Shown here: positions 1 through 64,000 of the stretch, piece after piece
How positions within the stretch are numbered: position 1 is the stretch's first letter
Layout of the letters: every line of letters starts with the position of its first letter
Assembly (NCBI GenBank): GCA_963841435.1
Contig: CAWJCS010000005.1
Coordinates: 992,001 to 1,056,000 of the forward strand
DNA length: 64,000 bases
Origin: an uncultured delta proteobacterium
GTDB lineage: Bacteria; Myxococcota_A; Polyangia; Polyangiales; Polyangiaceae
Reading direction: 5' to 3'
Notes under the pieces: model-generated
Told to the model about the DNA's origin: nothing
Databases searched by the model: none
Seen by the model: the letters and a program-made list of their open reading frames with translations, nothing else
Program-made: the position numbers and the translations under genes

Positions 1-2
1 TC

Positions 3-257
3 ATCAGCGGGGGTGGGGTCACCGCGGGCATCGACATGGCGCTCACGCTGGCAGCCGAGCTCGAGGGCCGCGACGTGGCCGAGGCCATCGCGCTCGCGGT
101 CGAATACGACCCCGAGCCGCCCTTCGCGCCGGGCCGCCCCGAGCACGCGCGGCCCGAGGTGCTCGGCGTCGTGCTCGGCCGCCTCGAAGCGCTCGGCGGC
201 GAGCGTCGCGCGGCCGTCGCGCGAGCAGCTGGGAGGCTCGCCGCGCTTTCGCCGTGA
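3..257 (+). CDS. DJ-1/PfpI family protein (isonitrile hydratase-like), C-terminal part; truncated by window edge
   Basis: Frame reads ISGGGVTAGIDMALTLAAELEGRDVAEAIALAVEYDPEPPF; the GVTAGID and EYDPxPPF motifs are typical of this family. Confidence 0.85.
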   Translation: MSGGGVTAGIDMALTLAAELEGRDVAEAIALAVEYDPEPPFAPGRPEHARPEVLGVVLGRLEALGGERRAAVARAAGRLAALSP

Positions 258-280
258 CGCCCGCCGGGCGCCTTCGGGCC

Positions 281-2236
281 TCAGCGCTCGACGCCCTCGC
301 CCGGCAGCCGCCCGAACGTGTGCATCGCAACGTCGAGGAGCCCCCCGCAACGCGAGAGACCGAGATCTTCGCGCTCGTGGGGGTCGCTCTCGAGGTCGTA
401 GCACTTCCAGCCCGGGTCCCAGGAGCGCGCCTCGAGCTTGAGGTTTCGCTGCATCACGCCCCAGTTCTCGAAGGCACAGCTCCAGACGCCCGCGCAGTTC
501 GTCATCGGGATCGGCTGCTCGCTGAGCGGCGGACGGAGCAGGCTGTGACCGTGCATCAGCGCGCGGTAGTCGCGGATCTTCGGATCGTCGAGCACGCCGA
601 TCAGATCGAGAACGGTGGGCGCGAGGTCGACGTGAAAAAGGTACGCGTCGCGCTTCTGGCGCAAGCTCTGGATCTCGCCCTCGGTGAGCGTGCCGTCGGG
701 CGCGTCGATCCACATCGGCACGCGCGTCTCCTCGTCGAAGATGCTGAAGGTGTGGCCCATCTGGCCGTGCTCGCGAAACGCCTCGGCGTGGTCGCTCGTG
801 TAGACGATGACGGTGCGGGCGCCGGCGGGCGTTTCCCGCAGGTGCGTCAGCATGCGCGCGACGTGCTGATCCTGCTGGTAAACGGCGTTCTGGTAGTAGT
901 TCAAGAACGCCCCGTTCTCGTCGGGCGCCTTGCTCGTCGTCGAGGGCTGGAAGGGCTCGGGGCCGTCGGGATCCACGTAGTACGGGTAGTGCACGTTCGA
1001 GAGCTGGATCACCGCGAGGAACGGCTCACTGAGCTCCCCGATCTCGCGGTTCACGTGATCGGCGAGCAGGTTCTCGGGCGCCCCCATGTCGAGATCTGCC
1101 GTGGGGTCGAGATCGGTGGCGCTGACGAACTTGTTGACCCCGAGGTTTTTCACCCACAGCCGGACGTTGCCGAACATCATGTTCTGGCTGGTCCAGAAGG
1201 CCGTATCGTAGCCGGCGGAGCGCGCGTAGTCGAAGATGAGCGGCCAGGTGTGCAACCGGTCGCGCGATTCGGTGGGGTCGAGCCCCGACCAGAGCACGGC
1301 GAGCGAGATCGCCGTGCAGGAGTCGACCGAGCGCATGCGCGTGAACGGGAAGCGACTGGGAAAGTAGCGGTTCGTGAACTCGGTGCGCCGGCAGGCGGGG
1401 TCGTGCTCGATGCACGTCGCGGTCGCCCGCACACTCTCGAGGATCACGAACACGACGTTGCGCGGCGGGGTGCCCGGCGCGCGCTCGAGCTTCGCCACGG
1501 GCATCGACTCCCTGAGGCGCGGCCGGAGCTGATTGGACTGCTCCGTGAAGCCGAATTGGGTGCGGAGCAGGCCACCGACCGCGTTCAAGTAGAGCACGTC
1601 CGGGGTCGAGGCCTGAAGGTGCCGGTTCTGCGTGGGGATGAAGAAGGTCGCGACGAGCACAAGGGGCGCGAGCACGGTGGCAACGCGCCCCGGCAGGCGA
1701 CGCGGCCGGATGGCGCGGCGCCCGAGCCAAAGCACACCGAGCGCGACCGCGAGCACCGGGAGCTTGGCGCGCAGATAGTTTCCGATGTCGGCGAAGAGCT
1801 GGTTGACGACGCTATCCATGAAGTTCGACGCGAACACCGAAACGTCGACGTTGAGGTAGGCGTGGTACTGCTCGAAAAAGTAGATCTGCCCGCCGATCGC
1901 GAACGTCGCGAAGACCGCGAACAGCACGCCGGAGATCGCGCGGGCCACGCCGCGCTGCCGGCACGCTGCATAGAGCAAGAGCCCCCACACGACCGTGCTC
2001 TCGACGAGCGCTGCGAGATAGGTGAGCCGGGACTCGCCGTCGAGGTGGAGAACACGATCGCTGCGCCGCGCAAGGTCCACGACGAGGACCAGCGCGGGAA
2101 CGGCGAGCAGCGTGGCGGCCGCGGCGTAGGGGCGAACGCGCGCCCAGCGCCTCGCGCGGGCCACGGCGCGCCGGGCCTGGGCGGGGTGAGCTCCCGAGGC
2201 GGCCCCGGGAGCGTGAGCGTCGTGGACTTGCTGCAC
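281..2236 (-). CDS. Membrane-anchored alkaline-phosphatase/sulfatase superfamily transferase (LtaS/EptA-like)
   Basis: Several N-terminal TM helices, then NVVFVILESVRA, SCTAIS (Thr nucleophile, no CxPxR), YTSDHAE, GHT and YDLESDPHE. Start placed at GTG 2236; the ORF is open to 2314. Confidence 0.8.
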   Translation of the reverse strand: MQQVHDAHAPGAASGAHPAQARRAVARARRWARVRPYAAAATLLAVPALVLVVDLARRSDRVLHLDGESRLTYLAALVESTVVWGLLLYAACRQRGVARAISGVLFAVFATFAIGGQIYFFEQYHAYLNVDVSVFASNFMDSVVNQLFADIGNYLRAKLPVLAVALGVLWLGRRAIRPRRLPGRVATVLAPLVLVATFFIPTQNRHLQASTPDVLYLNAVGGLLRTQFGFTEQSNQLRPRLRESMPVAKLERAPGTPPRNVVFVILESVRATATCIEHDPACRRTEFTNRYFPSRFPFTRMRSVDSCTAISLAVLWSGLDPTESRDRLHTWPLIFDYARSAGYDTAFWTSQNMMFGNVRLWVKNLGVNKFVSATDLDPTADLDMGAPENLLADHVNREIGELSEPFLAVIQLSNVHYPYYVDPDGPEPFQPSTTSKAPDENGAFLNYYQNAVYQQDQHVARMLTHLRETPAGARTVIVYTSDHAEAFREHGQMGHTFSIFDEETRVPMWIDAPDGTLTEGEIQSLRQKRDAYLFHVDLAPTVLDLIGVLDDPKIRDYRALMHGHSLLRPPLSEQPIPMTNCAGVWSCAFENWGVMQRNLKLEARSWDPGWKCYDLESDPHEREDLGLSRCGGLLDVAMHTFGRLPGEGVER

Positions 2237-2483
2237 GGCTGTCGAGCCGGGCAGTTTAGATCCACAGTCACGATCTTGTCGCGGAAATGGCACGCGATCG
2301 GCGCGTTCGCGCAATCGTCACGAAGCGCTCCGCACGAGTCACCGGTCCCCGCTGCGCGCTGCGTCAAAAAACCCCGGCCGCGTCGGGGCCGCGCGTGTTT
2401 GGCGCTCACGAAGGGGCTTCACGACACATGACGAGCTCGGGTGGACGCCTCACCTGGTTTACGCGACGCTCTGCGGCCTCGTC

Positions 2484-4673
2484 ATGCTCGACCACCGACT
2501 CGCACTCGTTTTCGTCGTCGTGATCGGCTGTGCCGCAGGACCTCCCAAGGCTCTCGATGCCGGGCCGCGCCCGCCCGCGGCGCCCGCTGCCACGGGGAAC
2601 GCGGCGCCCGCCCCCGAGACGGGAGTGACGCCCGCCCTTGCCTACCCGAAGACGCGCACCGTCAACACCGTGGACGTGCTCCACGGCGTCCGCGTGAGCG
2701 ATCCGTATCGCTGGCTCGAGAATGCGGACTCCGACGAGGTGCGCGCCTGGGTCGACGCCGAGAGCGCCCTCGCCCGACGCGAGCTCGACGCGCTGCCGGA
2801 GCGTGCCGCGCTCATCGGCCGATTTCGCGAGCTCTACGACATCGAGCGGGTGGGCGCGCCGCTCAAGCGCGGTGGGCGCTACTTCTGGGGGCAGAAGAAC
2901 GTCGGCCAAGAGAAGAGCACCGTGATGGTGAAGCGCGGCAAGCGCGGCAAGCCCGAGGTGCTGCTCGACCCGAACACTTGGTCGGCGGACGGCAGTGTCT
3001 CGCTCGGCTCCTACGCCGTGAGCAACGATGGCAAGACCGTCGTCTACCAGGTGAAGCAAAACAACTCCGACGAAGCCACGCTCGAGCTCATCGACGTGCG
3101 GACGAAGAAGAAGCTCCCCGATACGATCCCCGGCGCGAAGTACACCTGGCGCGCGTCCTTCACCCCGCGGGGCGACGGCTTTTACTACGTGCAGATCCCG
3201 CCGCTCGGCGGTGAGGTGACCGTCGCGGATCGACCCGGCCTCGCAGAGATCAAGTTCCACCGCCTCGGCACCGATCCCGCGAGCGACCCGGTCGTCCGCG
3301 ACGCCACGCACGATGCGAAGACGTTCCAGGCCGCGAGCCTGTCTCACGACGGCCGCTTCCTCCTCGCCACGGTGAGCCACGGCTGGGCGAAGACCGACCT
3401 TTACTTCGAGGATCTTCACGACAAAAAGCCGACCTGGAAGCCGCTCGTCGCCGGGGTTTCCAACGTCTACTACGCCGATGTCTTCCGGGGGCGCTTCTAC
3501 GTCGTCACCGACGAGGGCGCGCCGCACTACCGGGTGTTCGCCGTCGACCCCCGGCACGTCGAGCGCGAGCATTGGCAGGAGATCGTAGCGGAGCGCCCCG
3601 ACGTGACGATCGACAGCGTGTCCATCGTCGGCGGCCACCTCGCCCTCGTTACCATCAAGGACGTCGTCGAGAATCTCGAGATCCGAACGATCGACGGCAA
3701 GCTCGCCTATCAGGTGGAGCTGCCCGGGCAGGGCAGCGTTTCCCTCACGGGAAGCGAGGACGAGGACGAAGCGTATTTCTCCTTCCAGTCCTTCGCGCGT
3801 CCGCCCGAGATCCACGAGCTCACGATGCGCTCGGGCAAGACCGAGCTCACCTATCAGACGAAGGTGCCCGCCGACCCGTCGAAAGTCGTCACCGAGCAGC
3901 TCTTCGCCACCTCCCGGGACGGCACGCAGGTGCCCTTCTTCGTGCTCCGGCCGCGCGGCGCGTCGGACGACGGGCGCGCACCCGCCATCCTCTACGGCTA
4001 CGGAGGATTTTCCGTGGCGATCACACCCGGCTTCTGGACGGGCGCGTTCCCCTGGCTCGAGCGTGGGGGCGTCTATGTCATCGCGAACCCGAGGGGCGGC
4101 AGCGAATACGGTGAGACCTGGCACCAGGCGGGCATGCGGCACCAGAAACAGCACGTCTTCGACGACTTCATCGCCGTCGGCGAGGAGCTCGTGAAGCGCA
4201 AGATCACGAGCCCCGACCGCCTGGTCATCCAGGGCGCGTCCAACGGCGGGCTGCTGGTGGGCGCGGCCATGACCCAGCGGCCGGAGCTGTTCAGCGCCGT
4301 GCTCTGCGGCGTGCCGCTGCTCGACATGCTGCGCTACCAGCTGTTCGGCTCGGGCAAGACCTGGATCGAGGAATACGGCACCGCGGACGACCCCGACGAC
4401 TTTCGCGCGCTCTACGCGTACTCGCCCTACCACCACGTGACGCGCGGCACGCGCTACCCGGCGGTGCTCCTGCTCTCCGCCGACAGCGACGACCGCGTCG
4501 ACCCGATGCACGCGCGAAAGTTCGCCGCCGCGCTGCAGGCGGCGTCGAACGGCGGGCCGGTTTTGCTCCGCATCCAGAAGAACGCCGGCCACGGCGGCGC
4601 GGACAAGATCCAGTCGCTCGTCGAGGAGCGCGCCGACGCCATGGCGTTCGCCCTCGCCCACGTCGCACATTGA
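2484..4673 (+). CDS. Prolyl oligopeptidase (S9A), with a lipoprotein-like signal
   Basis: DPYRWLE, YGYGGF, NPRGGSEYG, GASNGGLL (Ser), DDRVDP (Asp) and AGHG (His); signal ends VVIGC. Confidence 0.95.
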   Translation: MLDHRLALVFVVVIGCAAGPPKALDAGPRPPAAPAATGNAAPAPETGVTPALAYPKTRTVNTVDVLHGVRVSDPYRWLENADSDEVRAWVDAESALARRELDALPERAALIGRFRELYDIERVGAPLKRGGRYFWGQKNVGQEKSTVMVKRGKRGKPEVLLDPNTWSADGSVSLGSYAVSNDGKTVVYQVKQNNSDEATLELIDVRTKKKLPDTIPGAKYTWRASFTPRGDGFYYVQIPPLGGEVTVADRPGLAEIKFHRLGTDPASDPVVRDATHDAKTFQAASLSHDGRFLLATVSHGWAKTDLYFEDLHDKKPTWKPLVAGVSNVYYADVFRGRFYVVTDEGAPHYRVFAVDPRHVEREHWQEIVAERPDVTIDSVSIVGGHLALVTIKDVVENLEIRTIDGKLAYQVELPGQGSVSLTGSEDEDEAYFSFQSFARPPEIHELTMRSGKTELTYQTKVPADPSKVVTEQLFATSRDGTQVPFFVLRPRGASDDGRAPAILYGYGGFSVAITPGFWTGAFPWLERGGVYVIANPRGGSEYGETWHQAGMRHQKQHVFDDFIAVGEELVKRKITSPDRLVIQGASNGGLLVGAAMTQRPELFSAVLCGVPLLDMLRYQLFGSGKTWIEEYGTADDPDDFRALYAYSPYHHVTRGTRYPAVLLLSADSDDRVDPMHARKFAAALQAASNGGPVLLRIQKNAGHGGADKIQSLVEERADAMAFALAHVAH

Positions 4674-4694
4674 GCCGCGCGCGCCCGCGCGGCC

Positions 4695-5504
4695 TCAGAT
4701 CTCGGTGAGCCAGCTCGTGAGCAGGTAGTTCGCAACGAGTGTCGTCACGGCGCTCAGCACGACGGCGCGCGTCGTCGCCTCGCCGACGCCCTTGGCGCCG
4801 CCGCTCGCATAAAACCCCTGCGCGCAGGAGATCGCCGAGATCAAAAATCCGAAGACCAGGGCCTTGATCTCACCCATGTAAAGGTCGCTCGGCACGAGGT
4901 ACTTCTCGATGTTGGCGAGGAAGATGCCGGGGTCCACGCCGAGCCAGTTCACGCTCACCACCCAGGCTCCCATCATGCCCACACAGCTGTACAGAATGCA
5001 GAGCAGCGGAAGCATGAGGACGCTCGCGAGCAGCCGCGGCGCCAACAGGTATTGAGCGGGGCTCACGCCCATCGTCACGAGCGCGTCGATCTGCTCGGTG
5101 ACGCGCATGTTGCCGAGCTCGGCGGCCATGGCGCTGCCCGCGCGCGCCGTCACCATCAAGGCAGCGAACACCGGGCTGATCTCGCGACACAGGGAAACGG
5201 CGACGATCGAGCCCACCACGCCCTCGGCGCCGAACTGTCGCAAACTGTGCACCGTCTGCAGCGAGAGCACCATGCCGCTGAACATGCCGGTCAGCGAGAT
5301 GATGAAGATCGATTTGACGCCGATGAAGTCCATCGCCAAAAAGAGCTGCATGAGCCGGTAGGGGGGCCGCACGGCCCACGCAAGCGTCTGGCCCGTTAGG
5401 AGCAGCACGGTTCCTATCCGATCGAGCAACGAGAGGAACGGGGCCGCGAGGAGCGCGAAAAAGCCGGTGTCGTCGTCGGAAAGCGCGTCCTCGTCGGCTG
5501 CCAC
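4695..5504 (-). CDS. mlaE: MlaE family ABC transporter permease
   Basis: REISPVFAALMVTARAGSAMAAELGNMRVTEQIDAL and GGAKGVGEATTRAVV. Confidence 0.93.
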   Translation of the reverse strand: MAADEDALSDDDTGFFALLAAPFLSLLDRIGTVLLLTGQTLAWAVRPPYRLMQLFLAMDFIGVKSIFIISLTGMFSGMVLSLQTVHSLRQFGAEGVVGSIVAVSLCREISPVFAALMVTARAGSAMAAELGNMRVTEQIDALVTMGVSPAQYLLAPRLLASVLMLPLLCILYSCVGMMGAWVVSVNWLGVDPGIFLANIEKYLVPSDLYMGEIKALVFGFLISAISCAQGFYASGGAKGVGEATTRAVVLSAVTTLVANYLLTSWLTEI

Positions 5505-5614
5505 GCGTCGGTCTTACCAGCCCGACGAGCGGGCACCAAACCGTTCTCCCCGCTCGCGGGCCTCGCGCGTGGCTATGAGACGCCTCGCGGGCTCGCCCGG
5601 TTGCGAGATGCGCT

Positions 5615-6070
5615 CTAGCCTGCCGCGAGCGCCCGGAGGACTGCCGTCGAGCGCTCGCCGGTCGCGCGCACGCGGGCGCGGCGCGGATCGAGGGCGAGCT
5701 CGACAATCAGCGCGTCACCGCCGAGCACGCCGACGTACGGCTCGCCCCATTCGACGACGAGCAGGCGACCGTCGTCGCGCTGGGCGTCGAGGCCGAGCCC
5801 GCGCACGTCGCGTTCGTCACGCAGCCGGTAAAGATCGGCGTGCGACACGGGCGGCTCGGTTTCGTGCTCGTGGACGAGGGTGAAGGTGGGGCTCGGCACG
5901 CGCACCCGCGCCGGCAGGCCGAGTGCTCGGCAGAGCGCACGCGCGAGGAACGTCTTGCCGCTGCCGAGCGGGCCGCTCAGGACGACGAGGTCGCCGGCCG
6001 CGAGCTCGGGCGCGAGCCGGCGCGCCAGGTCGCGCGTCGCGCGCCGCGTGGGCAGCTCCACTTCAATCAT
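5615..6070 (-). CDS. tsaE: tRNA threonylcarbamoyladenosine biosynthesis ATPase TsaE
   Basis: Starts MIEVELPT at ATG 6070, overlapping the upstream stop; GPLGSGKT, SPTFTLVHEH, HADLYRL, VVEWGE. Confidence 0.93.
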   Translation of the reverse strand: MIEVELPTRRATRDLARRLAPELAAGDLVVLSGPLGSGKTFLARALCRALGLPARVRVPSPTFTLVHEHETEPPVSHADLYRLRDERDVRGLGLDAQRDDGRLLVVEWGEPYVGVLGGDALIVELALDPRRARVRATGERSTAVLRALAAG

Positions 6071-7854
6071 GGCGCGGCGGGCTCCCCCAGAACCACGCCG
6101 AGGTGCCGTGGCAAAACGCGCGCGCCGCCGAACCCGCGCGCGGAGCTGGTCCAGAGCTCCGCCTTCGCGGTCGCGAGCGCGTCGCGCGCGCGGCTGCGAA
6201 GCGCTTCCACGTCCTCGCCGCGAGCGACCCCGTTCGTGGGCAGCGCCTCGAGCGCGAGCGCCGCGAGCACTGCCGCGTCGTGCCCGAGCGCTTCGTACCA
6301 GCCGCCCGTGGGGGCCTTCGCGGGGTAGCTCCCCGTTTCGATCGCCAGGGCTCTCGCACCGAGCTCCGGCAGCACCGCGCTCGCGTCCAGTCCGAGCGCC
6401 ATCGACCAGCCGAGGCTCCCCGCAGAAAGCTCCGTCGAGATGTCGCGCGCGCACTGCTCGCCGCCCGTGACGAGAAGGGCGTCGACGCCCGTCTTCTTCC
6501 AGGTTCCGAGCGGAAAGCGCGCGCGCCCGGGCGAGGCCGGCTCGACATCGCACGAGAAGCCGCCGGGACCCACCCGCTCGACGTGGTGCGCGCCGCGCTG
6601 GGCCAGCGCCTCCTCGAGCGCATCGGCGACGGTTCGATCGTCGAGACCGAGCACGAAGGTAAAGCCGTGCTCCGGCGGCGGCGACGGCAGCGCGCGCAGC
6701 AAAAGCAGCGGGATGCCGAGCGTCTCGGCCTGGGCAGCCGCTCGCGCCGCGCTCTCGTCGTCACCACCCGCAACGATGAGGCTCGCGCCGTCTGCCGTGA
6801 GCGCCGAGAACGCGGCGGGCACGTCGTCGGTGCCGTAGCGCACGAGCAGCTCCACGCGCCGATCTCCCCGATTCTTCGTCGCGCCGAGCGCTCGTGTCAT
6901 GCCTTCGCTCACCGTCGTCGCGCGGCGGCGCTCGAGCGAGGTCCCGATGCCGAGCAAAAGACCCACGGCACGCCCCGCCACCGACGGCGCGCGCAATCCG
7001 CTCGACGCGAGCTCGACGAGGCGGCGCCCGTCCGGAGTGCCGCGAAGCGCTGCGGGGGCGACCTCGAGCAGGCGCTGCGCGAGCGGCGAGGCCGAGCGCT
7101 CGAGCGCCGCGCGCGTGAGCGCCGTCACGATGGTGTCGACGAGCCATTCCCGCCCGCTCGCGAGATCCTGGCGCGAACCGGAAACCTGCCTGAGCCCCGG
7201 GAGGGCAGCGAGCAGGTCGTCGGTCGGCACGAGCCCAATGAGCTTGGCCGCCGTCTGCCGCGCGCGCACCTGCCGGTCCGGCGGAGATTGCACGAGCCAA
7301 TCGAGCAGCGCAGTGAGCGCGACTTCGTAGTTGCCCGAGAGAAAGGCGGTGCGCGCCCGCTCCTCTCCGTACACGAAGCGCTCGTCGAGATCGATGATGC
7401 GTCCGCTCAGCGCGTCGAACACCGCCAGCGCACGGCGCGTCTCCCCCTCACGCGACAAGATCGCGGCTTCGGCGACGCGCGCGAAATCCCGCTGCGAGCC
7501 TCGGGGGCCATGAAGGATGGGCGCGATGAGCTCTCGAGCGCGCGCCCGCTCGCCGCGCTCGAGCAGCGCGAACGCGCTGTAGATGCGCACGTCGTCGGCT
7601 CGCTCGTCTTTGGGGTTGCGCGCGAGGAAGCCCTCGAGCTCGGCGGCAAGGGACGCGCGCCCGGCTGCGTCGGCGTCGAAGAAGCGCGCCCGGAGAGCTC
7701 GAAACTCCGTCTGCGGCCCCGTCGCGCCAGACAGCGACGCTTCGAGCGGCGGCGGCCGAGAGTCCGACGCGCAGGCGACCGAAAGCGTTAACGGAAGGGC
7801 CAGGACGGCGAGGGAGACCAGGGGCGGGCGAGGCACGGTGCGCGACACGGTCAT
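6067..7854 (-). CDS. Lipoprotein with TPR-like N-terminus and periplasmic-binding-protein-like C-terminus (LpoA-like)
   Basis: Lipobox SVAC, helical repeats, then AVGLLL...WYEALGHDAA, which resembles type I PBP/LpoA folds. Confidence 0.55.
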   Translation of the reverse strand: MTVSRTVPRPPLVSLAVLALPLTLSVACASDSRPPPLEASLSGATGPQTEFRALRARFFDADAAGRASLAAELEGFLARNPKDERADDVRIYSAFALLERGERARARELIAPILHGPRGSQRDFARVAEAAILSREGETRRALAVFDALSGRIIDLDERFVYGEERARTAFLSGNYEVALTALLDWLVQSPPDRQVRARQTAAKLIGLVPTDDLLAALPGLRQVSGSRQDLASGREWLVDTIVTALTRAALERSASPLAQRLLEVAPAALRGTPDGRRLVELASSGLRAPSVAGRAVGLLLGIGTSLERRRATTVSEGMTRALGATKNRGDRRVELLVRYGTDDVPAAFSALTADGASLIVAGGDDESAARAAAQAETLGIPLLLLRALPSPPPEHGFTFVLGLDDRTVADALEEALAQRGAHHVERVGPGGFSCDVEPASPGRARFPLGTWKKTGVDALLVTGGEQCARDISTELSAGSLGWSMALGLDASAVLPELGARALAIETGSYPAKAPTGGWYEALGHDAAVLAALALEALPTNGVARGEDVEALRSRARDALATAKAELWTSSARGFGGARVLPRHLGVVLGEPAAP

Positions 7855-7868
7855 GGTAGCGTGCCCGG

Positions 7869-8501
7869 GTGGCGCAAAGTAGCCTCCCCCACCCCCCGGG
7901 GCGGGCGCTCGAGCGCGCCTTCGAGCTCACGAGCGTCGCGCCCCTCGCGGTCCTCGCGGTGCTCCACGTCGCCGACTACGGCCGGGTGCTCCTCGGCGTC
8001 GAAAGCGTCGGCGCACGGCGCGCGCCCCCGGCCTTTCTGATTGGCGCCGAGGCGCTTTTCGTCTGGCTGCCGCTCGCCTTCCACGCGCTCTACGGCGTGC
8101 GCGTCTGGCTCGAACGCCGCGCGCGGGAGACGCCCGCGCCGGGTGCCGTGGGGCTGCTCGCCCTGCATCGGCTGACGGGCGCCGCGGCCGGGCTCTTCCT
8201 CATCGAGCATTTCGTGCGCTTCCGTCTGCCGATCCTGCGCGGCGAGGAGTACCCGTCCGACGCGGTCCAGCGCCTGGCAGCCGAGCTCTCCTCGACCCGG
8301 GGCGGCGTGCCGCTCGTCGGGGTCGCCGAGCTGTTCGGGGTGCTAGCGGTCGCGTATCACCTGGGTTATGGGCTCTACCGCGTCGCCGTTCGCCGCGCCG
8401 GCACGAACGGGCCGCGCGCGGCCCGGATCGCCGCAACCGTCGTCGGCGTGCTCGTCGGGCTCGTCGCGGCAGCCACGATCCTCGAGCTATCGGGCGGCTG
8501 A
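7869..8501 (+). CDS. Succinate dehydrogenase cytochrome b558 (SdhC)-like membrane protein
   Basis: Five TM segments with His in LHV, FHALYG, EHF and YHLGYG, plus LHRLTG, as in Bacillus-type SdhC. Confidence 0.6.
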   Translation: MAQSSLPHPPGRALERAFELTSVAPLAVLAVLHVADYGRVLLGVESVGARRAPPAFLIGAEALFVWLPLAFHALYGVRVWLERRARETPAPGAVGLLALHRLTGAAAGLFLIEHFVRFRLPILRGEEYPSDAVQRLAAELSSTRGGVPLVGVAELFGVLAVAYHLGYGLYRVAVRRAGTNGPRAARIAATVVGVLVGLVAAATILELSGG

Positions 8502-8571
8502 CCCGGGAGCGCGCCCCGCGAGCCTGCCTGCACCCCGCCGGCTCGCGTGGTATGCGGGCGGAGCCCGGACC

Positions 8572-9006
8572 ATGCCAAAGTGCTACCTGCTCGCGATTTC
8601 GGGCGGCTCGAGCCTCGATCAGCATTCGAACAACATCACGTTGTTCAACCTGGTCGAGCAGCTCAACTACCCGAAGCATGCGCCGCCGGCGCCTGGCAGT
8701 TTTCTGCCCCTCGAGATGCATGCTTACTTCCAGCTCGAGCCCGGCGAGCTGAACCAGCGCTTCGAGCTCAGATTCGTGCTCGTCGCCGAGAGCGGGCTCG
8801 AGTCGCCGACCGAGCCCTTCGGCCACAAGTCGGCGACGCTGCGCTACCGCACGCGAGCGTTCGGTATCCCCGCACCGCTCCTGGCGGGCGCCTACACGCT
8901 CCGTGTCGATTCGCGCCCCGCGGGCAGCGAAACCTGGCAGCGCGACGTGCTCTCCTGGCCGCTCACCGTCGTCCACGCAGAGCCGCGGCCCACCGTCACC
9001 CACTGA
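8572..9006 (+). CDS. Hypothetical beta-sandwich protein (DUF6941-like)
   Basis: MPKCYLLAISGGSSLDQHSNNITLFNLVEQL...GAYTLRV; protein-like composition, and the stop overlaps the folB start (TGATG). Confidence 0.6.
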   Translation: MPKCYLLAISGGSSLDQHSNNITLFNLVEQLNYPKHAPPAPGSFLPLEMHAYFQLEPGELNQRFELRFVLVAESGLESPTEPFGHKSATLRYRTRAFGIPAPLLAGAYTLRVDSRPAGSETWQRDVLSWPLTVVHAEPRPTVTH

Positions 9007-9629
9007 TGGACACCATTCGCATCACGGGGCTCGAGCTCACCTGCATCGTGGGCGTGCGTCCGGCCGAGCGCAGGCGGCGCCAGCGGGTGCGACTCTCGAT
9101 CGAGCTCGGCGTGGACCTTTCGCGCGCCGCACACACCAGTCGCATGAAGGAGTCCGTCGATTACTCGGTGGTCGTCGAGGAGGTGGCAAGCTTGCTCCGC
9201 TTCCGCGAGTACCGCCTGATCGAGACGGCGACCGAGGAGATCGCCGCGATGCTGTTCGGCACGCACCCGCCGGCACTTTCCGTCGCCGTCACCCTCGAAA
9301 AGCCCGAAGCGTTGCGGGGTCGCGCGGCGCACGGCGCGGTTTCGATCGCGAGGCAGCGCGCGTCCTTCGCCTCCGTCGACCACGACTTCGGCCCCGAAGA
9401 AATCCTGCTCGAGACGAGCGAGGCGACGCTGAGTCTCTTCACGGTCGCGCCCGGCCGCTCGCTCGCGAGCCTCGCGAGAACACCCGCCCGTCGCCTCGGC
9501 TGGCTCGTCGCCGGACAGCTCGGTGGTGCGTCGCCGCACGATCCCGAAGCGATGCCGCGAATTTTGGAGGAAACGAACCACGGCAGCGAGCGCGCCATCG
9601 TGTTCTGCTGTGGGCTGCGCGAGGGCTGA
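9006..9629 (+). CDS. folB: Dihydroneopterin aldolase with C-terminal extension
   Basis: MDTIRITGLELTCIVGVRPAER, SVDYS, LIETATEEIA, LEKPEA. Confidence 0.85.
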   Translation: MDTIRITGLELTCIVGVRPAERRRRQRVRLSIELGVDLSRAAHTSRMKESVDYSVVVEEVASLLRFREYRLIETATEEIAAMLFGTHPPALSVAVTLEKPEALRGRAAHGAVSIARQRASFASVDHDFGPEEILLETSEATLSLFTVAPGRSLASLARTPARRLGWLVAGQLGGASPHDPEAMPRILEETNHGSERAIVFCCGLREG

Positions 9630-9757
9630 CGCGGGCACGAGAAAATCTCGGGTCCAGCGGATCTCGGGAGCGGCGCTTGGCAGGCGCGGGGAGACCCGAT
9701 AGGGTGGCCCGCCCGGAGGTTCTCTTGTCGAATCGTTTCCCCCGTTGACTGCTCGCG

Positions 9758-10549
9758 ATGCTCGTTTCCTGCCTCGCCGTCCTTCTCTTCGCGGGCTCCG
9801 CGCTCGCTGCGGGGCGCGTGCAATGGAAGAGTAAATCCTTCAAGGAGCGCAGCGACAAGGCGTGGATGCTGGAGCTTGCCATCTACCTGCCGCGCGCCCC
9901 GGACGTAGCGTACGTTCCGATGAAGTTCGAGTTCGAGCTCATCACCTACTTCGAGCGCGCTCTGCTCGACGGTCACGACGGCCCCGTGGAAAACAAGACG
10001 CCCATCAACGGCCGGCAACCGCTGATCGAGAGCGTGGACGTGGGCTTCATGGACGCGAGCACCTCGAACATCGAGAAGCGAACGCGCTTCAGCTTCAAGG
10101 TGAAGCGCGACCTCGGCTACGAGGCCGGCGAGTACAAGGTGACGATCCGCGACACGCGCAACGGGCAGGTCGTGGGCTCTCCGACGACCATCACGTTCGA
10201 CGGCGAGAACAACGTCATCAATCGGCGCTCGATCGTGTTCCAGGGCGACGACGGCAAGAAGAAGAAGAAGAAGGACAAGCCGAAGGACGAGGGCGCCTCC
10301 GACGACGAGAACAAGGACAGCGCCTCGGCTGACTCCGAGAAGAAGTCCGACGAAGGTTCGGGCGAGGGCTCGGACGACGGGGCGAGCGACGAAGGCTCGG
10401 ACAACTCCGGCGGTGACGACCCCCCGCCCGTCGAGAAGAAGAGCGGCTGCGGTTGCCGCGTGCCCGGCTCGCCGGGGTCAAAGGCTCCGGGCGGCGTGCT
10501 CGCGCTCGGCCTGGCGGCGGCGTTCCTCGCGCGTCGGCGGACTCGCTAG
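9758..10549 (+). CDS. MYXO-CTERM-sorted surface protein
   Basis: Signal h-region, acidic linker and C-terminal KSGCGCRVPG...LALGLAAAFLARRR. The true start may be TTG 9725 (see findings). Confidence 0.85.
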   Translation: MLVSCLAVLLFAGSALAAGRVQWKSKSFKERSDKAWMLELAIYLPRAPDVAYVPMKFEFELITYFERALLDGHDGPVENKTPINGRQPLIESVDVGFMDASTSNIEKRTRFSFKVKRDLGYEAGEYKVTIRDTRNGQVVGSPTTITFDGENNVINRRSIVFQGDDGKKKKKKDKPKDEGASDDENKDSASADSEKKSDEGSGEGSDDGASDEGSDNSGGDDPPPVEKKSGCGCRVPGSPGSKAPGGVLALGLAAAFLARRRTR

Positions 10550-10609
10550 CGCTGCTAGGCTCGATGCGTCCGGACGTCGCGGTCGCCGACCGACGCCGCA
10601 AGAGCCCAC

Positions 10610-11363
10610 ATGATTCCGATCAGCGACGACAACCCGACGCTCCGTTTTCCACTCGTGACGACCGGGCTGCTCGTCGCGCTCGGCGCGGTCTGGGTGCTCG
10701 TCCAGGGCGCCGGGTTCAGCGAGGCCGCGCTGAGCGCGAGCGTTTGCAACCTCGGCCTCGTGCCGGGAGAGCTCACGAAGCTCGCCCCGCTCGGCACCGC
10801 CATCCCGCTCGATCGTTCGCACGTCTGCGTCGTCAACAACGAGGCCATCAACGTGCTGACGCCCCTCACGTCGATGTTCCTGCACGGTAGCTGGGGTCAC
10901 CTGCTCGGCAACGCGCTGTTTCTGTGGGTCTTCGGCAACAACGTCGAGGACAGCATGGGGCGCTCTCGCTTCCTGGTCTTTTACCTGGTGTGCGGGCTCG
11001 CGGCCGCGGCGGCGCAGGTCGCGATGTCGCCCGCGTCGCCCGTGCCGATGGTCGGAGCTTCGGGGGCCATCTCCGGCGTGCTCGGCGGCTACCTCGTGCT
11101 CTATCCGCGCGTCAGGGTGAACATCCTCTTCATCCTCATCATCTTCATTCGCGTCATCAAGCTACCGGCCTACCTGGTGCTGCTCTGGTGGATCGGCCTT
11201 CAGCTCCTGACTGCGACGTTCCGGCGTCGAGTCCGGCGTCGCCGTCTGGGCGCACATCGGGGGGTTCGCTGCCGGGCTCGTCCTCGTCAAGTTCTTCGAA
11301 AATCCCGCGCTCGTCCACGAGCGCGATCGCGTCCGGCACCGCCTGCATCCCGGCTATCCCTGA
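10610..11363 (+). pseudogene. Rhomboid intramembrane serine protease, frameshifted near 11210-11225 (real lesion or sequence error)
   Basis: Frame 1 has MIPISDDNP, SMFLHGSWGHLLGN and GASGAI. The catalytic-His segment GVAVWAHIGGFAAG...HPGYP* is in the +1 frame, with stop at 11361-11363. Confidence 0.85.
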
Positions 11364-11387
11364 AGCGCGCCCAGGCGCGCCCCCCGG

Positions 11388-12620
11388 TCACTCCGTGAGG
11401 TGCATCCACGTTTCGCAGTCGAAGGCGGGAGCGTTTGGGTCCTTCGCCGAGGGCAGGAAGATGCGCCCCGGTGCTTCGCCGATAGGCGGAATCGAGTGGC
11501 AGGCGCCGCAATTGCCGGCGGGGGGCGGGCAGGGCATCTCGATGCGCTCGCCCCGATACTCGAGGGCCACGCGAAAGCCCTCTGGGAGCGGCGTGAGGGT
11601 GTAAAAGTTGCCGACGGCGTTCGTCGTCAGCTTCTCGACGAGCATCTCGTCGGGTGCCATCAGCATCACACTCACGCCGGGCACGCCCTGGCTCGTGGCC
11701 GCGTCGCGTGAGGGAAAGACGGTGCCGGCCGCGCTCCAGCGAGGGGCCGTGGGGTACTCCGAGTGCTCGGCGTGGCAGCGCAGGCAGTCGTCGCCGGGCT
11801 GCATCGTCGGGCCCACCATGAAGCCGAAATCGTCCTTGGCGTCGCTCGCGCAACCGGTCGCGAGCGACGCGAGCGCCATCAGTGCCACGACCCAGCGCTG
11901 CCTCACCCAGCGCGACACGGCCTCTGCCGCCCGCGCGACGGCGTCCGGCTCGCGAAACGACTCGCACACCTCGTCGAAGGAGGCACCGCGCGCGGCTCGT
12001 TCGAGGGCCACGGCTTCGTCCTCGGACAGCGGCTCGTGCGTGACGCCGAAGCGCCGCCGCCACACGGCCACCGCGATGCGCCGTGTTTTGCCGGCGCCGC
12101 TCGCCGGATCGCGAAATAGCTCGAGCGCGCGCTCGGACACTTCGAGCCGCCTGAGGTCCGGCGAAAGGGCGAGCCGCTTCGACGGCGCGTCCGGCTCCGC
12201 AAAGTCCTCCGCGCGCGCCGCGGACTCCGCATCGGGCGCGATCAGCGCATCGAGCCGCGCCCACTCGAGCCGTGCCAGGTCGATGATTGCATCCCCGGGG
12301 CGCTCGGCGTCGGGAAGCTCGGCGAGAAATGCCGCGAAGCGTTCGCCCACCCGTTCGATGGCGGGCGAGCGCGACGGGTGACGCATGAGGTACCCGACGC
12401 CGAGCGTCTCGAAGCGTTCGGCTCCGACGCACTCGACGACGCGCTCGAACGTCTCCCGCAGCACGCCGAGCTTGCGCGTCACGAGCGCCGAGCGATAGAT
12501 ACCGAGCCGCTCGGCGGCCGTGAGGCGACCGCCCGAAACGACGTGCTCCTCGGGAGCCGGGGGCGGCTCGGACGCGTGCAGCGTCTCCCAGAGCCACGTT
12601 TCACGCTGCGAAAGTCGCAC
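11388..12620 (-). CDS. DUF2063 (BufC/HvfC-type MNIO partner) fused in frame to a lipobox and a diheme cytochrome c domain
   Basis: ERLGIYR...RETF...YLMRHPSRS...GERFAAFL...DLARLEWA, then VVALMALASLATGC, CLRCH and CGACH with no intervening stop. Confidence 0.85.
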   Translation of the reverse strand: MRLSQRETWLWETLHASEPPPAPEEHVVSGGRLTAAERLGIYRSALVTRKLGVLRETFERVVECVGAERFETLGVGYLMRHPSRSPAIERVGERFAAFLAELPDAERPGDAIIDLARLEWARLDALIAPDAESAARAEDFAEPDAPSKRLALSPDLRRLEVSERALELFRDPASGAGKTRRIAVAVWRRRFGVTHEPLSEDEAVALERAARGASFDEVCESFREPDAVARAAEAVSRWVRQRWVVALMALASLATGCASDAKDDFGFMVGPTMQPGDDCLRCHAEHSEYPTAPRWSAAGTVFPSRDAATSQGVPGVSVMLMAPDEMLVEKLTTNAVGNFYTLTPLPEGFRVALEYRGERIEMPCPPPAGNCGACHSIPPIGEAPGRIFLPSAKDPNAPAFDCETWMHLTE

Positions 12621-13434
12621 CCAGCACCTCGCTTTCCACCGCCTTTACCCGCTCCATTTCCTGCTCGAGCTCCTCGAGGGTCGGCACGTTGTCGTCCCAC
12701 TCGACGATCGCCGGCACGCGACCGAAGCGCCTGAGCACGTGCCGGTAGAGCTCCATGACGGCGTCCGGGACGCGCGAACCGTGGTCGTCGATCGCGTGGG
12801 TTCCGTGGTCGGTGTGGCCGGCGAGATGAAGCTGGCGCACCCGCTCGACGGGCAGCGTCGCGACGAAATCGGTGGGCGAGAGCCCGTGGTTCTTGGCGTT
12901 GACGATCACGTTGTTCACGTCGAGGAGAATGAAGCAGTCCGCGCGCTCGGCGACGGCGCCGAGAAACGCCGCTTCACCGAGCTCGTTTTCCGGGAACTCG
13001 AGATAAGTCGAGACGTTCTCGACGAGGATGCGCTCACCCAGACGGTCCTGGACCCTCTGGATGCGCGCTGCCACGTGCACGAGCGCCTCCTCCGTGCGCG
13101 GCAACGGCCAGAGATCGTGGGCGTAGTGGCCGCGCTCGGTGCCGAAGCACAAATGATCCGAGACGAAGGCCGCGTCGATGCTCCGCCGCAACCGCGCGAG
13201 CTCGTCGAGGTAGCCGTCATTCAGGGGATCGACACCCCCGAGCGACAGGGAGACTCCGTGCAACGCCACGTCGGAGTCGCGGCGCACGCGTTCCAAAACG
13301 GCGCGAGGCCGTCCGCCTCGCCAAAGGAAGTTCTCCGTCACCACCTCGACGAGCCCGGCGGGCGAGCCGCGCTCGAGGAGCTCGGTGTAGTGGGGCACCC
13401 TCAGGCCGTAGCCATGGTGCCCGCCGTCCCGCAT
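12601..13434 (-). CDS. DUF692 family multinuclear non-heme iron oxidative enzyme (MNIO; BufB/HvfB/MbnB/TglH family)
   Basis: GLRVPHY, LHGVSLSLGG, SDHLCF, VENVSTY, LLDVNNVIVN, LHLAGH, IDDH, EWDD; the ATG overlaps the precursor stop (TGATG). Confidence 0.95.
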   Translation of the reverse strand: MRDGGHHGYGLRVPHYTELLERGSPAGLVEVVTENFLWRGGRPRAVLERVRRDSDVALHGVSLSLGGVDPLNDGYLDELARLRRSIDAAFVSDHLCFGTERGHYAHDLWPLPRTEEALVHVAARIQRVQDRLGERILVENVSTYLEFPENELGEAAFLGAVAERADCFILLDVNNVIVNAKNHGLSPTDFVATLPVERVRQLHLAGHTDHGTHAIDDHGSRVPDAVMELYRHVLRRFGRVPAIVEWDDNVPTLEELEQEMERVKAVESEVLGATFAA

Positions 13435-13709
13435 CAGCTCTGAACCGTACCGCCGAGCGCCTCGCAATCGGCCGCGGTCTTCGTGTAGGCCCAGCCCATG
13501 CCCATGCACTCGTTCAAGCCCTTGCACTCGTTGCTGCTCGGACCGCCGGCGCACTCGCTCATGCCGGCGCACTCGTTGCCGCCCAGGCACTTGACCTGCT
13601 GCGCAGCGGTGCCCGTGGGCTCGTCATCGCTGCCAGAACAACCCGTCATGACCAAAAGGCCTGCCACCGCGGCCGCGACGGCCGCACCCTTTCGGAGCTC
13701 TCGATGCAT
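13434..13709 (-). CDS. Cys-rich RiPP precursor lipoprotein (bufferin BufA2-like)
   Basis: Lipobox MTGC24; core KCLGGNECAGMSECAGGPSSNECKGLNECMGMGW...DCEALGG; directly upstream of and coupled to DUF692. Confidence 0.85.
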   Translation of the reverse strand: MHRELRKGAAVAAAVAGLLVMTGCSGSDDEPTGTAAQQVKCLGGNECAGMSECAGGPSSNECKGLNECMGMGWAYTKTAADCEALGGTVQS

Positions 13710-13737
13710 GGTGAACCTGCTTTGGATGCCGGGATCG

Positions 13738-13805
13738 CGAGCAGCGAAAGCGCTGCTCGAACCGACACCGCGCGTTCCCTATGGCAGCCGTTCGCGAGCG
13801 GTTAC
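13738..13805 (-). promoter_or_regulatory. Candidate ECF-sigma promoter GTAACC-N16-CATA and a perfect 9-bp 5'-UTR hairpin for the MNIO operon
   Basis: Minus strand: GTAACC at 13805-13800, CATA at 13783-13780; hairpin CGAGCAGCG-N4-CGCTGCTCG at 13738-13759. Confidence 0.4.
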
Positions 13806-13922
13806 CGGGGCGGCGACGAGTACCGCGTTTTCCTGCCAATCGAGCGGAATTGAAGCCAAATTCGGCGACGATTCCTGCGCGTGGCCGCCCGAGGGGCGGG
13901 GCCGGCCCCCGTTACGCGGTGC

Positions 13923-15125
13923 TCACGCGCGGCTGACCTGCTCGACGATCACCCCGATGGCCCGTTCGAGCACGTCTTCGGGCGTGAGCAGGCTCACGAC
14001 GGCATGCGGCGGACCGATGAAATCGAAGAAATACCCCGGCTGCACGAGGACCCCCTTCGCGAGGAAAAGGAGCGACCACTCCTCGTCGCTCAGGGTCGCG
14101 GGCAAGCGCAACACGGCATACCAGCCGCCCTCGACAGGCAGCACCGAGATCGGAGACCCCGCGCACGCCGCGGCGAGTTGGGCGACGTTTCGCGCGGAGC
14201 GCGCGCGGATGGCGTCCCGCGCGGTGCCCCGCGACGCGAGCAGGGCCGGCAGGGCGCGCTGCACGGCCGTCCCCGGCGAAAGAAACGTGTCGGCAACGAC
14301 CTCGAGCCGGGCGAGCGCTTGCTCGACGAGGGGGGCTTCGCCGCCGAGCGTCATCCAGGCAAGCTTTGCCTGCGGCAGCGCCGCCACCTTGGAGAGCCCG
14401 TCGAGCGCCACCGTCAGGAGCCCCGCTGATTCGAGCGCGGATTTCGCGCGCCGCGGGTCGTCGCCGAGCGCGTACTCGCCGAATACCTCGTCGGAGATCA
14501 ACGGCAGACCGAGCGCGCCGAGGCGTTCGAGCCCGGCTCGGTCGAGGAAGCTGCCCGTGGGGTTGTTCGGGCTCACCACGACGATGGCGCGGGCGCGTGG
14601 GGTGCGGACGCGCTCGACCTCCGCTACGTCGAGAAACCAGGCGCCGTCGAAGCCCAGGCGGTACGTCATCGGCGTGACGCCCTCGAGGCGCGCGAGATGC
14701 TCGAACAGCGGATAGCTCGGCGCCGGCACGAGCACCTCGTCGCCCGGGTCGCAGAAGAGCTTGAACGCGTAGGCGTACGCTTCGCTCGTGCTCGCCGTGA
14801 GCACCACGTGCCCGGGGTCCACGGCGAGACCGCGCTCGCGCCACAGCGTCGCCACGGCGTCGCGCGCCGTCGCGAGCCCGAACGGCGCCGGCTCGTACGC
14901 GAGGTCCGTCGCGGCCTCGGCGAGCGCAACGCGCGTGGCCTGGGCGTACGGGATGCCTGCCTCGGTGGGATTGGACACCGTGAGATCCGAGAGCGGTAAA
15001 GCGCGCCCTCGCGCGGCGGCGAGCGCGACCGCGAGGCGATTGGGAGCGAGCTCGACGGCGCTCCGTTGCGAAAACGGGCCCGTTTCAGCAGCGGGCGGGG
15101 GTGCCCCGCGGTCGGAACGCGTCAC
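13923..15125 (-). CDS. PLP-dependent aminotransferase, class I/II
   Basis: DLTVSNPT, TASTSEAY, PSYPLF, SPNNPTG, ISDEVF, GLSK (PLP Lys), VQPGYFF. Confidence 0.9.
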   Translation of the reverse strand: MTRSDRGAPPPAAETGPFSQRSAVELAPNRLAVALAAARGRALPLSDLTVSNPTEAGIPYAQATRVALAEAATDLAYEPAPFGLATARDAVATLWRERGLAVDPGHVVLTASTSEAYAYAFKLFCDPGDEVLVPAPSYPLFEHLARLEGVTPMTYRLGFDGAWFLDVAEVERVRTPRARAIVVVSPNNPTGSFLDRAGLERLGALGLPLISDEVFGEYALGDDPRRAKSALESAGLLTVALDGLSKVAALPQAKLAWMTLGGEAPLVEQALARLEVVADTFLSPGTAVQRALPALLASRGTARDAIRARSARNVAQLAAACAGSPISVLPVEGGWYAVLRLPATLSDEEWSLLFLAKGVLVQPGYFFDFIGPPHAVVSLLTPEDVLERAIGVIVEQVSRA

Positions 15126-16318
15126 TCGCCCCCACCGAGCTCGGCGACGAGAGCGCGCGCGAGCACGCGAAAGTCCTCGAGGTCGTTGTAGAGCGCCGCC
15201 GAAACGCGCAAGAGCTGCGCGGGCGGGCTCGGCCAGTGAATGACGAGCGTCTGGATGCGGTGTCGCTCGTAGAGCTGCGAGTAGAGCGGCTCCGCGAAAG
15301 CCCAGCCGGGCGGCGCCACCACCTCGCGCGCGTCAGGGAGCTGGACGGCGGCGAGCGAGCCGACCATCGATTCGGGGCACACCGGCGAGCCACCGACGGC
15401 CTCGATGATGAGCTCGCGCGCGCCGAGCGCAAGATCGCGATTGTGCGCTCGCACGGCGGGCCAGCCTCCCGAAAGGAGCCCCCCGACGTGGTCGAGCACG
15501 AACGGCAGGGAAAGGATGCCGCTCGCGTCCTTGGTGCCGACCCAGTCGAACTCGAGCTGGAAGCGACTGCGATCGGTGCGGGGCGAGCTCGCTCCGTGGC
15601 TGATGACGAGCGGGCGCTGCGCCGCTTGCCGCTCGCGCGACACCCAGAGAAACGCGGTCCCCTTCGGCGCGCAGCACCACTTGTGGAAATTCCCGGTGTA
15701 GTAGTCGACACCGAGCGCGCCGAGGTCGAGGGGCAGCATACCCGGCGCGTGCGCGCCGTCGATCAGCGTGGCGATGCCGCGCGCGCGGAGCGCCTGGGCG
15801 AGCTCGGCGACGGGGAACACGAGTCCCGTGGGGCTCGTCACGTGATCCAAGAGCGCGAGGCGCGTCTTTTCGCTGACCGCGGCGAGCACGGCGTCGACCA
15901 CCTCGGCCGGGTCGGTGAGCGGGAACGGCACGCGCGAAACGACGACACGAGCACCGGCGCGTTCCGCGAAGTGGGCGGCCGCATTGTTGCAGGCGTTGTA
16001 GCCGTGGTTCGTCACCACGATCTCGTCGCCCGGTGCGAGCGGAAAGCTCCCGAGCACCGTGCTCACGCCGCTCGTCGTGTTGTCGACGAACACGAGATCG
16101 CGCGGGTCGGCCCCCACGAAGCGCGCTGCCGCAACGCGCGCCGCGTCGAGCCCGGGCTCGAGCTCGTGCATGACGAAGTGCACGGGATCGTGCTCGAAGC
16201 GCTCGGCAAGGCCCGCGGCGTGCTCGAGGACGGCGCGCGGGCAGGCTCCGAACGACCCGTGGTTGAGAAAAACCAGCTCCGGATCGAGCAGAAATCGGGG
16301 CGCGAGGTGGCTTGGCAT
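15122..16318 (-). CDS. Class V PLP enzyme (isopenicillin-N epimerase / cysteine desulfhydrase / EgtE-like)
   Basis: FLNHGSFGACP, DHVTSPTG, IDGAHAPG, GNFHKW, WVGTKD, RVSAALYN. Confidence 0.9.
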   Translation of the reverse strand: MPSHLAPRFLLDPELVFLNHGSFGACPRAVLEHAAGLAERFEHDPVHFVMHELEPGLDAARVAAARFVGADPRDLVFVDNTTSGVSTVLGSFPLAPGDEIVVTNHGYNACNNAAAHFAERAGARVVVSRVPFPLTDPAEVVDAVLAAVSEKTRLALLDHVTSPTGLVFPVAELAQALRARGIATLIDGAHAPGMLPLDLGALGVDYYTGNFHKWCCAPKGTAFLWVSRERQAAQRPLVISHGASSPRTDRSRFQLEFDWVGTKDASGILSLPFVLDHVGGLLSGGWPAVRAHNRDLALGARELIIEAVGGSPVCPESMVGSLAAVQLPDAREVVAPPGWAFAEPLYSQLYERHRIQTLVIHWPSPPAQLLRVSAALYNDLEDFRVLARALVAELGGGE

Positions 16319-16356
16319 GCGAAGCGCGGCGCTACCACGGTACACTCCTTCGAACC

Positions 16357-17358
16357 ATGGGTCCGCTCGACAAGGAATGGCCGAACTTCGACGCCATGCC
16401 GGAAGACGACGCCCTCACCCGGGCGCGTCCCCGCGGCCAGAAGCTCGCGCGCTGGGTGTGGTGGGACGGGGATTTGCGCGAGGCGGACCAGCTCAGCGTC
16501 CACTACTACGCCAACGCCCTTCACTACGGCACCGCCGCGTTCGAAGGCATCCGGGTCTACCCGAGCGAGCACGGTCCCGTGCTCGTGCGCCTGCGCGACC
16601 ACCTCGAGCGCCTGCTCATCTCGGCGCGCCTGTACGGCATGCGCGTCCCATTCGACGTCGAGGCACTCGCGCGCGGCGCCATCGAGGTCACGCGCAAGAA
16701 CGGCACCGTGAACGGCTACCTACGCCCCCTCGCCTACTACGGCGAAGGACCCATCGACCTGAAACCGAAGCTCGAGTGCAAGGTCCACGCGTTCGTGGCC
16801 GTGCGCGAGCTCGGCACGTTCCTGGGCGACGACGCGCTCCGAAACGGCGTCCGCGTCATGGTCTCGAGCTACCGCAAGATCCACCATTCGATGCTGCCCA
16901 CCATGGCAAAGGCGAGCGGCCACTACGCCAACAACGTGCTCGCCGCCCACGAGGCGCTCGATCACGGCTTCGACGACGCCATCCTGCTCAACCACGACGG
17001 CAGCGTGGCGTGTGCCACCGGCTGCAACGTGTTCTTCGTCAAGAACGGCAAGCTCTTCACGAACGACGAGACGAGCTCCATCGTGCCCGGCATCACCCGC
17101 GACTGCGTGTTCGATCTCGCCGCGGAGCGCGGCATCGAGATCCAGGTGCGCGCCTTCACGCGCGAGGAGCTCGAGCGTGCCGACGAAGTGTTCCTGACGG
17201 GCACGGCCGCCGAGATCACCCCCGTGCGCGAGATCGACGGCGTCAAGCTTCGCACCGGCAAGGGCACGCTCGGCGCCTGGTTCCAGCGGGCGTACTTGCG
17301 CGCCGTCACCGGTAAGGACGAGCGACGCATTGGGTGGCTTTCGCGCGTGCGTAGCTGA
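16357..17358 (+). CDS. ilvE: Branched-chain amino acid aminotransferase (class IV)
   Basis: ALHYGTAAFEGIR, YLRPL, KASGHY, GITRD, ADEVFLTGTAAEITPV. Confidence 0.9.
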   Translation: MGPLDKEWPNFDAMPEDDALTRARPRGQKLARWVWWDGDLREADQLSVHYYANALHYGTAAFEGIRVYPSEHGPVLVRLRDHLERLLISARLYGMRVPFDVEALARGAIEVTRKNGTVNGYLRPLAYYGEGPIDLKPKLECKVHAFVAVRELGTFLGDDALRNGVRVMVSSYRKIHHSMLPTMAKASGHYANNVLAAHEALDHGFDDAILLNHDGSVACATGCNVFFVKNGKLFTNDETSSIVPGITRDCVFDLAAERGIEIQVRAFTREELERADEVFLTGTAAEITPVREIDGVKLRTGKGTLGAWFQRAYLRAVTGKDERRIGWLSRVRS

Positions 17359-17416
17359 GCGGCAAGAACGCGCGGTTTTGACGCGCGACGGACGGGCGAG
17401 GTATGATGGAAACAGT

Positions 17417-17746
17417 ATGTTCGACACGCTGAGTCCGGACGAGCGCCTGTTACTTCTTCGTTTCGTCTGCGCGTTCGCCTGGACCGACCTCGTCGTCGCG
17501 CCTCGCGAGCGCGCGTTCGTCGAGCGCCTCGTGAGCCGCCTCCGGCTCGACGCGGACGACGCCGCCCAGGTGCGCGAGTGGCTCGACGTGGCGCCCGCGC
17601 CGGGCTCCGTGGACCCGAATGCCGTGCCTGCGGAACATCGCCGCGCCTTCTTCGAAAGTGTCCGCGCTCTCGTGTATGCCGACGGCAAGGTCGACCCCGA
17701 AGAGCGGGAACAGCTCGATCGCTTGCAGCGCGCGCTTTCCCCCTGA
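17417..17746 (+). CDS. TerB-like family protein
   Basis: AFAWTDLVVAPRERAFV and VYADGKVDPEEREQL, the paired TerB-type motifs. Confidence 0.75.
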   Translation: MFDTLSPDERLLLLRFVCAFAWTDLVVAPRERAFVERLVSRLRLDADDAAQVREWLDVAPAPGSVDPNAVPAEHRRAFFESVRALVYADGKVDPEEREQLDRLQRALSP

Positions 17747-17859
17747 TGCTCGCGCCCTCGGAGGCGCGATCCGAATTTCAGTGGCTCTGGATAGCTGTGC
17801 TCCGCGCGGCCGGGCGTGATTGCCGGCCGGGCCGGGTGGGCTACGATCGGAAAAGGCTT

Positions 17860-19953
17860 ATGCGCGACTCTCTTCTTATTCAAACTTACTTGGCTTTGGT
17901 CGTCGTCGCCGCCTGCTCGGCGAGCGGCAGCGGCACCACCCCTGGGACCGATCTTTCGGGCGGTACCAGCGCGACGGGCGGCATCGTCGCCTCGGGGGGC
18001 AGCGGCGGCTCACTCGGCGGCAGCGCGGGCACCATCATGGCGAGCGGCGGCTCCCTGCCGGTCGGTGGCACCGGGGCGGAGGATCCCGACGCGCGCGAGC
18101 CGCTCTGTACGGCCGACTGCGCCGACCTGGCCTCGGACGGGCCTTTGCTCGACGACGGCGTGCCGGCGAACGCCCCGGACATGTTCGGCGGAAGCGCCTC
18201 GGGAAGCGGGCCCTGCATCCTCGAGCCGGGCGATCATTCGCTCGTCCCGTTCAACTGGCTGAGGCCCCGGGTCAAAATCGGCGGCTTCCAGTCCGGCACC
18301 ATCTATCAGATCAAGGTGAGCACGCCGCGCGAGAAGGACGTGCTGGTCGCCTACACGAACCGCGACACCTGGATCCTCCCGCCCGAGTACTGGGATAACG
18401 ACGACCCCGACGCCCCGAAGGGTCTCACCTACAACGCCTTCGACGAAGACATCACCGTCAGCGTGCGCGCGGCCGGCGGCGGTGAATCGAATGTCAGCTT
18501 CCAGATCGCACCGGTGAAGGCGGGAGGCTCGATGGTCTTCTGGAGCTCGAACACGACCGAGCCCGGTGCCAATACCAACGCGCTCTACGGCTTCGCCGCG
18601 GGCGACGAGGGCATCGTTTCGGCGCTCAAGCCCCTCGAAGTGCTCGAAACCATCATGGACGACAACGCGGGCAGCCCGAAGCGCGCCATCACCGACAGCC
18701 AGGTCGGCGCGGTTCCCGCGGGCGGCGTGCGCTGCGTCGGCTGCCACACGTCCACGCCGGACGGCGCCGCCGTGAACATCACCGATCACTGGCCCTGGAA
18801 CGTTCGGCTCGTGAACCTCTCCGGCGACAACCGTGGGCACGCCCCCGACTACGTGACCCCCATGGGCGACCTCTTGATGCAGATGCCCTGGCAGGGGGTC
18901 ACGACCTACTCGAAGGGCGATTGGGACGCCGGCCACCGCCGCTACGTGACTTCGTTCGCGCCGCGCCCGTCAACGGTCGCGAGCGAGCCCTGGAAGTTCT
19001 GGGGCGTCGACTGCGGCAACGGCGTCGAGTGCCCGTACACCGGCCACGACGACCTCATCTGGGTCGACCTCGCCGCCGCGGGCACGCCGCCCACCGACAA
19101 CAACGACAACGCGATCTCCAAGGCGCTCATCGCCGCGCAGAACGCCGGCTGGGGCATCATCGCCCGCACGGGCGACGCGAACGGCGCCGTGCTGCCCGAC
19201 TTCAGCCACGACGGCACGAGCATCGTCTACACGTCGACGGACGCGACGGCGGACGGGCACGTCGGCGTTCAGCCGTACAAGAACGTACCGGTGCCCACCA
19301 AGGTGGACCTCTTCACGGTGCCTTTCAACGACGGGCAGGGCGGCCCGGCGGCGCCCGTTGCCGGCGCGAGCGGGCCCGACGATGCCGAGTATTACCCGGA
19401 CTATTCGGCCGACGACGCGCTCCTCGCCTACACGCGCGTGTCGGGCTTCAAGCAGATCTTCGCGGCCGCCGCGAACGACGAGGGCAGGAAGATCTACTAT
19501 CGGCCCGAAGCCGAGGTGTTCGTGGTCCCGTCGGCGGGCGGCACCGCCACGCGCCTCGACGCGAACGACCCGCCGGCGTGCAGCGGTGAGTCGAGCCCGG
19601 GTGTCTACAACAGCTGGCCGAAGTGGTCGCCCATCGTGCGTGAGGCGAACGGCAAAAAGTACTATTTTCTGCTCTTTTCGAGCGCACGCCAGTCGGTCGG
19701 CAACATCAAGACCAAAGAGGGCACGGACGTGATGCCCGTCACGCGCATGTCGCAGCTCTACATGGCCGCCATCGTCGAGCAGGCCGGCGTGCTCACGTCC
19801 TACGGCGCCTCCTACCTCTGGAACCAGCGCTACCTCGTGACGGGCCCCAACGAGAACCCCGTGCTCAACGACTTCGCGCAGAACAACGTGACGCCTGCCT
19901 GGGACGAGTTCCAGGCACCGCCGGTCCCGCCGGTGGTCGTCGTCGTGAAGTAG
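17860..19953 (+). CDS. Myxobacterial TolB/PD40-like beta-propeller lipoprotein with a single CxxCH
   Basis: Lipobox VAAC, Gly/Ser linker, CVGCH, PDFSHDG, YPDYSADD, SWPKWSP. Confidence 0.75.
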   Translation: MRDSLLIQTYLALVVVAACSASGSGTTPGTDLSGGTSATGGIVASGGSGGSLGGSAGTIMASGGSLPVGGTGAEDPDAREPLCTADCADLASDGPLLDDGVPANAPDMFGGSASGSGPCILEPGDHSLVPFNWLRPRVKIGGFQSGTIYQIKVSTPREKDVLVAYTNRDTWILPPEYWDNDDPDAPKGLTYNAFDEDITVSVRAAGGGESNVSFQIAPVKAGGSMVFWSSNTTEPGANTNALYGFAAGDEGIVSALKPLEVLETIMDDNAGSPKRAITDSQVGAVPAGGVRCVGCHTSTPDGAAVNITDHWPWNVRLVNLSGDNRGHAPDYVTPMGDLLMQMPWQGVTTYSKGDWDAGHRRYVTSFAPRPSTVASEPWKFWGVDCGNGVECPYTGHDDLIWVDLAAAGTPPTDNNDNAISKALIAAQNAGWGIIARTGDANGAVLPDFSHDGTSIVYTSTDATADGHVGVQPYKNVPVPTKVDLFTVPFNDGQGGPAAPVAGASGPDDAEYYPDYSADDALLAYTRVSGFKQIFAAAANDEGRKIYYRPEAEVFVVPSAGGTATRLDANDPPACSGESSPGVYNSWPKWSPIVREANGKKYYFLLFSSARQSVGNIKTKEGTDVMPVTRMSQLYMAAIVEQAGVLTSYGASYLWNQRYLVTGPNENPVLNDFAQNNVTPAWDEFQAPPVPPVVVVVK

Positions 19954-19956
19954 CGC

Positions 19957-20286
19957 TCAGCCGGAGAGCTTCGCGAGCATGCCGCGCAGCGCCCCTGCGC
20001 GGCGCTCGTCGGACGCGCGCTCGCGTAGCCAGATGGCCTGGCGAAGCGCCTCGGCGGCCTCCACGGGGCGCCTCGCGCGAGCGCAATGCCCGCCGTAGAG
20101 CGCCCAGAGCCGCGCGTCGCCGTGGGCGAGCAAGCACGCCTCTCGGAGGGCGAGCATCGCCTGGCGGGTCTCGCCGCGACGAGTGTGGCGCTTCGCGCGA
20201 CGCAAGAGCGCGTCCTCGCGGCTCTCCGTCTCGACCGGGTGCGGCCTGTGACGCCGGGACATTGCGCTTGGAAGTGCGAAAGCCAT
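19957..20286 (-). CDS. Small TPR-like hypothetical protein
   Basis: RRGETRQAMLALREAC...DARLWALYG...EAAEALRQA helical repeat pattern; start uncertain. Confidence 0.55.
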   Translation of the reverse strand: MAFALPSAMSRRHRPHPVETESREDALLRRAKRHTRRGETRQAMLALREACLLAHGDARLWALYGGHCARARRPVEAAEALRQAIWLRERASDERRAGALRGMLAKLSG

Positions 20287-20414
20287 GCCAACCTCCATCC
20301 TTTCGTCGCCGAGCTCGCTTTCAATGATTCCGCGAGCTCCGGCGCCCGTCCCACATGGTGCGCGACGCGACCCCCGTCACGAGCGTGACAGCAGCGTCAC
20401 ACCGCGAGCAACGC

Positions 20415-21146
20415 TCAGGGATCCGAGAGCAGCGCGAACGGCCGATCCTGCGAGGGTGCCCCGCTGCCGTGCTGGAGCAGCTCCGAGCGGAAGATGACGG
20501 TGCCGTCAGCTGCCGTGATCTCGCCGGCGAGATCGCGCCCCGGCAGCGCAGCGCTCGCCGTGATGCCGAGGCTCGCCTCCTTGTCACCGAGGCGCACGCG
20601 ATAGCTCTTCGTCTCGCAGTCGAGCTCCGCGGGGCCGACCGTGCAGGTGCCGCGGGTCGTCGCGGCGAGCCCGTCGTTCTCGTCCGGTACGACGCTCGTC
20701 GCGGCCATGAGCGCGTCATAGTCGGCGAGGGTGCCGTTCTCTTCGGCGCCGCCGGAAACGCGAGTTACGCGAGCAATTTCGCCGTTTTCGTCGAGCCAGG
20801 TGCGGATGCCGCGGCTGCCCGTGGAGTCCTCGAGCGTGTACTCGATGATCCAGGCATCGTTCTCGTGCGCCACGACGCGCTCGGTGAGGAGCGCAGGCTG
20901 CTTTCTGAAGCTGCCGCTGATCATGTGCACGAAGAAGTCGCCGACGTGGCGATTGGAAGCGGTTTCACCCGCGGCGGGAGACTCACTCGCGGGTGCGGGC
21001 GGGATCGCCGAAGGCGCGGAGGCGGGCGGCGCCTCCGGAAAGAGCACGCTGCAACCGACGCTCGTCAGAACGAGCAACGGGAGCGCACCGAACAGGCACA
21101 CTGGACGGCAGGCGGGGGGAGGGAAACCCGAACTCGACTTGGGCAT
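20415..21146 (-). CDS. Hypothetical lipoprotein
   Basis: Lipobox SVGC, Pro/Ala linker and a beta-rich domain. Confidence 0.65.
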   Translation of the reverse strand: MPKSSSGFPPPACRPVCLFGALPLLVLTSVGCSVLFPEAPPASAPSAIPPAPASESPAAGETASNRHVGDFFVHMISGSFRKQPALLTERVVAHENDAWIIEYTLEDSTGSRGIRTWLDENGEIARVTRVSGGAEENGTLADYDALMAATSVVPDENDGLAATTRGTCTVGPAELDCETKSYRVRLGDKEASLGITASAALPGRDLAGEITAADGTVIFRSELLQHGSGAPSQDRPFALLSDP

Positions 21147-21247
21147 GCTGTCGGCCTTATCGGACCCTCGACACACGGGCCAACTTTCGGGGAAAAGCCG
21201 CCGTACGGGTGAATTCCGGGGATGAAAGCTGGTATCTTGGGACGTCG

Positions 21248-22846
21248 ATGCCGAACGCGCCCGACGCCCCGGAGAGCGATAGCGCGCGCTCGCAGCGCGA
21301 GCGAACTGAGAGCGCGCTCGAGCAATCGGAGCAGCGCTTCCAGAGCGTCGTCCAGAGCGCGCCCGACGGGGTGGCGATCCTGCGCGGTGCCACGATTCTC
21401 TATTTGAACCCGCGTGGCGCCCGAATGCTCGGGCTCGAGACCCCGGAGGCCGGCATCGGACGACGCATCACCGAGTTCATCGAGTCGGATCAGTCCGGGG
21501 ACGCCGCGGAGCGCATTCGCGACCTCTTGCGAACGGGCAACCAGGCGGAGACGCCGCACGAGTACCGCTCCCACTCACTCGACGGCCGCACGCTCGTCGT
21601 GGAGATTAGCTCCATTCGCATCGAGTTTCTGGGGGGACCCGCCGTGCTCGCCTTCGCCCGCGACGTGACCGAGCGAAAGGCGCTCCAGGCCCGCGTGGCC
21701 CAGGCCGAGCGGCTCTCCGCGCTCGGCGTGCTCTCCGCCGGCGTGGCGCACGAGATCAACAACCCGCTCGCCTACGTGCTCTTGAATCTGGAGTTTCTCG
21801 AGCAATACCTCGACTCCACTCCGGACGGCCCGGAACGCGAGCTTTTGCTCAAGCGCGTGCTCGAGGCGAAACACGGCGCCGACCGCGTCGCGACCATCGT
21901 GCGTGATCTTCGTACCTTCGCGCGTGACGATGCGACCTCGCGCGGCGCCGTCAGCGTCGAGACGACGCTCGAGACGGCGATCAACCTGGTGTCGGCTTCG
22001 CTCGCCACGCGAGCGCGGCTGATCCGCCGCTACCGACCGGTCTCGCTCGTGCTCGGCAATGCCGCCCGACTCGAGCAGGTGTTCGTCAACCTGCTCGTCA
22101 ATGCCGCGCAAGCGATTCCCGAGGGTGGGTCGCCCGAGACACACGCGATCACGGTTGCCGTTTCGGAAAGCGAAGCCGGCGTACAGGTCGCGTTCACCGA
22201 CACGGGCGTCGGCATGCCGGAAGAAACCAAGCAGCAGATCTTCGATCCCTTCTTCACGACGAAAGCCCCGGGTGTCGGCACGGGCCTCGGGCTTCCCATC
22301 TGCCAGGGCATCGTGCGAGCGCACGGCGGCTCGCTCAACGTCGACACGACCGAGGGCGAAGGCAGCACCTTCACGGTGACGCTGCCCAAATTCGTGGGGG
22401 TTCCCATGGTGAGCGAGCCCGAACAACCGGCGCCGCGCGGCGACCAGGGCCGCGGCAGGGTGCTCATCGTCAACGACGACGTGAACGTGGGCAAGACGCT
22501 GAGCCTCGCCCTTCAGCCGATTCACGACATCACGGTGGTGACGAGCGGACCAGCAGCTCTCGCCGAGCTCCGAGCGGCGCGCGGTAGCTACGACGCGATC
22601 CTCTGCGACGTGCTCATGCCCGGCATGACGGGCCGAGAGCTCTTCGACGCTGCACGGGACGAGCTCCCCGAGCTCGACGCGCGCTTCATTTTCATGTCCG
22701 GCGCGCTGTTCACGGGCGGCACGGCCGAGCTCGCCGCGACCTCGCGCAATCGCGTGCTCGAGAAGCCCTTCGACATCCAGCAGGTGCGGGACGCCTTGCA
22801 GAGCGTGGTCGCACGCGTACGACAGCGCTCGTCGCGCGAGCCCTGA
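21248..22846 (+). CDS. Hybrid sensor histidine kinase (PAS-HisKA-HATPase-REC)
   Basis: PAS ending RDVTERK, AHEINNPL, NLLVNA, DTGVG, FFTTK, GTGLGL; receiver ILCDVLMP...KPF. Confidence 0.95.
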   Translation: MPNAPDAPESDSARSQRERTESALEQSEQRFQSVVQSAPDGVAILRGATILYLNPRGARMLGLETPEAGIGRRITEFIESDQSGDAAERIRDLLRTGNQAETPHEYRSHSLDGRTLVVEISSIRIEFLGGPAVLAFARDVTERKALQARVAQAERLSALGVLSAGVAHEINNPLAYVLLNLEFLEQYLDSTPDGPERELLLKRVLEAKHGADRVATIVRDLRTFARDDATSRGAVSVETTLETAINLVSASLATRARLIRRYRPVSLVLGNAARLEQVFVNLLVNAAQAIPEGGSPETHAITVAVSESEAGVQVAFTDTGVGMPEETKQQIFDPFFTTKAPGVGTGLGLPICQGIVRAHGGSLNVDTTEGEGSTFTVTLPKFVGVPMVSEPEQPAPRGDQGRGRVLIVNDDVNVGKTLSLALQPIHDITVVTSGPAALAELRAARGSYDAILCDVLMPGMTGRELFDAARDELPELDARFIFMSGALFTGGTAELAATSRNRVLEKPFDIQQVRDALQSVVARVRQRSSREP

Positions 22847-22858
22847 AAAAAGCGCCGC

Positions 22859-25800
22859 TCAGCCGCCCATCAACGACGGCAGCTCGGCACTCAGCACGAT
22901 TCCCTCCGCCGCAGCGCGCGACCGAATCTTTTCCAGGAAATCGGGCAGCATCACGGCCGCCCCGGTCGCGAGCGCGGACGCGCCCACGGCCGTGGCCCAG
23001 CCGAAGGGGCCGAGCGGACGACAGCCGAACGCCTGACTGACGCCCGGCGTCTGCACGATCGCCACGAGCACCGCCGTCGAAGCGAGGCTCGTGACGATCA
23101 CGGGACGGCTCATGCCGCCGGAAAACAGCGTCTGGCCGAGCTGCGTGCCGACGAGCGCCACGAGACCCACGGTGCTCGCCCGCGCGCGCGTGCCCGTGAA
23201 GTGCGCGATACCCCAGGCCGCGCTCGCCCCGAGCGCCGTGAGCGCCGCGCGAGCGACAATCTGACGGGTCAGGAGCTCCCCGAGGGAGGCGTCCGGCCCC
23301 TCGTGGGCGAGCGCGGCGGGCGACCGCGGCACGGGGGGGCGGAGCGCGATGGCCATGGCAGGCGCCACATCGGTGAGCAGGTTGACGAGCAGGAGCTGGC
23401 GCGGATTGAGCGGCGGGCGGCCGTCGATCAAGCCCGCGCCCAGCGTGAAGCCGATCTCGCCGAGGTTGCCGCCGACGAGAATCGAGACGGCGTCGCGCAC
23501 GGCGGCCCACATCGCGCGACCCTCGAGCACGGCGTCGACCAGCGTCTCGAGGCGCGCGTCGGTGAGCAGAATGTCGGCGGCGGCGCGGGCGGCCGTCGTG
23601 CTGTGCTCACCCACGGCGATACCCACGTTGCTGAGCCGGATGGCGGGCGCGTCATTGGCACCGTCACCGACCATGGCGACCACGCGCCCGGCGCGCTGCA
23701 GAGCACGCACGATGCGCACTTTCTGCGCGGGCGTCACGCGCGCGAAGACCGAGACGCGGCGAATGCGACGTGCCAGGTCGGCGTCGCTGATGTCCGAGAG
23801 CTCGGCGCCCGACAGCACACCTCCCGGACTCTGGAGCCCGAGGTCGCGAGCGACGGCCTGCGCCGTGCCGGGGTGGTCGCCCGTGATCATCACGGTGCGG
23901 ACCCCCGCGCGCGACAGCTCCACGATGGCCTGGGCCGCGCTCGCGCGCACGGGGTCGCTGAAGGCGAGGAAGCCGAGGAACGTGAGCCCGACCAACCTTC
24001 TCGGGTCGAGGCTGTCACCCTCGGCGACGAGCCGCTCGGCCACGGCCAGCACGCGCAAACCCTGGGCGGCGAGGGCCGCCGCGCGCCCGCCGAGCTCGGC
24101 GGAGGTCGCGTCATCGAGCGGCTGGCGCTGACCGCCACGCCGCACACCGGTGCAGCGCGCGAGCACCACTTCGGGCGCCCCCTTCACGTCGATGACGACG
24201 CCCTGGTCGCAGTTGCCGACCGTCGCGTGGTAGCCGCGCCCGGCCTCGAACGACACCTCATAGGAGCGGCGAAACCCGGGGCAGGCGTAGTCGAGCGGCA
24301 GCTCGAGGCGGTCGGCGGCCCGGTACAGGGCCTGCTCGGTGGGGTCGAACGAGCGGCCCCCGCGCTCCGCCGACGCCCTGAGCGCGGCGCCGAGCACGGG
24401 CAGCGTCACGGCGTCGAGGTTCGGCAGTCGCTGCTCGGCGCTGCCGTCGGCCGCGAGGACGAGCTCGATGCGTCCCTCCGTGAGCGTCCCCGTCTTGTCG
24501 ACGCACAGCACGTCGATGCGACCGAGCGCTTCGATGCTGCGGACGTTGCGCACGAGCGCGCCGCGCTTGGCGAGGCGCTCCGCGGCGGCGAGCTGGGCGG
24601 CCGTCGCGAGCAGCGGCAACCCTTCGGGCACCGATGCCACCGCGAGACTCACGCCGCTGCCCACGAGATCCTCGAGCTTTCGTCCCCGCACGAGGCCGGC
24701 GATGACGAGCCCCGCTCCGGCTCCGAGCGCGATGGGGCCGGTCAGCTGGATCAGCGAGCGCAGGCGCCGCTCGACGCCGCCGCGCGCGGCGTCCATCTTG
24801 CTCGCGACCGCGCCTCGACGCGCTTCGGTCTCGTCGCCAACGGCGACGACGACGCCGGTCACGCGGCCCGCCGCGATTGCCGTGCCTTCGTAGAGCATCG
24901 AGCTGCGGTCCGCGACGTTGAGATCGAAGGAAGGCTTCGCCTGCTTTTTGACCGGCATCGACTCGCCCGTCATGCTCGAGGCGTCGATCTCGAGCGAGTC
25001 GGCCTCGAGGATGCGACAGTCGGCCGGCACGACGTCGCCCGCCGCGAGCAGCACGACGTCGCCGTGCACGAGCTCCACGTCGTCGATCTCCGAAAGCTGT
25101 CCGCCGCGGCGCACCATGGCCCGGCGCCGCGCCGAGCGTGAAAGCTCCTTGATGGCCTGCTCCGTGCGGAAGCGCTGCACGCCGCCCACGAGCGCATTGA
25201 GCACGACGACGCCGCCCACCATCGTGGCGTCGGCGAACGAGCCCACCGCCGCCGAAAGTCCCGCGCCGGCCGCGAGCAGCGGCGCGAGCGGATTGAACAG
25301 CTCGTCGCTCACGGCCTCGAGCAGCTCGACGACGCCCGACCGGCGGGCAATCTCGCGGCGCCGGCGCAGGATGGCCTGCTTGCGCTCGAGTCCTTCCGGA
25401 CCCGTACCGAGGCGCACGAGCACGGCGCGCACGTCGAGCGCGTGCCACGGCGTGCGGTCGCGAGGTGGCGGCAGCGCGCGACGCACGAGGTTCAGCGAGC
25501 CGCGCGCCCCGTTCAGCATGGAGACGATCGACGCCGCATTGACGACGGCGATCACGCGCCGGCCCGTGAGGGGCAAAACGCCACCCGCCGAGACGAGCGC
25601 ACCGAGCGTCGCGGCACCGAGCGCGATGTTGACGCTCTGCTTGGCGACCTGACGGGCGACGCTCGCCGCGTGGATGATGAAGCGCGGCTCGGAAAGGTCG
25701 TCCGAGCAGAGAATGTGCGCGCCCCAGGGCGGCGCTTCCCCGGGGCGCAGGAGTCCGATCGCGACATCGGCCGCCGCGAGCGCCGCCGCCGTGCCCGTCG

Positions 25801-27286
25801 CGCCGATCACGCACACGCCGCGACCCTCGCGCTGCAGCCGCTGGATGCCGCGCAGCATGCCCTCGCCGTCGGGGATGGTGTCGTCGGCGGCGATGCCGTG
25901 CAGCACGGCGTCGGTGCGCGCCGCAATCACGACGCGCATCCCCGACTCGTGGGCCGCGGCCACGAGCTCGTCGATGCCGAGGCGCGAAACGATCTCGATC
26001 TCGGCGAGCCCCACGACACGACCCTTGAGCTCGAGCGAGAGCACGAGACCGCCCTGATCGCCGAGCTCGCCGGCGCCGGCGACGAGCTCCAAGGGCAGCT
26101 CGCCCGAGTGGGCGCCGAGCGGCTCGAGCACCATGCCCTCCTGTACGCGGCGCGCGACGGGGCGGTCGGGGTCGAACAGCGCGGCCACTGCGTCGCGCGC
26201 CGCCTGCTCGTCCTGATCGGGCGCGAGCACGAGCCGCCGGATCTCCCAGCGGTGGCGCGCCACGAGCTCCCCCGTGAGCACGAGGCAGTCGACGCGGTCG
26301 AGGCGCCGCAACACCGCCGGGTCGAGCACGAGGACCCCACGGCGTGCGAGCGCACGACCGAGCTCGGCGGAGAAAACGTCGCGTCCCAGCTGCGCCGGCT
26401 TGGGCAACCCACCGAACAGCGCCGCCACGGCGCGCTGCACGTTGCGCGTCGCGATGAAGCTCACCAAGAAACCGGCGAGCGACACGAACACGGCGCGATC
26501 GGAATACTCCTCGATGGGTCCGCGCGGCAGCGGGCAGGGTCGCGGCTCCACGGCAGCAATGGGCGGCGCTTCCGGCACGTTGCGCCCGTAAAGCTCGGGC
26601 TCCCGCGCCTCGAAGCTGCGACGGCGCGCGTTGACCTCCGACAGCTTGACGGCATGGTGCAAGAGCTCGACGAACGCGCTGCCCGGGCGCTGTGCCACGC
26701 CATGGCCGAACGCAGCACCCACCTCGAGCATCAGGTCGGCGCGCAATGGACCGAGCCGCTCGTCGAGCGCTCGCCTGAGCCGTGGCGTCAACTGCACGAT
26801 TTGCAGGAGCGACGCGAGCGTGCCCGCGGCGCGCACCGCAGGAATCAACGAGAAGCGCAGGGCGCTGCCGCCCGCGAACGCGAGCGCCTCGGCCGCCAGC
26901 ACGACGAGCAACCGCTCGCTGGCCTCCGGATCGACGGGGTGCTGCCACGCCGTGTCGCGAAACGGAGCCGTGTGCACCGAAACGGAGCGCTCGGCAGCCT
27001 CGACGCACTCGACGAGCTCCTCGAGCGTCAGACCCTCGTCCTCGAGCTCGATCACGATGCGCTGCAGTGGCGCGCTGACCCGCACCGAGTGAACGCCGGG
27101 AAGCTCGCAGAGCTCGGCTTCGAGCGCGCGCTTGAGCTCGTCGAGCTCCACGCCGCGCACGTCTCTGAGCTCGACGTGGGCTCGTGCCGGGCCGAGCCAG
27201 GCGCGCCGCTGCCGCGGACCGAATTGTCGCGCCGTGACGGAGAGTGCGTTCTGCACCCGGGTGAGGACGCTGAAGACGGTCGCCAT
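22859..27286 (-). CDS. Large cation-translocating P-type ATPase (CtpH/CtpI-like architecture)
   Basis: TGES, PEGLP, DKTGTLT, KGAPE, MITGDH, GDGAND; about 600-aa N-terminal extension. Confidence 0.92.
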   Translation of the reverse strand: MATVFSVLTRVQNALSVTARQFGPRQRRAWLGPARAHVELRDVRGVELDELKRALEAELCELPGVHSVRVSAPLQRIVIELEDEGLTLEELVECVEAAERSVSVHTAPFRDTAWQHPVDPEASERLLVVLAAEALAFAGGSALRFSLIPAVRAAGTLASLLQIVQLTPRLRRALDERLGPLRADLMLEVGAAFGHGVAQRPGSAFVELLHHAVKLSEVNARRRSFEAREPELYGRNVPEAPPIAAVEPRPCPLPRGPIEEYSDRAVFVSLAGFLVSFIATRNVQRAVAALFGGLPKPAQLGRDVFSAELGRALARRGVLVLDPAVLRRLDRVDCLVLTGELVARHRWEIRRLVLAPDQDEQAARDAVAALFDPDRPVARRVQEGMVLEPLGAHSGELPLELVAGAGELGDQGGLVLSLELKGRVVGLAEIEIVSRLGIDELVAAAHESGMRVVIAARTDAVLHGIAADDTIPDGEGMLRGIQRLQREGRGVCVIGATGTAAALAAADVAIGLLRPGEAPPWGAHILCSDDLSEPRFIIHAASVARQVAKQSVNIALGAATLGALVSAGGVLPLTGRRVIAVVNAASIVSMLNGARGSLNLVRRALPPPRDRTPWHALDVRAVLVRLGTGPEGLERKQAILRRRREIARRSGVVELLEAVSDELFNPLAPLLAAGAGLSAAVGSFADATMVGGVVVLNALVGGVQRFRTEQAIKELSRSARRRAMVRRGGQLSEIDDVELVHGDVVLLAAGDVVPADCRILEADSLEIDASSMTGESMPVKKQAKPSFDLNVADRSSMLYEGTAIAAGRVTGVVVAVGDETEARRGAVASKMDAARGGVERRLRSLIQLTGPIALGAGAGLVIAGLVRGRKLEDLVGSGVSLAVASVPEGLPLLATAAQLAAAERLAKRGALVRNVRSIEALGRIDVLCVDKTGTLTEGRIELVLAADGSAEQRLPNLDAVTLPVLGAALRASAERGGRSFDPTEQALYRAADRLELPLDYACPGFRRSYEVSFEAGRGYHATVGNCDQGVVIDVKGAPEVVLARCTGVRRGGQRQPLDDATSAELGGRAAALAAQGLRVLAVAERLVAEGDSLDPRRLVGLTFLGFLAFSDPVRASAAQAIVELSRAGVRTVMITGDHPGTAQAVARDLGLQSPGGVLSGAELSDISDADLARRIRRVSVFARVTPAQKVRIVRALQRAGRVVAMVGDGANDAPAIRLSNVGIAVGEHSTTAARAAADILLTDARLETLVDAVLEGRAMWAAVRDAVSILVGGNLGEIGFTLGAGLIDGRPPLNPRQLLLVNLLTDVAPAMAIALRPPVPRSPAALAHEGPDASLGELLTRQIVARAALTALGASAAWGIAHFTGTRARASTVGLVALVGTQLGQTLFSGGMSRPVIVTSLASTAVLVAIVQTPGVSQAFGCRPLGPFGWATAVGASALATGAAVMLPDFLEKIRSRAAAEGIVLSAELPSLMGG

Positions 27287-27291
27287 ACGTT

Positions 27292-28251
27292 TCAGGTCGC
27301 GGCAAACTGCTCGGTCGCGCTCACCAGCTCGTGAACGATACCAGGCTCGAACGCCGAATGGCCCGCATCGGCGACCACACGAAAATCCGCCTCGGGCCAG
27401 GCGCGTGCGAGCTCGTAGGCGCTCGCGAGCGGGCAAATGACGTCATAACGACCCTGCACGATGACGGCAGGGATCTTGCGGATCTTCTCGACGTCCTCGA
27501 TCAGCTGATTTTCGCGCGAAAGGAAGCCGCCGTTGACGAAGTAGTGGCACTCGATGCGCGCAAACGCGAGGCTGAACTGGTCGCCGGCGCAGCTTGCGAT
27601 GTACTCGCGATCCTGAATCAGGTGCGCCGTGCTCGCTTCCCACACGCTCCAGGCACGCGCAGCCTCCTGCCGCACGACGGGATTTTCGCTCGTCAAGCGC
27701 CGGTGATAGGCGGCCATGAGATCACCGCGCTCGGCCTCGGGCACGGGCGCGAGGTAGGCCTGCCAGGCCTCCGGGAAGAACAGACTCGCGCCGCGCTGGT
27801 AGAACCAATCGAGCTCCCAGCGGCGGAGCAAGAAGATGCCGCGCAGCACGAGCTGGGCGACGCGATCCGGATGCTTCTCCGCGTAGGCGAGCGCCAGGGT
27901 GCTGCCCCACGAGCCGCCGAACACGAGCCAACGATCGATGCCTAGGTGCTCGCGCAGCGCCTCGATGTCCGACACCAGGTGCCACGTAGTGTTGTCGGCG
28001 AGCGACGCGTGCGGCTTGCTCTTGCCGCAGCCGCGCTGGTCGAAGAGCACGATGCGGTAGCGCTCCGGATCGAAGAACCGGCGCTGGCGCGGGCTCGTGC
28101 CACCCCCCGGGCCGCCATGCAGGAAAACCGCGGGCTTGCCGCGAGGGTTGCCCGACTCTTCGAAGTAGATCGAATGCTCCGGGCTCACCTTGAGAAAGCC
28201 GGTCCGGTAGGGTTGGACCTCGGCGTAAAAACCACGACGCGACTCGCTCAT
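27292..28251 (-). CDS. pip: Proline iminopeptidase (S33)
   Basis: HGGPG, FDQRGCG, GGSWGS, GRYDVIC, AGHS. Confidence 0.95.
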   Translation of the reverse strand: MSESRRGFYAEVQPYRTGFLKVSPEHSIYFEESGNPRGKPAVFLHGGPGGGTSPRQRRFFDPERYRIVLFDQRGCGKSKPHASLADNTTWHLVSDIEALREHLGIDRWLVFGGSWGSTLALAYAEKHPDRVAQLVLRGIFLLRRWELDWFYQRGASLFFPEAWQAYLAPVPEAERGDLMAAYHRRLTSENPVVRQEAARAWSVWEASTAHLIQDREYIASCAGDQFSLAFARIECHYFVNGGFLSRENQLIEDVEKIRKIPAVIVQGRYDVICPLASAYELARAWPEADFRVVADAGHSAFEPGIVHELVSATEQFAAT

Positions 28252-28317
28252 CGGAAGAGCCAGCGTGCCAGACCGCTGGGCGTGCGTCGAGTGCTCGGTC
28301 GTGTTACGCAACCGACC

Positions 28318-29103
28318 GTGAGCTCGAGCGCTCTTCCGGCGAATGGCGAACCGCCGGATCTCACCGTCCTCGTCACACGCGCGCAGCGCGGTTTGCGCCG
28401 CGACGTGGCCGCGCTCGAAGCCGCGCTGGACGACGCCGAGCTCTTCATTCCGCTCGAGCGCGCCATCGAAGGGGCGAGCGAGGGCGCGCGCATGGAGCTC
28501 GACGAGCGCGTGGAAATCGTGCCGCACTTCCTTTTCGACCCCGAGGGAGCACGGTACGCGGCCCTGTTCACGCGCCCCGAGCACCTCGAGGGCCTCGCTC
28601 GAACGCTCGGCTGGGAGACGGACGGCGACGAGCTCAGAGTCTGCACGTTGCCGGCGCGTATCGCCTGTGAGCTCGCGCTCGGGGTCATCGACGAGCGGGA
28701 CGTCCTCGGGCTCGTCATCGACGCCGGCGAGCCGAGCGAGCTCTTCTTGCGGCGGTCGGAGCTCGCGAGCCTCGTCGCGGGCCAGCCCATTCCGCTCGTC
28801 GGCTACGTCTCCGAGCTGCCCCCGCTCGACGGCGAGAAGACGCTCGTGGCAGAAGATGCCGATCCGCCGCCCCCCGAGCTCGTCGCGGCGCTCGAAGCCT
28901 GCCTGGCCGGCCTAAAGGACGTCGCGGGGCACAAGCTCGAGCGAACGTTCAACCCCGAACGCGACCTGGAGCCCCACCTCACGCTCACGCTGCGAGCCCC
29001 GGAGACCGCCGACCACCGCGCGATCGCCGAGCGCGTGTTCGAGGCCGTTGCCGAGCGGGTGCCGCCGCCGGGCTATCTCGACGTGGTCTTCGACGGCGGC
29101 TAA
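28318..29103 (+). CDS. SseB-like hypothetical protein
   Basis: ALEAALDDAELFIP...YAALFT...GLVID N-domain and a C-domain with PHLTL; start uncertain. Confidence 0.55.
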   Translation: MSSSALPANGEPPDLTVLVTRAQRGLRRDVAALEAALDDAELFIPLERAIEGASEGARMELDERVEIVPHFLFDPEGARYAALFTRPEHLEGLARTLGWETDGDELRVCTLPARIACELALGVIDERDVLGLVIDAGEPSELFLRRSELASLVAGQPIPLVGYVSELPPLDGEKTLVAEDADPPPPELVAALEACLAGLKDVAGHKLERTFNPERDLEPHLTLTLRAPETADHRAIAERVFEAVAERVPPPGYLDVVFDGG

Positions 29104-29207
29104 GTCGCGGCCTCCGCGCTGGATTTGCGCTCGTCTCCGGCCGAAACGTCCGCGCGAGCCGCGCGCCTCGCCAAAAGCCGGCAAAGAAGTGCTAAGGCCG
29201 CGAACGC

Positions 29208-30086
29208 GTGACCGAATCGTCGTCCGCAGCCCTCGGCGAAGACGCGGCTCCGCCGGAGGCCGGGGAGCGCCCCGATCTGGTCGCGGTCGGACGAGGCCGG
29301 CTTTCGCTGCGTGAGCGCGCCATCATCCGCTTCGTTCGCTGGACGTTCGAGCCGGGGATCTTCGACCGCGTCATTCGCCGCGTGCAGCGCGTGATCGGCT
29401 CCACCTGGATCCATCATTTTACCAAGCACCTTCGCCATGTCTACGGCGAGGAACGCCTGCCCGAGCTCGATACTCGCCAGAGCTTCGTCCTGGTCTCGAA
29501 CCACCGAAGCTTCTTCGACCTCTACGTCGTCACGGGGCACCTCGTGAGAAAGGGCCTCGGCCATCGCATCCTTTTCCCCGTGCGCGCCGAGTTCTTCTAC
29601 ACGCGCTGGCTCGGCTTGTTCGTCAACGGCGTCATGAGTTTCTTCGCCATGTACCCGCCGATCTTCCGCGAGCGAAGGCAGCTCATCGTCAACCCGGCGA
29701 GCCTCTCGGAGCTCGCGTGGCTGCTCCGGCAGGGCGGAAAATTCGCTGGGCTCCACCCCGAAGGACGCCGCAAGAAGGACGACGACCCCTACACGTTCCT
29801 GCCGGCGCAGCGCGGCGTCGGGCGCGTCATCCACGAGGCGCGCGTGCCCGTGATTCCGGTCTTCATCAACGGTCTCATCAACCACTTGCCGCGGCAGATC
29901 GGGAGCAACTTCGACGGCACGGGGAGGAAGATCGTCGTCGTCTTCGGTGAGCCAATCGATTTTTCCGATCTCTACGAGAAGCCCGCGAGCCTACGCGTGC
30001 ATCAAGCGATCGCGGATCGCACGCTCGAGGTCATCGGCAAGCTGGGCGAGGAAGAGCGCCGCCTGCGCAGCGAGCTTGGCGGGTAG
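29208..30086 (+). CDS. Lysophospholipid acyltransferase (PlsC family)
   Basis: SNHRSFFD (HX4D), HPEGRR, VPVIPV, FGEPI. Confidence 0.9.
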   Translation: MTESSSAALGEDAAPPEAGERPDLVAVGRGRLSLRERAIIRFVRWTFEPGIFDRVIRRVQRVIGSTWIHHFTKHLRHVYGEERLPELDTRQSFVLVSNHRSFFDLYVVTGHLVRKGLGHRILFPVRAEFFYTRWLGLFVNGVMSFFAMYPPIFRERRQLIVNPASLSELAWLLRQGGKFAGLHPEGRRKKDDDPYTFLPAQRGVGRVIHEARVPVIPVFINGLINHLPRQIGSNFDGTGRKIVVVFGEPIDFSDLYEKPASLRVHQAIADRTLEVIGKLGEEERRLRSELGG

Positions 30087-30118
30087 CGCACGGCTCGCGA
30101 GAGACGAGCACCGCCAGC

Positions 30119-31936
30119 TCAGATCCAGGGGTTGAGGCCGGGCGCCGGAGGACGCCGGCGTGCACCCAGGTGGGCACGGACGACGAGCGCGACGAGTAGC
30201 GCAACGCCCCCAGCGAGGCACACGGCCGCGGCGGCACGGGCGGCGCCGTCGAGCCCCGCGTCGAGAGCCGTGCGGCGCCCGAGCCACGACAGGGCGCCGA
30301 GGCCGAGCGACGCCGGAAGCAGCCAGAAAAGCAGCGGCCCCCGCGCCTCGTCGAGATCGAGGCGACCCGCGAAGCGCCGTAGCGCGAGCACGAGCCCCGC
30401 GAGCGACAGCGTCTTCAGGAGCAGCAAAAGGGCACCGAGCGGCGCGAGCAAGTTGGAAGCCTCCGACGCGCGCATGCCGCCGAACCAGGCGATCGCGGCG
30501 AGGCCCGTGACGACGATGAGCGTCACTCTTGCGAGCAGTCGCGGGACGACGCTGAGCCCGCGGGCAGGCTCGGCGGCCGTCGCTCCGAGCGGGCGCCGGC
30601 CGAGAGCCGGATCGGGTACGAGTGCCACGAGCAGCACCAGCGCAGAGAACAGCGGCACGGGCGCGCGTGCCACGAGCCACTCCCACGGCCAGGGACCCTG
30701 GGTCAAGAGGAGCTCGTCGGTTCCGGCTCCGCCCGCCCGCAGCACGGCCGCGCCGAGCGCGAGCCCGACCACGCTTCCCTGCACGAGCACGAGCAGCACG
30801 CGTCGCAGGCGCGCCACGAGCCCTTCGCCCGACGCGACGCCGAACACCAGCACCGCCATCGCGAGCGACGCATACGCCGCCACGAGGAGCAGCAGCGTAT
30901 CGACCTCGGGCGCAACGAGCGGTAGACCGAGACCGACCGCCATGACGAGCGCGCACGCGGAGACCAGCGCCACGTAGGGGCCGACGCGCGTCGGGAGGGC
31001 GCCGACCAGGCGCTGGCCGAGCGAGCCGTGCGGCCGCGTGGGGCGCCGGAGCGTCACGCCCGCCGGCCCGCGGGCTCGCTCGACGAGGCGGCCCTCGAGG
31101 TGGCTGAGGGCGCGCCCGAACGGCGACGCGAGCAAGAGCAGCAACAGCAGGACCGCGCCGATCGCACCGGCAGTCGGCGCAAGCTCACGCGGGGTGATCG
31201 GAGAAAACCCCGTCACGTCGAGCGGCAGCACGACTCGCTTGCCGGCCCGCTCGACGCGAAGGTCGGCAGTACGCGCGAGCGGCGCGGGCACCAGATCGGA
31301 CAGCTCGAGCACGCGGACGCCACCGAGCTCGAGCATGCGGTCACCCGCGAGCACGCCAGCGCGCTCCGCGGGGCTGTCGGGCATGACGCCCGATACGGTG
31401 TCGAAGTCGTCGCCTTCGCGCAGCAAGAGGCCGGCGTACTCGGCGAAGCGCCGCCCCGTCTCGGTGCGAGCCACGGCAACGCTCTCTTCTTCTTCAGCGG
31501 GAATGAAGTCGAGCACGACTTCGGAGAGCTGTCCGGTCACCGGAGGCGTCCCGGAGACGCGCGGACGGAACGAGACGCCGAGCGCGCCGTGGAACGTCGC
31601 GTGCGCGCCGTTCGCTCCGCCGGTCACCGCGCGCAGCGTCTCGCGCGTCACCGTCACGGTGACTCTGTGGCTCGACGCGCTCAGGCCCTTCAGCGAGAGC
31701 TCGAACCGATTGAGGGGGTGCTCACCGGGCCTCTGCACGTCGCCAGTGAGCGTCACCGTCACGACGCGACCCTCGGGGAAGGACTGGCCGCGAAGCTCGA
31801 GGGTGTCGCCTTCCCTGAGCTCGCGGTTCGTGACACCCGTCACCTCGACGAGCGCAGGGCCGGGCGAAGGGCGACAGGCCCCCAGGCCGACCAGGACGAC
31901 GAACAGCAGGAGCCAGCGGGACACGGGTGCCGCCAA
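30119..31936 (-). CDS. Membrane protein: lipoprotein-like N-domain, PDZ domain and degenerate NuoH-like TM domain
   Basis: LGAC; VMPDSPAERAGVLAGD (PDZ); multi-TM region with LEGRLVER and QGPWPWEW, reminiscent of NuoH. Confidence 0.55.
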   Translation of the reverse strand: MAAPVSRWLLLFVVLVGLGACRPSPGPALVEVTGVTNRELREGDTLELRGQSFPEGRVVTVTLTGDVQRPGEHPLNRFELSLKGLSASSHRVTVTVTRETLRAVTGGANGAHATFHGALGVSFRPRVSGTPPVTGQLSEVVLDFIPAEEEESVAVARTETGRRFAEYAGLLLREGDDFDTVSGVMPDSPAERAGVLAGDRMLELGGVRVLELSDLVPAPLARTADLRVERAGKRVVLPLDVTGFSPITPRELAPTAGAIGAVLLLLLLLASPFGRALSHLEGRLVERARGPAGVTLRRPTRPHGSLGQRLVGALPTRVGPYVALVSACALVMAVGLGLPLVAPEVDTLLLLVAAYASLAMAVLVFGVASGEGLVARLRRVLLVLVQGSVVGLALGAAVLRAGGAGTDELLLTQGPWPWEWLVARAPVPLFSALVLLVALVPDPALGRRPLGATAAEPARGLSVVPRLLARVTLIVVTGLAAIAWFGGMRASEASNLLAPLGALLLLLKTLSLAGLVLALRRFAGRLDLDEARGPLLFWLLPASLGLGALSWLGRRTALDAGLDGAARAAAAVCLAGGVALLVALVVRAHLGARRRPPAPGLNPWI

Positions 31937-32070
31937 GGTAGCAACCCGCTGGAATCCCGGAAAAATTCCCGGATCATGCAGCGGCTTGATACTTTGACGC
32001 CGTGCATCATGCTTTGATGAGCCGCGGGCGAGCCGCCCTGGTTTCGTTAGTACTTCCGCGCGACTAGAGC

Positions 32071-32730
32071 ATGACGAGCGAACACCCCACCGAAGCGACG
32101 ACGAGCGCGCCCGTGCGGCGCGTGATCAAACGCTATTCGAACCGCAAGCTCTACGACACCCGCGCGAGCACCTACGTCACACTCCTCCAGATAGCCGAGA
32201 TGATCCGCGCCGGGGAGGACGTAGAGATCATCGACAACGCGACGAAGGAGGACAAGACGGACGTGACGCTCGCGCTCATCATCTCCGAGGAGCTGCGGGC
32301 CAAGCCGCGTGCCATCCCTCTCAGCACGCTGAAGGCGCTGATCCGACACGGCGGGGAGCGCATCCTGAGCCAGCTGCGGGGTGGCCCGATCGGTAAGCTC
32401 ATCCCGCCGACGGAGGGGGAGACCGAGCAAGGGGCGCAAGCAGAGGAGCGCCCGGCCGCGCCGCCGATTCCGCCCCCACCCGACGAGGAAAACATGCCGC
32501 AGAACAACAAGGATACGCGCCCGGGCCTTCGCGCCACGCTGGAGCATTGGCAAGGGGCGATCGACGAGCGGATCCGCGCAACCCTACCGAATTTTTCCGC
32601 CTTCCGCGCTCTGGAGCAGGAGGTCCGCCGGCTCGGGGAGCGGCTCGACGCGCTCGAGCGCGCCACGGGCCACGGCGGCGCCCCGGGCGGCGAAAAGCCC
32701 CCAGAGAGCCCCGGAACCGAGGGCGGCTAG
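32071..32730 (+). CDS. PhaR-type (PHA synthesis regulator) DNA-binding protein
   Basis: RVIKRYSNRKLYDTRASTYVTL...DNATKEDKTDVTL. Confidence 0.88.
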   Translation: MTSEHPTEATTSAPVRRVIKRYSNRKLYDTRASTYVTLLQIAEMIRAGEDVEIIDNATKEDKTDVTLALIISEELRAKPRAIPLSTLKALIRHGGERILSQLRGGPIGKLIPPTEGETEQGAQAEERPAAPPIPPPPDEENMPQNNKDTRPGLRATLEHWQGAIDERIRATLPNFSAFRALEQEVRRLGERLDALERATGHGGAPGGEKPPESPGTEGG

Positions 32731-32734
32731 CCCG

Positions 32735-32760
32735 GGAATACAGGGGCGCTACGCTGGGTT
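32735..32760 (+). promoter_or_regulatory. SigR/SigH-type ECF promoter GGAAT-N18-GTT (probable autoregulation)
   Basis: GGAAT at 32735-32739, 18-nt spacer, GTT at 32758-32760, 14 nt before the sigma ATG. Confidence 0.7.
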
Positions 32761-32774
32761 AGCACCATCGAGCC

Positions 32775-33449
32775 ATGAGACGGAGCACGGTACCGACGGA
32801 GTTCGAGCGTGAGGCATTGGCGCACCTGCCGACGCTGCTCGCGGTGGCGTCCCGCCTGACCAAGAATGGCTCCGAGGCCGAGGACCTCGTCCAGGACACG
32901 CTGCTGAAGGCGCTCCGGGCGCGCGAGCACTTCGCTCAAGGCAGCAACATGCGCGCCTGGCTCCTGCGCATCCTCACCAACACCTTCATCAATCGCTACC
33001 GGCGCGGCGGGCTCGAGCGCAGCGTGCTCGGCGGGCCCGACGCAGATCCGCTCGCCGACGGGTGGATTGGCTCTTCGACGATGGAAGCGATGCGCGACCC
33101 CGAGTCCCGGGCGCTGCGTTCCTTGCTCGAGAAGGAAATCACCACGGCACTCGACGAGCTGCCCGAGGAGTTCCGGCTCGCCGTCGTGCTCTCCGACGTC
33201 GAGGAGCTCTCGTATCGTGAAATCGCCGACATCATGGGTTGCCCGATCGGCACCGTGATGTCGCGCTTGCATCGTGGTCGCCGCTTGCTCAAGGGCCGGC
33301 TCTACCAGCACGCGCGCGCGCTCGGCATCGTCGGCCCCGAGGAGGCCATCGGCGTCAAGCGGCCCTCGGCCGAGACCGCTCCCGCGAGCGCCGACGGCAA
33401 CAAGTCCGTCGTTTCCATGGAACGCTACCGCCGTGGAAAGGTCGGCTAG
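32775..33449 (+). CDS. ECF sigma-70 factor (SigH/SigR-like)
   Basis: AEDLVQDT, GSNMRAWLLRILTNTFINRYR, SYREIADIMGCPIGTVMSRLHRGR. Confidence 0.95.
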   Translation: MRRSTVPTEFEREALAHLPTLLAVASRLTKNGSEAEDLVQDTLLKALRAREHFAQGSNMRAWLLRILTNTFINRYRRGGLERSVLGGPDADPLADGWIGSSTMEAMRDPESRALRSLLEKEITTALDELPEEFRLAVVLSDVEELSYREIADIMGCPIGTVMSRLHRGRRLLKGRLYQHARALGIVGPEEAIGVKRPSAETAPASADGNKSVVSMERYRRGKVG

Positions 33450-33451
33450 CG

Positions 33452-34288
33452 ATGGGTAAGAGTGGCTGTCGTCCCGTGATGGCGGGGCTCGATGCCTACG
33501 CAGACGGAGAGCTCGCACCCGACCAGGTTCTCGAGATCGAGGCACACCTCGCCGATTGCGGCAGCTGCTCCGCTCGGCTCGAGTTCGACCACGCCGTCAG
33601 GAAGAGCCTCCGGCGCTCGACCTACGCCAGCGCCGTGCCGAGTGACGCTTTCCGCGATCGCCTGGTGAATTCGCTCCGCGCCGAGGAGTCGCGCGTGGAA
33701 GCGCTCGAAGCGGCGGAGGCTCGCCCGGGCATGCTGTCGTGGGGCAACATCGTGCCGCTCGCCGCTGCGGCCGCGTTCGCGCTGTTGTGGACGGCAACCA
33801 CCGAGAAGAACCCCGCTCAGTCGACGACGACCAAGCCCGTGGTGGCCGCCGTCAACGAGCCTTTCAACGTCGAGAAGCTCCTCGACGACATCGTCGAGCG
33901 CCATCTCGATCGCTCGGCACCCGCGGTCACCGAGCCGTCGTTGCTCGATCACCTCGAGCCCGAGGTGGGCGTGCCGGTTCACGCGCCGAGCCTCCTTCAA
34001 TACGGCGCTCGCTGGGAAGGCGGTAGCGTCGTGCCGTTGCGCAACGAGCGCGCCGCGTCGCTGCGCTATCGTCTCGACGGGCACAGGATGACGCTCTACG
34101 TCTTCAACGCCGAGCACTTCCCGATGAGCTCGCGTTTCAAGAAGCGCGTCGTGCGGGACGAGCCCGTGTACGTGGCCTGGAAGCGCGGCTTCGCGATCGC
34201 CGCCACCGATCGGCACGGCGTCGGGTACGCGGTCGCGAGCGACCTCGGCGAGGACGAGGGCGCCGAGATCGTCGCGTCGCTGCGCTGA
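33452..34288 (+). CDS. Zinc-binding (zf-HC2) transmembrane anti-sigma factor
   Basis: C...LDAYADGEL...HLADCGSC, one TM helix and an extracytoplasmic domain; directly follows the sigma gene. Confidence 0.9.
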   Translation: MGKSGCRPVMAGLDAYADGELAPDQVLEIEAHLADCGSCSARLEFDHAVRKSLRRSTYASAVPSDAFRDRLVNSLRAEESRVEALEAAEARPGMLSWGNIVPLAAAAAFALLWTATTEKNPAQSTTTKPVVAAVNEPFNVEKLLDDIVERHLDRSAPAVTEPSLLDHLEPEVGVPVHAPSLLQYGARWEGGSVVPLRNERAASLRYRLDGHRMTLYVFNAEHFPMSSRFKKRVVRDEPVYVAWKRGFAIAATDRHGVGYAVASDLGEDEGAEIVASLR

Positions 34289-34311
34289 GACGCGGCACCG
34301 CGCCCGCACCG

Positions 34312-35469
34312 TCAACGCCTGCATTCGGCGCGCAGAGCAAAAAGTAGCCCCACGGGTTGGGCGAGCAGGCACGCGAGCGCGACGGCAAGCCCGAGGCGGT
34401 CCGCGACGAGCCCGACGACGAGTGGCGAAACGAGATCCAGCGCGTTGCCGATGGGACTCAACGCCGCCACGAGCCCCGAGCGATCGCCCGCGGCGCGGTA
34501 GGCCTGTGCTTGAGCGAGCGGATACTGAAACGAGACGAGCACGCCGATCGCGAACAGCCACACCGTCGCGAGCACGAAGGAGCCCGACGCGAGCCAGAAA
34601 ACGTAGGCTGCCACGCTGCCGGCCGAGGAGAGCGCGAGCAGCACCCGTGGCGAACGGGTCGTGAGCAGCCGGCGGAGCAGGACGAGCCCAAGGACGCCCC
34701 CGAGCGTGCACGCGGCGAGCCCCACGGGGACGGCGAGCAGCACGTGAGGAAAGCGCTCCGATAAAAAGAGCGCGGCGAGCGCCGTGAACGTCTCGTCGAG
34801 GAGCGCGCAGAGGGCCGCGGCGAGGACCCAGCGCACGAGCGGCCGATCACCCAGCGCACGCCGCAGGCTCGCCATCTCCTCGCCCCGCTCGGCAAAGGGC
34901 GCTGCGCCGAGCGGCAGCCGGGCGACGAACGCCGCCAGCACAGCGAGCGCGATGCCCACGAGGACCCACGCCGCGCGAAAACTGCCGAACGAGAGCGTGC
35001 TTGCCGCGATCACGAGCGGCGCTGCCAGGTCCCCGAACGTCCCCGCAAGCGCCCAATCCGTCATGCCCTCTTCGCGCTCGTCGGGGCGCGCATCCAAGAG
35101 AGCCGCCTGTGCGAGCCCGCACGCGAGCCCGCTCGCCGGCGAGAACAGGGCGAACGCGAGCGCGAACACCCACAAGGACGGCGCGAGGCCTGCCGCGAGC
35201 ACGGACACTGCCATGCCGAGCAGGCCGAGCGCGATCATCGGGGCGCGGCCGTAGCGCGATGCCCGGGCGAGCAGCGGTCCATCGACGAGCAGCGCCAAGA
35301 GCTGCGGCGCCGTGAAAGCGGCCAGCGAAAGACCCGCCACACCGGTCGAGAATTCCTCGGTGAGGGCCGGCGCCCCGGCGGACGGCAGCCCCGACGCGAG
35401 CTCGTCGAAAAAATCGATGCTCGCGAGAACGAGGGCCAGCCGAGAGGCCCGAACCGCGAGACGAACCAG
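34312..35469 (-). CDS. MFS transporter (start uncertain: CTG 35469, or ATG 35511 across an in-frame TGA)
   Basis: About 12 TM segments; the coding frame continues upstream of the track start (LALVLASIDFFDELASG); GLVADRLG near the C-terminus. Confidence 0.85.
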   Translation of the reverse strand: MVRLAVRASRLALVLASIDFFDELASGLPSAGAPALTEEFSTGVAGLSLAAFTAPQLLALLVDGPLLARASRYGRAPMIALGLLGMAVSVLAAGLAPSLWVFALAFALFSPASGLACGLAQAALLDARPDEREEGMTDWALAGTFGDLAAPLVIAASTLSFGSFRAAWVLVGIALAVLAAFVARLPLGAAPFAERGEEMASLRRALGDRPLVRWVLAAALCALLDETFTALAALFLSERFPHVLLAVPVGLAACTLGGVLGLVLLRRLLTTRSPRVLLALSSAGSVAAYVFWLASGSFVLATVWLFAIGVLVSFQYPLAQAQAYRAAGDRSGLVAALSPIGNALDLVSPLVVGLVADRLGLAVALACLLAQPVGLLFALRAECRR

Positions 35470-35564
35470 GGAGCGGAGGCGTCAGATGCGTTCGGTGAAG
35501 TCGCGCGACATCACTGGATGACCTGGGGCCGGCCGCCGCCGCCGTCAAGGGTGGCGCGCCGTCG

Positions 35565-36533
35565 TCAGCGCGTGCAGCTCACCGAGACGACGGGCACCGT
35601 CAGCGTGTCGTTCGAGGCGTCGCAGTCCCCGGGCTCGAGCGTCGCCGCGACACCGTCGAGCGCGACGAGCGTCAACGGTGGCGATGCTTCGCCGGGGTCG
35701 AGGGGCGGCACCGCGACGGCATCCGCGGCGCCGTCGTCAACGACGATCGACAGCATCGCGCTCCCACTCGGCTCCGAGCCGTCGTTCACCACCCGCAGCA
35801 CGACTTGACCCTGCTGCTGGTGGCACGGCGCGCAAACCATCGCTCCCACGAGCGCGAGGTCCGTGCCCGAGCAGTGCCCCGTGCTCACGACGGCGTTCGC
35901 GACGGCGGCTGCCTCGACCGTGCACATCGTGGGGTCGTCGTACCCGTCGCAATCCGTATCGATGCCGTCCGCGAAGCTCTCCCACGCGTCAGGATGGCGC
36001 GCCGGGTCGCCGTCGTCGCAGTCGAGACCCGAGAAGCCGATGACCTGGTAGCCTTCCGGCGCCGTAGCGGCGCAGACGCGAGGGCCCGTCGCATCGACGT
36101 AGCCGTCGCCGTCGCGATCCGGCGCGAAGCTCAGCCACGCGTTGGGGTCCTCGTCGTTGCAGTCGTACCCCAGGGAAGAGAGCGTGAAACCGGGGGGGAC
36201 CTCGAAGCCGACGCAGCGCATCCCCTCGGCGCTCCGGTAGTGGTCACCGTCCGCGTCCTCGTAGGCGACGCGGAAGACCTCGGGATCCGCGTCGTCGCAG
36301 TCGCCGCTGGATCCGACCTTGTACCCCGGTGGCACGGCGCACTCGGGGACGCTGATGGCGTCGGTCGAGCGCGTGAACCCGTCGCCATCGTCGTCGGGAT
36401 ACACGACGACGCGCCGAGCGTCGTCGGCGCATGTGGGCGCCGGGGTCGATGGCTCGCCACCGCAGGCGGCGAGCACCGGTAGCACCGAAAGGCTCGTGAC
36501 CGCTCGGCGGCGGACCACGGCCCGCACGCTCAA
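35565..36533 (-). CDS. Lipoprotein with DxDGDG / DCDD (MopE-related) metal-binding repeats and a CARDB-like C-terminus
   Basis: LAAC; YPDDDGDG, DADGDH, DRDGDG; DCDDGDPARHPDAWE..DGIDTDCDG; the start overlaps the upstream stop. Confidence 0.75.
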   Translation of the reverse strand: MSVRAVVRRRAVTSLSVLPVLAACGGEPSTPAPTCADDARRVVVYPDDDGDGFTRSTDAISVPECAVPPGYKVGSSGDCDDADPEVFRVAYEDADGDHYRSAEGMRCVGFEVPPGFTLSSLGYDCNDEDPNAWLSFAPDRDGDGYVDATGPRVCAATAPEGYQVIGFSGLDCDDGDPARHPDAWESFADGIDTDCDGYDDPTMCTVEAAAVANAVVSTGHCSGTDLALVGAMVCAPCHQQQGQVVLRVVNDGSEPSGSAMLSIVVDDGAADAVAVPPLDPGEASPPLTLVALDGVAATLEPGDCDASNDTLTVPVVSVSCTR

Positions 36534-38542
36534 AGCGACTCGAGATACGCGACGAGGTCCGCGATCTCCGGGTCGCCGAGCTCGGCGACGCGCCCGTGCA
36601 GCTCGCCGCCGCCGCAGGCGGGATCGAAGCGATCGAAGAGCGTCTTCGCGCAGCCGTCGTGCATGAAGGGGGCGCGGTACGCGACGCCGAGCAGCGCGGG
36701 GACCTGGAGCGAGCGTCCCTTGCCGACGTCGGCATTGTGGTTGTTCGAGAGCACGGGGCCCGAGTGGCAGCTCGTGCACGCCGCCGACTCGAAGAGCGCC
36801 TGTCCGCGCACGACGGCCGGATCATCGGCCGAGCGCATGGGCCGCGGCGGCCGGAGCGCGAACAGCCAGTCGCGCAACGCCGCGAGGCGCGGGGGGCTCT
36901 GGTTGACGCCGCCCATGCGGCCCACGAACACCCGGCTCATGACGGAGTTGACGCTCGGGAGATCGCCTTCCCAATGGAACGGCGCGGTTTGCGCGAGACC
37001 GCTCTCGAGCGATTGCGTTCGCCGGGCGCCGGAGTCCGAAAAGGTCCAGACGTTGCCGTCTTCGGCCCCCTCGGGATGGCAGCTGGCGCAGGCGATGCCG
37101 CCGCCGGAATCGCTGTGGAAGAGCTGGAAGCCGGTGTCCAGCGTGGCGCCGTCGTCGAACGACACGGTGCGCTGACTCCCTTGGAAATAGTCGTCGATGA
37201 CGACGATGGTCGAAGGCTGCCGCGTCTGGAGCACGAGGCTCCGGGAGCCCGGGCCACGCGCCACGGCGACCGTGAAAGCTTGCTGCTGGAGCATGATCGA
37301 CCGGGGCGACTGGCAACCCGGATCGGGACGGACCTCACCCTCGATGGTGGGTGCGCCCCCGATCGGAAGGCTGACGATGCTCACGCCGGTCGGGGTGACG
37401 CCCGGCGCCGCCCCGGGGGTGGCGACCGGCGCGTCCCCCTCGGATGGATTGCCGACGAACATCACGAACGGGCGGGGCGCGGTCTCGTCCGTGAGCCCGG
37501 CGTGCGCGATGGCGACCGAGCCGTCGCCGAGCAGCGCGGCGTTGACGGGCAGCGGGGGGCCGTTGAACGTCACGTCGAGCGTCTTGCCGTCGAGACCGAG
37601 GACCGTCACGCCGTCTTGCGAGACGCCCGTGCAACCGAATTGGCCACCGCCGTAGCTGCTCCCTCCCATCGATGGGGGCACGACGTTGATGACCTCGTCG
37701 ATGGCACGCTGGTGCACCATGACAACGTCGCCGTTCGGCGCGGAGAGCGTCCGCCACGCCACGACCGGGTGAAACGACGCCGGCGCCTGTTGGCCCTCGC
37801 TGTTCAATTCGTTGGGATTGGTCGTGGGCAGGAGGTGCTGGCCCATGACGGCCGAGGGGTGATCGCGCCGTACGACGGCACCTTGCGCGTCGAGACGCAG
37901 AAGCTCGGCGGTCTTGAAGCGGCTGACGGCGAGGGTGCCGCCGCTCACCACGATGTCACGCAGGTCGGGCTCGAGCTGGAGCACGGCCGTCGCCGCGCCA
38001 CCTGCGGCCGGCAGGAAAACGACCTTGCCGTCGGCGCACGCCACCGCGAGGCTCCCGGGCGCGACGAGCGTGATGCCGCGCGGCGCAGCGCACACCGCGC
38101 GTCGATCCGTGACCCGGTGCTCGACCGGGTCGAGGGTGGCCACGACGCCCGCCGCGCGCAGCGCGACGTGAATACGCCCGGCATCGTCCTCGACGAGTCG
38201 CCCTGGCTCGTCGCCGTGCTCGAGCGGCACGACGGCGACGACGTGAGCGTTGACGCCGATGTTGACGAACACCACGCTGTCGCGCTCCGGATCGGAGGCC
38301 ACAGCAGTCGTGCCCTGGGCAGCGACGATCATCGTGCCACCCGTGATCGGCGGAGGCTTCACGGGCGCAGACAGCGCCGGACGAACGTCCGTCGGTATCA
38401 CGAGGCGGAATTGCGAGTTGGATTCGGGAATGTTCGAATCGAGGCTATTGCAGCCCACGCTCGATAGGAGCGCGGTGGCCGCCACCCAGGCGACTCCCAC
38501 CCCACCACTGGTCTTCTCTGCGCGAAAACGGATGCTATTCAT
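36530..38542 (-). CDS. Beta-propeller plus diheme cytochrome c peroxidase/MauG-like lipoprotein
   Basis: SVGC; propeller repeats; CASCH, RRTQSL, TAPFHWEG, CTSCH, VPALLGV..RAPFMHDG, DLVAYLESL. Confidence 0.85.
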   Translation of the reverse strand: MNSIRFRAEKTSGGVGVAWVAATALLSSVGCNSLDSNIPESNSQFRLVIPTDVRPALSAPVKPPPITGGTMIVAAQGTTAVASDPERDSVVFVNIGVNAHVVAVVPLEHGDEPGRLVEDDAGRIHVALRAAGVVATLDPVEHRVTDRRAVCAAPRGITLVAPGSLAVACADGKVVFLPAAGGAATAVLQLEPDLRDIVVSGGTLAVSRFKTAELLRLDAQGAVVRRDHPSAVMGQHLLPTTNPNELNSEGQQAPASFHPVVAWRTLSAPNGDVVMVHQRAIDEVINVVPPSMGGSSYGGGQFGCTGVSQDGVTVLGLDGKTLDVTFNGPPLPVNAALLGDGSVAIAHAGLTDETAPRPFVMFVGNPSEGDAPVATPGAAPGVTPTGVSIVSLPIGGAPTIEGEVRPDPGCQSPRSIMLQQQAFTVAVARGPGSRSLVLQTRQPSTIVVIDDYFQGSQRTVSFDDGATLDTGFQLFHSDSGGGIACASCHPEGAEDGNVWTFSDSGARRTQSLESGLAQTAPFHWEGDLPSVNSVMSRVFVGRMGGVNQSPPRLAALRDWLFALRPPRPMRSADDPAVVRGQALFESAACTSCHSGPVLSNNHNADVGKGRSLQVPALLGVAYRAPFMHDGCAKTLFDRFDPACGGGELHGRVAELGDPEIADLVAYLESL

Positions 38543-38661
38543 GGCGTAACCCACCTTCCACTCACCGAGTTTCATTCTACCCGACCCGCCGCGGCACTGC
38601 ACCCCTCGGGGACCCCTCGCTCGCGCCCCGGCCCCGGGGGAAAGGCGTTTTTGCTTGTAAG

Positions 38662-40263
38662 GTGCCGCTCCTCCACGGGAAAGTGAGGGCGGTGGTCACG
38701 CGCAGGGAAACGATTCGTCCGCGCTCGACCGCGGCGCGGGCAGCGCTCGGCGGCGTCCTCGCGCTCGCGGTCGTGTCGCCCGCCGCGGCACAACCGGCCG
38801 CGACTCACCCCTCCGGAGCAGCAACGCCGCCACCCCCCGCCTCCACCGCCACGACACCGGTCAAGCCGGCGGCACCCCCGGCGCGAGGCAGAGCTCCTTC
38901 GCCGGGGACCGCCGCGCCGGCACCATCGTTCGACGCCTGGCTGCCCGCACAACGCGACACGCTCGGTCGCGCGTGCAATCGCCGCACGCTCGTCGAAGGC
39001 ACGCGCATCGTCGTCGCCTGCGGCGCGGCGGGCGTGTGGATCGTCGAGCCGCAACCCGACGGCGGCTTCGCGCTGCTCGACACGCAGGACCTCGGTGGCG
39101 ACGTCATCGGGCTCTTCGAGCGAGACGGCATGGTCTGGGCGGAGATCGCGCGCCTCGAAGCACGCCCCGTGCGCATCGACGCCGTCAGCACGCGCGCTTT
39201 CCCCACGGAGCCCTCGACACCTCCGACCAGCGTAGAGCGCCCGGTTCCGAGCCGCCCCGTCGCCCCGCCGCCGCTCGCCGTTGTCCCGCGTCCGGTGCGC
39301 ACGCCCGAAGGCAAGGTGACCGAAGCCTCGCTCGGCGAGGTCGTGATCGACCTCGGCTCCAACCAGGGCCTCAAACACGGCGATCGCATCGAGCTGTCGG
39401 AGACGACGTCGGAGGACGTCGGGGGCGAGCTCGCGTCGCGGCGCAGCGTCACGGCCGTCGGCGTGGTGACGGCCGTCGCCCCGGGTTTCGCCCGCGTCCA
39501 GCTCGGCATGAACGAGCGAGCGCCGGTGGGGGCCACGGCGCGCTTCGTGACGCGCGACCGCACCCAGAGTCGCGTTTCGCCGCCGCGCCTGTCTTCGCTC
39601 TGGGAGGTCGCGTTCAGGGTGAGGCCGTTCGTGACACTCGACGGTCTGGGCGGCGGTGCGCTCACGCAGGCGAGCGTCGGGTATCGCTTCGACGCCCCCG
39701 TCCACGTCGCCGCGGAGGCGTACCCCTTCGGCTACGCCAACGGGAAGGGCACGCCCGCGGTCGTCCCGGTCGCGACGTTCGTGAGCGCGAGCTACGATCA
39801 CGAGGTGTTCGAGATCGGGCTCGGGCTCGGCCTCGAGACGGTGAACGACACGACCTTCCAGGTGGACGCCGGCACGGGCACGCTCATCGCGCAACGCCTG
39901 CGCCTGGGAGCGCGCGACGGGCTGAACCTCGACCTGCGAAATGACGTCGTGCTGTTCCATTCGAGCTTCGAGTTCTCGGGGTTGGTGGGCTCGGCGCTCA
40001 TCCCCGTGGGTTCGAGCTCGTGGCTCGCCTTCGAGGGCGGCGGCGGGACGGCCGGCTACGGTTACGGGGAGGTCGGCGTGCGCTCCCTGTTGCGCGGCAA
40101 CGGCGACCGCGGTTCCGTGTACTTCACGGTCAGCGTCGGCGGCGTCACGATGTTCGAAGATCGAACCAGGACCTGCGGCGGCCCCGGCTTCACGTTCGAG
40201 TGCGGCGATACCGTCACCTACGGCGGTCCGATGCTCGGCGCCGGCGGCGAGTGGCGGCTCTAG
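38662..40263 (+). CDS. Hypothetical secreted / outer-membrane protein
   Basis: Signal peptide, Pro-rich linkers, VVIDLGSNQGL domain, alternating beta strands ending GGEWRL; start uncertain. Confidence 0.6.
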   Translation: MPLLHGKVRAVVTRRETIRPRSTAARAALGGVLALAVVSPAAAQPAATHPSGAATPPPPASTATTPVKPAAPPARGRAPSPGTAAPAPSFDAWLPAQRDTLGRACNRRTLVEGTRIVVACGAAGVWIVEPQPDGGFALLDTQDLGGDVIGLFERDGMVWAEIARLEARPVRIDAVSTRAFPTEPSTPPTSVERPVPSRPVAPPPLAVVPRPVRTPEGKVTEASLGEVVIDLGSNQGLKHGDRIELSETTSEDVGGELASRRSVTAVGVVTAVAPGFARVQLGMNERAPVGATARFVTRDRTQSRVSPPRLSSLWEVAFRVRPFVTLDGLGGGALTQASVGYRFDAPVHVAAEAYPFGYANGKGTPAVVPVATFVSASYDHEVFEIGLGLGLETVNDTTFQVDAGTGTLIAQRLRLGARDGLNLDLRNDVVLFHSSFEFSGLVGSALIPVGSSSWLAFEGGGGTAGYGYGEVGVRSLLRGNGDRGSVYFTVSVGGVTMFEDRTRTCGGPGFTFECGDTVTYGGPMLGAGGEWRL

Positions 40264-40324
40264 CCTAGGTGGAACGGCGAGCCTCGAGCTCGTTTCGGCG
40301 AGAGACCGCGGTCGCCTCGATCCA

Positions 40325-40969
40325 TCAAACCGCGTTCCGCCGCAAGGATTCGGCATCCGCATGCGGTGCCGTCCCGGCACCGAGCATCCCGTCGAGCGCG
40401 GCCCGCACGCCGGGCCACTCTTCGCGCACGATCGAGAAGAAGACGCTGTCTCTGAGCGTGCCGTCGGCGCGCCGCATGTGAGAGCGTAGCGTTCCCTCCT
40501 CGGTGGCTCCGATGCGGGCGAGCGCCGCCCGCGACGTCAGGTTGAGCTCGTCGGTCTTGAACTCGACCCGCGCACAACCGAGGGTCTCGAAGCAGTGCGC
40601 GAGCATGAGGCGCTTGGCTTCCGTGTTGACGCGTGTTCGCTGCCAGCCGGGCACGATCCACGTGGCGCCGATTTCGACGCTCGGCACGGCTGCGTCGACC
40701 AAAAAGACGCTGCTGCTGCCGACGAGCTCGCCTCCGGCGCGCCGACGCGTCACGAAGGAGCAAGCCGCCCCGCGCGCAGCAAGGCCGAGCAGGCGTGAAA
40801 CGAGGCGCTCGACGTGCTCGGGGCGCTCGACGGGGTACGGGATGTGTCGCCAGATGTCGGGGTGGGCGAGCGCGACACGCGTGAGCTCCGCGAGCGGCGC
40901 GTCGCCGAGCGGCGAGAGCGTGAGGCTTTCGCCGAGGAGGGTCGTGGGAGTGAGCTCGAGCGGCTGCAT
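40325..40969 (-). CDS. GNAT N-acetyltransferase (RimJ/RimL-like)
   Basis: EIGATW..WQRTRVNTEAK..RVEFKTDELN..S...GATEEGTLRSH. Confidence 0.92.
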   Translation of the reverse strand: MQPLELTPTTLLGESLTLSPLGDAPLAELTRVALAHPDIWRHIPYPVERPEHVERLVSRLLGLAARGAACSFVTRRRAGGELVGSSSVFLVDAAVPSVEIGATWIVPGWQRTRVNTEAKRLMLAHCFETLGCARVEFKTDELNLTSRAALARIGATEEGTLRSHMRRADGTLRDSVFFSIVREEWPGVRAALDGMLGAGTAPHADAESLRRNAV

Positions 40970-40989
40970 GGGCCTTTCGTACCGTCTTT

Positions 40990-41032
40990 TGGTCCTGTAA
41001 AATGGTCCAGAACTCAATTTTTCATTGGACCA
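40990..41032. promoter_or_regulatory. Probable MocR-family operator: two direct TGGTCC repeats plus one inverted copy
   Basis: TGGTCC at 40990-40995, TGGTCCA at 41003-41009 and TGGACCA at 41026-41032, in an AT-rich divergent spacer. Confidence 0.7.
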
Positions 41033-41033
41033 G

Positions 41034-42512
41034 ATGCGGCGCTTCGTTCCCCCACCCGATCCGCGCACGACCCGGGGCGCCCGCACGCGTTGGCACGCCG
41101 TGGCGGGGGCGCTGCGCACGGCCGTGGCCAGCGGCGGCCTCGCGGCGGGCGAGTGGCTGCCGTCCGTGCGAAAGCTCGGAGCGACGTTCGGCGTTCACCG
41201 TCATACCGTCGAGGTCGCGATCGACGCGCTCGTCGCCGAGGGCCTGCTCGAGACCGAGCCGCGTCGTGGCGTGCGCGTCGTGGTTTCGCGAGAGCCCGCG
41301 CGCGGGCGCCTGCCGAGCAGCAAGGCGCCGCACCGGTTTCAGCTCGTGCGCGGTGCCGAAGCGTCCGCCGAGGACGTGCTTTCGGACCTGCCACCGAACG
41401 TCATTTGCCTGCACGCGGCGACGCCCGACGTATCCCTGCTGCCGGCGGCCGAGCTTCGCGCGGCGTACGCGCGTGCCTTACGGCGCCCGAGCGCGCTGTC
41501 GCTCGGCATCCCAGCGCTCAGAGGCCACCCCGAGCTCCGGGCCGAGATCGCGCGCTACCTCCGGCGTGCGCGAGGTCTCGTCGCGGACGACGTGCTGCTC
41601 ACGCATGGCTCGCAGGAGGCCATCGCGCTCGCCGCCGAGACGCTCGTCGCGCCCGGCGACCGCGTGCTCGTGGAAAATCCCGGCTATTTACCGGCATTCG
41701 AGGTGTTTCGCGATCGCGGCGCCGTGCTCGTGCCCCTCGCGCTCGACGCCCAGGGCGTGCGCGTCGACGAGCTCGCCCGCGCGCTCGAGGCTCGGTCGCC
41801 GCGGCTCGTTTACCTCACGCCGAACCACCAGTACCCGACGACGGCGACGCTCGCGACGCCGAGGCGCGCCGAGATCCTGAGCCTGACGCGTCGAGCGGGC
41901 GTTCCGATTCTCGAAGACGACTACGATCACGAGTACCACTACCGCGGCGAGCCGCAGGCGCCGCTCGCCGCGTGGCAAGGTGCGGCTCACGTGCTCTACG
42001 TCGGGACGCTGTCGAAGCTCGTCGCACCGGGGGTCCGCATCGGGTTCGCGGCGGGAGCCGAAGCCGTGCTCGGCGCGATGGCACGGCGCCGGCGCCTCGT
42101 CACGCGGGGCAACGACGGCGTCACGCAGGCGGCGATGGCCGATTGGATGTCGGACGGCGGGTTCGAGCGCCACGTGCGTCGGGCGCGCCGCGTCTACCTC
42201 GGCCGCCGCGACGCGGCGCTCGCCGCCCTCGAGCGCGCCGCGCGCCGCGTGCCGCTCGAGATCCACGCGCCGGACGGCGGGCTCGCCGTTTGGACGGTGT
42301 GGCCCGAGCATGACGTAGCGACGCTCGCGCGGCAGGCGCTCGCGGCGGGCGTCGTGACCCTGCCCGAATCGGCGCTCAGGGTGGAAGGCACGGGGCACGG
42401 CATCCGGCTCGCGTTCGGCGCCGTGTCGAGCGACGACTTCTCCCGTGGCCTGGACAGGCTCGTCGCCGCGGCGCTGCATGACCGGCGCCCGGCGCAACGC
42501 CAGAACCGTTGA
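41034..42512 (+). CDS. MocR/GabR family PLP-dependent transcriptional regulator
   Basis: GntR wHTH LPSVRKL...LVAEG; TPNHQYPT, EDDYD, GTLSK, RIG. Confidence 0.93.
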   Translation: MRRFVPPPDPRTTRGARTRWHAVAGALRTAVASGGLAAGEWLPSVRKLGATFGVHRHTVEVAIDALVAEGLLETEPRRGVRVVVSREPARGRLPSSKAPHRFQLVRGAEASAEDVLSDLPPNVICLHAATPDVSLLPAAELRAAYARALRRPSALSLGIPALRGHPELRAEIARYLRRARGLVADDVLLTHGSQEAIALAAETLVAPGDRVLVENPGYLPAFEVFRDRGAVLVPLALDAQGVRVDELARALEARSPRLVYLTPNHQYPTTATLATPRRAEILSLTRRAGVPILEDDYDHEYHYRGEPQAPLAAWQGAAHVLYVGTLSKLVAPGVRIGFAAGAEAVLGAMARRRRLVTRGNDGVTQAAMADWMSDGGFERHVRRARRVYLGRRDAALAALERAARRVPLEIHAPDGGLAVWTVWPEHDVATLARQALAAGVVTLPESALRVEGTGHGIRLAFGAVSSDDFSRGLDRLVAAALHDRRPAQRQNR

Positions 42513-42599
42513 TCGAGCGCGCGCGGTCGTTTGGCGGGCGGGTTCTGCGCCGCGTTCGGCGGCGCGCCCTCGCTCGGGCCTTCGTTATAGTGGGGCGCC

Positions 42600-44345
42600 A
42601 TGCTGTATCCCGAAGAGAACGCTTATCGAACGGCGCGCGAGCTGTCGGGCTTCTGGAGGGCGCGACTCGATCCGGACGACGTCGGCGTGCGGCGTGGCTT
42701 CGCCCGTGGGCTTCGCGGCGCCCGGCCGATCGCGGTGCCGGGCAGCTACAACGAGCAGCTCGAGGGGGCGCGCGATTACCTCGGTCCCATCTGGTACGAA
42801 ACGAGCTTCGTCGCGACGCCGCGCGAGGGCGAGCGCACCTTCTTGCGCTTCGACTCGGTGAACTACCTCGCCACGGTGTGGCTCGACGGCGTCGAGCTCG
42901 GCTCGCACGAAGGCGGGCACCTGCCCTTCGAGCTCGAGATCACGGGCCGCACCAGGCCCGGCAAGCGCCGTCTGGTCGTGCGCGTCAACGGCGCGCTCGC
43001 GCCGGATCGCGTGCCGCCCGGCAACGTCCCGCCCGATCCGAAGGACGCTTTCGGTGGGCTCGCCTACCCGCCCGCGTCGTTCGATTTCTTCCCCTACGCG
43101 GGCATCCAACGCGCCGTGCACCTTTACACGACGCCTCGAGAACGCATCGACGACGTGACCGTGAAGACGACGATTCGCGGCACGACGGGTGTCGCCGACG
43201 TGCTCGTCGAGGCCGCCGGGCGGGGCGAGGTCCGCGCCACGCTGCGTGGCCTCGGCACGACGGTGAGCGCCACGGCTCGGCTCGCGCGCGGCACGGCGCG
43301 CCTCTCACTCGAGGTGGCGCGCGCGAAGCTCTGGGCGCCGGGGAGCCCCAGCCTCTACGAGCTCTCGATCGAGCGCCGCGACGGCGACCGCACCGTGGAC
43401 GAGGTCGAGCTCTCCGTCGGCATCCGCACGATTGCCGTCGAGCGCGACCGCTTGCTGCTCAACGGCAAGCCCATCACGCTGCGCGGTTTCGGCCGCCACG
43501 AGGACTTCCCCGTCACGGGGCGAGCGCTGCCGCCCGCCGTCGTCGTGAAGGACTACGAAAACCTGCGCTGGATCGGCGCGAACTCCTTTCGCACGACGCA
43601 CTACCCGTACTCGGAGCCCCTGCTAAAGCTCGCCGACGAGCTCGGGTTCCTCGTGATCTCGGAGACGCCGGCCGTGGGGCTCCACTTCGCCGGGCCGGGG
43701 CTTTCGCGGCGCAAGAGCGTTTGCCGAAAGCTCACGCGCGAGCTCGTCCGGCGCGACAAGAACCACCCGAGCGTCGTGATGTGGAGCCTCGCCAACGAGC
43801 CCCATTCGCACCGCCCGGCGGCGGCGCCGTTCTTCCGCGCGCTCGCGGCCGAGGTCAGAAAGCTCGACCCCACGCGGCTCGTGACGCTCGTGAGCTATCT
43901 CGGCGAGAAGGAAGCCGCGTTCGACGCCATGGACGTCGTGTGCGTCAACCGGTACTTCGGCTGGTACAGCGAGCCCGGGCGCATCACCGACGGCGTCGCG
44001 AAGCTCGACGGCGAGCTCGATCGCATCCATCGCCGCTTTCGAAAGCCGCTCGTCGTGAGCGAGTTCGGCGCGGACGCCCTTCCCGGCTGCCACGCGGATC
44101 CTCCCGAGATGTTCAGCGAGGAGTACCAGGCGGAGCTCATCGAGCGCTATCTAGAGCTTTTCGCCAAGAAGCCGTACGTCGTGGGCGCGCACGTCTGGAA
44201 CCTCTGCGACTTCAAGACGGCGCAGGGCGTGATGCGGCCCGGCGGGCTCAATCACAAGGGCGTGTTCACGCGCGACCGGCGCCCGAAGCTCGCGGCGCAT
44301 CGCCTGCGGGCGCTGTGGCGTTCCGGGCGGCGAGCTGGGCCTTGA
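42600..44345 (+). CDS. uidA: Beta-glucuronidase (GH2)
   Basis: DFFPYAGIQR, GFGRHED, ANSFRTTHYPY, WSLANEP (acid/base), SEFGAD (nucleophile) and the NHKG NxK motif. Confidence 0.9.
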   Translation: MLYPEENAYRTARELSGFWRARLDPDDVGVRRGFARGLRGARPIAVPGSYNEQLEGARDYLGPIWYETSFVATPREGERTFLRFDSVNYLATVWLDGVELGSHEGGHLPFELEITGRTRPGKRRLVVRVNGALAPDRVPPGNVPPDPKDAFGGLAYPPASFDFFPYAGIQRAVHLYTTPRERIDDVTVKTTIRGTTGVADVLVEAAGRGEVRATLRGLGTTVSATARLARGTARLSLEVARAKLWAPGSPSLYELSIERRDGDRTVDEVELSVGIRTIAVERDRLLLNGKPITLRGFGRHEDFPVTGRALPPAVVVKDYENLRWIGANSFRTTHYPYSEPLLKLADELGFLVISETPAVGLHFAGPGLSRRKSVCRKLTRELVRRDKNHPSVVMWSLANEPHSHRPAAAPFFRALAAEVRKLDPTRLVTLVSYLGEKEAAFDAMDVVCVNRYFGWYSEPGRITDGVAKLDGELDRIHRRFRKPLVVSEFGADALPGCHADPPEMFSEEYQAELIERYLELFAKKPYVVGAHVWNLCDFKTAQGVMRPGGLNHKGVFTRDRRPKLAAHRLRALWRSGRRAGP

Positions 44346-45509
44346 GCCCCTTGGCCGCGAGCGCGTAGCCCCCGTCGGAGCCGTCCACGAAATGGACGTG
44401 GTCCCCCGCGAACGAGCGAATGAAACAGGTGATGAGCGCGGACGGCGCGCGGTGGATGCCGTAGACGAGCTCGCCCGCGGCGTGCGCCCGGAAAAGCTCG
44501 CTCTCGATGACCGACTGCTGTTCTTCGGACAGGTCGAGCACCATGCGCAGCGCCTCGTCGAACTTGCGAAAGTCGGAGTTCTCGATGAGCTCTCGCGGAT
44601 AGCTGCGGCCGTCGAACCCGCCGGCGGAGCGCCCGAGCGCGATCAGCGTGCGGCCGATCAGCGCCTTCTTGCGCGCGAAGGCTCGGGCGGCGCGGAAGGC
44701 GGGCCCGCTCGCCTCGCCGGAGCGTATACGGGCCTCGATCCCGTAGCCGCCGAACAGCGTCCCGAGCCGCAAGCCTCCGAGGGACACGGGGTGGCCCGCC
44801 TCCTCGCCGAGCGCGCCCTCCAGTGTCTCGATCGTCCGGCGGTAGGTGCGAGCGCGCGCCGTCTCGTCCTCGTCGAGCGCGAGCACGATCAAGCTCACCA
44901 CCCGGCCGCGCCGGCTCGGGACCGGCTGCCAGCGGCACTCGAAACCCTCGAAGCTCGCCGCCTCGGGGCCGTCCTGCGACACGGCGTAGCTCGGACCGCG
45001 CTCCGGATCTTCACCCAACGTTCCGCCTCCGCCACGCCCTTTCCCCTCAGCATCGCGAGGTGCACGTTCTGGCTCACGCGAAAACGCGCGACCTCGAGCC
45101 GATGGCCCGCCGCGCGTAGCTCACGCACGGGAACGACGCCGACGCGCAGCTCGAGCTCGAACGTCTCGCGCGCCAGCCTTCGCACGCCGCGCAGAGCGGC
45201 CTCGCAAACCGCACGGCGCGACTCCGGCACGAGCAGCGTGGCGCCGTCGCCGCCGAACACGTAGGGAAGCTCGAGGTCCGGCGTCGCATTCCTGACGGCC
45301 ACGATGGAGGCGACGCCGACGGCGTTGACGCAGCGGTAGCGGCCGGCCTCGATGGCGCGCGTCGAGCCCCGCACGTCCGTGAGGACGACGTGGAAATCCT
45401 CGGGGACTTCGGCGTAGAACGCCGCTTCGGTCACGTCGGCGAAGCGCTCGATCGCGGGCAGCATCCGCAAGAAATCATCGCTCGGCGTCGCGCCCTCGGT
45501 CTCGGACAC
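44266..45509 (-). pseudogene. DUF3095 family protein split by a 1-nt frameshift at about 45009 (or sequence error)
   Basis: N-half TDVRGSTRAIEAGRY..FGGDGA; C-half GFECRWQP, NSDFRKFD, HVHFVDGSDGGYALAA; one extra G restores WVKDPERG. Confidence 0.85.
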
Positions 45510-45590
45510 CCGCCGAGCATAGCTCCACCAGGGATGGGTCGTGGCGACCCCGGTCCCTCGCCGGTTTTCGACGTGGCTCGGGGAGGATCG

Positions 45591-46280
45591 CTAGCGCGTG
45601 AAGGCGAACACCGCCGCGGCCACCGTGAAGAGCGCGATCAGAAGGACGATGAAGCCGCCGCCGGACTGCTGCTTCTTCTGCTTCTTCTTGGTCGATTTGG
45701 CGGTGGGAGCGGCCGCTGGGCGCCGGGGCTTGTCGGCCGGGTGAGCCGGCGCGTCCGAGTCGGCGCCACGGCGCGCTTTCGCCGCGCGCTCGGCGCGTCG
45801 CCGCTCGCGCTCCTCGCGCTTCTTTTGCTCGAGCGCTTCGCGGCGCTCGCGGGCCCGTTCCTCGGCGAGCTTCTGCGCTTGCTCGCGGCGTCCGACGCGC
45901 CGCTCCTCGCGCTGCTCGGCCTCACGCTGCTTGGCGTGCACGCGCTGCTTGCGCTCGAGCGCGCGGCGCTGCTTCTTGCCGAGCGCCACGAAGGCTCGCC
46001 GCGGAGCGCCGGCGCTCGCCTGACCCCCCGCGCGCTTCGCGGTGTCGCGCGCTTCGCCTGCGCCTCGCGCAGCGGCCGTGACGGGCACCGCCGCATCGGC
46101 GCCGCTCGGGGGCTCGAGGTCGTCCCAGCCTCCGTCGAGCTCGTCCTCGGCTTCCAGCGAGGCGGCAGCGATGCCGGGTGGCAACGATACCCCCGCTTCG
46201 GGCTCGAGGTCGTCCCAGCCCGCGTCGAGCTCGTCGTCCTCACTCACCTCGACCTCCGCGTCCGGGGCAGCTTGCTTCAT
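45591..46280 (-). CDS. Low-complexity tail-anchored hypothetical protein
   Basis: Two ELDxGWDDLEP repeats, charged coiled coil, Lys-rich patch and C-terminal TM. Confidence 0.65.
   Translation of the reverse strand: MKQAAPDAEVEVSEDDELDAGWDDLEPEAGVSLPPGIAAASLEAEDELDGGWDDLEPPSGADAAVPVTAAARGAGEARDTAKRAGGQASAGAPRRAFVALGKKQRRALERKQRVHAKQREAEQREERRVGRREQAQKLAEERARERREALEQKKREERERRRAERAAKARRGADSDAPAHPADKPRRPAAAPTAKSTKKKQKKQQSGGGFIVLLIALFTVAAAVFAFTR
46111..46241. repeat. Intragenic direct repeat of about 38 bp, two copies
   Basis: GGCTCGAGGTCGTCCCAGCC..CGTCGAGCTCGTC starting at 46111 and 46201. Confidence 0.8.
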
Positions 46281-46302
46281 GAAGGGTCGCCGGGAAGATA
46301 GC

Positions 46303-47961
46303 TCAACGCACGCGTGCAACCCCCGATTTTCTCGGGTCCGCGGCGCCAGCGAGGCCCGCCTCCGAGAAGGAAAGCAGCCCAACCGCCGCCTTTTGGGCAA
46401 GCTCGCGCGTGAGCTCGCCGCGACGCGCCAGGTCGGCGACGAAATCGGGAGCAAACCCCGGTTCGAGGTAGAGCGTCACGCCCTCCCTCGTCTCCGGACG
46501 AAAACGCGGTGCCTGTACCGCCGCGTCGGGGGACTCCCCGAACGCCAGCGTCCGAAGCAGCACCTCGGTGACGTTCGGCGGGATCGCAGTGCCGCCGGAG
46601 CCGCCGATGGCGAGCACGGGGCGCGCGCCGTCGAGCACGATCGTGGGCATCATGCTGGAGACGGGACGGACACCGGGGCGCGCTGCGTTCGGCGGGAAGC
46701 GCACCCCGAGCGCGCTCGACGCCGAGCGCGCCGTGAAGTCGTCGAGCTCGTCGTTCAGGACGATGCCGCTCGCTTCGCCCTCGAGCTCGACGCCGAACGC
46801 CGTGTTGATGGTCGTCGTGAGCACGACGACGTTGCCGAACGCGTCCGCGGTGAGCAGGCAATGTGTGCCGTGATCCTCGGCGATCAGGGCCCGAACGGTC
46901 TGGGTCGAGCCCGGCCGGATGCGGGCCTTACGCGCCGCGAGGCGCGCGGGGTCGAGCAGGCGTGCCGCGTCGATGGGCAAAGCGTCCGGATCGGCCGCAT
47001 AGAGCGAACAATCGGCCGTGGCGGCGCGCATGACCTCGGCCACTCGGTGCACGAGCGCGGGCGTGAACGCGCCCGCGCGTGAGAGCTCCGCGCGATCGAA
47101 GCTGAGGAGCACCTCCGCGAGCAGCAGACCGCCGGCCGAGGGAAACGGCATCGTATGGACGGTGAGCCCTTCCCACGGCACCGAGAGGGGCACCCGTTCG
47201 ACCACGCGATACCCCGCGAGGTCGTCGCGCGTGATGCCACTCCCGGCGGCGCGGGCGGCGTCGACGATGTCGTCGGCGATGGCGCCTTCGTAGATGGCGC
47301 GCGAGCCCTCGGCGAGCAAGCGGCCGAGCGTGGCGGCGAGCGGCGGATTCTTGGTGCGGCGCCCCACGGAGAGCGCAGCATTCCCAGGGTAAAATGCGCG
47401 GTCGACCGAGCGCATGCGCCGGTAATCGGCGGCGTTGCGAGCGGAAAGCACGGACGCGAGGTGCGCCTCCACGCGAAAGCCGTCCCGCGCGAGCGCGAGC
47501 GCCGGCCTCACGAGCTCTCGCCAGGGACGTTTGCCGTAACGTCGGGACAGCTCCGCGAGCCCCGCCGCCTCGCCCGGGACACCGACGAGCTTGCCGCGCT
47601 CCGTCGCGGGTAGCGGGCGGCGTTCGAAGGCGGCGGTGTCGAGCACACGCGGCGCCGTCTCGCGAAAATCGAGTGCGGTCACGCGCTGGTCGCTCTGGGT
47701 GTAGACGAGCGCGAAGCCGCCGCCCCCGAGCCCGCTCGACGTGGGGCTGGTCACGCCAGCGACGAGCGCCGCCGTGACGGCCGCATCCGCGGCGCTCCCT
47801 CCGGCCCTGAGGACGGCGAGCGCCGCGTCGGTCACCTGCCGGTTCTCGCTGACGGCGCCTGCGCGCGCCTTCGTCGCTCCGGGCGCGGGTGCCGGCAGCA
47901 AGAAGACGAGAACCGAGCCGAGCGCCACGGCGGACAGCACGCGCAAGCCGGCCGTTCGCAT
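46303..47961 (-). CDS. ggt: Gamma-glutamyltransferase family protein (secreted)
   Basis: GGSAADAA, SGLGGGGF, DFRETAP, VGVPG, TTTINTAFG, LNDELDDF, RPVSSM, DPRK. Confidence 0.92.
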   Translation of the reverse strand: MRTAGLRVLSAVALGSVLVFLLPAPAPGATKARAGAVSENRQVTDAALAVLRAGGSAADAAVTAALVAGVTSPTSSGLGGGGFALVYTQSDQRVTALDFRETAPRVLDTAAFERRPLPATERGKLVGVPGEAAGLAELSRRYGKRPWRELVRPALALARDGFRVEAHLASVLSARNAADYRRMRSVDRAFYPGNAALSVGRRTKNPPLAATLGRLLAEGSRAIYEGAIADDIVDAARAAGSGITRDDLAGYRVVERVPLSVPWEGLTVHTMPFPSAGGLLLAEVLLSFDRAELSRAGAFTPALVHRVAEVMRAATADCSLYAADPDALPIDAARLLDPARLAARKARIRPGSTQTVRALIAEDHGTHCLLTADAFGNVVVLTTTINTAFGVELEGEASGIVLNDELDDFTARSASSALGVRFPPNAARPGVRPVSSMMPTIVLDGARPVLAIGGSGGTAIPPNVTEVLLRTLAFGESPDAAVQAPRFRPETREGVTLYLEPGFAPDFVADLARRGELTRELAQKAAVGLLSFSEAGLAGAADPRKSGVARVR

Positions 47962-48141
47962 GCAGCCAACCTAGCAGGCTGTCGAGAAACCGCCTGCGAG
48001 ACGGAGGGCCGCCAATCCGTCGATGCCCGTGTTTCCAGCCCCTCCGTGGAACGGGGCGCCTCGCCTCGACGACGGCGAAGGACCGGGGTCGCCTCCAAAA
48101 ATGCCGAGCGGGCGCGGTGCTAGTCTCCCCGTCGAGACCCC

Positions 48142-49089
48142 ATGCGCTTCTTGTTCGTGATGGATCGTGCGGACACGATGCACCCCACGAAGGACACGAG
48201 CTTCGCCTTCATTCGGGGTGCGCAGGCGCGCGGGCACGCGACCCATCACTGTCTACCGCGGGATTCTTCCAACCGCGGGCGCGACGTGAGCGCCATGGCC
48301 CGGCCGATACTCGTGTCGAACACGCCGCCCCACGTCACGCTCGGCGAGCCAGAGCGCCTGGAGCTCGTTTCGCTCGACGCCGTGTTCATCCGCAAAGATC
48401 CGCCCTTCGACTCCGCCTACGCCCACCTCACGCACCAGCTCGAGCTCGTGAAGGACCGCGTGCTCGTGCTCAACGATCCCCAGGGGCTCAGGAACGCCAA
48501 CGAGAAGCTTTTCACCTTTCACTTCAGCGAGCTCATGCCGCGCTCGCTCGTCACGGCAGATCCGGAGGCGGTGGCGGCGTTCGTCGCCGAGGTCGGCGGG
48601 CAGGCGGTGCTCAAGCCGATCGACGGGGCCGGCGGCGCGGGCGTCGTGGTGCTGAGGAGCGACGACCGCAACACGCGCTCGCTCGCCGACGTGTGGACCG
48701 ACGAGGGCCGTCGCCTCACGCTGGTCCAGGCCTACGAAAGCGCCGTCCGAACGGGCGACAAGCGTGTCATCGTGCTCGACGGCGAGCCGCTCGGCGCCAT
48801 CCTGCGGGTCCCGCGGGAGGACGACGTGCGCGCCAACATCCACGCCGGCGGCCGGGTGGCCCCCACGGAGCTCACCCCGCGGGAGCTGGAGATCGTGGCG
48901 ACGATGGCCCCGCGCCTGCGCGCCGAGGGCCTCTACTTCGTCGGCCTCGACCTCATCGGCGAGCGCCTCATCGAAGTGAACGTCACGAGCCCCACGGGCA
49001 TCCAGGAGCTCGGCGTGTTCTTGGGGCGCCCCCTGGAAGAGGACGTCATCGCCTGGGTCGAGCGCCACGCGAAGCGCCTGCCGAGCTGA
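48142..49089 (+). CDS. gshB: Glutathione synthetase
   Basis: FVMD...KDTS, RKDPPFD, NANEKL, KPIDGAGG, GDKRV, RANIHAGG, EVNVTSPTG. Confidence 0.96.
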   Translation: MRFLFVMDRADTMHPTKDTSFAFIRGAQARGHATHHCLPRDSSNRGRDVSAMARPILVSNTPPHVTLGEPERLELVSLDAVFIRKDPPFDSAYAHLTHQLELVKDRVLVLNDPQGLRNANEKLFTFHFSELMPRSLVTADPEAVAAFVAEVGGQAVLKPIDGAGGAGVVVLRSDDRNTRSLADVWTDEGRRLTLVQAYESAVRTGDKRVIVLDGEPLGAILRVPREDDVRANIHAGGRVAPTELTPRELEIVATMAPRLRAEGLYFVGLDLIGERLIEVNVTSPTGIQELGVFLGRPLEEDVIAWVERHAKRLPS

Positions 49090-49132
49090 CGAAAACTTGG
49101 CCGTCGGTCGCCGGCTCTTGGATGTTGGCGTC

Positions 49133-49414
49133 ATGAGCGCCTGTGAAGTCTGTAGCGTTCTCGGACGCGGCCAGAAGCGGGGCAAGAAGCGACTCGTCGG
49201 CGAACGGCTCGTGTCGCTTTGCGACAGCCACGCGCTGGTGCTGGAAAAGCTCCCCATCGCCGGCGTGGAGGAGCTCCGCCGGGTGTTCCGTGAGCGCGCG
49301 GGCCGCCGCTCGCTCGTCGAGCGGCGCGAGGCGATCGACCGGCGCGTCTTTCCTGCGCGACCCGAAGGCCGCCGCCGGACCACGGGGCGCCGCGTGACCG
49401 ACGATCTCGCGTGA
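49133..49414 (+). CDS. Small Arg-rich hypothetical protein with CxxC...CxxH
   Basis: MSACEVC...LCDSHA...ERREAIDRR...GRRVTD. Confidence 0.6.
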   Translation: MSACEVCSVLGRGQKRGKKRLVGERLVSLCDSHALVLEKLPIAGVEELRRVFRERAGRRSLVERREAIDRRVFPARPEGRRRTTGRRVTDDLA

Positions 49415-49437
49415 CGCCGAGCGTGTAGGCTCGTGGC

Positions 49438-50412
49438 GTGTCCCTTCGCACGCTGCACGCCGCGCTCCTCGTCGGCGCTCTCGCGGCGGCCGTGCTCGTC
49501 ACGCGACGCACGTTGCATCACCCTCCCACGCCGGCCTTTTCGCCGCTTTCCGTCGTGCCGCCCGGGCCGACGTTCGTGCTCAGCGTCAACGTGGACCGCG
49601 TGCGCCGGAGCGTCGCCGGCTCGGCGCTTTCGCGGCGCATGCTCGGCGAGCTCGGAGCGACGACCAGCGGGTGCCGCTTCGATCCTCTGCGTGACCTCGA
49701 AGAGGTCGTGGTCGCGCTGGCGGCGGACGTGCCCGAGACCTCCGTCGCGGAGGGAGCCGCCCTGATCGGCAAAGGGACGTTTTCGGCGAAGGACGTCGCC
49801 GCGTGCGCGGAGGAGCGCATCCGTTCGCGCGGCGGCGAGCCCAGCCGCACGACGATCGGCTCCTTCGTCTCGGTGCGCGACCAAGAGGCGAAGGGCGAGC
49901 TTGCCGCGCGTGACGGCCTCTTCGCGCTCGGCGAAGGGCCGTATCTTCGCGAGCTGCTCGACGCCGCGGAAGGTCACCGCCCGAACGGCAGCGAGGAGCA
50001 GCGCCTGCGCGACCGCCTGCACGCCGAGCTCCGGCAGCGCTTCGGCCGCGACGCGCCGATCATCGCGACGCTGACGGTGCCGCCCGGCTTCCTCGAGCGA
50101 GCGTTCGGTCCCGACGCCGCGGCCTCGCCGCTCGCGACCGTGCGCCTCGCAGCGCTCCGGGCCAAGCTCGAGGGGGGCATCGTGCTCGGCGCGTACCTCG
50201 GCTCCGGGAGCGAAGCGGGCGCCGTCGCAGTCGAACGCTTCCTCCACGACGCGCATCACCTCGTCGAGCCGCTGCTCGGCGACGCCGCGTCGCGACTCGT
50301 CAAGAGCGCGATCACCGAGCGCGATCGAGAACACGTCGAGGTCACGATGCGCATCCCCGAATCCGACGCTGCGGCGCTCCTCGACGCTCTCGCACGCGAG
50401 ACGACCCCGTGA
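49438..50412 (+). CDS. Hypothetical exported protein
   Basis: N-terminal hydrophobic anchor, CRFDPLRDL; same-strand run after gshB. Confidence 0.6.
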   Translation: MSLRTLHAALLVGALAAAVLVTRRTLHHPPTPAFSPLSVVPPGPTFVLSVNVDRVRRSVAGSALSRRMLGELGATTSGCRFDPLRDLEEVVVALAADVPETSVAEGAALIGKGTFSAKDVAACAEERIRSRGGEPSRTTIGSFVSVRDQEAKGELAARDGLFALGEGPYLRELLDAAEGHRPNGSEEQRLRDRLHAELRQRFGRDAPIIATLTVPPGFLERAFGPDAAASPLATVRLAALRAKLEGGIVLGAYLGSGSEAGAVAVERFLHDAHHLVEPLLGDAASRLVKSAITERDREHVEVTMRIPESDAAALLDALARETTP

Positions 50413-50542
50413 GCCGGCCCGGCAGGAACGCCTGGGCGCCGCGCAGCGCGACCGGACCAATCCTGGTCACCGCGCCGCAATCTTGGAGCAACCGGGAACA
50501 GCCGACGCTTGGAGGCGGAGCTATTCCCGGAGTTTTCCCAAG

Positions 50543-51862
50543 ATGGCGATGCTGGAGAAGGAAGCGCCCCACGTCGTCATTCTCGGCGCGGGATTCGCAG
50601 GGCTCGCCGCGGCCAAGGCCCTCAAGCGCGCCAAAGTGCGCATCACGCTCGTCGATCGCACCAACCACCATCTGTTTCAGCCCCTGCTCTACCAAGTTGC
50701 CGCCGCGGCGCTCGCGGCGCCCGACGTGTCGGCACCGATCCGGCAGCTCCTCGCCAACCAGCCGAACGTCACGGTGTGGATGGCGACCATCGAGCGAGTA
50801 GAGCTCGAGAAGAAGCAAGTCCTGCTCGAGGGACTGAAGCTCGACTACGACTACCTGATCGTCGCAACGGGGATGCGACACGCCTACTTCGGTCACGATC
50901 TCTGGGTGAACCACGCACCAGGCCTCAAAACGATCGGCGAGGCTCTCGACATCCGCCGCCGCATCCTTAGGGCCTTCGAGGCGGCCGAGCTCGAGCCGAA
51001 CCCCGAACAGCGCCGTGCCTGGACGACGTTCGTCATCATCGGCGGCGGGCCGACGGGCGTCGAGCTCGCGGGCGCGCTCGCCGAGATCGCGGGTCGCACG
51101 CTCGCGCGCGACTTTCGGCGCTTCGACCCTCGCACGACGCGCGTCGTGCTCATCGAGGCGGGACCCCGCATTTTACCGAGCTTTCCTCAGCGCCTTTCGG
51201 ATCGCGCGCGCGAGCAGCTCGAGGAGCTCGGGATCGAGGTGCGCACCGGGGCGCCCGTCTCCGAGGTGAATGCGAGCTTCGTCGAGCTCGGGAGCGAGCG
51301 CATCTCGGCGCGCACGGTGCTCTGGGCGGCCGGCGTCCGAGCGAGCGCCATCACCGCGAACCTCGGCGTGCCCATCGATCGGGTGGGAAGGGTTTGGGTG
51401 GAGGAGGACCTGTGCGTTCCCGATCGACGCGAGGTCTTCGTCGTGGGTGACCTGGTGGCCAAGACCAAGGACGGCAAGCTTCTGCCCGGCGTCGCCCAGC
51501 TCGCGTTGCAGACGGGGCGATTTGCCGCGAGGCAGGTCGTCCATGATCTTCGCGGGGAGCGGCGCGAGAAGTTCGTCTACGTCAACAAGGGGTCGATGGC
51601 GACGATCGGGCGTCACCGAGCCGTCGCCAAGCTCGGGCGCTTCGAGTTCTCGGGGATCGTGGCGTGGTGGCTCTGGCTCATCGTGCACGTGCTCGGCCTC
51701 GTCGAGTTCCGGCGGCGCGTCGCCGTGCTGAGCGAGTGGGCCTGGGCGTATTTCACCTGGAAACGCCGCTCGCGCGTGATTCTGGAGGTGCCCGCGGAGC
51801 CGCAGAACCCGCGCTCGTCGTCGTACCCCGCCGCGCGCCCGAGCCTCAAGACCGGAAGTTGA
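50543..51862 (+). CDS. ndh: Type II NADH dehydrogenase (NDH-2)
   Basis: GAGFAG, NHHLFQPLLYQVA, GGGPTGVELAG, WAAGV, KGSMATIGR. Confidence 0.93.
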   Translation: MAMLEKEAPHVVILGAGFAGLAAAKALKRAKVRITLVDRTNHHLFQPLLYQVAAAALAAPDVSAPIRQLLANQPNVTVWMATIERVELEKKQVLLEGLKLDYDYLIVATGMRHAYFGHDLWVNHAPGLKTIGEALDIRRRILRAFEAAELEPNPEQRRAWTTFVIIGGGPTGVELAGALAEIAGRTLARDFRRFDPRTTRVVLIEAGPRILPSFPQRLSDRAREQLEELGIEVRTGAPVSEVNASFVELGSERISARTVLWAAGVRASAITANLGVPIDRVGRVWVEEDLCVPDRREVFVVGDLVAKTKDGKLLPGVAQLALQTGRFAARQVVHDLRGERREKFVYVNKGSMATIGRHRAVAKLGRFEFSGIVAWWLWLIVHVLGLVEFRRRVAVLSEWAWAYFTWKRRSRVILEVPAEPQNPRSSSYPAARPSLKTGS

Positions 51863-51971
51863 GGGTCCTCCCGCGCTGGGGTGGGGGCCCGCGGACGTTC
51901 TCGTCACGAAGCTCGGGAACGGCGGAGCGGGAAAGCCTCGCCACCTCGGGCGTCAACGAGTAGGCAGAAGC

Positions 51972-54077
51972 GTGCACGCGCGACCGGGTCCGACTCCGGC
52001 GAGCGGGTGGGCGCGAGCTTCGGGTCTTGCGGCGGCCCTGCTCGCGCTCGGGTGCGCCTCGGTCGAAAAGGGTCGCTACGGCGTGCGTTCGGTCGATGTC
52101 CAGGGCGCGCAGGCGATCGACGACGAGGCGCTACGCGCCTGCCTCGTGACCGTCGAGCGGCCGTCGTTCGGGCTCAAGCTCGGCGTGGCGTCGCCGGAAT
52201 GCAACCGGCCGCCCTTCGAGTCGAGCGCGCCCACGCTGCACCTGTGGCGCTGGCCGTGGACGGAGTGGCCGACTTTCAACCAGGCGGTGTTCAGCCGCGA
52301 TCGCGAGCGGATCTTGCGGTTTTATCGCGCGCGGGGCTTCTTCGACGCCACGGTTCGAGAGGTTCGCTTCGAGCCCCCCGAGGCGGCGCGCTCGGGAGCC
52401 AAAGGCCCGTGCGATCCCGAGCGCGAGCAGTGCACGGTGAACATCGTCGTCGTCGTCAACGAGGGAGAGCCCACGCTCGTCGATCGGGTGGCGGTGCGCG
52501 GCATCGATTCGCTCGACGCCTCCCTGCGAAGGCAGATCGCCGAGCTTGCCGAGGCGCTTCGCGACGCGCGCTTCGACGAAACGACTCACGATGAAAAGAA
52601 GAAGGCGATCCGTGACGCTCTGCGCGCTCGCGGTTACGCCGCAGCCAAGGTGGACGGCAAGGTCGAAATCGACACGGCGTCGCACCGCGCCAACGTCGAG
52701 CTCGCCGTCGCGCCCGGGCCCGTCTACACCTTCGGCACGCTCGGCGTCAGCGGTCAGGGCACGCTGCCTTCGAAGCCCATCGTGGCCGCGGCGGACCTCC
52801 GGACCGGCAAGCGCTACGACCCGAGCACCCTGCACGAGCTGCAGGCCGAGGTCTTCGCGCTCGGCGCGTTCTCTGCCGTCGAGCTCAACGAAACGCTGGA
52901 CCCGGCGCGACGCCGCGTGAACGTCGATGTCCACGTCGCGCCGCTTTCCCCCGAGCAACTGCGCGTCGGCTTCGGTGTCCTCAGCGGGGCCACGCGCCGC
53001 ACGGAGACCGGCGAGCTGACGAGCATTCCGCAGTGGGACCTCCACCTGTTCGGCACCTACGAGCGGCGCCACGTGTTCGGCACGCTCGGGCGCGTGCGTC
53101 TCGAGGAGCGGCCGCGGCTGATTCTCAACGAGCCGTTTCCGCAGACGGCCAAGCCGACCTACGGCAACCTGGTCGGGCTGCGTCTGGATGAGCCGGGCCT
53201 CGTCGAGGCCCGCACGAACCTGTTCGCGAGCTCCTCGTGGGACTACGGCCCCGACGCGTTCCTCGGGTTTCGCCGCTCCGACATCCTGGCTCGCGTCGGG
53301 GTATCGCGTGGCTTCTTTGCGCGGCGACTGATCGCGACGCTCGCCGTCGAGCAGGATCTGTTCCTCGTGCCGTCGCTCGGCAACCCGACGAGCGACGGCA
53401 GCCCGACGCCGACGCCCTACACGTACGCCTTCGTCGAGCAGGATCTGCGCCTCGATTTCCGCGACAACCGCCAGCGCCCCACGCTCGGCGCGTATTTCGG
53501 CCTCAACGTCAGCGAGGCGCCGCGCTTCGCGGCCTCGGACTGGGCGCTCGTGCGCCTGGCCCCCGAGGTACGCGGCTATCTTCCGCTGCCCCTCGATACC
53601 GTGCTCGCGGCGCGCTTCGCGCTGGGGTCCGCGTACGTGCTCGATGCAAGCGCGCAGCTCGACGCGTCGTCACGGCAGCTCGGCCCTTCGAGCTATCGTC
53701 TGCGCGGCGGCGGCGCGAACAGCAACCGCGGCTTTTTGCCCGGGCAGCTCGGCGCGGGCATCCAGGGCGGCCTGCGCCGTTGGGAGTCGACCGCCGAGCT
53801 GCGCTTCGCGCTCGGCGCCGATTTCGGCATCGTCGGCTTCCTCGACGTCGGCGACGTGAACGACGCGCCCCATTTCCGCTTCAGCCACCTCAACACGACG
53901 GCTGGCACGGGCCTGCGCTACTACACCGTGATTGGCGTGTTGCGCGTCGATGTCGGGTTCCGCATCCGGCCCTGGCAGCGCGTGAACGGCGACCCGGGCA
54001 TCGAGGCCGATGCCAATCGATTGCCCTTTACCCGCATCCCGGGAGCGGCACACTTCACCATCGGAGAGTCGTTCTGA
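51972..54077 (+). CDS. tamA: BamA/TamA (Omp85) family outer-membrane protein
   Basis: LGC lipobox, POTRA domains, GGANSNRGF, FLDVGDV, GLRYYTVIGVLRVDVG and terminal IGESF. Confidence 0.88.
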   Translation: MHARPGPTPASGWARASGLAAALLALGCASVEKGRYGVRSVDVQGAQAIDDEALRACLVTVERPSFGLKLGVASPECNRPPFESSAPTLHLWRWPWTEWPTFNQAVFSRDRERILRFYRARGFFDATVREVRFEPPEAARSGAKGPCDPEREQCTVNIVVVVNEGEPTLVDRVAVRGIDSLDASLRRQIAELAEALRDARFDETTHDEKKKAIRDALRARGYAAAKVDGKVEIDTASHRANVELAVAPGPVYTFGTLGVSGQGTLPSKPIVAAADLRTGKRYDPSTLHELQAEVFALGAFSAVELNETLDPARRRVNVDVHVAPLSPEQLRVGFGVLSGATRRTETGELTSIPQWDLHLFGTYERRHVFGTLGRVRLEERPRLILNEPFPQTAKPTYGNLVGLRLDEPGLVEARTNLFASSSWDYGPDAFLGFRRSDILARVGVSRGFFARRLIATLAVEQDLFLVPSLGNPTSDGSPTPTPYTYAFVEQDLRLDFRDNRQRPTLGAYFGLNVSEAPRFAASDWALVRLAPEVRGYLPLPLDTVLAARFALGSAYVLDASAQLDASSRQLGPSSYRLRGGGANSNRGFLPGQLGAGIQGGLRRWESTAELRFALGADFGIVGFLDVGDVNDAPHFRFSHLNTTAGTGLRYYTVIGVLRVDVGFRIRPWQRVNGDPGIEADANRLPFTRIPGAAHFTIGESF

Positions 54078-57000
54078 TGCGCTGGGCGCGCCTTCGTCGC
54101 TGGCTCGTGCGCCTGATCGTGGTGCTCAGCGCGGCGATCCTTGTGGCGCTCGTGCTGACGACGCTGACGCTCGCGACGCGCTTCGGCCGCAATCTCGCGC
54201 TCGGCTACGCGCTCGTCGCCGTCAACCGCGCCATCCCCGGGCGCGTCGCGGTCGCGGACTTCTCCGAGCTCGGCCTGCACGGGCTCGAGCTCACCGGCGT
54301 GTCCGTCTTCGACCCGACGGGCAAGCGCGTGCTGGAGGTGAAGACACTCCGCCTCGAAGCCGATTTCCTCGGGCTCCGGCCGAGCACGCTCCGCGTGGAG
54401 CGCGTCAGTGTGAAGGGCGGTTCCGTCGATTTGCGCGAGGTCGCCGCGACGCGGCGAGGGCTCGTCGCTGCGTTCGTGGATCCGGCCGCACCTCCCTCTG
54501 CGCCGCGCAGCGCACCGCTGCCCTACGTCCTCGTGCGCGTGCTCGAGGTCGAGGGCTTCAGGGCCACTTTGCCGCGGCCCGCACCCGCGCTCCCCACGAG
54601 CGTCGAGGACCTTCGGCTGCTCGCCGACTTCGAGCTCGACGGGGGGCCCCGCGCGAACGTGCGGCGCCTAACCTTTCACGCCGAGCGCGAGCGCGAGCGA
54701 TGGCTCACGGTCTCGCGTTTCGAGGCTCACCTCGGGCGGCGCGACGAGACTTCGTCGATGAAGCTCGAGGCCGACGCCGCGGGCGCGGCGATCGCGCTTT
54801 CGGCGAAGGGCGTTTTGCCGGGCGATGAGCACTTCGAAGCGGCGCCGGTTTCGCTCGAGCTCGCGATCTCGCGGGTCACGGCCGCTCGCCTCGCCACGCT
54901 CGCGGCGGACCCTGGCCTCGCGCAGGCGTTCTCGGGTGAAGTGGCCGTGCGAGCCAAGGTCGCAGGCTCGCTCGCGGCGCTCGTTGGCAACGTCGTCGCC
55001 GACACGAACGGAGGCCAGGTCACACTCGATGCCACGCTGGCCGATCGGGAGCATCTCGCATTCGAGCTCGTTGCGCAGGGCATCCGCGCGGGTCGCGTCG
55101 TGTCGGGCGCGCCTCCGGAACCCGTCACCGCAGCGCTGAGCGGCTCGGTCGAGCTGCCGGGCGCGAAGGCTGCCGCGGGCACGCCGGCGCTCGGAAAGGA
55201 CGAGCTTTTCGCGAGGGTGCGGGTGAGACGCGCGAAGCTCGGTGACGAGGTGCTGCCCGACATGGACCTAAGAGCGATCGTCTCGGCCACGGGCGTGAGG
55301 GATCTCGACCTTGACGCCGAGGACGGCGTGTCCGAGCTCAGCGCCAAAGGGCGCGTGGGTTTCGCCAGCGACATGGAGCTCGAGCTCTCGGCGCGCGTCG
55401 AACCCGCAACGCTAAAGCGCCTCGCTCGCCTCGTTTCCGCCGGCAAGAAGGCGGGCGGACACCTGAAGGTCGCGGCGCACGTTTCGAGAACGAAGACGGG
55501 GTACCTGACGGTGACCGCCGACCTGACGGGACGAGACCTCGCTCTCGACGACCTCTCGCTGGCACGGCTCGATGCGCACACCGCCCTGAAAGGCGATCCG
55601 CCGCGACTCAGCGGCAAGACCCGCGTCGAGATCGCGGACCTTCGCGCGGGAGAGGCCACGGTTCACGGCGCCTCGCTCGCCGTAACGGGTGGCCCCGAGC
55701 ACTATCGGGTGACGCTCGGCGGGCGCTCCAACCAGGGCGATCTGGATCTTCTGGCCAGCGTCAACGCCACGAGCCACGACTTGGTGATCGAAGCGAGCGG
55801 CCGGGGCACGCGCGCCGGGCACGAGCTCGAGCTCGCGGTCGCGCGCACGCACGTTGCGCTCGGCGGCAGCGTGGAGACACAAGGCGTGTCGGTGTCGTTC
55901 GCCGGGCAAGCGCTCACGCTCCGCGGCCGCCTGGCGCCCGAGCGCTCGGAGCTCGTCATCGACGCGACGAGCATCGACCTCGGCGCGCTCGCGAGCATGC
56001 TCCCCGCGGATCTGAAGCCGCAGGGGCACGTGACCTTGCACGGAGCGCTGCGCGGCGAGCTCGCGCGACCCGAGCTCGAGCTCAACATCGCGGCCACCAG
56101 CGTGAAGCTCGGCGACCGCCCCGCCCTCGACACCTGGCTCGACGCGCGGCTCGACGCGCCCGCCGGCACCGCCTCCGTCGAGTTGCGCGCGACCGATGTC
56201 GTCGCGTCACCGGCGCGCGAGCACCGCCTCCTCGTGGAGCTCGCCGCGGAAAGCCACTTCGCGACGGGAGTACCGCTTTCGCGCGCCCTCGGAGACGCCG
56301 AGCATCGCGTCCACCTCGAGCTCGACGCGCTCGACCTTTCCCTCGTGCACGAGCTCGCGCCAGCCGTCCGTCTGCCCGTGAGCGGGAGCCTGCACGCGGA
56401 GCTCGACGCAAACGGGACGCTCGAAGCGCCGCATGCCGAGCTCGCTCTCGACGGGACGCTGAAGAGCGCCGGGAGCCCCACGAGCTACCGCGTCGCCCAG
56501 CGCGCGAGCCTCGATGCCGGGCACTTCGAAGCACGGCTCACGGTCGACGACGCCAAGGGCGCGCTCTTCACGGCTTTCATCGACGCAACGCCGCCGAGCT
56601 TCTCCCGCCTGGCGGCCGATCCGGCGCATGCCCTCGATGACACGCCGTTCCACGTGATGGCGGCGCTCGCTGGCCGGAAGCTACGAGAGCTGCCACTCCC
56701 CGGCGCCGCGTCGCTCCCCAATGCCGTGCTCGGTGCTTCGCTCCTCGCGTCGCACGAGCCGGGTCACGAGCCCACGGTGGAGCTGACGGCGTCGCTCCGA
56801 CAAGAGCCCGTGCCGGGCGAGACGAGCGCGTGCGACCAGGGCGACATCAGGCTCGACGCCGGGGCGACGCTGCACGAGGGGCGCTTCGACGCGCTCGTTT
56901 CCGGCACCCGGCGTGACGAGGAGCTGCTCCGCGTCAGCGTCGGCGCAGAGCTCGCTCTCGCTGACGCGTTCTCCGGCGGCGAGGTGCGGCTCGGAAAGAT

Positions 57001-58780
57001 CTCGGCGAGAGCGAGCTCGCGCGACCTCGCTCTCGAGAGCCTGCCGGTCGTCTGCGCCTACGCGACCGGAACGGTCAGCATGCATGCCGAGGTCTCGGAC
57101 CCGCTCGGCCGCGATCCGCACGTCGATGTCGGACTGGTCGCCCGTGGCTTTAGCGCCGGCTCCACGGAGCGGCTCGACGCGAAGCTCGACCTCGGCGCTC
57201 GCTCGGACCACGCGCGACTCGACGCCGAGATCGTGCACGGCCGCGAGCGCTCGACGGTCTTCGCGCGCGTCCCACTCAGGCTTCGAGACGGCAAAGCGAG
57301 CATCGCGCTCGACGCCCCCATCGAGGGTCGCATGAAGCTCGTCCACCTCCCGCTCGAACCGTTCTTGAACCCCAAGGGCGCGATCTCCCTTGCCACCGGA
57401 ACGCTGAGCGGGCGGGTGACGCTCGGCGGAACGCTCGCCCATCCGAAGCTCGGCGGCAGGATCGACCTCGAGAAGGTCGGGTTCACGGCGACGGACGCAG
57501 CGCAACCCCTGCGCGATGTCGGCGGTCGCCTGGTGTTCACGGAACGCGAGATCCGGCTCGAGCATCTCGTGGCGCACGACAAGGACGGCAGCCTCGTCCT
57601 CGACGGCCGCCTGGATCTCGAGAACCTCCAGCGCGTGAAGGGAGACTTCACGCTGAAGGCGAGGGATTTCCCGCTCCGACAGCAGGGACAGGTGGTCGCG
57701 ATCACGCAGCTCGACGCCCACGTGACGAGCACCGTGACACCAAGGACCACGAGCGTGCGCGTCGAGCTGGGCCAGATCGACACCTGGCTGGAGAGCGCAG
57801 AGCTCAGAAGCGGCATCGATCTGGAAGGGCACCCGGACGTGGTCGTCAACGGTGTCCCCGCGCGCGAGCCCACCGACGGTCCGACGGCGCCCGACGCGCC
57901 CCCACCCGGGTTCGAGGCGGGCAAAACCGCCGCACCAAGGCGCTCCCAATCGAGCGCCGCGCCCCAGCGCCCCGAACTGCCCGGCACTCGGAACGAAAAG
58001 CGGATGGCGCCGCGCACGACGACCATCACGCTCGACGCGCGCAACCACTTCTGGATCAAGCGCAAGGACTTCGCGGTGAAGCTCGCGGCGCTGCTCGACG
58101 TGCGCGTCCAGGGCGAGGCCGTTCGCGTCGAGGGCAAGGTCGATCTCGATCGAGGCTACCTCGAGCTTTTCGGCAAGGTGTTCGAGATCCAGCGCGGCGG
58201 ATACCTCGAGTTCATCGGGTCGCCCGAGCCGGATCCCGTGCTCCAGATCGAGGCGGTGCACCAGAACCGACGCTCGGCGCAAAAGGTGAGCGTCCGCATC
58301 ACGGGGCGCGGTTCGGCGCCAGAGCTCGCCTTCTTCATCGACGACGAGGCGGTCACCGCGGGCGACGCTTTCATCGCCCTCTTCGGCGGGCAGCGTTCGA
58401 ACCAAGATCCGAAGGGCGGAGGGGAGCAGGCGCGGCAGTTCGTGGGCGGCCTGACCGCAGGGATCCTCGCGACCACGGCACGGCGCGAGCTCGGCGCCGC
58501 GGCTCCGATTCTCATGGTCGACCCGGGTGGCGACGACGAGGAAAGCCGAGTACGGGCCGGCTTCGAGCTCGATAGTCTCGTGCCCGGCTTCCTGAAAAAC
58601 GTCGTCACCGGTGTGTACTTCGAGGGCATCGTCTCCAACGGCAAGAGCGCCGATGAAAAGGACGCGAACGTGCACGGCGGCGCGCTCCTCGAGATCTATT
58701 TTCCGCGCGATTTCTTCACCGCCGGCCAGTACGGGCCGGGCACGACCTGGTCGCTCAACGTCGGGTGGCAACCCTATTGA
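54077..58780 (+). CDS. tamB: TamB-like translocation/assembly module protein
   Basis: N-terminal TM, long beta-taco repeats and a C-terminal DUF490-like region; TGATG overlap with tamA. Confidence 0.85.
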   Translation: MRWARLRRWLVRLIVVLSAAILVALVLTTLTLATRFGRNLALGYALVAVNRAIPGRVAVADFSELGLHGLELTGVSVFDPTGKRVLEVKTLRLEADFLGLRPSTLRVERVSVKGGSVDLREVAATRRGLVAAFVDPAAPPSAPRSAPLPYVLVRVLEVEGFRATLPRPAPALPTSVEDLRLLADFELDGGPRANVRRLTFHAERERERWLTVSRFEAHLGRRDETSSMKLEADAAGAAIALSAKGVLPGDEHFEAAPVSLELAISRVTAARLATLAADPGLAQAFSGEVAVRAKVAGSLAALVGNVVADTNGGQVTLDATLADREHLAFELVAQGIRAGRVVSGAPPEPVTAALSGSVELPGAKAAAGTPALGKDELFARVRVRRAKLGDEVLPDMDLRAIVSATGVRDLDLDAEDGVSELSAKGRVGFASDMELELSARVEPATLKRLARLVSAGKKAGGHLKVAAHVSRTKTGYLTVTADLTGRDLALDDLSLARLDAHTALKGDPPRLSGKTRVEIADLRAGEATVHGASLAVTGGPEHYRVTLGGRSNQGDLDLLASVNATSHDLVIEASGRGTRAGHELELAVARTHVALGGSVETQGVSVSFAGQALTLRGRLAPERSELVIDATSIDLGALASMLPADLKPQGHVTLHGALRGELARPELELNIAATSVKLGDRPALDTWLDARLDAPAGTASVELRATDVVASPAREHRLLVELAAESHFATGVPLSRALGDAEHRVHLELDALDLSLVHELAPAVRLPVSGSLHAELDANGTLEAPHAELALDGTLKSAGSPTSYRVAQRASLDAGHFEARLTVDDAKGALFTAFIDATPPSFSRLAADPAHALDDTPFHVMAALAGRKLRELPLPGAASLPNAVLGASLLASHEPGHEPTVELTASLRQEPVPGETSACDQGDIRLDAGATLHEGRFDALVSGTRRDEELLRVSVGAELALADAFSGGEVRLGKISARASSRDLALESLPVVCAYATGTVSMHAEVSDPLGRDPHVDVGLVARGFSAGSTERLDAKLDLGARSDHARLDAEIVHGRERSTVFARVPLRLRDGKASIALDAPIEGRMKLVHLPLEPFLNPKGAISLATGTLSGRVTLGGTLAHPKLGGRIDLEKVGFTATDAAQPLRDVGGRLVFTEREIRLEHLVAHDKDGSLVLDGRLDLENLQRVKGDFTLKARDFPLRQQGQVVAITQLDAHVTSTVTPRTTSVRVELGQIDTWLESAELRSGIDLEGHPDVVVNGVPAREPTDGPTAPDAPPPGFEAGKTAAPRRSQSSAAPQRPELPGTRNEKRMAPRTTTITLDARNHFWIKRKDFAVKLAALLDVRVQGEAVRVEGKVDLDRGYLELFGKVFEIQRGGYLEFIGSPEPDPVLQIEAVHQNRRSAQKVSVRITGRGSAPELAFFIDDEAVTAGDAFIALFGGQRSNQDPKGGGEQARQFVGGLTAGILATTARRELGAAAPILMVDPGGDDEESRVRAGFELDSLVPGFLKNVVTGVYFEGIVSNGKSADEKDANVHGGALLEIYFPRDFFTAGQYGPGTTWSLNVGWQPY

Positions 58781-58846
58781 GGGCGGTCTCGCTCGGGCCG
58801 GCGATGGCGCCGCGTCGCCTACCGCGGCTCAGGGTCCGACGGGCCG

Positions 58847-59371
58847 TCAGCCGCCCTTGGGTGCCGGCGCCGTGCCGCAGTCACAAGGGCCGAAGCCGGA
58901 GCCGTCCGGCAAGCACGCCTGACCGCCCGCGCACGCGGCGGCGCCGACGCAAGCCTGCGTCGCACCGGGAATGCAGCGCGTGGCCGGGGCCGGGGGCGGG
59001 CCGGAAGCGGGCGGGGGCGGGGGAGCGCCGGCGACCGGAACGGGCGCGCCGCTCGGCTCGGGCACCGCGGCAACACCGGCTTTCGGCACGCGGGGTTTCT
59101 CTCCGCGGGAAAGACAGCGTACGACGGCGAAGCTCTTGTGGCCCTCGACCGAAGAATCCCCCGTACCGTAGAAGAGCGCTTCGTCGCTCCCCTGAACGAC
59201 TTCGTACGAGCTACCCTTGCAGTAGTCGTCAACGTGGCTCAGGCACGTCGCGAGCGCGTGATCGCAGCGGAGCTCGTGGACTCCCCCCGGAAGGCGAGTC
59301 ACTTGGACGCCCGGGCGCGAGCACGCGGCGGCCGCAACGAGGAACAACGAAGCCGAAGGGATCAGCCGCAC
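58847..59371 (-). CDS. Hypothetical lipoprotein with a Cys-rich C-terminal module
   Basis: AAAC lipobox; CIPGATQACVGAAACAGGQACLPDGSGFGPCDC. Confidence 0.7.
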   Translation of the reverse strand: MRLIPSASLFLVAAAACSRPGVQVTRLPGGVHELRCDHALATCLSHVDDYCKGSSYEVVQGSDEALFYGTGDSSVEGHKSFAVVRCLSRGEKPRVPKAGVAAVPEPSGAPVPVAGAPPPPPASGPPPAPATRCIPGATQACVGAAACAGGQACLPDGSGFGPCDCGTAPAPKGG

Positions 59372-59466
59372 GGAGCGGCACCTCTACGCCGATCATGGCC
59401 GGCGTCAACGCCCGACCGGTCGGGCGCTTGCCGGCACGTCCGTCGATTGCCTAACATGGTGGGCTG

Positions 59467-60498
59467 ATGCGTCGCTGCGCCGGTCTCCTGCTTCTTGCTT
59501 CGCTGTTGCTCCTTTCGAGCCACGGGCGCGCCCAGTCGGCGGAGGAGGCGGCCCGCGCCGCCGCACGCAAGCTCGGGTACGCGGGCATCGAGGCGTACCA
59601 GGCGGCCGACTACGCCAGCGCCGCCGACAAGCTCGACCGTGCCTATCAGGTGCTCAAGGCGCCCTCGCTCGGCCTCTGGTCCGCGCGCTCGATGCTGGCA
59701 ACGGGCCGCCTGGTCGACGCCTCGGAGCGGCTGGTCGAGGTGACGCGCCTGAGCGTGGAGTCGGGCGAACGAAAGGTGCAGGAGAAAGCCAAGGTCGACG
59801 CGCGGCGGGAGCTCGACGCCTTGATCCCGAGGATTCCGAGCGTCGTCATCCGCCTCGAGGGCGCGGAGCCGTCCGACGTGACGCTGAGCATCGACGGCGT
59901 CGGGGTGCCCTCGGCGCTCGTCGGCGAGGGCCGACCCACGGATCCAGGTAAGCACCGCGTCGAGGGCGTGCGTGGCACCGAGCGCGTCCAGGCCGAGGTC
60001 ACGCTGAAGGAGCGGGAGGACAAGAGCGTGACGCTCCGCTTCAATCCCGCGCGCGCGCTGCCGGCGGCGGGTGGTGCCGCGCCGGCAGGCACGGCCGTCA
60101 ACGGTAGCTCGCCGAGCGCGAGCAACGAGCCCGGCGCCGATCGAGACGGCGGTCGGGCGCGCGCTTCGTCGAGCGGCGGCTCGGGCCTGCGCACGTTCGG
60201 CTGGATTTCCATCGGGGTCGGCGCTGCCGGAGCCGGCGTGGCCATCACGACGGGCGTGCTCGCATTGCAGAAGAAGCGCGACATCCAAGCCGCCGGCGAC
60301 TGCGTGGGAGGCTGCAAGGAGACCGGTCGCGTCCAGAACTTCAATACGTTGCGAACGATCTCGATCGCGAGCTCCATCGCGGCGGGCGTCCTCGTGGTCA
60401 CGGGCGTCACCCTCGTGTTGGTGGCCCCGAGCGGCAGCGACACTGAGGCGGCCCTCTCGGTCGGCCCGGGCTCCGTCTCCATTCGCGGCGCATTCTGA
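59467..60498 (+). CDS. TPR + PEGA-domain membrane protein
   Basis: Signal peptide, TPR helices, LSIDG...DPGKHRV, C-terminal TM hairpin ending RGAF. Confidence 0.8.
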   Translation: MRRCAGLLLLASLLLLSSHGRAQSAEEAARAAARKLGYAGIEAYQAADYASAADKLDRAYQVLKAPSLGLWSARSMLATGRLVDASERLVEVTRLSVESGERKVQEKAKVDARRELDALIPRIPSVVIRLEGAEPSDVTLSIDGVGVPSALVGEGRPTDPGKHRVEGVRGTERVQAEVTLKEREDKSVTLRFNPARALPAAGGAAPAGTAVNGSSPSASNEPGADRDGGRARASSSGGSGLRTFGWISIGVGAAGAGVAITTGVLALQKKRDIQAAGDCVGGCKETGRVQNFNTLRTISIASSIAAGVLVVTGVTLVLVAPSGSDTEAALSVGPGSVSIRGAF

Positions 60499-60539
60499 GC
60501 TCCGCGAGGAGCGCGCCGTCGTGCTACCCTGGGGCCTCT

Positions 60540-61997
60540 ATGAGCGCGGAAGGGACCGTGTTCGGCGGCAAGTACCGCCTCGAACGTAAGCTCGGCCAGG
60601 GCGGCATGGGCTCGGTGTGGCGGGCCGAGCACGTTCAGCTGAAGTCCCCCGTCGCGATCAAGCTCATCGAGGAGACCATCGCGACGAACCCCGAGGCCCT
60701 CGCGCGCTTCATGCGTGAAGCGCAAGCGGCTGCCTCGCTGCGCAGCCCGCACGTCGTTCAGATCCTCGATCACGGCGCCGACAACGGCGTGCCCTACATT
60801 GCGATGGAGCTGCTCGAGGGGGAGAGCCTCGCCCAGCGCCTCGACCGACTGAAGCGCCTCGAGCCGCGGGAGGCTGCGCTCGTCATCACCCACATTGCCC
60901 GTGCCGTGTCGCGAGCGCACGAGGCCGGCATCGTGCATCGCGACCTCAAGCCCGACAACGTCTTCATCGTCAAGAACGACGACGAAGAGGTCGCCAAGGT
61001 GCTCGACTTCGGCATCGCGAAGGCCGCGGGAGTCTCCGTCGGGCCGAGCTCGAGCACGCGCACGGGTGCCGTGCTCGGCACGCCGTACTACATGAGCCCC
61101 GAGCAAGCCGAAGGGAACCGCTCGGTCGACTTTCGGAGCGACATCTGGGCCATCGGTGTCATCGGCTACGAGTGCATCGTCGGGCAGCGACCCTTCGAAA
61201 GCGAGGCGTTCGGTAGCCTGCTGCTTGCCATCTGCACGCGGCCGCTGCCAATCCCCTCGGCGGCCGCGCCCGTCCCGGCGGGCTTCGACGCCTGGTTCGC
61301 CAGGTGCTGCGCGCGGGAGCCCGACCAGCGTTTCCAGTCGGTGCGCGAAGCCGCCGTCGAGCTGAAGCGTCTCTGCGGTGACCCAACGGCGAGCCTGGGC
61401 TCGATCGACGCCGGACTCCAGCCGCACTCGGACGGGCGCGTTTCCCTGCGCACTCCCCTCCGGCCGCCGACCCAAACGCCCGGCCCGACACCCGGCCCCA
61501 CCGCGAGCCCGTACACGGCAAGCGTCGGCGCGCTCACCACGCCGCGGCGCAACGCCCCCGTCGTGATCGGCGTCACGATCTTCGCTGCGGCGGCCATCAT
61601 TGGCGTGGTGCTCGTCACGCGCTTCATGGGCGCGAGCGACGCCACGAGCGACTCCGCAACGCCGCCGGCCGTCGCAGCACCGCCGCCCGAGGCCACCCCG
61701 GCGGTCGCTCCCGTGCCCATCCCCTCACCCGCTGCCACGACGCCGCCCGTCAGCGTGCTCCCAGTGGACGACGCCACCACGGCGAGCCCGTCGGCCTCCG
61801 CGAGCGCCGCGGCTGCCCCCAGAGCTCGGCCCGCGCCGGCACGCCCGCGCGCCGTGACGCCCAGTCGTCCGGCGCCACCCGTCGCGGCGGCACCGGCACC
61901 GGCTCCCGCTCCCGCGCCACCACCGGCACCCGCGCCAGAGCCCGCCTCACCGAAGCCCACGGCGCCATCGAGGCAGAAGGTCGACCTCGGTATCTGA
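60540..61997 (+). CDS. Hanks-type Ser/Thr protein kinase with TM and Pro-rich tail
   Basis: LGQGGMG, VAIK, HRDLKPDN, DFGIAK, GTPYYMSPEQ, DIW. Confidence 0.96.
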   Translation: MSAEGTVFGGKYRLERKLGQGGMGSVWRAEHVQLKSPVAIKLIEETIATNPEALARFMREAQAAASLRSPHVVQILDHGADNGVPYIAMELLEGESLAQRLDRLKRLEPREAALVITHIARAVSRAHEAGIVHRDLKPDNVFIVKNDDEEVAKVLDFGIAKAAGVSVGPSSSTRTGAVLGTPYYMSPEQAEGNRSVDFRSDIWAIGVIGYECIVGQRPFESEAFGSLLLAICTRPLPIPSAAAPVPAGFDAWFARCCAREPDQRFQSVREAAVELKRLCGDPTASLGSIDAGLQPHSDGRVSLRTPLRPPTQTPGPTPGPTASPYTASVGALTTPRRNAPVVIGVTIFAAAAIIGVVLVTRFMGASDATSDSATPPAVAAPPPEATPAVAPVPIPSPAATTPPVSVLPVDDATTASPSASASAAAAPRARPAPARPRAVTPSRPAPPVAAAPAPAPAPAPPPAPAPEPASPKPTAPSRQKVDLGI

Positions 61998-62030
61998 GGG
62001 CCCGGGCGCCGCGGCGAGGTGTCGCCGACT

Positions 62031-63362
62031 TCAGCCCTGCATGCACATGCCCATGACGCACGTGCCGGTGCAGCCGTCACCGACGCCGTTCGTCATGCAG
62101 CACGGCTGACCCGGCATGCCGCAGGCCTGGCAGGTGTTCTGGATGCACTCCATGCCCTGGGCGCCGCAGCCGCTGCCGCCTCCAGGACAGCACGCCTGCC
62201 CCTGCTGCCCGCACAACGTGCACTCGCTGTTGATGCACGCGACGCCGTTCCCGGCGCACTGCCCAGCGCCACCACCGCCGCCGCCTGGGCAGCAAGCCTC
62301 GCCGACGTCGCCGCACTGCACGCACTTGTCGTTGAGGCAGCCGTAGCCCGTGCCCGCGCAATCGGGCACGCCCTGGATGTTGCAGCACGTCTGACCCGCA
62401 CCACCGCAATCGGGGGCCTGGCAGGTGTCGTCGATGCAGAAGAGTCCCGCGCCGGTGCAATCGGTGGCGCCGCCGCAGCACGGCTCGTCGGTGCCGCCGC
62501 ACGCCTGGCAGTTGTCGCCGTCGCAGACGGTGCCCTGCTTGCAAAGGTTGTTCTGGCCGCAGCACGTCTGGTCGGTGTCGCCGCACATATCGCGGCAAGT
62601 CGCCGTGCCGCCGGCGCCGCCACCGGCGCCACCGACGCACACACCTTCGTCGCAACTGCGTCCGGGGCAGCACGGTTCGTCAGCTCCACCGCAAGCGTTG
62701 CAAGTGCCGTTGTTGCCGCCCTGGCACACGTTGCCCGACTGGCAATTTCCCGCACAGCAATCCTGACCGTCGGCGCCGCAGTTCTCGCAGGCGCCCGTCG
62801 AGCAGTCACCGCGCATCATGCCGCAGCTCATCCCGTCGGCGACGCAGGTGTCGTTCACACAGCAGCCACCGGCGTCACAGCTGTCGCCGGCACAGCACGC
62901 CTCGCCGTCGCCGCCGCACGACTCGCAGGTTCCCATGACGCAGATCGCGTCCCGGTCGCAGCTCGCGCCCGTGCAGCAGTCCTGGCCGACCGCGCCGCAA
63001 TCCGTCGGTCCCTCTCCGCCCGCGCCGCCTTCCGGCGAGCCCGCCATCCCGCCAGCGGCGTTGCCCGCCGAGCCCGACGAGCCGCCCGTGGAGGTGCCTG
63101 CGGTGCCACCGGTGGCACCGCCCGTGCCGCCCGTCGCGCTGCCGGAGCTGCCACCCGTCGAGGAGCCCGAGCTGCCCGCCGTCCCCGCGGAGCCACCCGA
63201 ACCGGTCGTGCCGGCTCCCCCACCCTTGCCTCCGCCCGGGATCACCTGCGCGTCGTCGTCGCCACCGCAACCGACGGCGGTGACGCCTCCGATCAGGGCC
63301 AAGGTGATGATGCCGAGTCGAATGGTCGAGAAAACGCGAGTAGGAACGGAGAAAAGGGTCAT
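62031..63362 (-). CDS. Cys-rich repeat lipoprotein
   Basis: AVGC lipobox, Gly/Ser/Thr linker and ten CGxxxxxCC repeats; purine-rich AAGAAGGAAG upstream. Confidence 0.85.
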   Translation of the reverse strand: MTLFSVPTRVFSTIRLGIITLALIGGVTAVGCGGDDDAQVIPGGGKGGGAGTTGSGGSAGTAGSSGSSTGGSSGSATGGTGGATGGTAGTSTGGSSGSAGNAAGGMAGSPEGGAGGEGPTDCGAVGQDCCTGASCDRDAICVMGTCESCGGDGEACCAGDSCDAGGCCVNDTCVADGMSCGMMRGDCSTGACENCGADGQDCCAGNCQSGNVCQGGNNGTCNACGGADEPCCPGRSCDEGVCVGGAGGGAGGTATCRDMCGDTDQTCCGQNNLCKQGTVCDGDNCQACGGTDEPCCGGATDCTGAGLFCIDDTCQAPDCGGAGQTCCNIQGVPDCAGTGYGCLNDKCVQCGDVGEACCPGGGGGGAGQCAGNGVACINSECTLCGQQGQACCPGGGSGCGAQGMECIQNTCQACGMPGQPCCMTNGVGDGCTGTCVMGMCMQG

Positions 63363-63661
63363 GAGCGCTTCCTTCTTGTCTTCCGCTGGGAGCGTAGACG
63401 GCCGAGCGCCGAACGCGCCCTCGGTAGTCTTTGTGGCCCGGTGACCAGGGTCCCAGGCAGCACCTACCAGGAAATCCACCTTCGCTACAACGCGGGACCG
63501 CCCCAGTGCGGGTAGACCGGCCCGCCGGCTCGTCACGGCGCGCCCCGGGGGCACTACCGTCGCGCGATAGACTCGAAGGGTCGGCGGCTGGTTGCTTCCG
63601 CCCCTCGTGGCCGCGTCGGCGGGTTGCTCGGCGGGTCCGCAGCAGTGCTACTCGGGCGCCC

Positions 63662-64000
63662 ATGAGCCGCATCTACAAGACCCTACCCCCCCCGGGCACC
63701 CGCCTCGGCATCGCCTTCTCGGGCGGGCTCGACACGCGCTGCGCCGTCGCCTGGCTCTCGCGCAAAGGCATCGAGGTTCATTCGTACACGGCGGACCTCG
63801 CTCAGCCGGACGAAAAAGACCCGGCAACGATTCCACCGATTGCGACCGAGCACGGCGCCGTGCAGGCACGCCTCATCGATTGCCGCGAGCCGCTCGCGCG
63901 CGAAGGCATCGTCGCGATCCAGTGCGGCGCGTTCCACCTTGCGACCGGTGGCAAGAAGTACTTCAACACCACGCCGCTCGGACGCGCCGTGACGGCCACC
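63662..64000 (+). CDS. argG: Argininosuccinate synthase, N-terminal part (runs off the window; absent from the ORF track)
   Basis: [25 protein letters not shown]...[10 protein letters not shown]...[12 protein letters not shown]. Confidence 0.93.

Follow-up and report, generated by a model that had tools for sequence, protein, structure and literature searches.

We analysed a 64,000-nt stretch of genomic DNA (hereafter the window) and found on its minus strand a gene cluster that, judged from its sequence, very probably belongs to the bufferin-2 type of RiPP cluster and to a Polyangiaceae-like myxobacterium. It has four parts, a lipoprotein-type BufA2-like precursor, a BufB-like MNIO, a BufC-like DUF2063 partner and an unclassified lipoprotein domain carrying two CxxCH motifs, which looks like a new fourth component of the bufferin cluster. 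The last two of these parts lie in a single 410-aa ORF that is not a simple two-domain protein, as the fusion passes through a predicted internal lipoprotein signal with an invariant cysteine, Cys257. Bufferins are described as the largest group among MNIO-made RiPPs.

Layout of the locus

The cluster consists of three translationally coupled minus-strand genes encoding the precursor, the MNIO and the 410-aa partner ORF (Table 1). The precursor stop codon (TGA, 13436-13434) and the MNIO start codon (ATG, 13434-13432) have one base in common, giving TGATG, and the partner ORF starts with a GTG at 12620 and overlaps the end of the MNIO gene (stop codon at 12603-12601) by 20 nt; these results confirmed the coordinates of a preliminary description of this DNA, which had listed three overlapping minus-strand genes with TGATG at 13434 and a 20-nt overlap at 12601-12620. 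An identical 20-nt overlap between MNIO and partner genes was found at a related locus, L003. Homologues lend support to the GTG start, as 11 full-length ones begin at the aligned position, and from this codon the partner frame is open to the TGA at 11390-11388 with no internal stop. A promoter scan of positions 11000-14100 found no sigma-70-like site, and its two terminator-like matches both lay within the upstream aminotransferase gene.

Table 1. Features of the cluster, in window coordinates.
Feature	Position	Strand	Basis
bufA2-like precursor gene, 91 aa	13434-13709	minus	ORF list and BufA2 match
Predicted signal peptide and lipobox Cys24 (precursor codons 1-24)	13638-13709	minus	by eye; alignment of Cys24
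bufB-like MNIO (DUF692) gene, 277 aa	12601-13434	minus	PF05114, MNIO_BufB, 3BWW
Single 410-aa ORF: BufC-like partner, internal lipoprotein signal, di-CxxCH domain	11388-12620	minus	ORF list and junction-spanning relatives
BufC-like part (residues 1-240), DUF2063 and RRE-like domain	11901-12620	minus	PF09836 and AF2 model
Hydrophobic segment (residues 241-257), lipobox-like LATG-C257	11850-11900	minus	hydropathy and alignment
Di-CxxCH beta-sandwich domain (residues 258-410), putative dihaem c-type cytochrome	11391-11849	minus	AF2 and relatives
CxxCH motif 1 (C279, C282, H283), preceded by near-invariant Met273	11772-11786	minus	sequence and alignments
CxxCH motif 2 (C371, C374, H375), preceded by near-invariant Met362	11496-11510	minus	sequence and alignments
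213-nt gap upstream of precursor gene, possible promoter region	13710-13922	minus	position

Family assignment of the precursor, MNIO and partner

The precursor begins with a predicted signal peptide (residues 1-23) that, by eye, has a basic n-region, a hydrophobic run and the motif LVMTG-C, as expected for a Sec-dependent signal of the SPII type with Cys24 as the lipobox cysteine, and its core contains six cysteines (positions 41, 47, 53, 62, 68 and 82). Among 33 aligned homologues (alignment A3), C24 (33/33), C41, C47, C53, C68 and C82 were invariant, C62 was conserved in at least 90% and G23 was nearly invariant. A lipobox was also present in all five precursors with a complete N-terminus at related loci that have an MNIO and the cytochrome domain. 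Comparison with the NCBIfam BufA2 model NF050166 gave a match over profile positions 2-78 of 79 (E 2.9e-15), and all 33 homologues matched this model as well (best E 1.7e-19). The precursor's own score of 56.2 bits is below the curated cut-off of 60, which counts against our main reading.

The MNIO matched PF05114 (E 1e-94) and the NCBIfam model MNIO_BufB (NF050167; 320.5 bits, cut-off 310), and alignment with PDB entry 3BWW (E 7.8e-44), a di-iron structure, showed the HGxSLS, DHL, VEN, DVNN, HxAGH and DxH motifs all to be identical. It also has N, D and H residues mapping to the site-3 ligands reported for HvfB (N175, D242 and H244; 10.64898/2026.07.17.739211), if the one-residue numbering offset that we infer is correct. 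The partner matched PF09836 (DUF2063) with 53.9 bits against a cut-off of 27.2, and its AF2 model matched the DUF2063 protein 3DEE (E 8.4e-6, TM 0.74 on target) and chain A of the TglHI holoenzyme entries 8HI7 and 8HCI. Its score against the HvfC equivalog NF050145 was 44.3 bits, below the cut-off of 142, ruling out that identity and leaving it a DUF2063 partner. At 410 aa, the ORF is atypical relative to the 250-260 aa given for DUF2063-RRE partners of PME-type 1 (PMC12452194).

The preliminary description had read this locus as a bufferin-kind MNIO RiPP cluster, and this was borne out by the family matches and the six-Cys pattern, as were its Cys-rich lipoprotein precursor (lipobox C24 and six core Cys across 33 homologues), its MNIO with intact metal-ligand motifs (identical to 3BWW) and its DUF2063 partner (above the PF09836 cut-off). 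In the HMM check that it proposed, PF05114 matched, PF09836 scored above its cut-off and BufA2 fell just short of its own.

The cluster resembles buf2ABC of Caulobacter vibrioides in several respects: the BufA2-type precursor has six Cys and a Sec-type signal, the MNIO is of the BufB type, the partner is a BufC DUF2063/RRE protein, and DoxX is missing. In both, the chemistry expected is conversion of four central Cys to thiooxazoles together with one disulfide. Unlike Caulobacter buf2, the window cluster has an SPII signal on its precursor, which scores just below the BufA2 cut-off, and a di-CxxCH lipoprotein fused in frame to BufC. Lipidation as such has precedent: about 16% of Buf2 bufferins have predicted lipoprotein signal peptides (Antoine et al. 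2025, PMC12452194), and Chen et al. (2026, PMC13056109), whose lists include SPII signals for both bufferins and oxazolins, demonstrated experimentally that MNIO-modified RiPPs can be lipidated, as DybA was. With these lipoprotein-type bufferins and DAG-RiPPs the window cluster has in common a lipobox on the peptide that the MNIO would modify and, by prediction, the lipoprotein pathway, but it adds to what is described in the consulted parts of PMC12452194 and PMC13056109 a cytochrome-like lipoprotein and its fusion to BufC. The view that the whole architecture is undescribed thus held in part, as lipoprotein-type Buf2 is in print (~16%, PMC12452194) and a link between the cytochrome and BufC was not found in the article passages searched.

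Conservation of the four-part module

At all six loci where an MNIO lies beside the cytochrome domain, the gene order was precursor, MNIO, DUF2063 protein and di-CxxCH lipoprotein; within the Polyangiaceae, the di-CxxCH lipoprotein is conserved beside lipo-BufA2, BufB and BufC. DoxX was absent from the 40 neighbouring proteins at these related loci. The reported lack of DoxX in the window was upheld by a scan with PF07681 of 40 window proteins (6 + 34), which were ORFs picked by GC3, a choice that may miss small genes. The accompanying statement that such operons are usually followed by DoxX applies to buf1 and hvf and does not extend to the founding Caulobacter buf2 cluster, which in the account of Leprevost et al. 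(PNAS 2024, PMC11626156) is without bufD.

Away from bufferin genes the domain is widespread: at 33 of 39 di-CxxCH domain loci there was no MNIO within 6 kb and the neighbourhoods were heterogeneous, and therefore the family is not dedicated to bufferins. Among the ORFs scanned at these 33 stand-alone loci (106 of 164 listed), no shared partner was recognised, and MNIO, DUF2063 and DoxX proteins were all absent. The tree, the base of which was unresolved, did not bring the MNIO-linked cytochrome domains together in one clade.

A predicted internal lipoprotein signal at the fusion junction

Residues 241-257 form the sole strongly hydrophobic segment of the 410-aa ORF (hydropathy maximum at residues 243-258), and C257 was invariant in 16/16 aligned relatives. 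A predicted SPII-type signal is found twice in the cluster, N-terminally in the precursor and internally in the partner ORF, and a lipobox-like signal was detected in about 30 of 36 members of the cytochrome-domain family with a crude pattern that makes a few false calls. In the six genomic relatives with the same operon (L001, L003, L004, L005, L008 and L014), the partner and the cytochrome are encoded by two neighbouring genes, both of which have a Met start and a signal peptide of their own, and the N-terminal lipoprotein signal occupies the position homologous to residues 241-257. The partner-cytochrome fusion of the preliminary description is therefore correct as to one ORF with two CxxCH motifs, but has to be amended, as the ORF contains an internal lipoprotein signal and the halves are separate in 6/6 relatives.

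Fourteen other proteins from independent assemblies cross the partner/cytochrome junction in one frame, and the lipobox Cys was kept in all 15 fused proteins, the window protein included, at 46-54% identity. In the tree these 15 proteins formed one clade (UFBoot 99, SH-aLRT 82). P0085 is also fused and was placed elsewhere in the tree, and therefore at least two fusion events with BufC took place; P0079 is a third fused form.

The fused frame might nevertheless be mechanistically meaningless, with the cytochrome lipoprotein translated from an internal start (e.g. GTG239, giving M-RQRW-hydrophobic-LATG-C) and BufC read-through a minor product, so that the locus would be functionally equivalent to the split operons. 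The window ORF offers four in-frame start codons just upstream of the hydrophobic segment, three GTG (residues 235, 239 and 245) and one ATG (residue 248), and GAGG stands 12-14 nt ahead of two of these four; together with the separate halves of the six genomic relatives and the complete internal M-R-L signal peptide retained by P0085, this favours internal initiation. However, the spacing of the Shine-Dalgarno-like motif is poor, no alignment column near the junction of the 15 fused proteins consistently keeps a start-codon residue (V/M/L), and the fused frame has been maintained at the identity given above and arose at least twice. We regard internal initiation as the less likely course, although one that retains appreciable weight.

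The di-CxxCH domain and its family

Both CxxCH motifs were invariant in 16/16 and in 36/36 aligned relatives, and hence are not due to chance. Across the 36 aligned domains the only near-invariant candidate axial ligands were the two Met residues, and apart from a conserved TNxxGNFYT loop no further catalytic-type motif was seen beyond CxxCH. The AF2 model of the domain (pLDDT 85.5, pTM 0.80) is a transthyretin-like beta-sandwich. A Foldseek search against the PDB gave no match at E<=0.001, the best hits (E 8e-3) being transthyretin-like and CnaB domains with no cytochrome among them; a sequence search of the PDB with the 410-aa ORF gave no match at E<=1, and among Pfam and NCBIfam models the domain produced only sub-threshold matches to Paired_CXXCH_1 and SoxX. 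A classical cytochrome c fold was rejected, there being neither a curated family match nor a PDB fold match.

The family comprises 3,803 clusters at E<=1e-3 (clustered at 50% identity), and the ESM Atlas matches to the C-terminal domain were exclusively "hypothetical protein" clusters, commonest in Myxococcota. Many of the 31 longer family members scanned had matches to Cytochrom_C, Cytochrome_CBB3 or multihaem-type models, and in relatives the domain is joined to a class I cytochrome c domain. At individual loci the domain ends a multihaem protein with MtrC-like and NapC-like genes beside it (L009), is encoded next to cytochrome genes (L020 and L032), or shares its ORF with a cytochrome c domain (L029). 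CxxCH is the canonical attachment motif of haem c, and we consider it very likely that the di-CxxCH domain binds haem. Of the diheme cytochrome c named in the preliminary description, the two invariant CxxCH motifs stand, and a classical fold and a curated family do not. The small di-CxxCH lipoproteins emerge as a large family (~3,800 clusters) that lacks annotation and has a predicted fold unseen in solved cytochromes.

Proposed mechanism and alternatives

Our main reading, towards which we lean slightly, combines a lipid-anchored copper-buffering peptide, a co-anchored haem redox partner and processing of a polyprotein. If Caulobacter Buf2 is a guide, BufB and BufC would act in the cytoplasm, turning the four central Cys into 5-thiooxazoles, and the first and last precursor Cys would form a disulfide; Sec would then export the peptide, which would be lipidated at Cys24 and cleaved, giving a membrane-tethered copper chelator. 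The 410-aa protein would insert N-in/C-out through residues 241-257, and its C-terminal part would gain two c-type haemes, probably His/Met ligated, and be lipidated at Cys257; LspA would probably cut this part off BufC, leaving BufC anchored in the membrane by its tail next to the Sec machinery. The chances of such polyprotein processing seem to us about even. An internal lipoprotein signal in a two-domain ORF would be an unusual route to two proteins on opposite sides of the membrane.

The cytochrome would share its side of the membrane with the lipo-bufferin and could pass electrons to or from bound copper or the thiooxazole thiolates, filling the accessory redox position suspected for DoxX in buf1/hvf clusters. 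The window cluster resembles buf1ABCD and hvf (oxazolin) clusters in combining precursor, MNIO and DUF2063 protein with one membrane-associated accessory of suspected redox function, which in those systems is not required for modification; it differs in that the accessory there is a polytopic DoxX, as opposed to a haem-motif lipoprotein, and in that the buf1 and hvf precursors come from different families (DUF2282; EGKCG repeats). The redox logic takes into account that Buf1 binds both Cu2+ (KD ~6e-15 M) and Cu+ (~7e-20 M) (PMC11626156), that BufD is annotated as a DoxX-type oxidoreductase, and that Buf1-Cytochrom_C and Buf1-Cytochrom_C-FGE-sulfatase fusion proteins exist (PMC12452194). In the Buf1-Cytochrom_C fusions a c-type cytochrome domain is independently joined to a bufferin system, but there it is a class I cytochrome c (PF00034) on the precursor, whereas the window has an unclassified di-CxxCH beta-sandwich on the partner, across a membrane segment. 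A complex prediction for the cytochrome domain and the precursor core scored 0.01 against a mark of 0.32, which speaks neither for nor against binding. We propose only tentatively, at rather less than an even chance, that the dihaem cytochrome is the redox partner of the Cu-bufferin. BufD1 was unneeded for the copper phenotype in Caulobacter (PMC11626156), so the "DoxX position" may lack an essential role, an observation that counts against the main reading.

In its most far-reaching version, which we think unlikely, the 410-aa ORF would be a trans-membrane polyprotein in which one signal anchors the RiPP partner and the MNIO at Sec and exports the dihaem cytochrome, with Lgt and LspA lipidating and releasing the cytochrome; peptide maturation, export and lipidation would in this way be coupled to delivery of the haem partner at one membrane spot, and the cytochrome would be a non-homologous replacement of DoxX. 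If true, this would imply that the DoxX of other bufferin clusters has a redox role towards the bound metal.

A haem-motif lipoprotein in the DoxX position leads to the testable idea that the accessory component handles electrons for bound copper or thiooxazole thiolates, and may hint at the role of the poorly understood fourth gene of bufferin clusters.

The dihaem lipoprotein could instead be a periplasmic enzyme of bufferin maturation or repair, closing the CysI-CysVI disulfide or re-reducing oxidised thiooxazole thiols, for example, or a general electron carrier whose only tie to the bufferin is shared regulation under copper or oxidative stress. MbnH of methanobactin operons, a dihaem MauG-like periplasmic protein acting on a protein partner, offers a parallel, since MbnH/MbnP operons encode a dihaem protein beside an MNIO-made copper chelator, as is proposed here; MbnH belongs to the MauG/cytochrome c peroxidase family, its fold differs from that of the di-CxxCH domain, and it is not known to be a lipoprotein or to be fused to a RiPP partner. 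The predominance of the domain away from MNIO genes (33/39 loci) also fits such a role, as does the report that modified residues of Buf1 and Buf2 are linked by a labile additional S-S bond (PMC11626156). On the other hand, the conserved gene order, the lipoboxes on both proteins and the repeated fusion to bufC indicate a specific link, and the domain has CxxCH and the TNxxGNFYT loop with no catalytic-type motif; we judge an enzyme or general carrier unlikely.

Were the CxxCH motifs to bind Cu or Zn directly in place of haem, the lipoprotein would be a metallochaperone passing metal to or from the bufferin, which would suit the metal-homeostasis context, a beta-sandwich unlike known cytochrome folds and the lack of a match to curated cytochrome models; this is very improbable, however, given that CxxCH is the motif for haem c attachment, that related domains are joined to bona fide cytochrome c domains and lie within multihaem proteins, and that the two near-invariant Met residues fit axial ligands. 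It is scarcely credible that the C-terminal domain is a second MNIO substrate, presented in cis by the fused partner and modified at its motif Cys, even though MNIO substrates of this class have been suggested to be exported Cys-containing proteins recognised with their signal peptide (PMC12452194), as the domain family runs to thousands of clusters and is mostly found without MNIO genes, its CxxCH motif differs from the bufferin Cys context, and a dedicated BufA2 precursor is present.

The operon is a variant of the bufferin-2 type

The three minus-strand ORFs of the preliminary description, with their TGATG and 20-nt overlap, were confirmed from the sequence (see table). The extent of the MNIO gene follows from the position of its ATG within the TGATG, where it has one A in common with the TGA of the precursor gene, and the GTG of the third ORF, placed 20 nt before the MNIO stop, agrees with the aligned start residue of its homologues. 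As the overlap is the same 20 nt in L003 and 4 nt in L005 (two of six related operons from species-representative genomes), we conclude that translation of these genes is coupled. With 70% G+C, a gene for a MYXO-CTERM protein and Polyangiaceae MAGs as its closest relatives, the window comes from a myxobacterium. The flanks of the six related operons varied, so we regard the module as four genes; gene calls in these loci came from a simple ORF picker made for this analysis.

Features of the operon, its surroundings and related loci
Feature	Locus	Position	Strand	Product
Precursor gene	window	13434-13709	-	ORF, 91 aa
MNIO gene	window	12601-13434	-	ORF, 277 aa
Third ORF (BufC-like + di-CxxCH)	window	11388-12620, GTG start 12620	-	ORF, 410 aa
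MYXO-CTERM sorting-domain protein	window	9758-10549	+	
Rhomboid-family protease	window	10610-11398	+	PF01694, E 1e-28
TerB-domain / PAS hybrid genes	window	17330-17746 and 20993-22846	+	
P-type ATPase	window	22859-27436	-	1,525 aa
Protein with C-terminal class I cytochrome c domain	window	36530-38602	-	690 aa
TerB-domain / PAS hybrid genes	L005	1296-2471 and 9271-10857		
Precursor with two six-Cys domains	L008	3814-4332		
Precursor with two six-Cys domains	L014	565-1509		
ECF sigma gene	L003	7155-7943		
di-CxxCH/Spondin_N fusion	L002	5950-7155		
Multihaem protein with di-CxxCH C-terminus	L009	2823-4151		

The proposed check with a bufferin precursor model gave a match to NCBIfam BufA2 alone (E 2.9e-15), but at 56.2 bits, just below the cut-off of 60; all 33 aligned precursor homologues matched this model. 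Across their alignment, the lipobox Cys24 and five core Cys (41, 47, 53, 68 and 82) never vary and Cys62 almost never does, which is the six-Cys Buf2 pattern. The Buf2 of Caulobacter has a disulfide between its first and last Cys, and each of its four central Cys loses 4 Da (PMC11626156). Lipoboxes were present in the related-operon precursors with a complete N-terminus (5/5). The novelty first attached to the lipidated precursor does not hold: in the published sections covered here, lipoprotein-type precursors are already reported for about 16% of Buf2 (PMC12452194), and lipidated MNIO RiPPs are demonstrated by experiment and bufferins with SPII signals listed (PMC13056109). The precursors of L008 and L014 are 12-Cys lipoprotein bufferins, each a single ORF with one lipobox signal.

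The MNIO passed the curated BufB model (320.5 bits, cut-off 310) and matched PF05114 (E 1e-94). Its ligand motifs had been called intact, and the motifs HGxSLS, DHL, VEN, DVNN, HxAGH and DxH are identical in the di-iron structure 3BWW (E 7.8e-44). The HvfB site-3 ligands N175, D242 and H244 (10.64898/2026.07.17.739211) correspond to the final N of DVNN and to D and H in DxH, a mapping that assumes an inferred one-residue numbering offset. The DUF2063 assignment of the partner was likewise borne out by a 53.9-bit match in residues 1-240 of the third ORF, the model of which resembles the DUF2063 structure 3DEE (E 8.4e-6, TM 0.74 on target) and also chain A of 8HI7 and 8HCI, two entries for the TglHI holoenzyme. 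A natural MNIO-partner fusion was seen in the 511-aa metagenomic protein P0050 (PF05114 and PF09836 together), annotated at source as partial and gammaproteobacterial.

Family scans of 40 window proteins, and of 40 proteins encoded around the six related operons, turned up no DoxX. The described DoxX-less architecture therefore stands, but the absence of DoxX is ordinary, as the founding buf2 operon of Caulobacter is also without DoxX (PMC11626156). BufD1 is dispensable under copper stress (PMC11626156), and the hvf paper, in the part covered, terms the function of DoxX unknown. The cluster is thus a bufferin-2 variant, in which lipidation and the lack of DoxX are known already or ordinary.

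The C-terminal domain belongs to a general family of small cytochrome-like lipoproteins

No Pfam or NCBIfam family accounted for the C-terminal domain (residues 258-410), which gave only sub-threshold matches to Paired_CXXCH_1, CarboxypepD_reg and SoxX. AF2, run on a 36-domain alignment, predicted a confident beta-sandwich (pLDDT 85.5, pTM 0.80), for which the Foldseek matches were limited to transthyretin-like, carboxypeptidase-regulatory and CnaB domains; no match reached E<=0.001, and there was no cytochrome among them. GxxCxxCH, GT, TNxxGNFYT and CxxCH are invariant in all 36 domains, the Met preceding each CxxCH is nearly invariant, and the alignment holds no additional conserved His. This pattern would fit two His/Met haemes; a competing explanation is that the CxxCH motifs bind metal directly.

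A profile search gave 3,803 clusters at E<=1e-3, of which 2,437 reached E<=1e-10, with members mostly of 130-200 aa, some carrying 2-5 tandem copies, and about 30 of the 36 members began with a lipoprotein-type signal by a crude pattern. Many of the 31 longer members scanned had class I cytochrome c domains or multihaem-type matches, and two had DUF2063. Most domain loci (33/39) are without an MNIO within 6 kb, and their neighbouring genes vary: the domain adjoins other cytochrome genes in L009/L016, L020 and L032, YceI in L007 and L018, and DUF3570 in L037 and L039, and L029 has a cytochrome c domain within the domain's own ORF. We conclude that this is a general family of small cytochrome-like lipoproteins, one part of which was recruited to bufferin operons. 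The L009 multihaem protein adjoins MtrC-like, NapC/NirT-like and cbb3-type cytochrome genes. The 690-aa window protein points to production of c-type cytochromes in this organism.

The partner and the cytochrome-like lipoprotein are merged across a signal peptide

Hydropathy revealed a sole strongly hydrophobic stretch in the 410-aa ORF, residues 241-257 (SRWVRQRWVVALMALASLATG/C), which look like a lipoprotein signal peptide; the final BufC helix (SRWxRxRW) leads directly into its h-region. Cys257 is invariant in 16/16 aligned sequences, one of which is the stand-alone lipoprotein P0016, and 14 other proteins from independent assemblies read through the junction in one frame, 11 of them 409-415 aa long, with 46-54% identity to the window. 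The main rival explanation is that translation of the cytochrome just begins at an internal start, for which GTG codons 235, 239 and 245 and ATG 248 are available in the window.

The precursor, MNIO, DUF2063 and di-CxxCH domain keep the same order in the six genomic loci, in all of which the DUF2063 gene is closed by its own stop and is followed, in a different frame, by a cytochrome-like gene that has a Met, a signal peptide and a lipobox of its own. The partner-cytochrome fusion noted earlier is therefore a single 410-aa ORF in the window, but a lineage-specific merger of halves that are separate genes in these loci. In the domain tree, 15 fused proteins form one supported clade (99/82) with the split L003 and L001 neighbouring; a further fused protein, P0085 (500 aa), is placed elsewhere, indicating that fusion occurred at least twice. 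A third fused form, P0079 (471 aa), is left out of the tree because the anchor pattern dropped it.

The literature sections covered mention neither a cytochrome-like lipoprotein nor a fusion of DUF2063 with a cytochrome, and further conserved genes are said to be very rare (PMC12452194). The merger of BufC, through a signal peptide, with a di-CxxCH lipoprotein that is conserved and unclassified is thus apparently undescribed, and richer than the preliminary description had it.

A proposed electron-exchange role

Gene content, motifs, conserved order and repeated fusion are observed directly; beyond them, we propose the following. By analogy with Buf2, the four central Cys of the precursor would be converted to thiooxazole in the cytoplasm, and the precursor would then be Sec-exported and lipidated at Cys24 to yield a copper chelator bound to the membrane. 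The 410-aa product would insert N-in/C-out, its C-terminal part gaining haem and lipidation at Cys257, and cleavage by LspA would leave BufC tail-anchored. The cytochrome might then swap electrons with bufferin-bound copper or bufferin thiolates, a role suggested by the lipoprotein nature of both precursor and cytochrome part, the very different affinities with which Buf1 binds Cu(I) and Cu(II) (PMC11626156), known Buf1-Cytochrom_C fusions (PMC12452194) and the annotation of BufD as a DoxX-type oxidoreductase (PMC11626156). Other rival explanations would give the cytochrome part a maturation or repair role, or make the C-terminal domain a second substrate.

Wider neighbourhood

In L003, the ECF sigma gene directly follows the cytochrome lipoprotein gene, reminiscent of the way SigF/NrsF controls the Caulobacter buf operons. 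In both the window and L005, genes for a TerB-domain protein and for a PAS histidine-kinase/receiver hybrid lie within about 8 kb of the operon, which may reflect residual synteny or a common regulator. The rhomboid gene converges on the operon, with an 11-nt overlap at the 3' end of the 410-aa ORF, and has no conserved counterpart beside the six related operons; the final ~60 codons of this gene are rich in Arg and Pro and do not resemble the tail of a membrane protein, so its true stop may be earlier. The MYXO-CTERM protein contains a long Lys/Asp/Ser-rich low-complexity stretch. The first ~750 residues of the P-type ATPase are without a Pfam match, and its catalytic part is cation-type (type II-like) and no obvious copper pump.

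Follow-up and report, generated by a model that had tools for sequence, protein, structure and literature searches.

A bufC gene that continues in frame into a probable dihaem lipoprotein domain in a myxococcotal bufferin-2 operon

The last gene of a bufferin-2 operon in a Myxococcota genome encodes a BufC partner protein that runs on, within a single open reading frame and through a lipoprotein-type signal segment, into a probable dihaem c-type domain of an uncharacterised family. The fusion is genuine and recurrent, and we tentatively favor its synthesis as one chain with N-in/C-out topology, in which the haem-loaded exported domain would receive a lipid and be released by LspA. The bufferins, copper-binding peptides described only recently, form a large family, and the parts of the two sources consulted give BufA, BufB, BufC, and an optional DoxX as the known machinery (PMC11626156, PMC12452194). 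The present locus adds a probable lipoprotein of this kind as a new bufferin accessory component, and a single gene seems to have a role on each side of the inner membrane. The architecture raises the questions of whether Lgt and LspA process a signal behind a folded 240-residue cytoplasmic domain and whether RiPP modification takes place tethered at the translocon.

Layout of the operon and of the fused gene

The features are listed below by their positions in the window, which is the whole 64,000-nucleotide stretch of DNA that was analysed.

13434..13709, minus strand: bufA2, encoding a bufferin-2 precursor of 91 aa whose signal peptide is of the lipoprotein type (LLVMTG/C, Cys24) and whose core holds six conserved Cys
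12601..13434, minus strand: bufB, encoding the MNIO enzyme, the bufferin maturase
11388..12620, minus strand: fused bufC ORF, a single 410-aa ORF starting with GTG in the ORF list
11892..12620, minus strand: BufC part, residues 1-243, a DUF2063 plus RRE-type domain with the last helix ending in AVSRWVRQRW
11904-11906, minus strand: in-frame GTG, codon 239, the candidate internal start of the initial annotation
11853..11906, minus strand: signal-peptide-like segment, residues 239-256, from the sequence and the alignment with stand-alone signal peptides
11850..11852, minus strand: lipobox Cys257, codon TGC, read base by base
11391..11849, minus strand: residues 258-410, the exported domain, a beta-sandwich of the transthyretin-like type with CLRCH and CGACH on its flanks
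11772-11786, minus strand: CLRCH, residues 279-283, read base by base
11496-11510, minus strand: CGACH, residues 371-375, read base by base

The initial annotation had described a DUF2063 half that reads into a cytochrome half without a stop, and we found the same single ORF, which lies in a stop-to-stop frame of 418 aa. The positions that it gave for the internal GTG, the Cys codon, and the two CxxCH motifs were all confirmed base by base.

The locus is a bufferin-2 (bufA2-bufB-bufC) copper-peptide operon with the canonical gene order, in which the fused ORF comes last, directly after the MNIO gene. The bufA2 product matched the BufA2 family NF050166 with an E-value of 2.9e-15 and 56.2 bits, slightly below the 60-bit cut-off, and its C24, C41, C47, C53, C62, C68, and C82 were invariant over 10 aligned loci. 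BufB matched PF05114 with 316 bits and NF050167 (MNIO_BufB) with 319.7 bits (cut-off, 310). The longest ORF of bufB reaches 13590 (329 aa), and the MNIO domain starts at its residue 59; the bufB start is likely the ATG at 13434, which has one base in common with the bufA2 stop (TGATG). A sequence scan of positions 11200-14000 for promoters and terminators gave no site of either kind.

The N-terminal part of the fused protein matched DUF2063 (PF09836) with 53.9 bits against a cut-off of 27.2, and a Shine-Dalgarno-like motif, GCGAGGTG, lies upstream of its GTG start at 12620. The AlphaFold2 model that covers this part had a pLDDT of 91.2; its N-terminal half matched NGO1945 (3dee) with an E-value of 3.9e-7 and a TM-score of 0.71 on the target, and TglI (8hi7_A) with an E-value of 1.1e-5. 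As modelled, the BufC part is a two-domain DUF2063 plus RRE fold and the cytoplasmic partner of the MNIO enzyme BufB. The score for the HvfC family NF050145 was 44.3 bits, below the equivalog cut-off of 142, and the BufC part is a relative of HvfC and not a member of that family.

The fold is common to the BufC/PME-type 1 partners (Caulobacter vibrioides BufC1 and BufC2; Neisseria gonorrhoeae NGO1945, PDB 3dee), and, as with those partners, the window gene directly follows an MNIO gene and has a BufA2 precursor upstream. The partners described in the consulted parts of PMC12452194 are soluble proteins of ~250-260 aa with a narrow size distribution, whereas the window protein has 410 aa, the 167 additional residues leading through the lipoprotein signal into the exported domain. 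No fusion of an MNIO partner to such an exported domain was found in those parts of that source, and none of a partner to a cytochrome was found among the matches listed in a literature search on DUF2063, cytochrome c, and lipoprotein. A search for longer BufC fusions of 427-2000 aa gave a single match, an MNIO-DUF2063 fusion. Stand-alone BufC proteins stop 4-9 residues past the equivalent of the conserved Trp.

The exported domain

The AlphaFold2 model of the exported domain had a pLDDT of 91.4. With residues numbered from the lipobox Cys, C26 and H27 were invariant over 95 homologous domains, and C23, C115, C118, H119, M17, and M106 were kept in at least 90% of them. The Met residues near the CxxCH motifs, which the initial annotation had named as possible axial ligands, are accordingly near-invariant; M17 and M106 correspond to M273 and M362 of the ORF and are candidate distal ligands.

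The family of this domain comprised 1193 representatives at E ≤ 1e-3. Among the curated cytochrome families, every Pfam and NCBIfam match of the domain was below the cut-off (Paired_CXXCH_1, 16 bits against 20.6; Cytochrome_C7, 14.4 against 24.8). Foldseek gave no match to solved structures at E ≤ 1e-3, VIA-align returned only generic transthyretin-like sandwiches (best Z, 8.1), and a profile search of the PDB gave nothing significant, the best match being SoxA with an E-value of 0.0033; no solved structure with the arrangement of the exported domain was found in these comparisons. The matches in the protein atlas were all clusters named "hypothetical protein", mostly from Myxococcota. Some relatives pair the domain with bona fide cytochrome c domains; in P0110 these scored over their cut-offs (PF13442, 43.4 bits; PF00034, 37.2 bits). 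Stand-alone homologues carry N-terminal lipoprotein signal peptides of their own, and the genome encodes proteins of cytochrome c maturation (CcmH, 49.1 bits; CcmE, 68.3 bits).

The exported domain is probably a dihaem c-type cytochrome of an uncharacterised family, as judged from its motifs. The earlier designation as a diheme cytochrome c is reasonable with regard to the two CxxCH motifs and the conserved Met residues, and finds no counterpart among the curated families or solved cytochromes. Many of the domain matches had been marked with one internal TGA, and selenocysteine was considered and rejected; in the two matches that were read (L002 and L016) the TGA was the stop after GRIxLP, which the alignment had overrun.

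Spread and recurrence of the fusion

The fused architecture was present in 14 other protein clusters at 90% identity, among 23 proteins found. These relatives have 302-415 aa and are 46-54% identical to the window protein overall and 57-65% identical in the exported part; the fused sequences align end to end, and indels at the junction do not exceed 2. PF09836 is also combined with the exported domain in three representatives of 50% clusters that are more distant (P0033, P0035, and P0046).

It is highly improbable that the fusion is an artefact or a decaying gene, in which the bufC stop was lost through a sequencing or assembly error or a recent mutation, leaving a functionless fusion. Such an origin would agree with the rarity of the fused form in reference genomes, where it occurred only in the window's genome (G000) among 401 Myxococcota genomes sampled and 47 genomes of its genus. 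It would also agree with the finding of no sequencing run that spans the junction: the runs retrieved were two soil-metagenome runs with 6-7% of the sampled words, no RNA run was among those listed, and the contigs were short pieces of relatives, none spanning 11850-11950. However, the 14 other clusters, which come from independent metagenomes, keep the open frame, the junction, the lipobox, and the CxxCH motifs, and both halves of the window protein are intact and modelled at a pLDDT of 91. An assembly or sequencing error is unlikely because the fusion recurs in these clusters.

In related Myxococcota, the same two proteins are encoded by separate genes at ten loci (L006, L009, L032, L033, L035, L036, L037, L042, L057, and L058), and the exported part is 38-59% identical to that of the window. 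The two genes stand in the same order in the same operon and abut or overlap: the bufC stop overlaps the candidate start of the lipoprotein gene in five of the loci (L006, L009, L032, L033, and L037), and lies ~35-45 nt ahead of that start in L035 and L036. In these pairs, unlike in the window, bufC ends in its own stop 4-14 residues past the conserved Trp, and the lipoprotein gene starts at a separate ATG and supplies an n-region of its own. The cytochrome-like gene is thus either fused or directly adjacent to the MNIO locus in other genomes, and the absence of conserved linkage that the initial annotation had named as evidence against its reading was not what we found.

A scan of genome contigs gave 7 loci, and the two inspected were the split locus of G003 (L026) and a Spondin_N lipoprotein (L025). 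A scan of metagenome contigs gave 11 loci; the six inspected that have bufC and the domain (L032, L033, L035, L036, L037, and L042) all hold them in separate frames. At the remaining loci of both scans the matches span the exported part only. Two apparent in-frame matches of BufC, stop, and cytochrome (G180 and G220) proved to be BufC alone.

On the domain tree the fused state takes 4 changes, and the starred branches force at least two or at least three changes in the two tree analyses. Placement of all fused sequences in one clade was rejected by the AU test (delta lnL, 102.9; p = 9e-55), and three separate fused lineages join the two parts at one place, directly past the conserved Trp. These sequence comparisons point to a minimum of two or three changes of the fused state. 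Repeated fusion of the bufC and lipoprotein genes suggests a shared function of their products, and that bufferins pass through a redox step in the periplasm.

The junction and its interpretation

The junction has the properties of a lipoprotein signal of the signal peptidase II type, with a positive n-region (RQR) lent by the last BufC helix, a short h-region of 14 uncharged residues, and a lipobox (L-A-T-G-C) that precedes the invariant Cys. It aligns with the N-terminal signal peptides of the stand-alone homologues. The signal is internal to the ORF (residues 239-257) and would be N-terminal only if GTG 11906 were used; counted from that codon, the initial annotation had given it 19 aa, and the lipoprotein-like segment holds, with a length of 18 residues (MRQRWVVALMALASLATG) ahead of the Cys. 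The Cys at the lipobox position was invariant in all 15 fused sequences of alignment A1, and in 18 of 18 fused proteins the Cys is preceded by G, A, or S (position -1), with variable hydrophobic residues adjacent to it, a pattern that suggests selection on the lipobox. Like the two CxxCH motifs, it is more than a chance match. The median length of the uncharged stretch is 16 residues in the fused proteins versus 14 in 99 stand-alone signal peptides, which resembles a signal peptide, and its length in the window protein is inside the range of those 99. In some fused members, translation could still start at V, L, or I codons close to the junction.

Among the 15 fused sequences, the codon of GTG 11906 corresponds to I (8 sequences), L (3), V (2), T (1), or A (1), and no Met is conserved at any junction position; at the codon level this comparison covers the DNA of one fused gene, that of the window, and the other fused homologues were compared as proteins. 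The fused proteins no longer have the Met and n-region with which the signal peptide once began, which, together with the unconserved GTG codon, argues for one chain rather than an internal start. A nested in-frame gene, in which the lipoprotein would be made from GTG 11906 or a nearby start and the full-length product would be a tolerated by-product with an unexported tail, is consequently unlikely. GTG 11906 would yield a textbook n-h-c lipoprotein signal peptide, and one fused protein (P0035) retains Met-Arg ahead of the hydrophobic core of the signal; against this, only 5 of the 15 fused homologues have V or L at this residue. Further in-frame start codons near it are GTG 11918, GTG 11888, and ATG 11879. 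Shine-Dalgarno-like pairing was weak for the four in-frame internal candidates (-5.8 to -6.7 kcal/mol) and lies 11-12 nt upstream of GTGs 11906 and 11888, and a scan of candidate starts, which gave no clear picture in fused or in split forms, showed no convincing motif ahead of GTG 11906; however, many genes of this genome seem to have no strong Shine-Dalgarno sequence, the pairing at the bufA2 start being only -4.9 kcal/mol. A useless 170-residue tail should also gain a stop, yet the open frame persists at ~50% divergence and arose repeatedly.

The structural model bears on the same question. AlphaFold2 places residues 244-248 (VVALM) as a beta-strand on the BufC domain, at the position of the C-terminal residues of stand-alone BufC (alignment A3), and residues 258-269 have a pLDDT below 50. 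If this strand is needed for BufC folding, the hydrophobic segment may be unavailable for membrane insertion, and the packing of 244-248 onto BufC would suit a nested gene.

Directly past its last helix, BufC runs into the hydrophobic core and lipobox of a signal peptide, the one that belongs to the lipoprotein gene located after bufC in related genomes. In the single-chain reading that we prefer, the ORF would be translated as a single 410-aa chain. The BufC part would fold in the cytoplasm, and its R-x-R-W end would form, with the next 14 uncharged residues, an internal N-in/C-out signal sequence. Residues 257-410 would cross via Sec and take two c-type haems from the Ccm system. Lipidation of Cys257 by Lgt and a cut before it by LspA are proposed because the lipobox Cys is conserved; the genome has 1 match to LspA and 4 matches to Lgt over the cut-offs. 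The outcome would be two proteins in a 1:1 ratio from one gene, namely BufC with a short membrane tail, which would set BufB/BufC beside the translocon that exports BufA2, and a periplasmic, lipid-anchored dihaem protein. The role of the dihaem protein is probably electron transfer tied to copper or bufferin handling, which is the weakest step of this proposal. We know of no documented natural case in which LspA cleaves a signal peptide behind a 240-residue cytoplasmic domain, and a literature search for an internal lipobox and similar wording found no paper.

A permanent bitopic protein shares this topology, so that the conserved and recurrent fusion fits it equally. Here the N-in/C-out segment would stay uncleaved as an anchor, with BufC inside and the dihaem domain outside in covalent linkage, and the Cys might be lipidated; we consider this rather doubtful. 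Bitopic proteins with large N-terminal cytoplasmic domains, such as RseA, ToxR, and CadC, are common, and the slightly longer uncharged stretch of the fused proteins (up to 18-21 residues) is what an anchor needs, but a stretch of 16 uncharged residues is short for a helix that is to span the membrane stably. Moreover, an anchor needs no Cys after G, A, or S, yet all 18 fused proteins keep one across independently fused lineages. This retention of the lipobox favors processing by signal peptidase II over a plain anchor. The initial annotation had offered a bitopic protein, a polyprotein cut by signal peptidase II, and two in-frame products; the evidence leans toward a single polypeptide and away from a nested GTG start as the general mechanism. 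Should the protein prove to be a mere bitopic anchor, or the lipoprotein to come from a nested gene, the domain arrangement would still be new among MNIO partners, though of narrower interest.

A more elaborate form of the cleaved single chain is possible, and we hold it with less confidence. The protein would be a two-compartment polyprotein whose internal lipoprotein signal, with the last BufC helix as its n-region, undergoes lipidation and a cut by LspA. After cleavage, the hydrophobic tail might, as in the AlphaFold2 model, fold back as the last BufC strand. The tail-anchored BufC would couple thiooxazole installation by BufB/BufC to the Sec export of BufA2, and the dihaem lipoprotein would shuttle electrons to or from the bufferin copper.

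A known case of one gene that yields two proteins, as proposed here, is FbcH of Bradyrhizobium japonicum, a cytochrome b/c1 precursor from which the c-type cytochrome is freed at an internal signal sequence. FbcH is cut in the manner of signal peptidase I and its upstream half is an integral membrane protein, whereas the window signal belongs to the lipoprotein (signal peptidase II) class and follows a soluble cytoplasmic RiPP recognition protein. The lipidated, MNIO-modified peptides of the DybA type, as presented in the consulted parts of PMC13056109, combine an MNIO pathway with the Lgt/LspA/Lnt lipoprotein pathway. The BufA2 of the window likewise carries a lipobox; in the DybA type the lipoprotein signal is N-terminal on the precursor peptide (PMC13056109, same parts), whereas in the window a lipobox is also present inside the partner ORF. 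The Buf1|Cytochrom_C precursor fusions in the consulted parts of PMC12452194 similarly link a bufferin system physically to a c-type cytochrome module. In those fusions a PF00034 cytochrome is attached to the exported precursor (PMC12452194, same parts), whereas in the window an unrelated beta-sandwich domain with CxxCH motifs is attached to the cytoplasmic partner.

Operon context of the fused reading frame

Judged from its gene content, the locus is a bufferin-2 operon on the minus strand with the order bufA2-bufB-fused ORF. The genes, and the sites in the fused ORF read base by base, are as follows.

13434-13709, minus strand: bufA2 precursor, 91 aa (NF050166, 56.2 bits, just under the 60-bit cut-off)
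12601-13590 (longest ORF), minus strand: bufB, the MNIO enzyme (NF050167 MNIO_BufB, 319.7 bits; cut-off 310)
11388-12620, minus strand: fused ORF, N-terminal part DUF2063 (PF09836, 53.9 bits; cut-off 27.2)
11906-11904, minus strand: in-frame GTG, codon 239
11852-11850, minus strand: TGC codon of Cys257
11786-11772, minus strand: CLRCH
11510-11496, minus strand: CGACH

The ORF listing gives a single frame at 11388..12620 (minus strand, 410 aa, start GTG), which extends over 418 aa from stop to stop with 0 internal stops. This confirms the stop-free passage from the DUF2063 partner into the lipobox and CxxCH part described in the initial annotation, as well as its positions for the internal GTG, the Cys codon, CLRCH, and CGACH; the signal before the Cys comprises 18 residues (MRQRWVVALMALASLATG) rather than the 19 counted there.

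The bufB gene probably starts at the ATG at 13434, which lies 52 codons downstream of the longest-ORF start (13590) and shares one base with the bufA2 stop codon (TGATG, window 13432-13436). The bufC start, GTG 12620, overlaps the end of bufB by 20 nt, and the arrangement looks like translational coupling of all three genes. The operon is bounded by a convergent rhomboid gene (10610-11398), and no DoxX gene was found in the window's bufferin operon. BufA2 itself carries a lipobox (LLVMTG/C), and its six Cys residues are invariant in 10 aligned loci. The lipobox Cys (window 13638-13640) is invariant in 10 of 10 aligned Myxococcota precursors (the window and nine related loci, alignment A4), and the bufferin of this group would itself be lipid-anchored; about 16% of Buf2 precursors are reported to carry lipoprotein signals (PMC12452194). 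Both BufA2 and the protein with the two-CxxCH domain are predicted lipoproteins in the window locus and in three aligned domain-carrying loci (L032, L035, and L036).

MNIO partner proteins are described as narrow in size, at about 250-260 residues (PMC12452194). The AlphaFold2 model of the full-length fused protein had a pLDDT of 91.2 and a pTM of 0.66, and its N-terminal half matched two MNIO partner proteins of like structure, NGO1945 (3dee, E 3.9e-7, TM 0.71 on the target) and TglI (8hi7_A).

Beyond the operon, a plus-strand gene at 9758-10549 encodes a 263-aa secreted protein with a lysine/acid-rich region and a C-terminal MYXO-CTERM sorting domain (TIGR03901, 31.3 bits; cut-off 20). The rhomboid-family protease (plus strand, PF01694, 100 bits) lies 60 nt downstream of it and resembles rhombosortase weakly (28 bits; cut-off 84).

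Fused, adjacent, and domain-less forms

We searched residues 239-410 against a collection of 5.8 billion proteins, with candidate lengths set by the whole protein, and obtained 23 matches among 744 candidates. The architecture of BufC followed by the domain was present in 15 of the 23 (302-415 aa, the window's own protein included), three of which were N-terminally truncated. PF09836 was detected in 13 of the 14 other fused proteins, and the fourteenth (P0010) shows the C-terminal part of BufC in its sequence. The fused proteins align along their entire length with 46-54% identity; C257, both CxxCH motifs, M273, and M362 are invariant among the 15, and W238 and W243 are conserved in 90% or more. 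On this evidence we consider the fusion real and conserved. Since other proteins have the same architecture, an assembly error in this genome is not the explanation, and an artefact is scarcely credible.

An exhaustive search among 50%-identity representatives found the domain in 1193 at E ≤ 1e-3, 224 at 1e-10, and 16 at 1e-30, the majority being stand-alone proteins of 135-180 aa. Pfam analysis of 20 of the 150 listed representatives revealed DUF2063 ahead of the domain also in P0033 (471 aa), P0035 (500 aa), and P0046 (458 aa). A search for BufC relatives longer than 427 aa gave a sole match, P0173 (511 aa, Gammaproteobacteria MAG), in which MNIO (PF05114) and DUF2063 (PF09836) form one protein, a fusion of the BufB-BufC type.

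A single-frame match across residues 1-410 was found in the window's genome only, whether among 41 relatives, 47 genomes of the genus, or 401 evenly sampled genomes of the phylum, where four candidates were scored per genome and counts are lower bounds. The comparison of fused, adjacent, and unlinked halves proposed in the initial annotation further gave ten loci in which bufC is followed by a separate, adjacent lipoprotein gene (L006 in genome G003, L009 in G026, L032, L033, L035, L036, L037, L042, L057 in G337, and L058 in G347), a biased sample in that six came from a scan using the domain's own motifs. The bufC stop overlaps the candidate lipoprotein start in L006, L009, L032, L033, and L037 (e.g., CC-ATG-CTGA in L032 and L033); L035 and L036 have about 35-45 nt between the two genes. 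The domain is broken across two frames in L037, and L042 has two domains in tandem. No domain gene was found within about 1.4 kb downstream in nine loci (L007, L008, L010, L011, L044, L045, L047, L048, and L050); eight of these show bufA2, bufB, and bufC, and L010 shows only bufB and bufC, with bufA outside the stretch examined. Within the genus, BufC was matched at E ≤ 1e-25 in 12 of 47 genomes; just two of these link it to the domain, the window's own (G000, fused) and G003 (adjacent). The cytochrome-like gene thus appears to be an accessory of a subset of bufferin-2 operons, tightly linked where present.

Two split loci (L006, 1859-3422; L032, 5285-6701) carry, after the cytochrome gene, a gene for an ECF sigma factor. 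In L006 this gene is followed by a multi-pass membrane protein with a Cys/His-rich N-terminus that may be an anti-sigma factor. Nothing like these sigma genes was found downstream of the window's fused gene. PMC11626156 and PMC12452194 mention sigma and anti-sigma genes in the vicinity of buf1 operons.

In the first maximum-likelihood tree of the domain (49 rows, after five sequences lacking the trimming motif were dropped), the 15 main fused sequences formed one group (SH-aLRT 92) adjoining the adjacent forms L006, L032, and L033. P0033 clustered with P0019 and P0020 (support 92), whose N-termini were checked and which are true stand-alone lipoproteins, and P0046 clustered with P0037 and P0047, the latter the product of split locus L057, at 99. 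The fused state needed four changes, at least two being forced by the starred branches. A second tree of 42 rows, which kept 16 earlier stand-alone rows, omitted the long-branch rows and P0037, and added L057 and L058, again needed four, with at least three forced. An AU test rejected the grouping of all 18 fused rows (delta lnL 102.9, p 9e-55); both trees were quick, and the tested group was named after the first tree had been seen. The two genes appear to have been joined or split several times, whether by fusions or fissions.

The junction and the fate of the chain

Stand-alone BufC proteins end 4-14 residues beyond the Trp equivalent to W243 (alignment A3; examples are ...RAWFSRQWIEGIET*, ...SRWFARGWVERVET*, and ...SSWFDRGWITQVATEGSPHATP*). 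In the fused proteins this Trp leads directly into a hydrophobic stretch, which in the alignment falls on the h-region of the signal peptides that stand-alone homologues carry at their N-termini. The Met and n-region of the signal peptide itself are absent, and the last helix of BufC, with its basic end (R-x-R-W), would take over their role. The junction (slash) lies at the same place in P0033 (GWFEQRW/IAVLV...AAC) and P0046 (RWLRDGW/VASVA...VAC), and P0035 has a longer linker and retains Met-Arg. From the last charged residue to the Cys, the 18 fused proteins have a median of 16 residues (range 11-21; the 11 is due to a wrong Cys picked in P0012) and 99 stand-alone proteins a median of 14 (range 10-22); a further 35 stand-alone proteins lacked a lipobox-like Cys by the rule applied. 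All 18 fused proteins have G, A, or S before the Cys.

The sequences show a single conserved open frame whose N-terminal half is of cytoplasmic type and whose C-terminal half is of exported type; a conserved lipobox separates the two, and the genome has the Ccm, Lgt, and LspA genes that processing would need. We tentatively favor a single chain that is cleaved. The chain would be translated whole, the basic BufC end and the uncharged stretch acting as an internal N-in/C-out signal. The C-terminal domain would be exported unfolded via Sec and receive its haem outside; c-haem attachment is established to be periplasmic. Lgt, and probably LspA, would act on the lipobox Cys; the Cys and its small preceding residue are invariant in independently fused lineages and are hard to explain unless these enzymes still act. 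Cleavage would yield equal amounts of two products, a tail-anchored BufC and a dihaem protein anchored by its lipid.

Two observations speak against this reading: the hydrophobic stretch is slightly longer in the fused forms, and AlphaFold2 draws residues 244-248 (VVALM, window 11877-11891), the start of the signal core, as a beta-strand packed on the BufC domain (block pLDDT 88), where the C-terminal residues of stand-alone BufC fall in alignment A3. These residues may have two alternative structural roles. An uncleaved membrane anchor, as in the bitopic protein of the initial annotation, is possible and rather unlikely. Translation from a nested start at GTG 11906 is doubtful: the GTG is in frame as claimed, but its position holds Val in two of the 15 fused sequences, Leu in three, Ile in eight, Thr in one, and Ala in one, so that V or L occurs in only five. 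Moreover, the junction has no conserved Met, and in the window's gene, the one fused gene analysed as DNA, Shine-Dalgarno-like pairing before candidate starts is weak, and badly spaced for GTG 11906 and 11888. The remaining probability falls to some explanation other than a cleaved chain, an anchor, a nested start, or an artefact.

A further point against the cleaved chain is that we found no precedent in the literature for LspA acting on such an internal signal. Bradyrhizobium japonicum makes a cytochrome b/c1 precursor from one gene and cuts it at an internal signal sequence, the nearest known mechanistic precedent for the fused ORF. An MNIO-modified peptide matured through the lipoprotein pathway is reported in PMC13056109; its signal is N-terminal, in contrast to that of the fused ORF.

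The exported domain and its putative role

Numbered from the lipobox Cys, G20, C26, H27, G43, G81, N82, and F83 are invariant across 95 sequences, and M17, P19, C23, T44, M106, C115, C118, H119, G129, and R130 reach at least 90% conservation; each CxxCH motif has a conserved upstream Met. AlphaFold2 predicted a confident beta-sandwich (pLDDT 91.4, pTM 0.86) with each CxxCH in a short helical turn. Foldseek gave no match to this model at E ≤ 1e-3, and the best VIA-align hit (Z 8.1, the transthyretin-like domain of carboxypeptidase D) was at a generic level, with many like sandwiches close behind. A profile search of PDB sequences gave nothing significant, and every match to the cytochrome families of Pfam and NCBIfam was below cut-off. 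In relatives the domain occurs together with genuine cytochrome c domains (P0110, P0107, and P0040), with Spondin_N (P0016-18, P0034, and locus L025), or with copies of itself, and the window's genome encodes CcmH, CcmE, LspA, and four Lgt-like genes. We therefore regard the domain as probably a dihaem c-type cytochrome with His/Met ligation that belongs to an uncharacterised family.

That the cytochrome has a role in the bufferin system is suggested by its repeated fusion with BufC and by its operon linkage; this is the weakest part of our interpretation. Buf1 is reported to bind copper as Cu(II) and as Cu(I), the latter with far higher affinity (PMC11626156). An electron carrier in the periplasm could therefore set the redox state of the copper or service the peptide. 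This kind of operon and the BufC half are already known, and Buf1 precursors fused to Cytochrom_C are reported (PMC12452194); a partner protein running on into an exported domain was not found in the passages of that paper on fusions, cytochromes, and lipoproteins, or in its section 18.

In L025 (4950-6155, plus strand), P0016-P0018, and P0034, the domain stands at the N-terminus of roughly 400-aa lipoproteins with Spondin_N as the C-terminal half (PF06468, 114 bits in P0034); no bufferin-type ORF was seen beside the L025 gene in the ORF list. The window's genome also has a paralogue at locus L002 (G000:C2:260970-264410, minus-strand ORF 1486-2487), directly preceded by a gene presumably of the DUF1552 type. 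A TGA taken as an internal codon of this paralogue was rejected, being its stop codon. The paralogue is a lipoprotein-like protein of 320-odd aa with a third, N-terminal CxxCH (CVSCH) before the same two-CxxCH sandwich.
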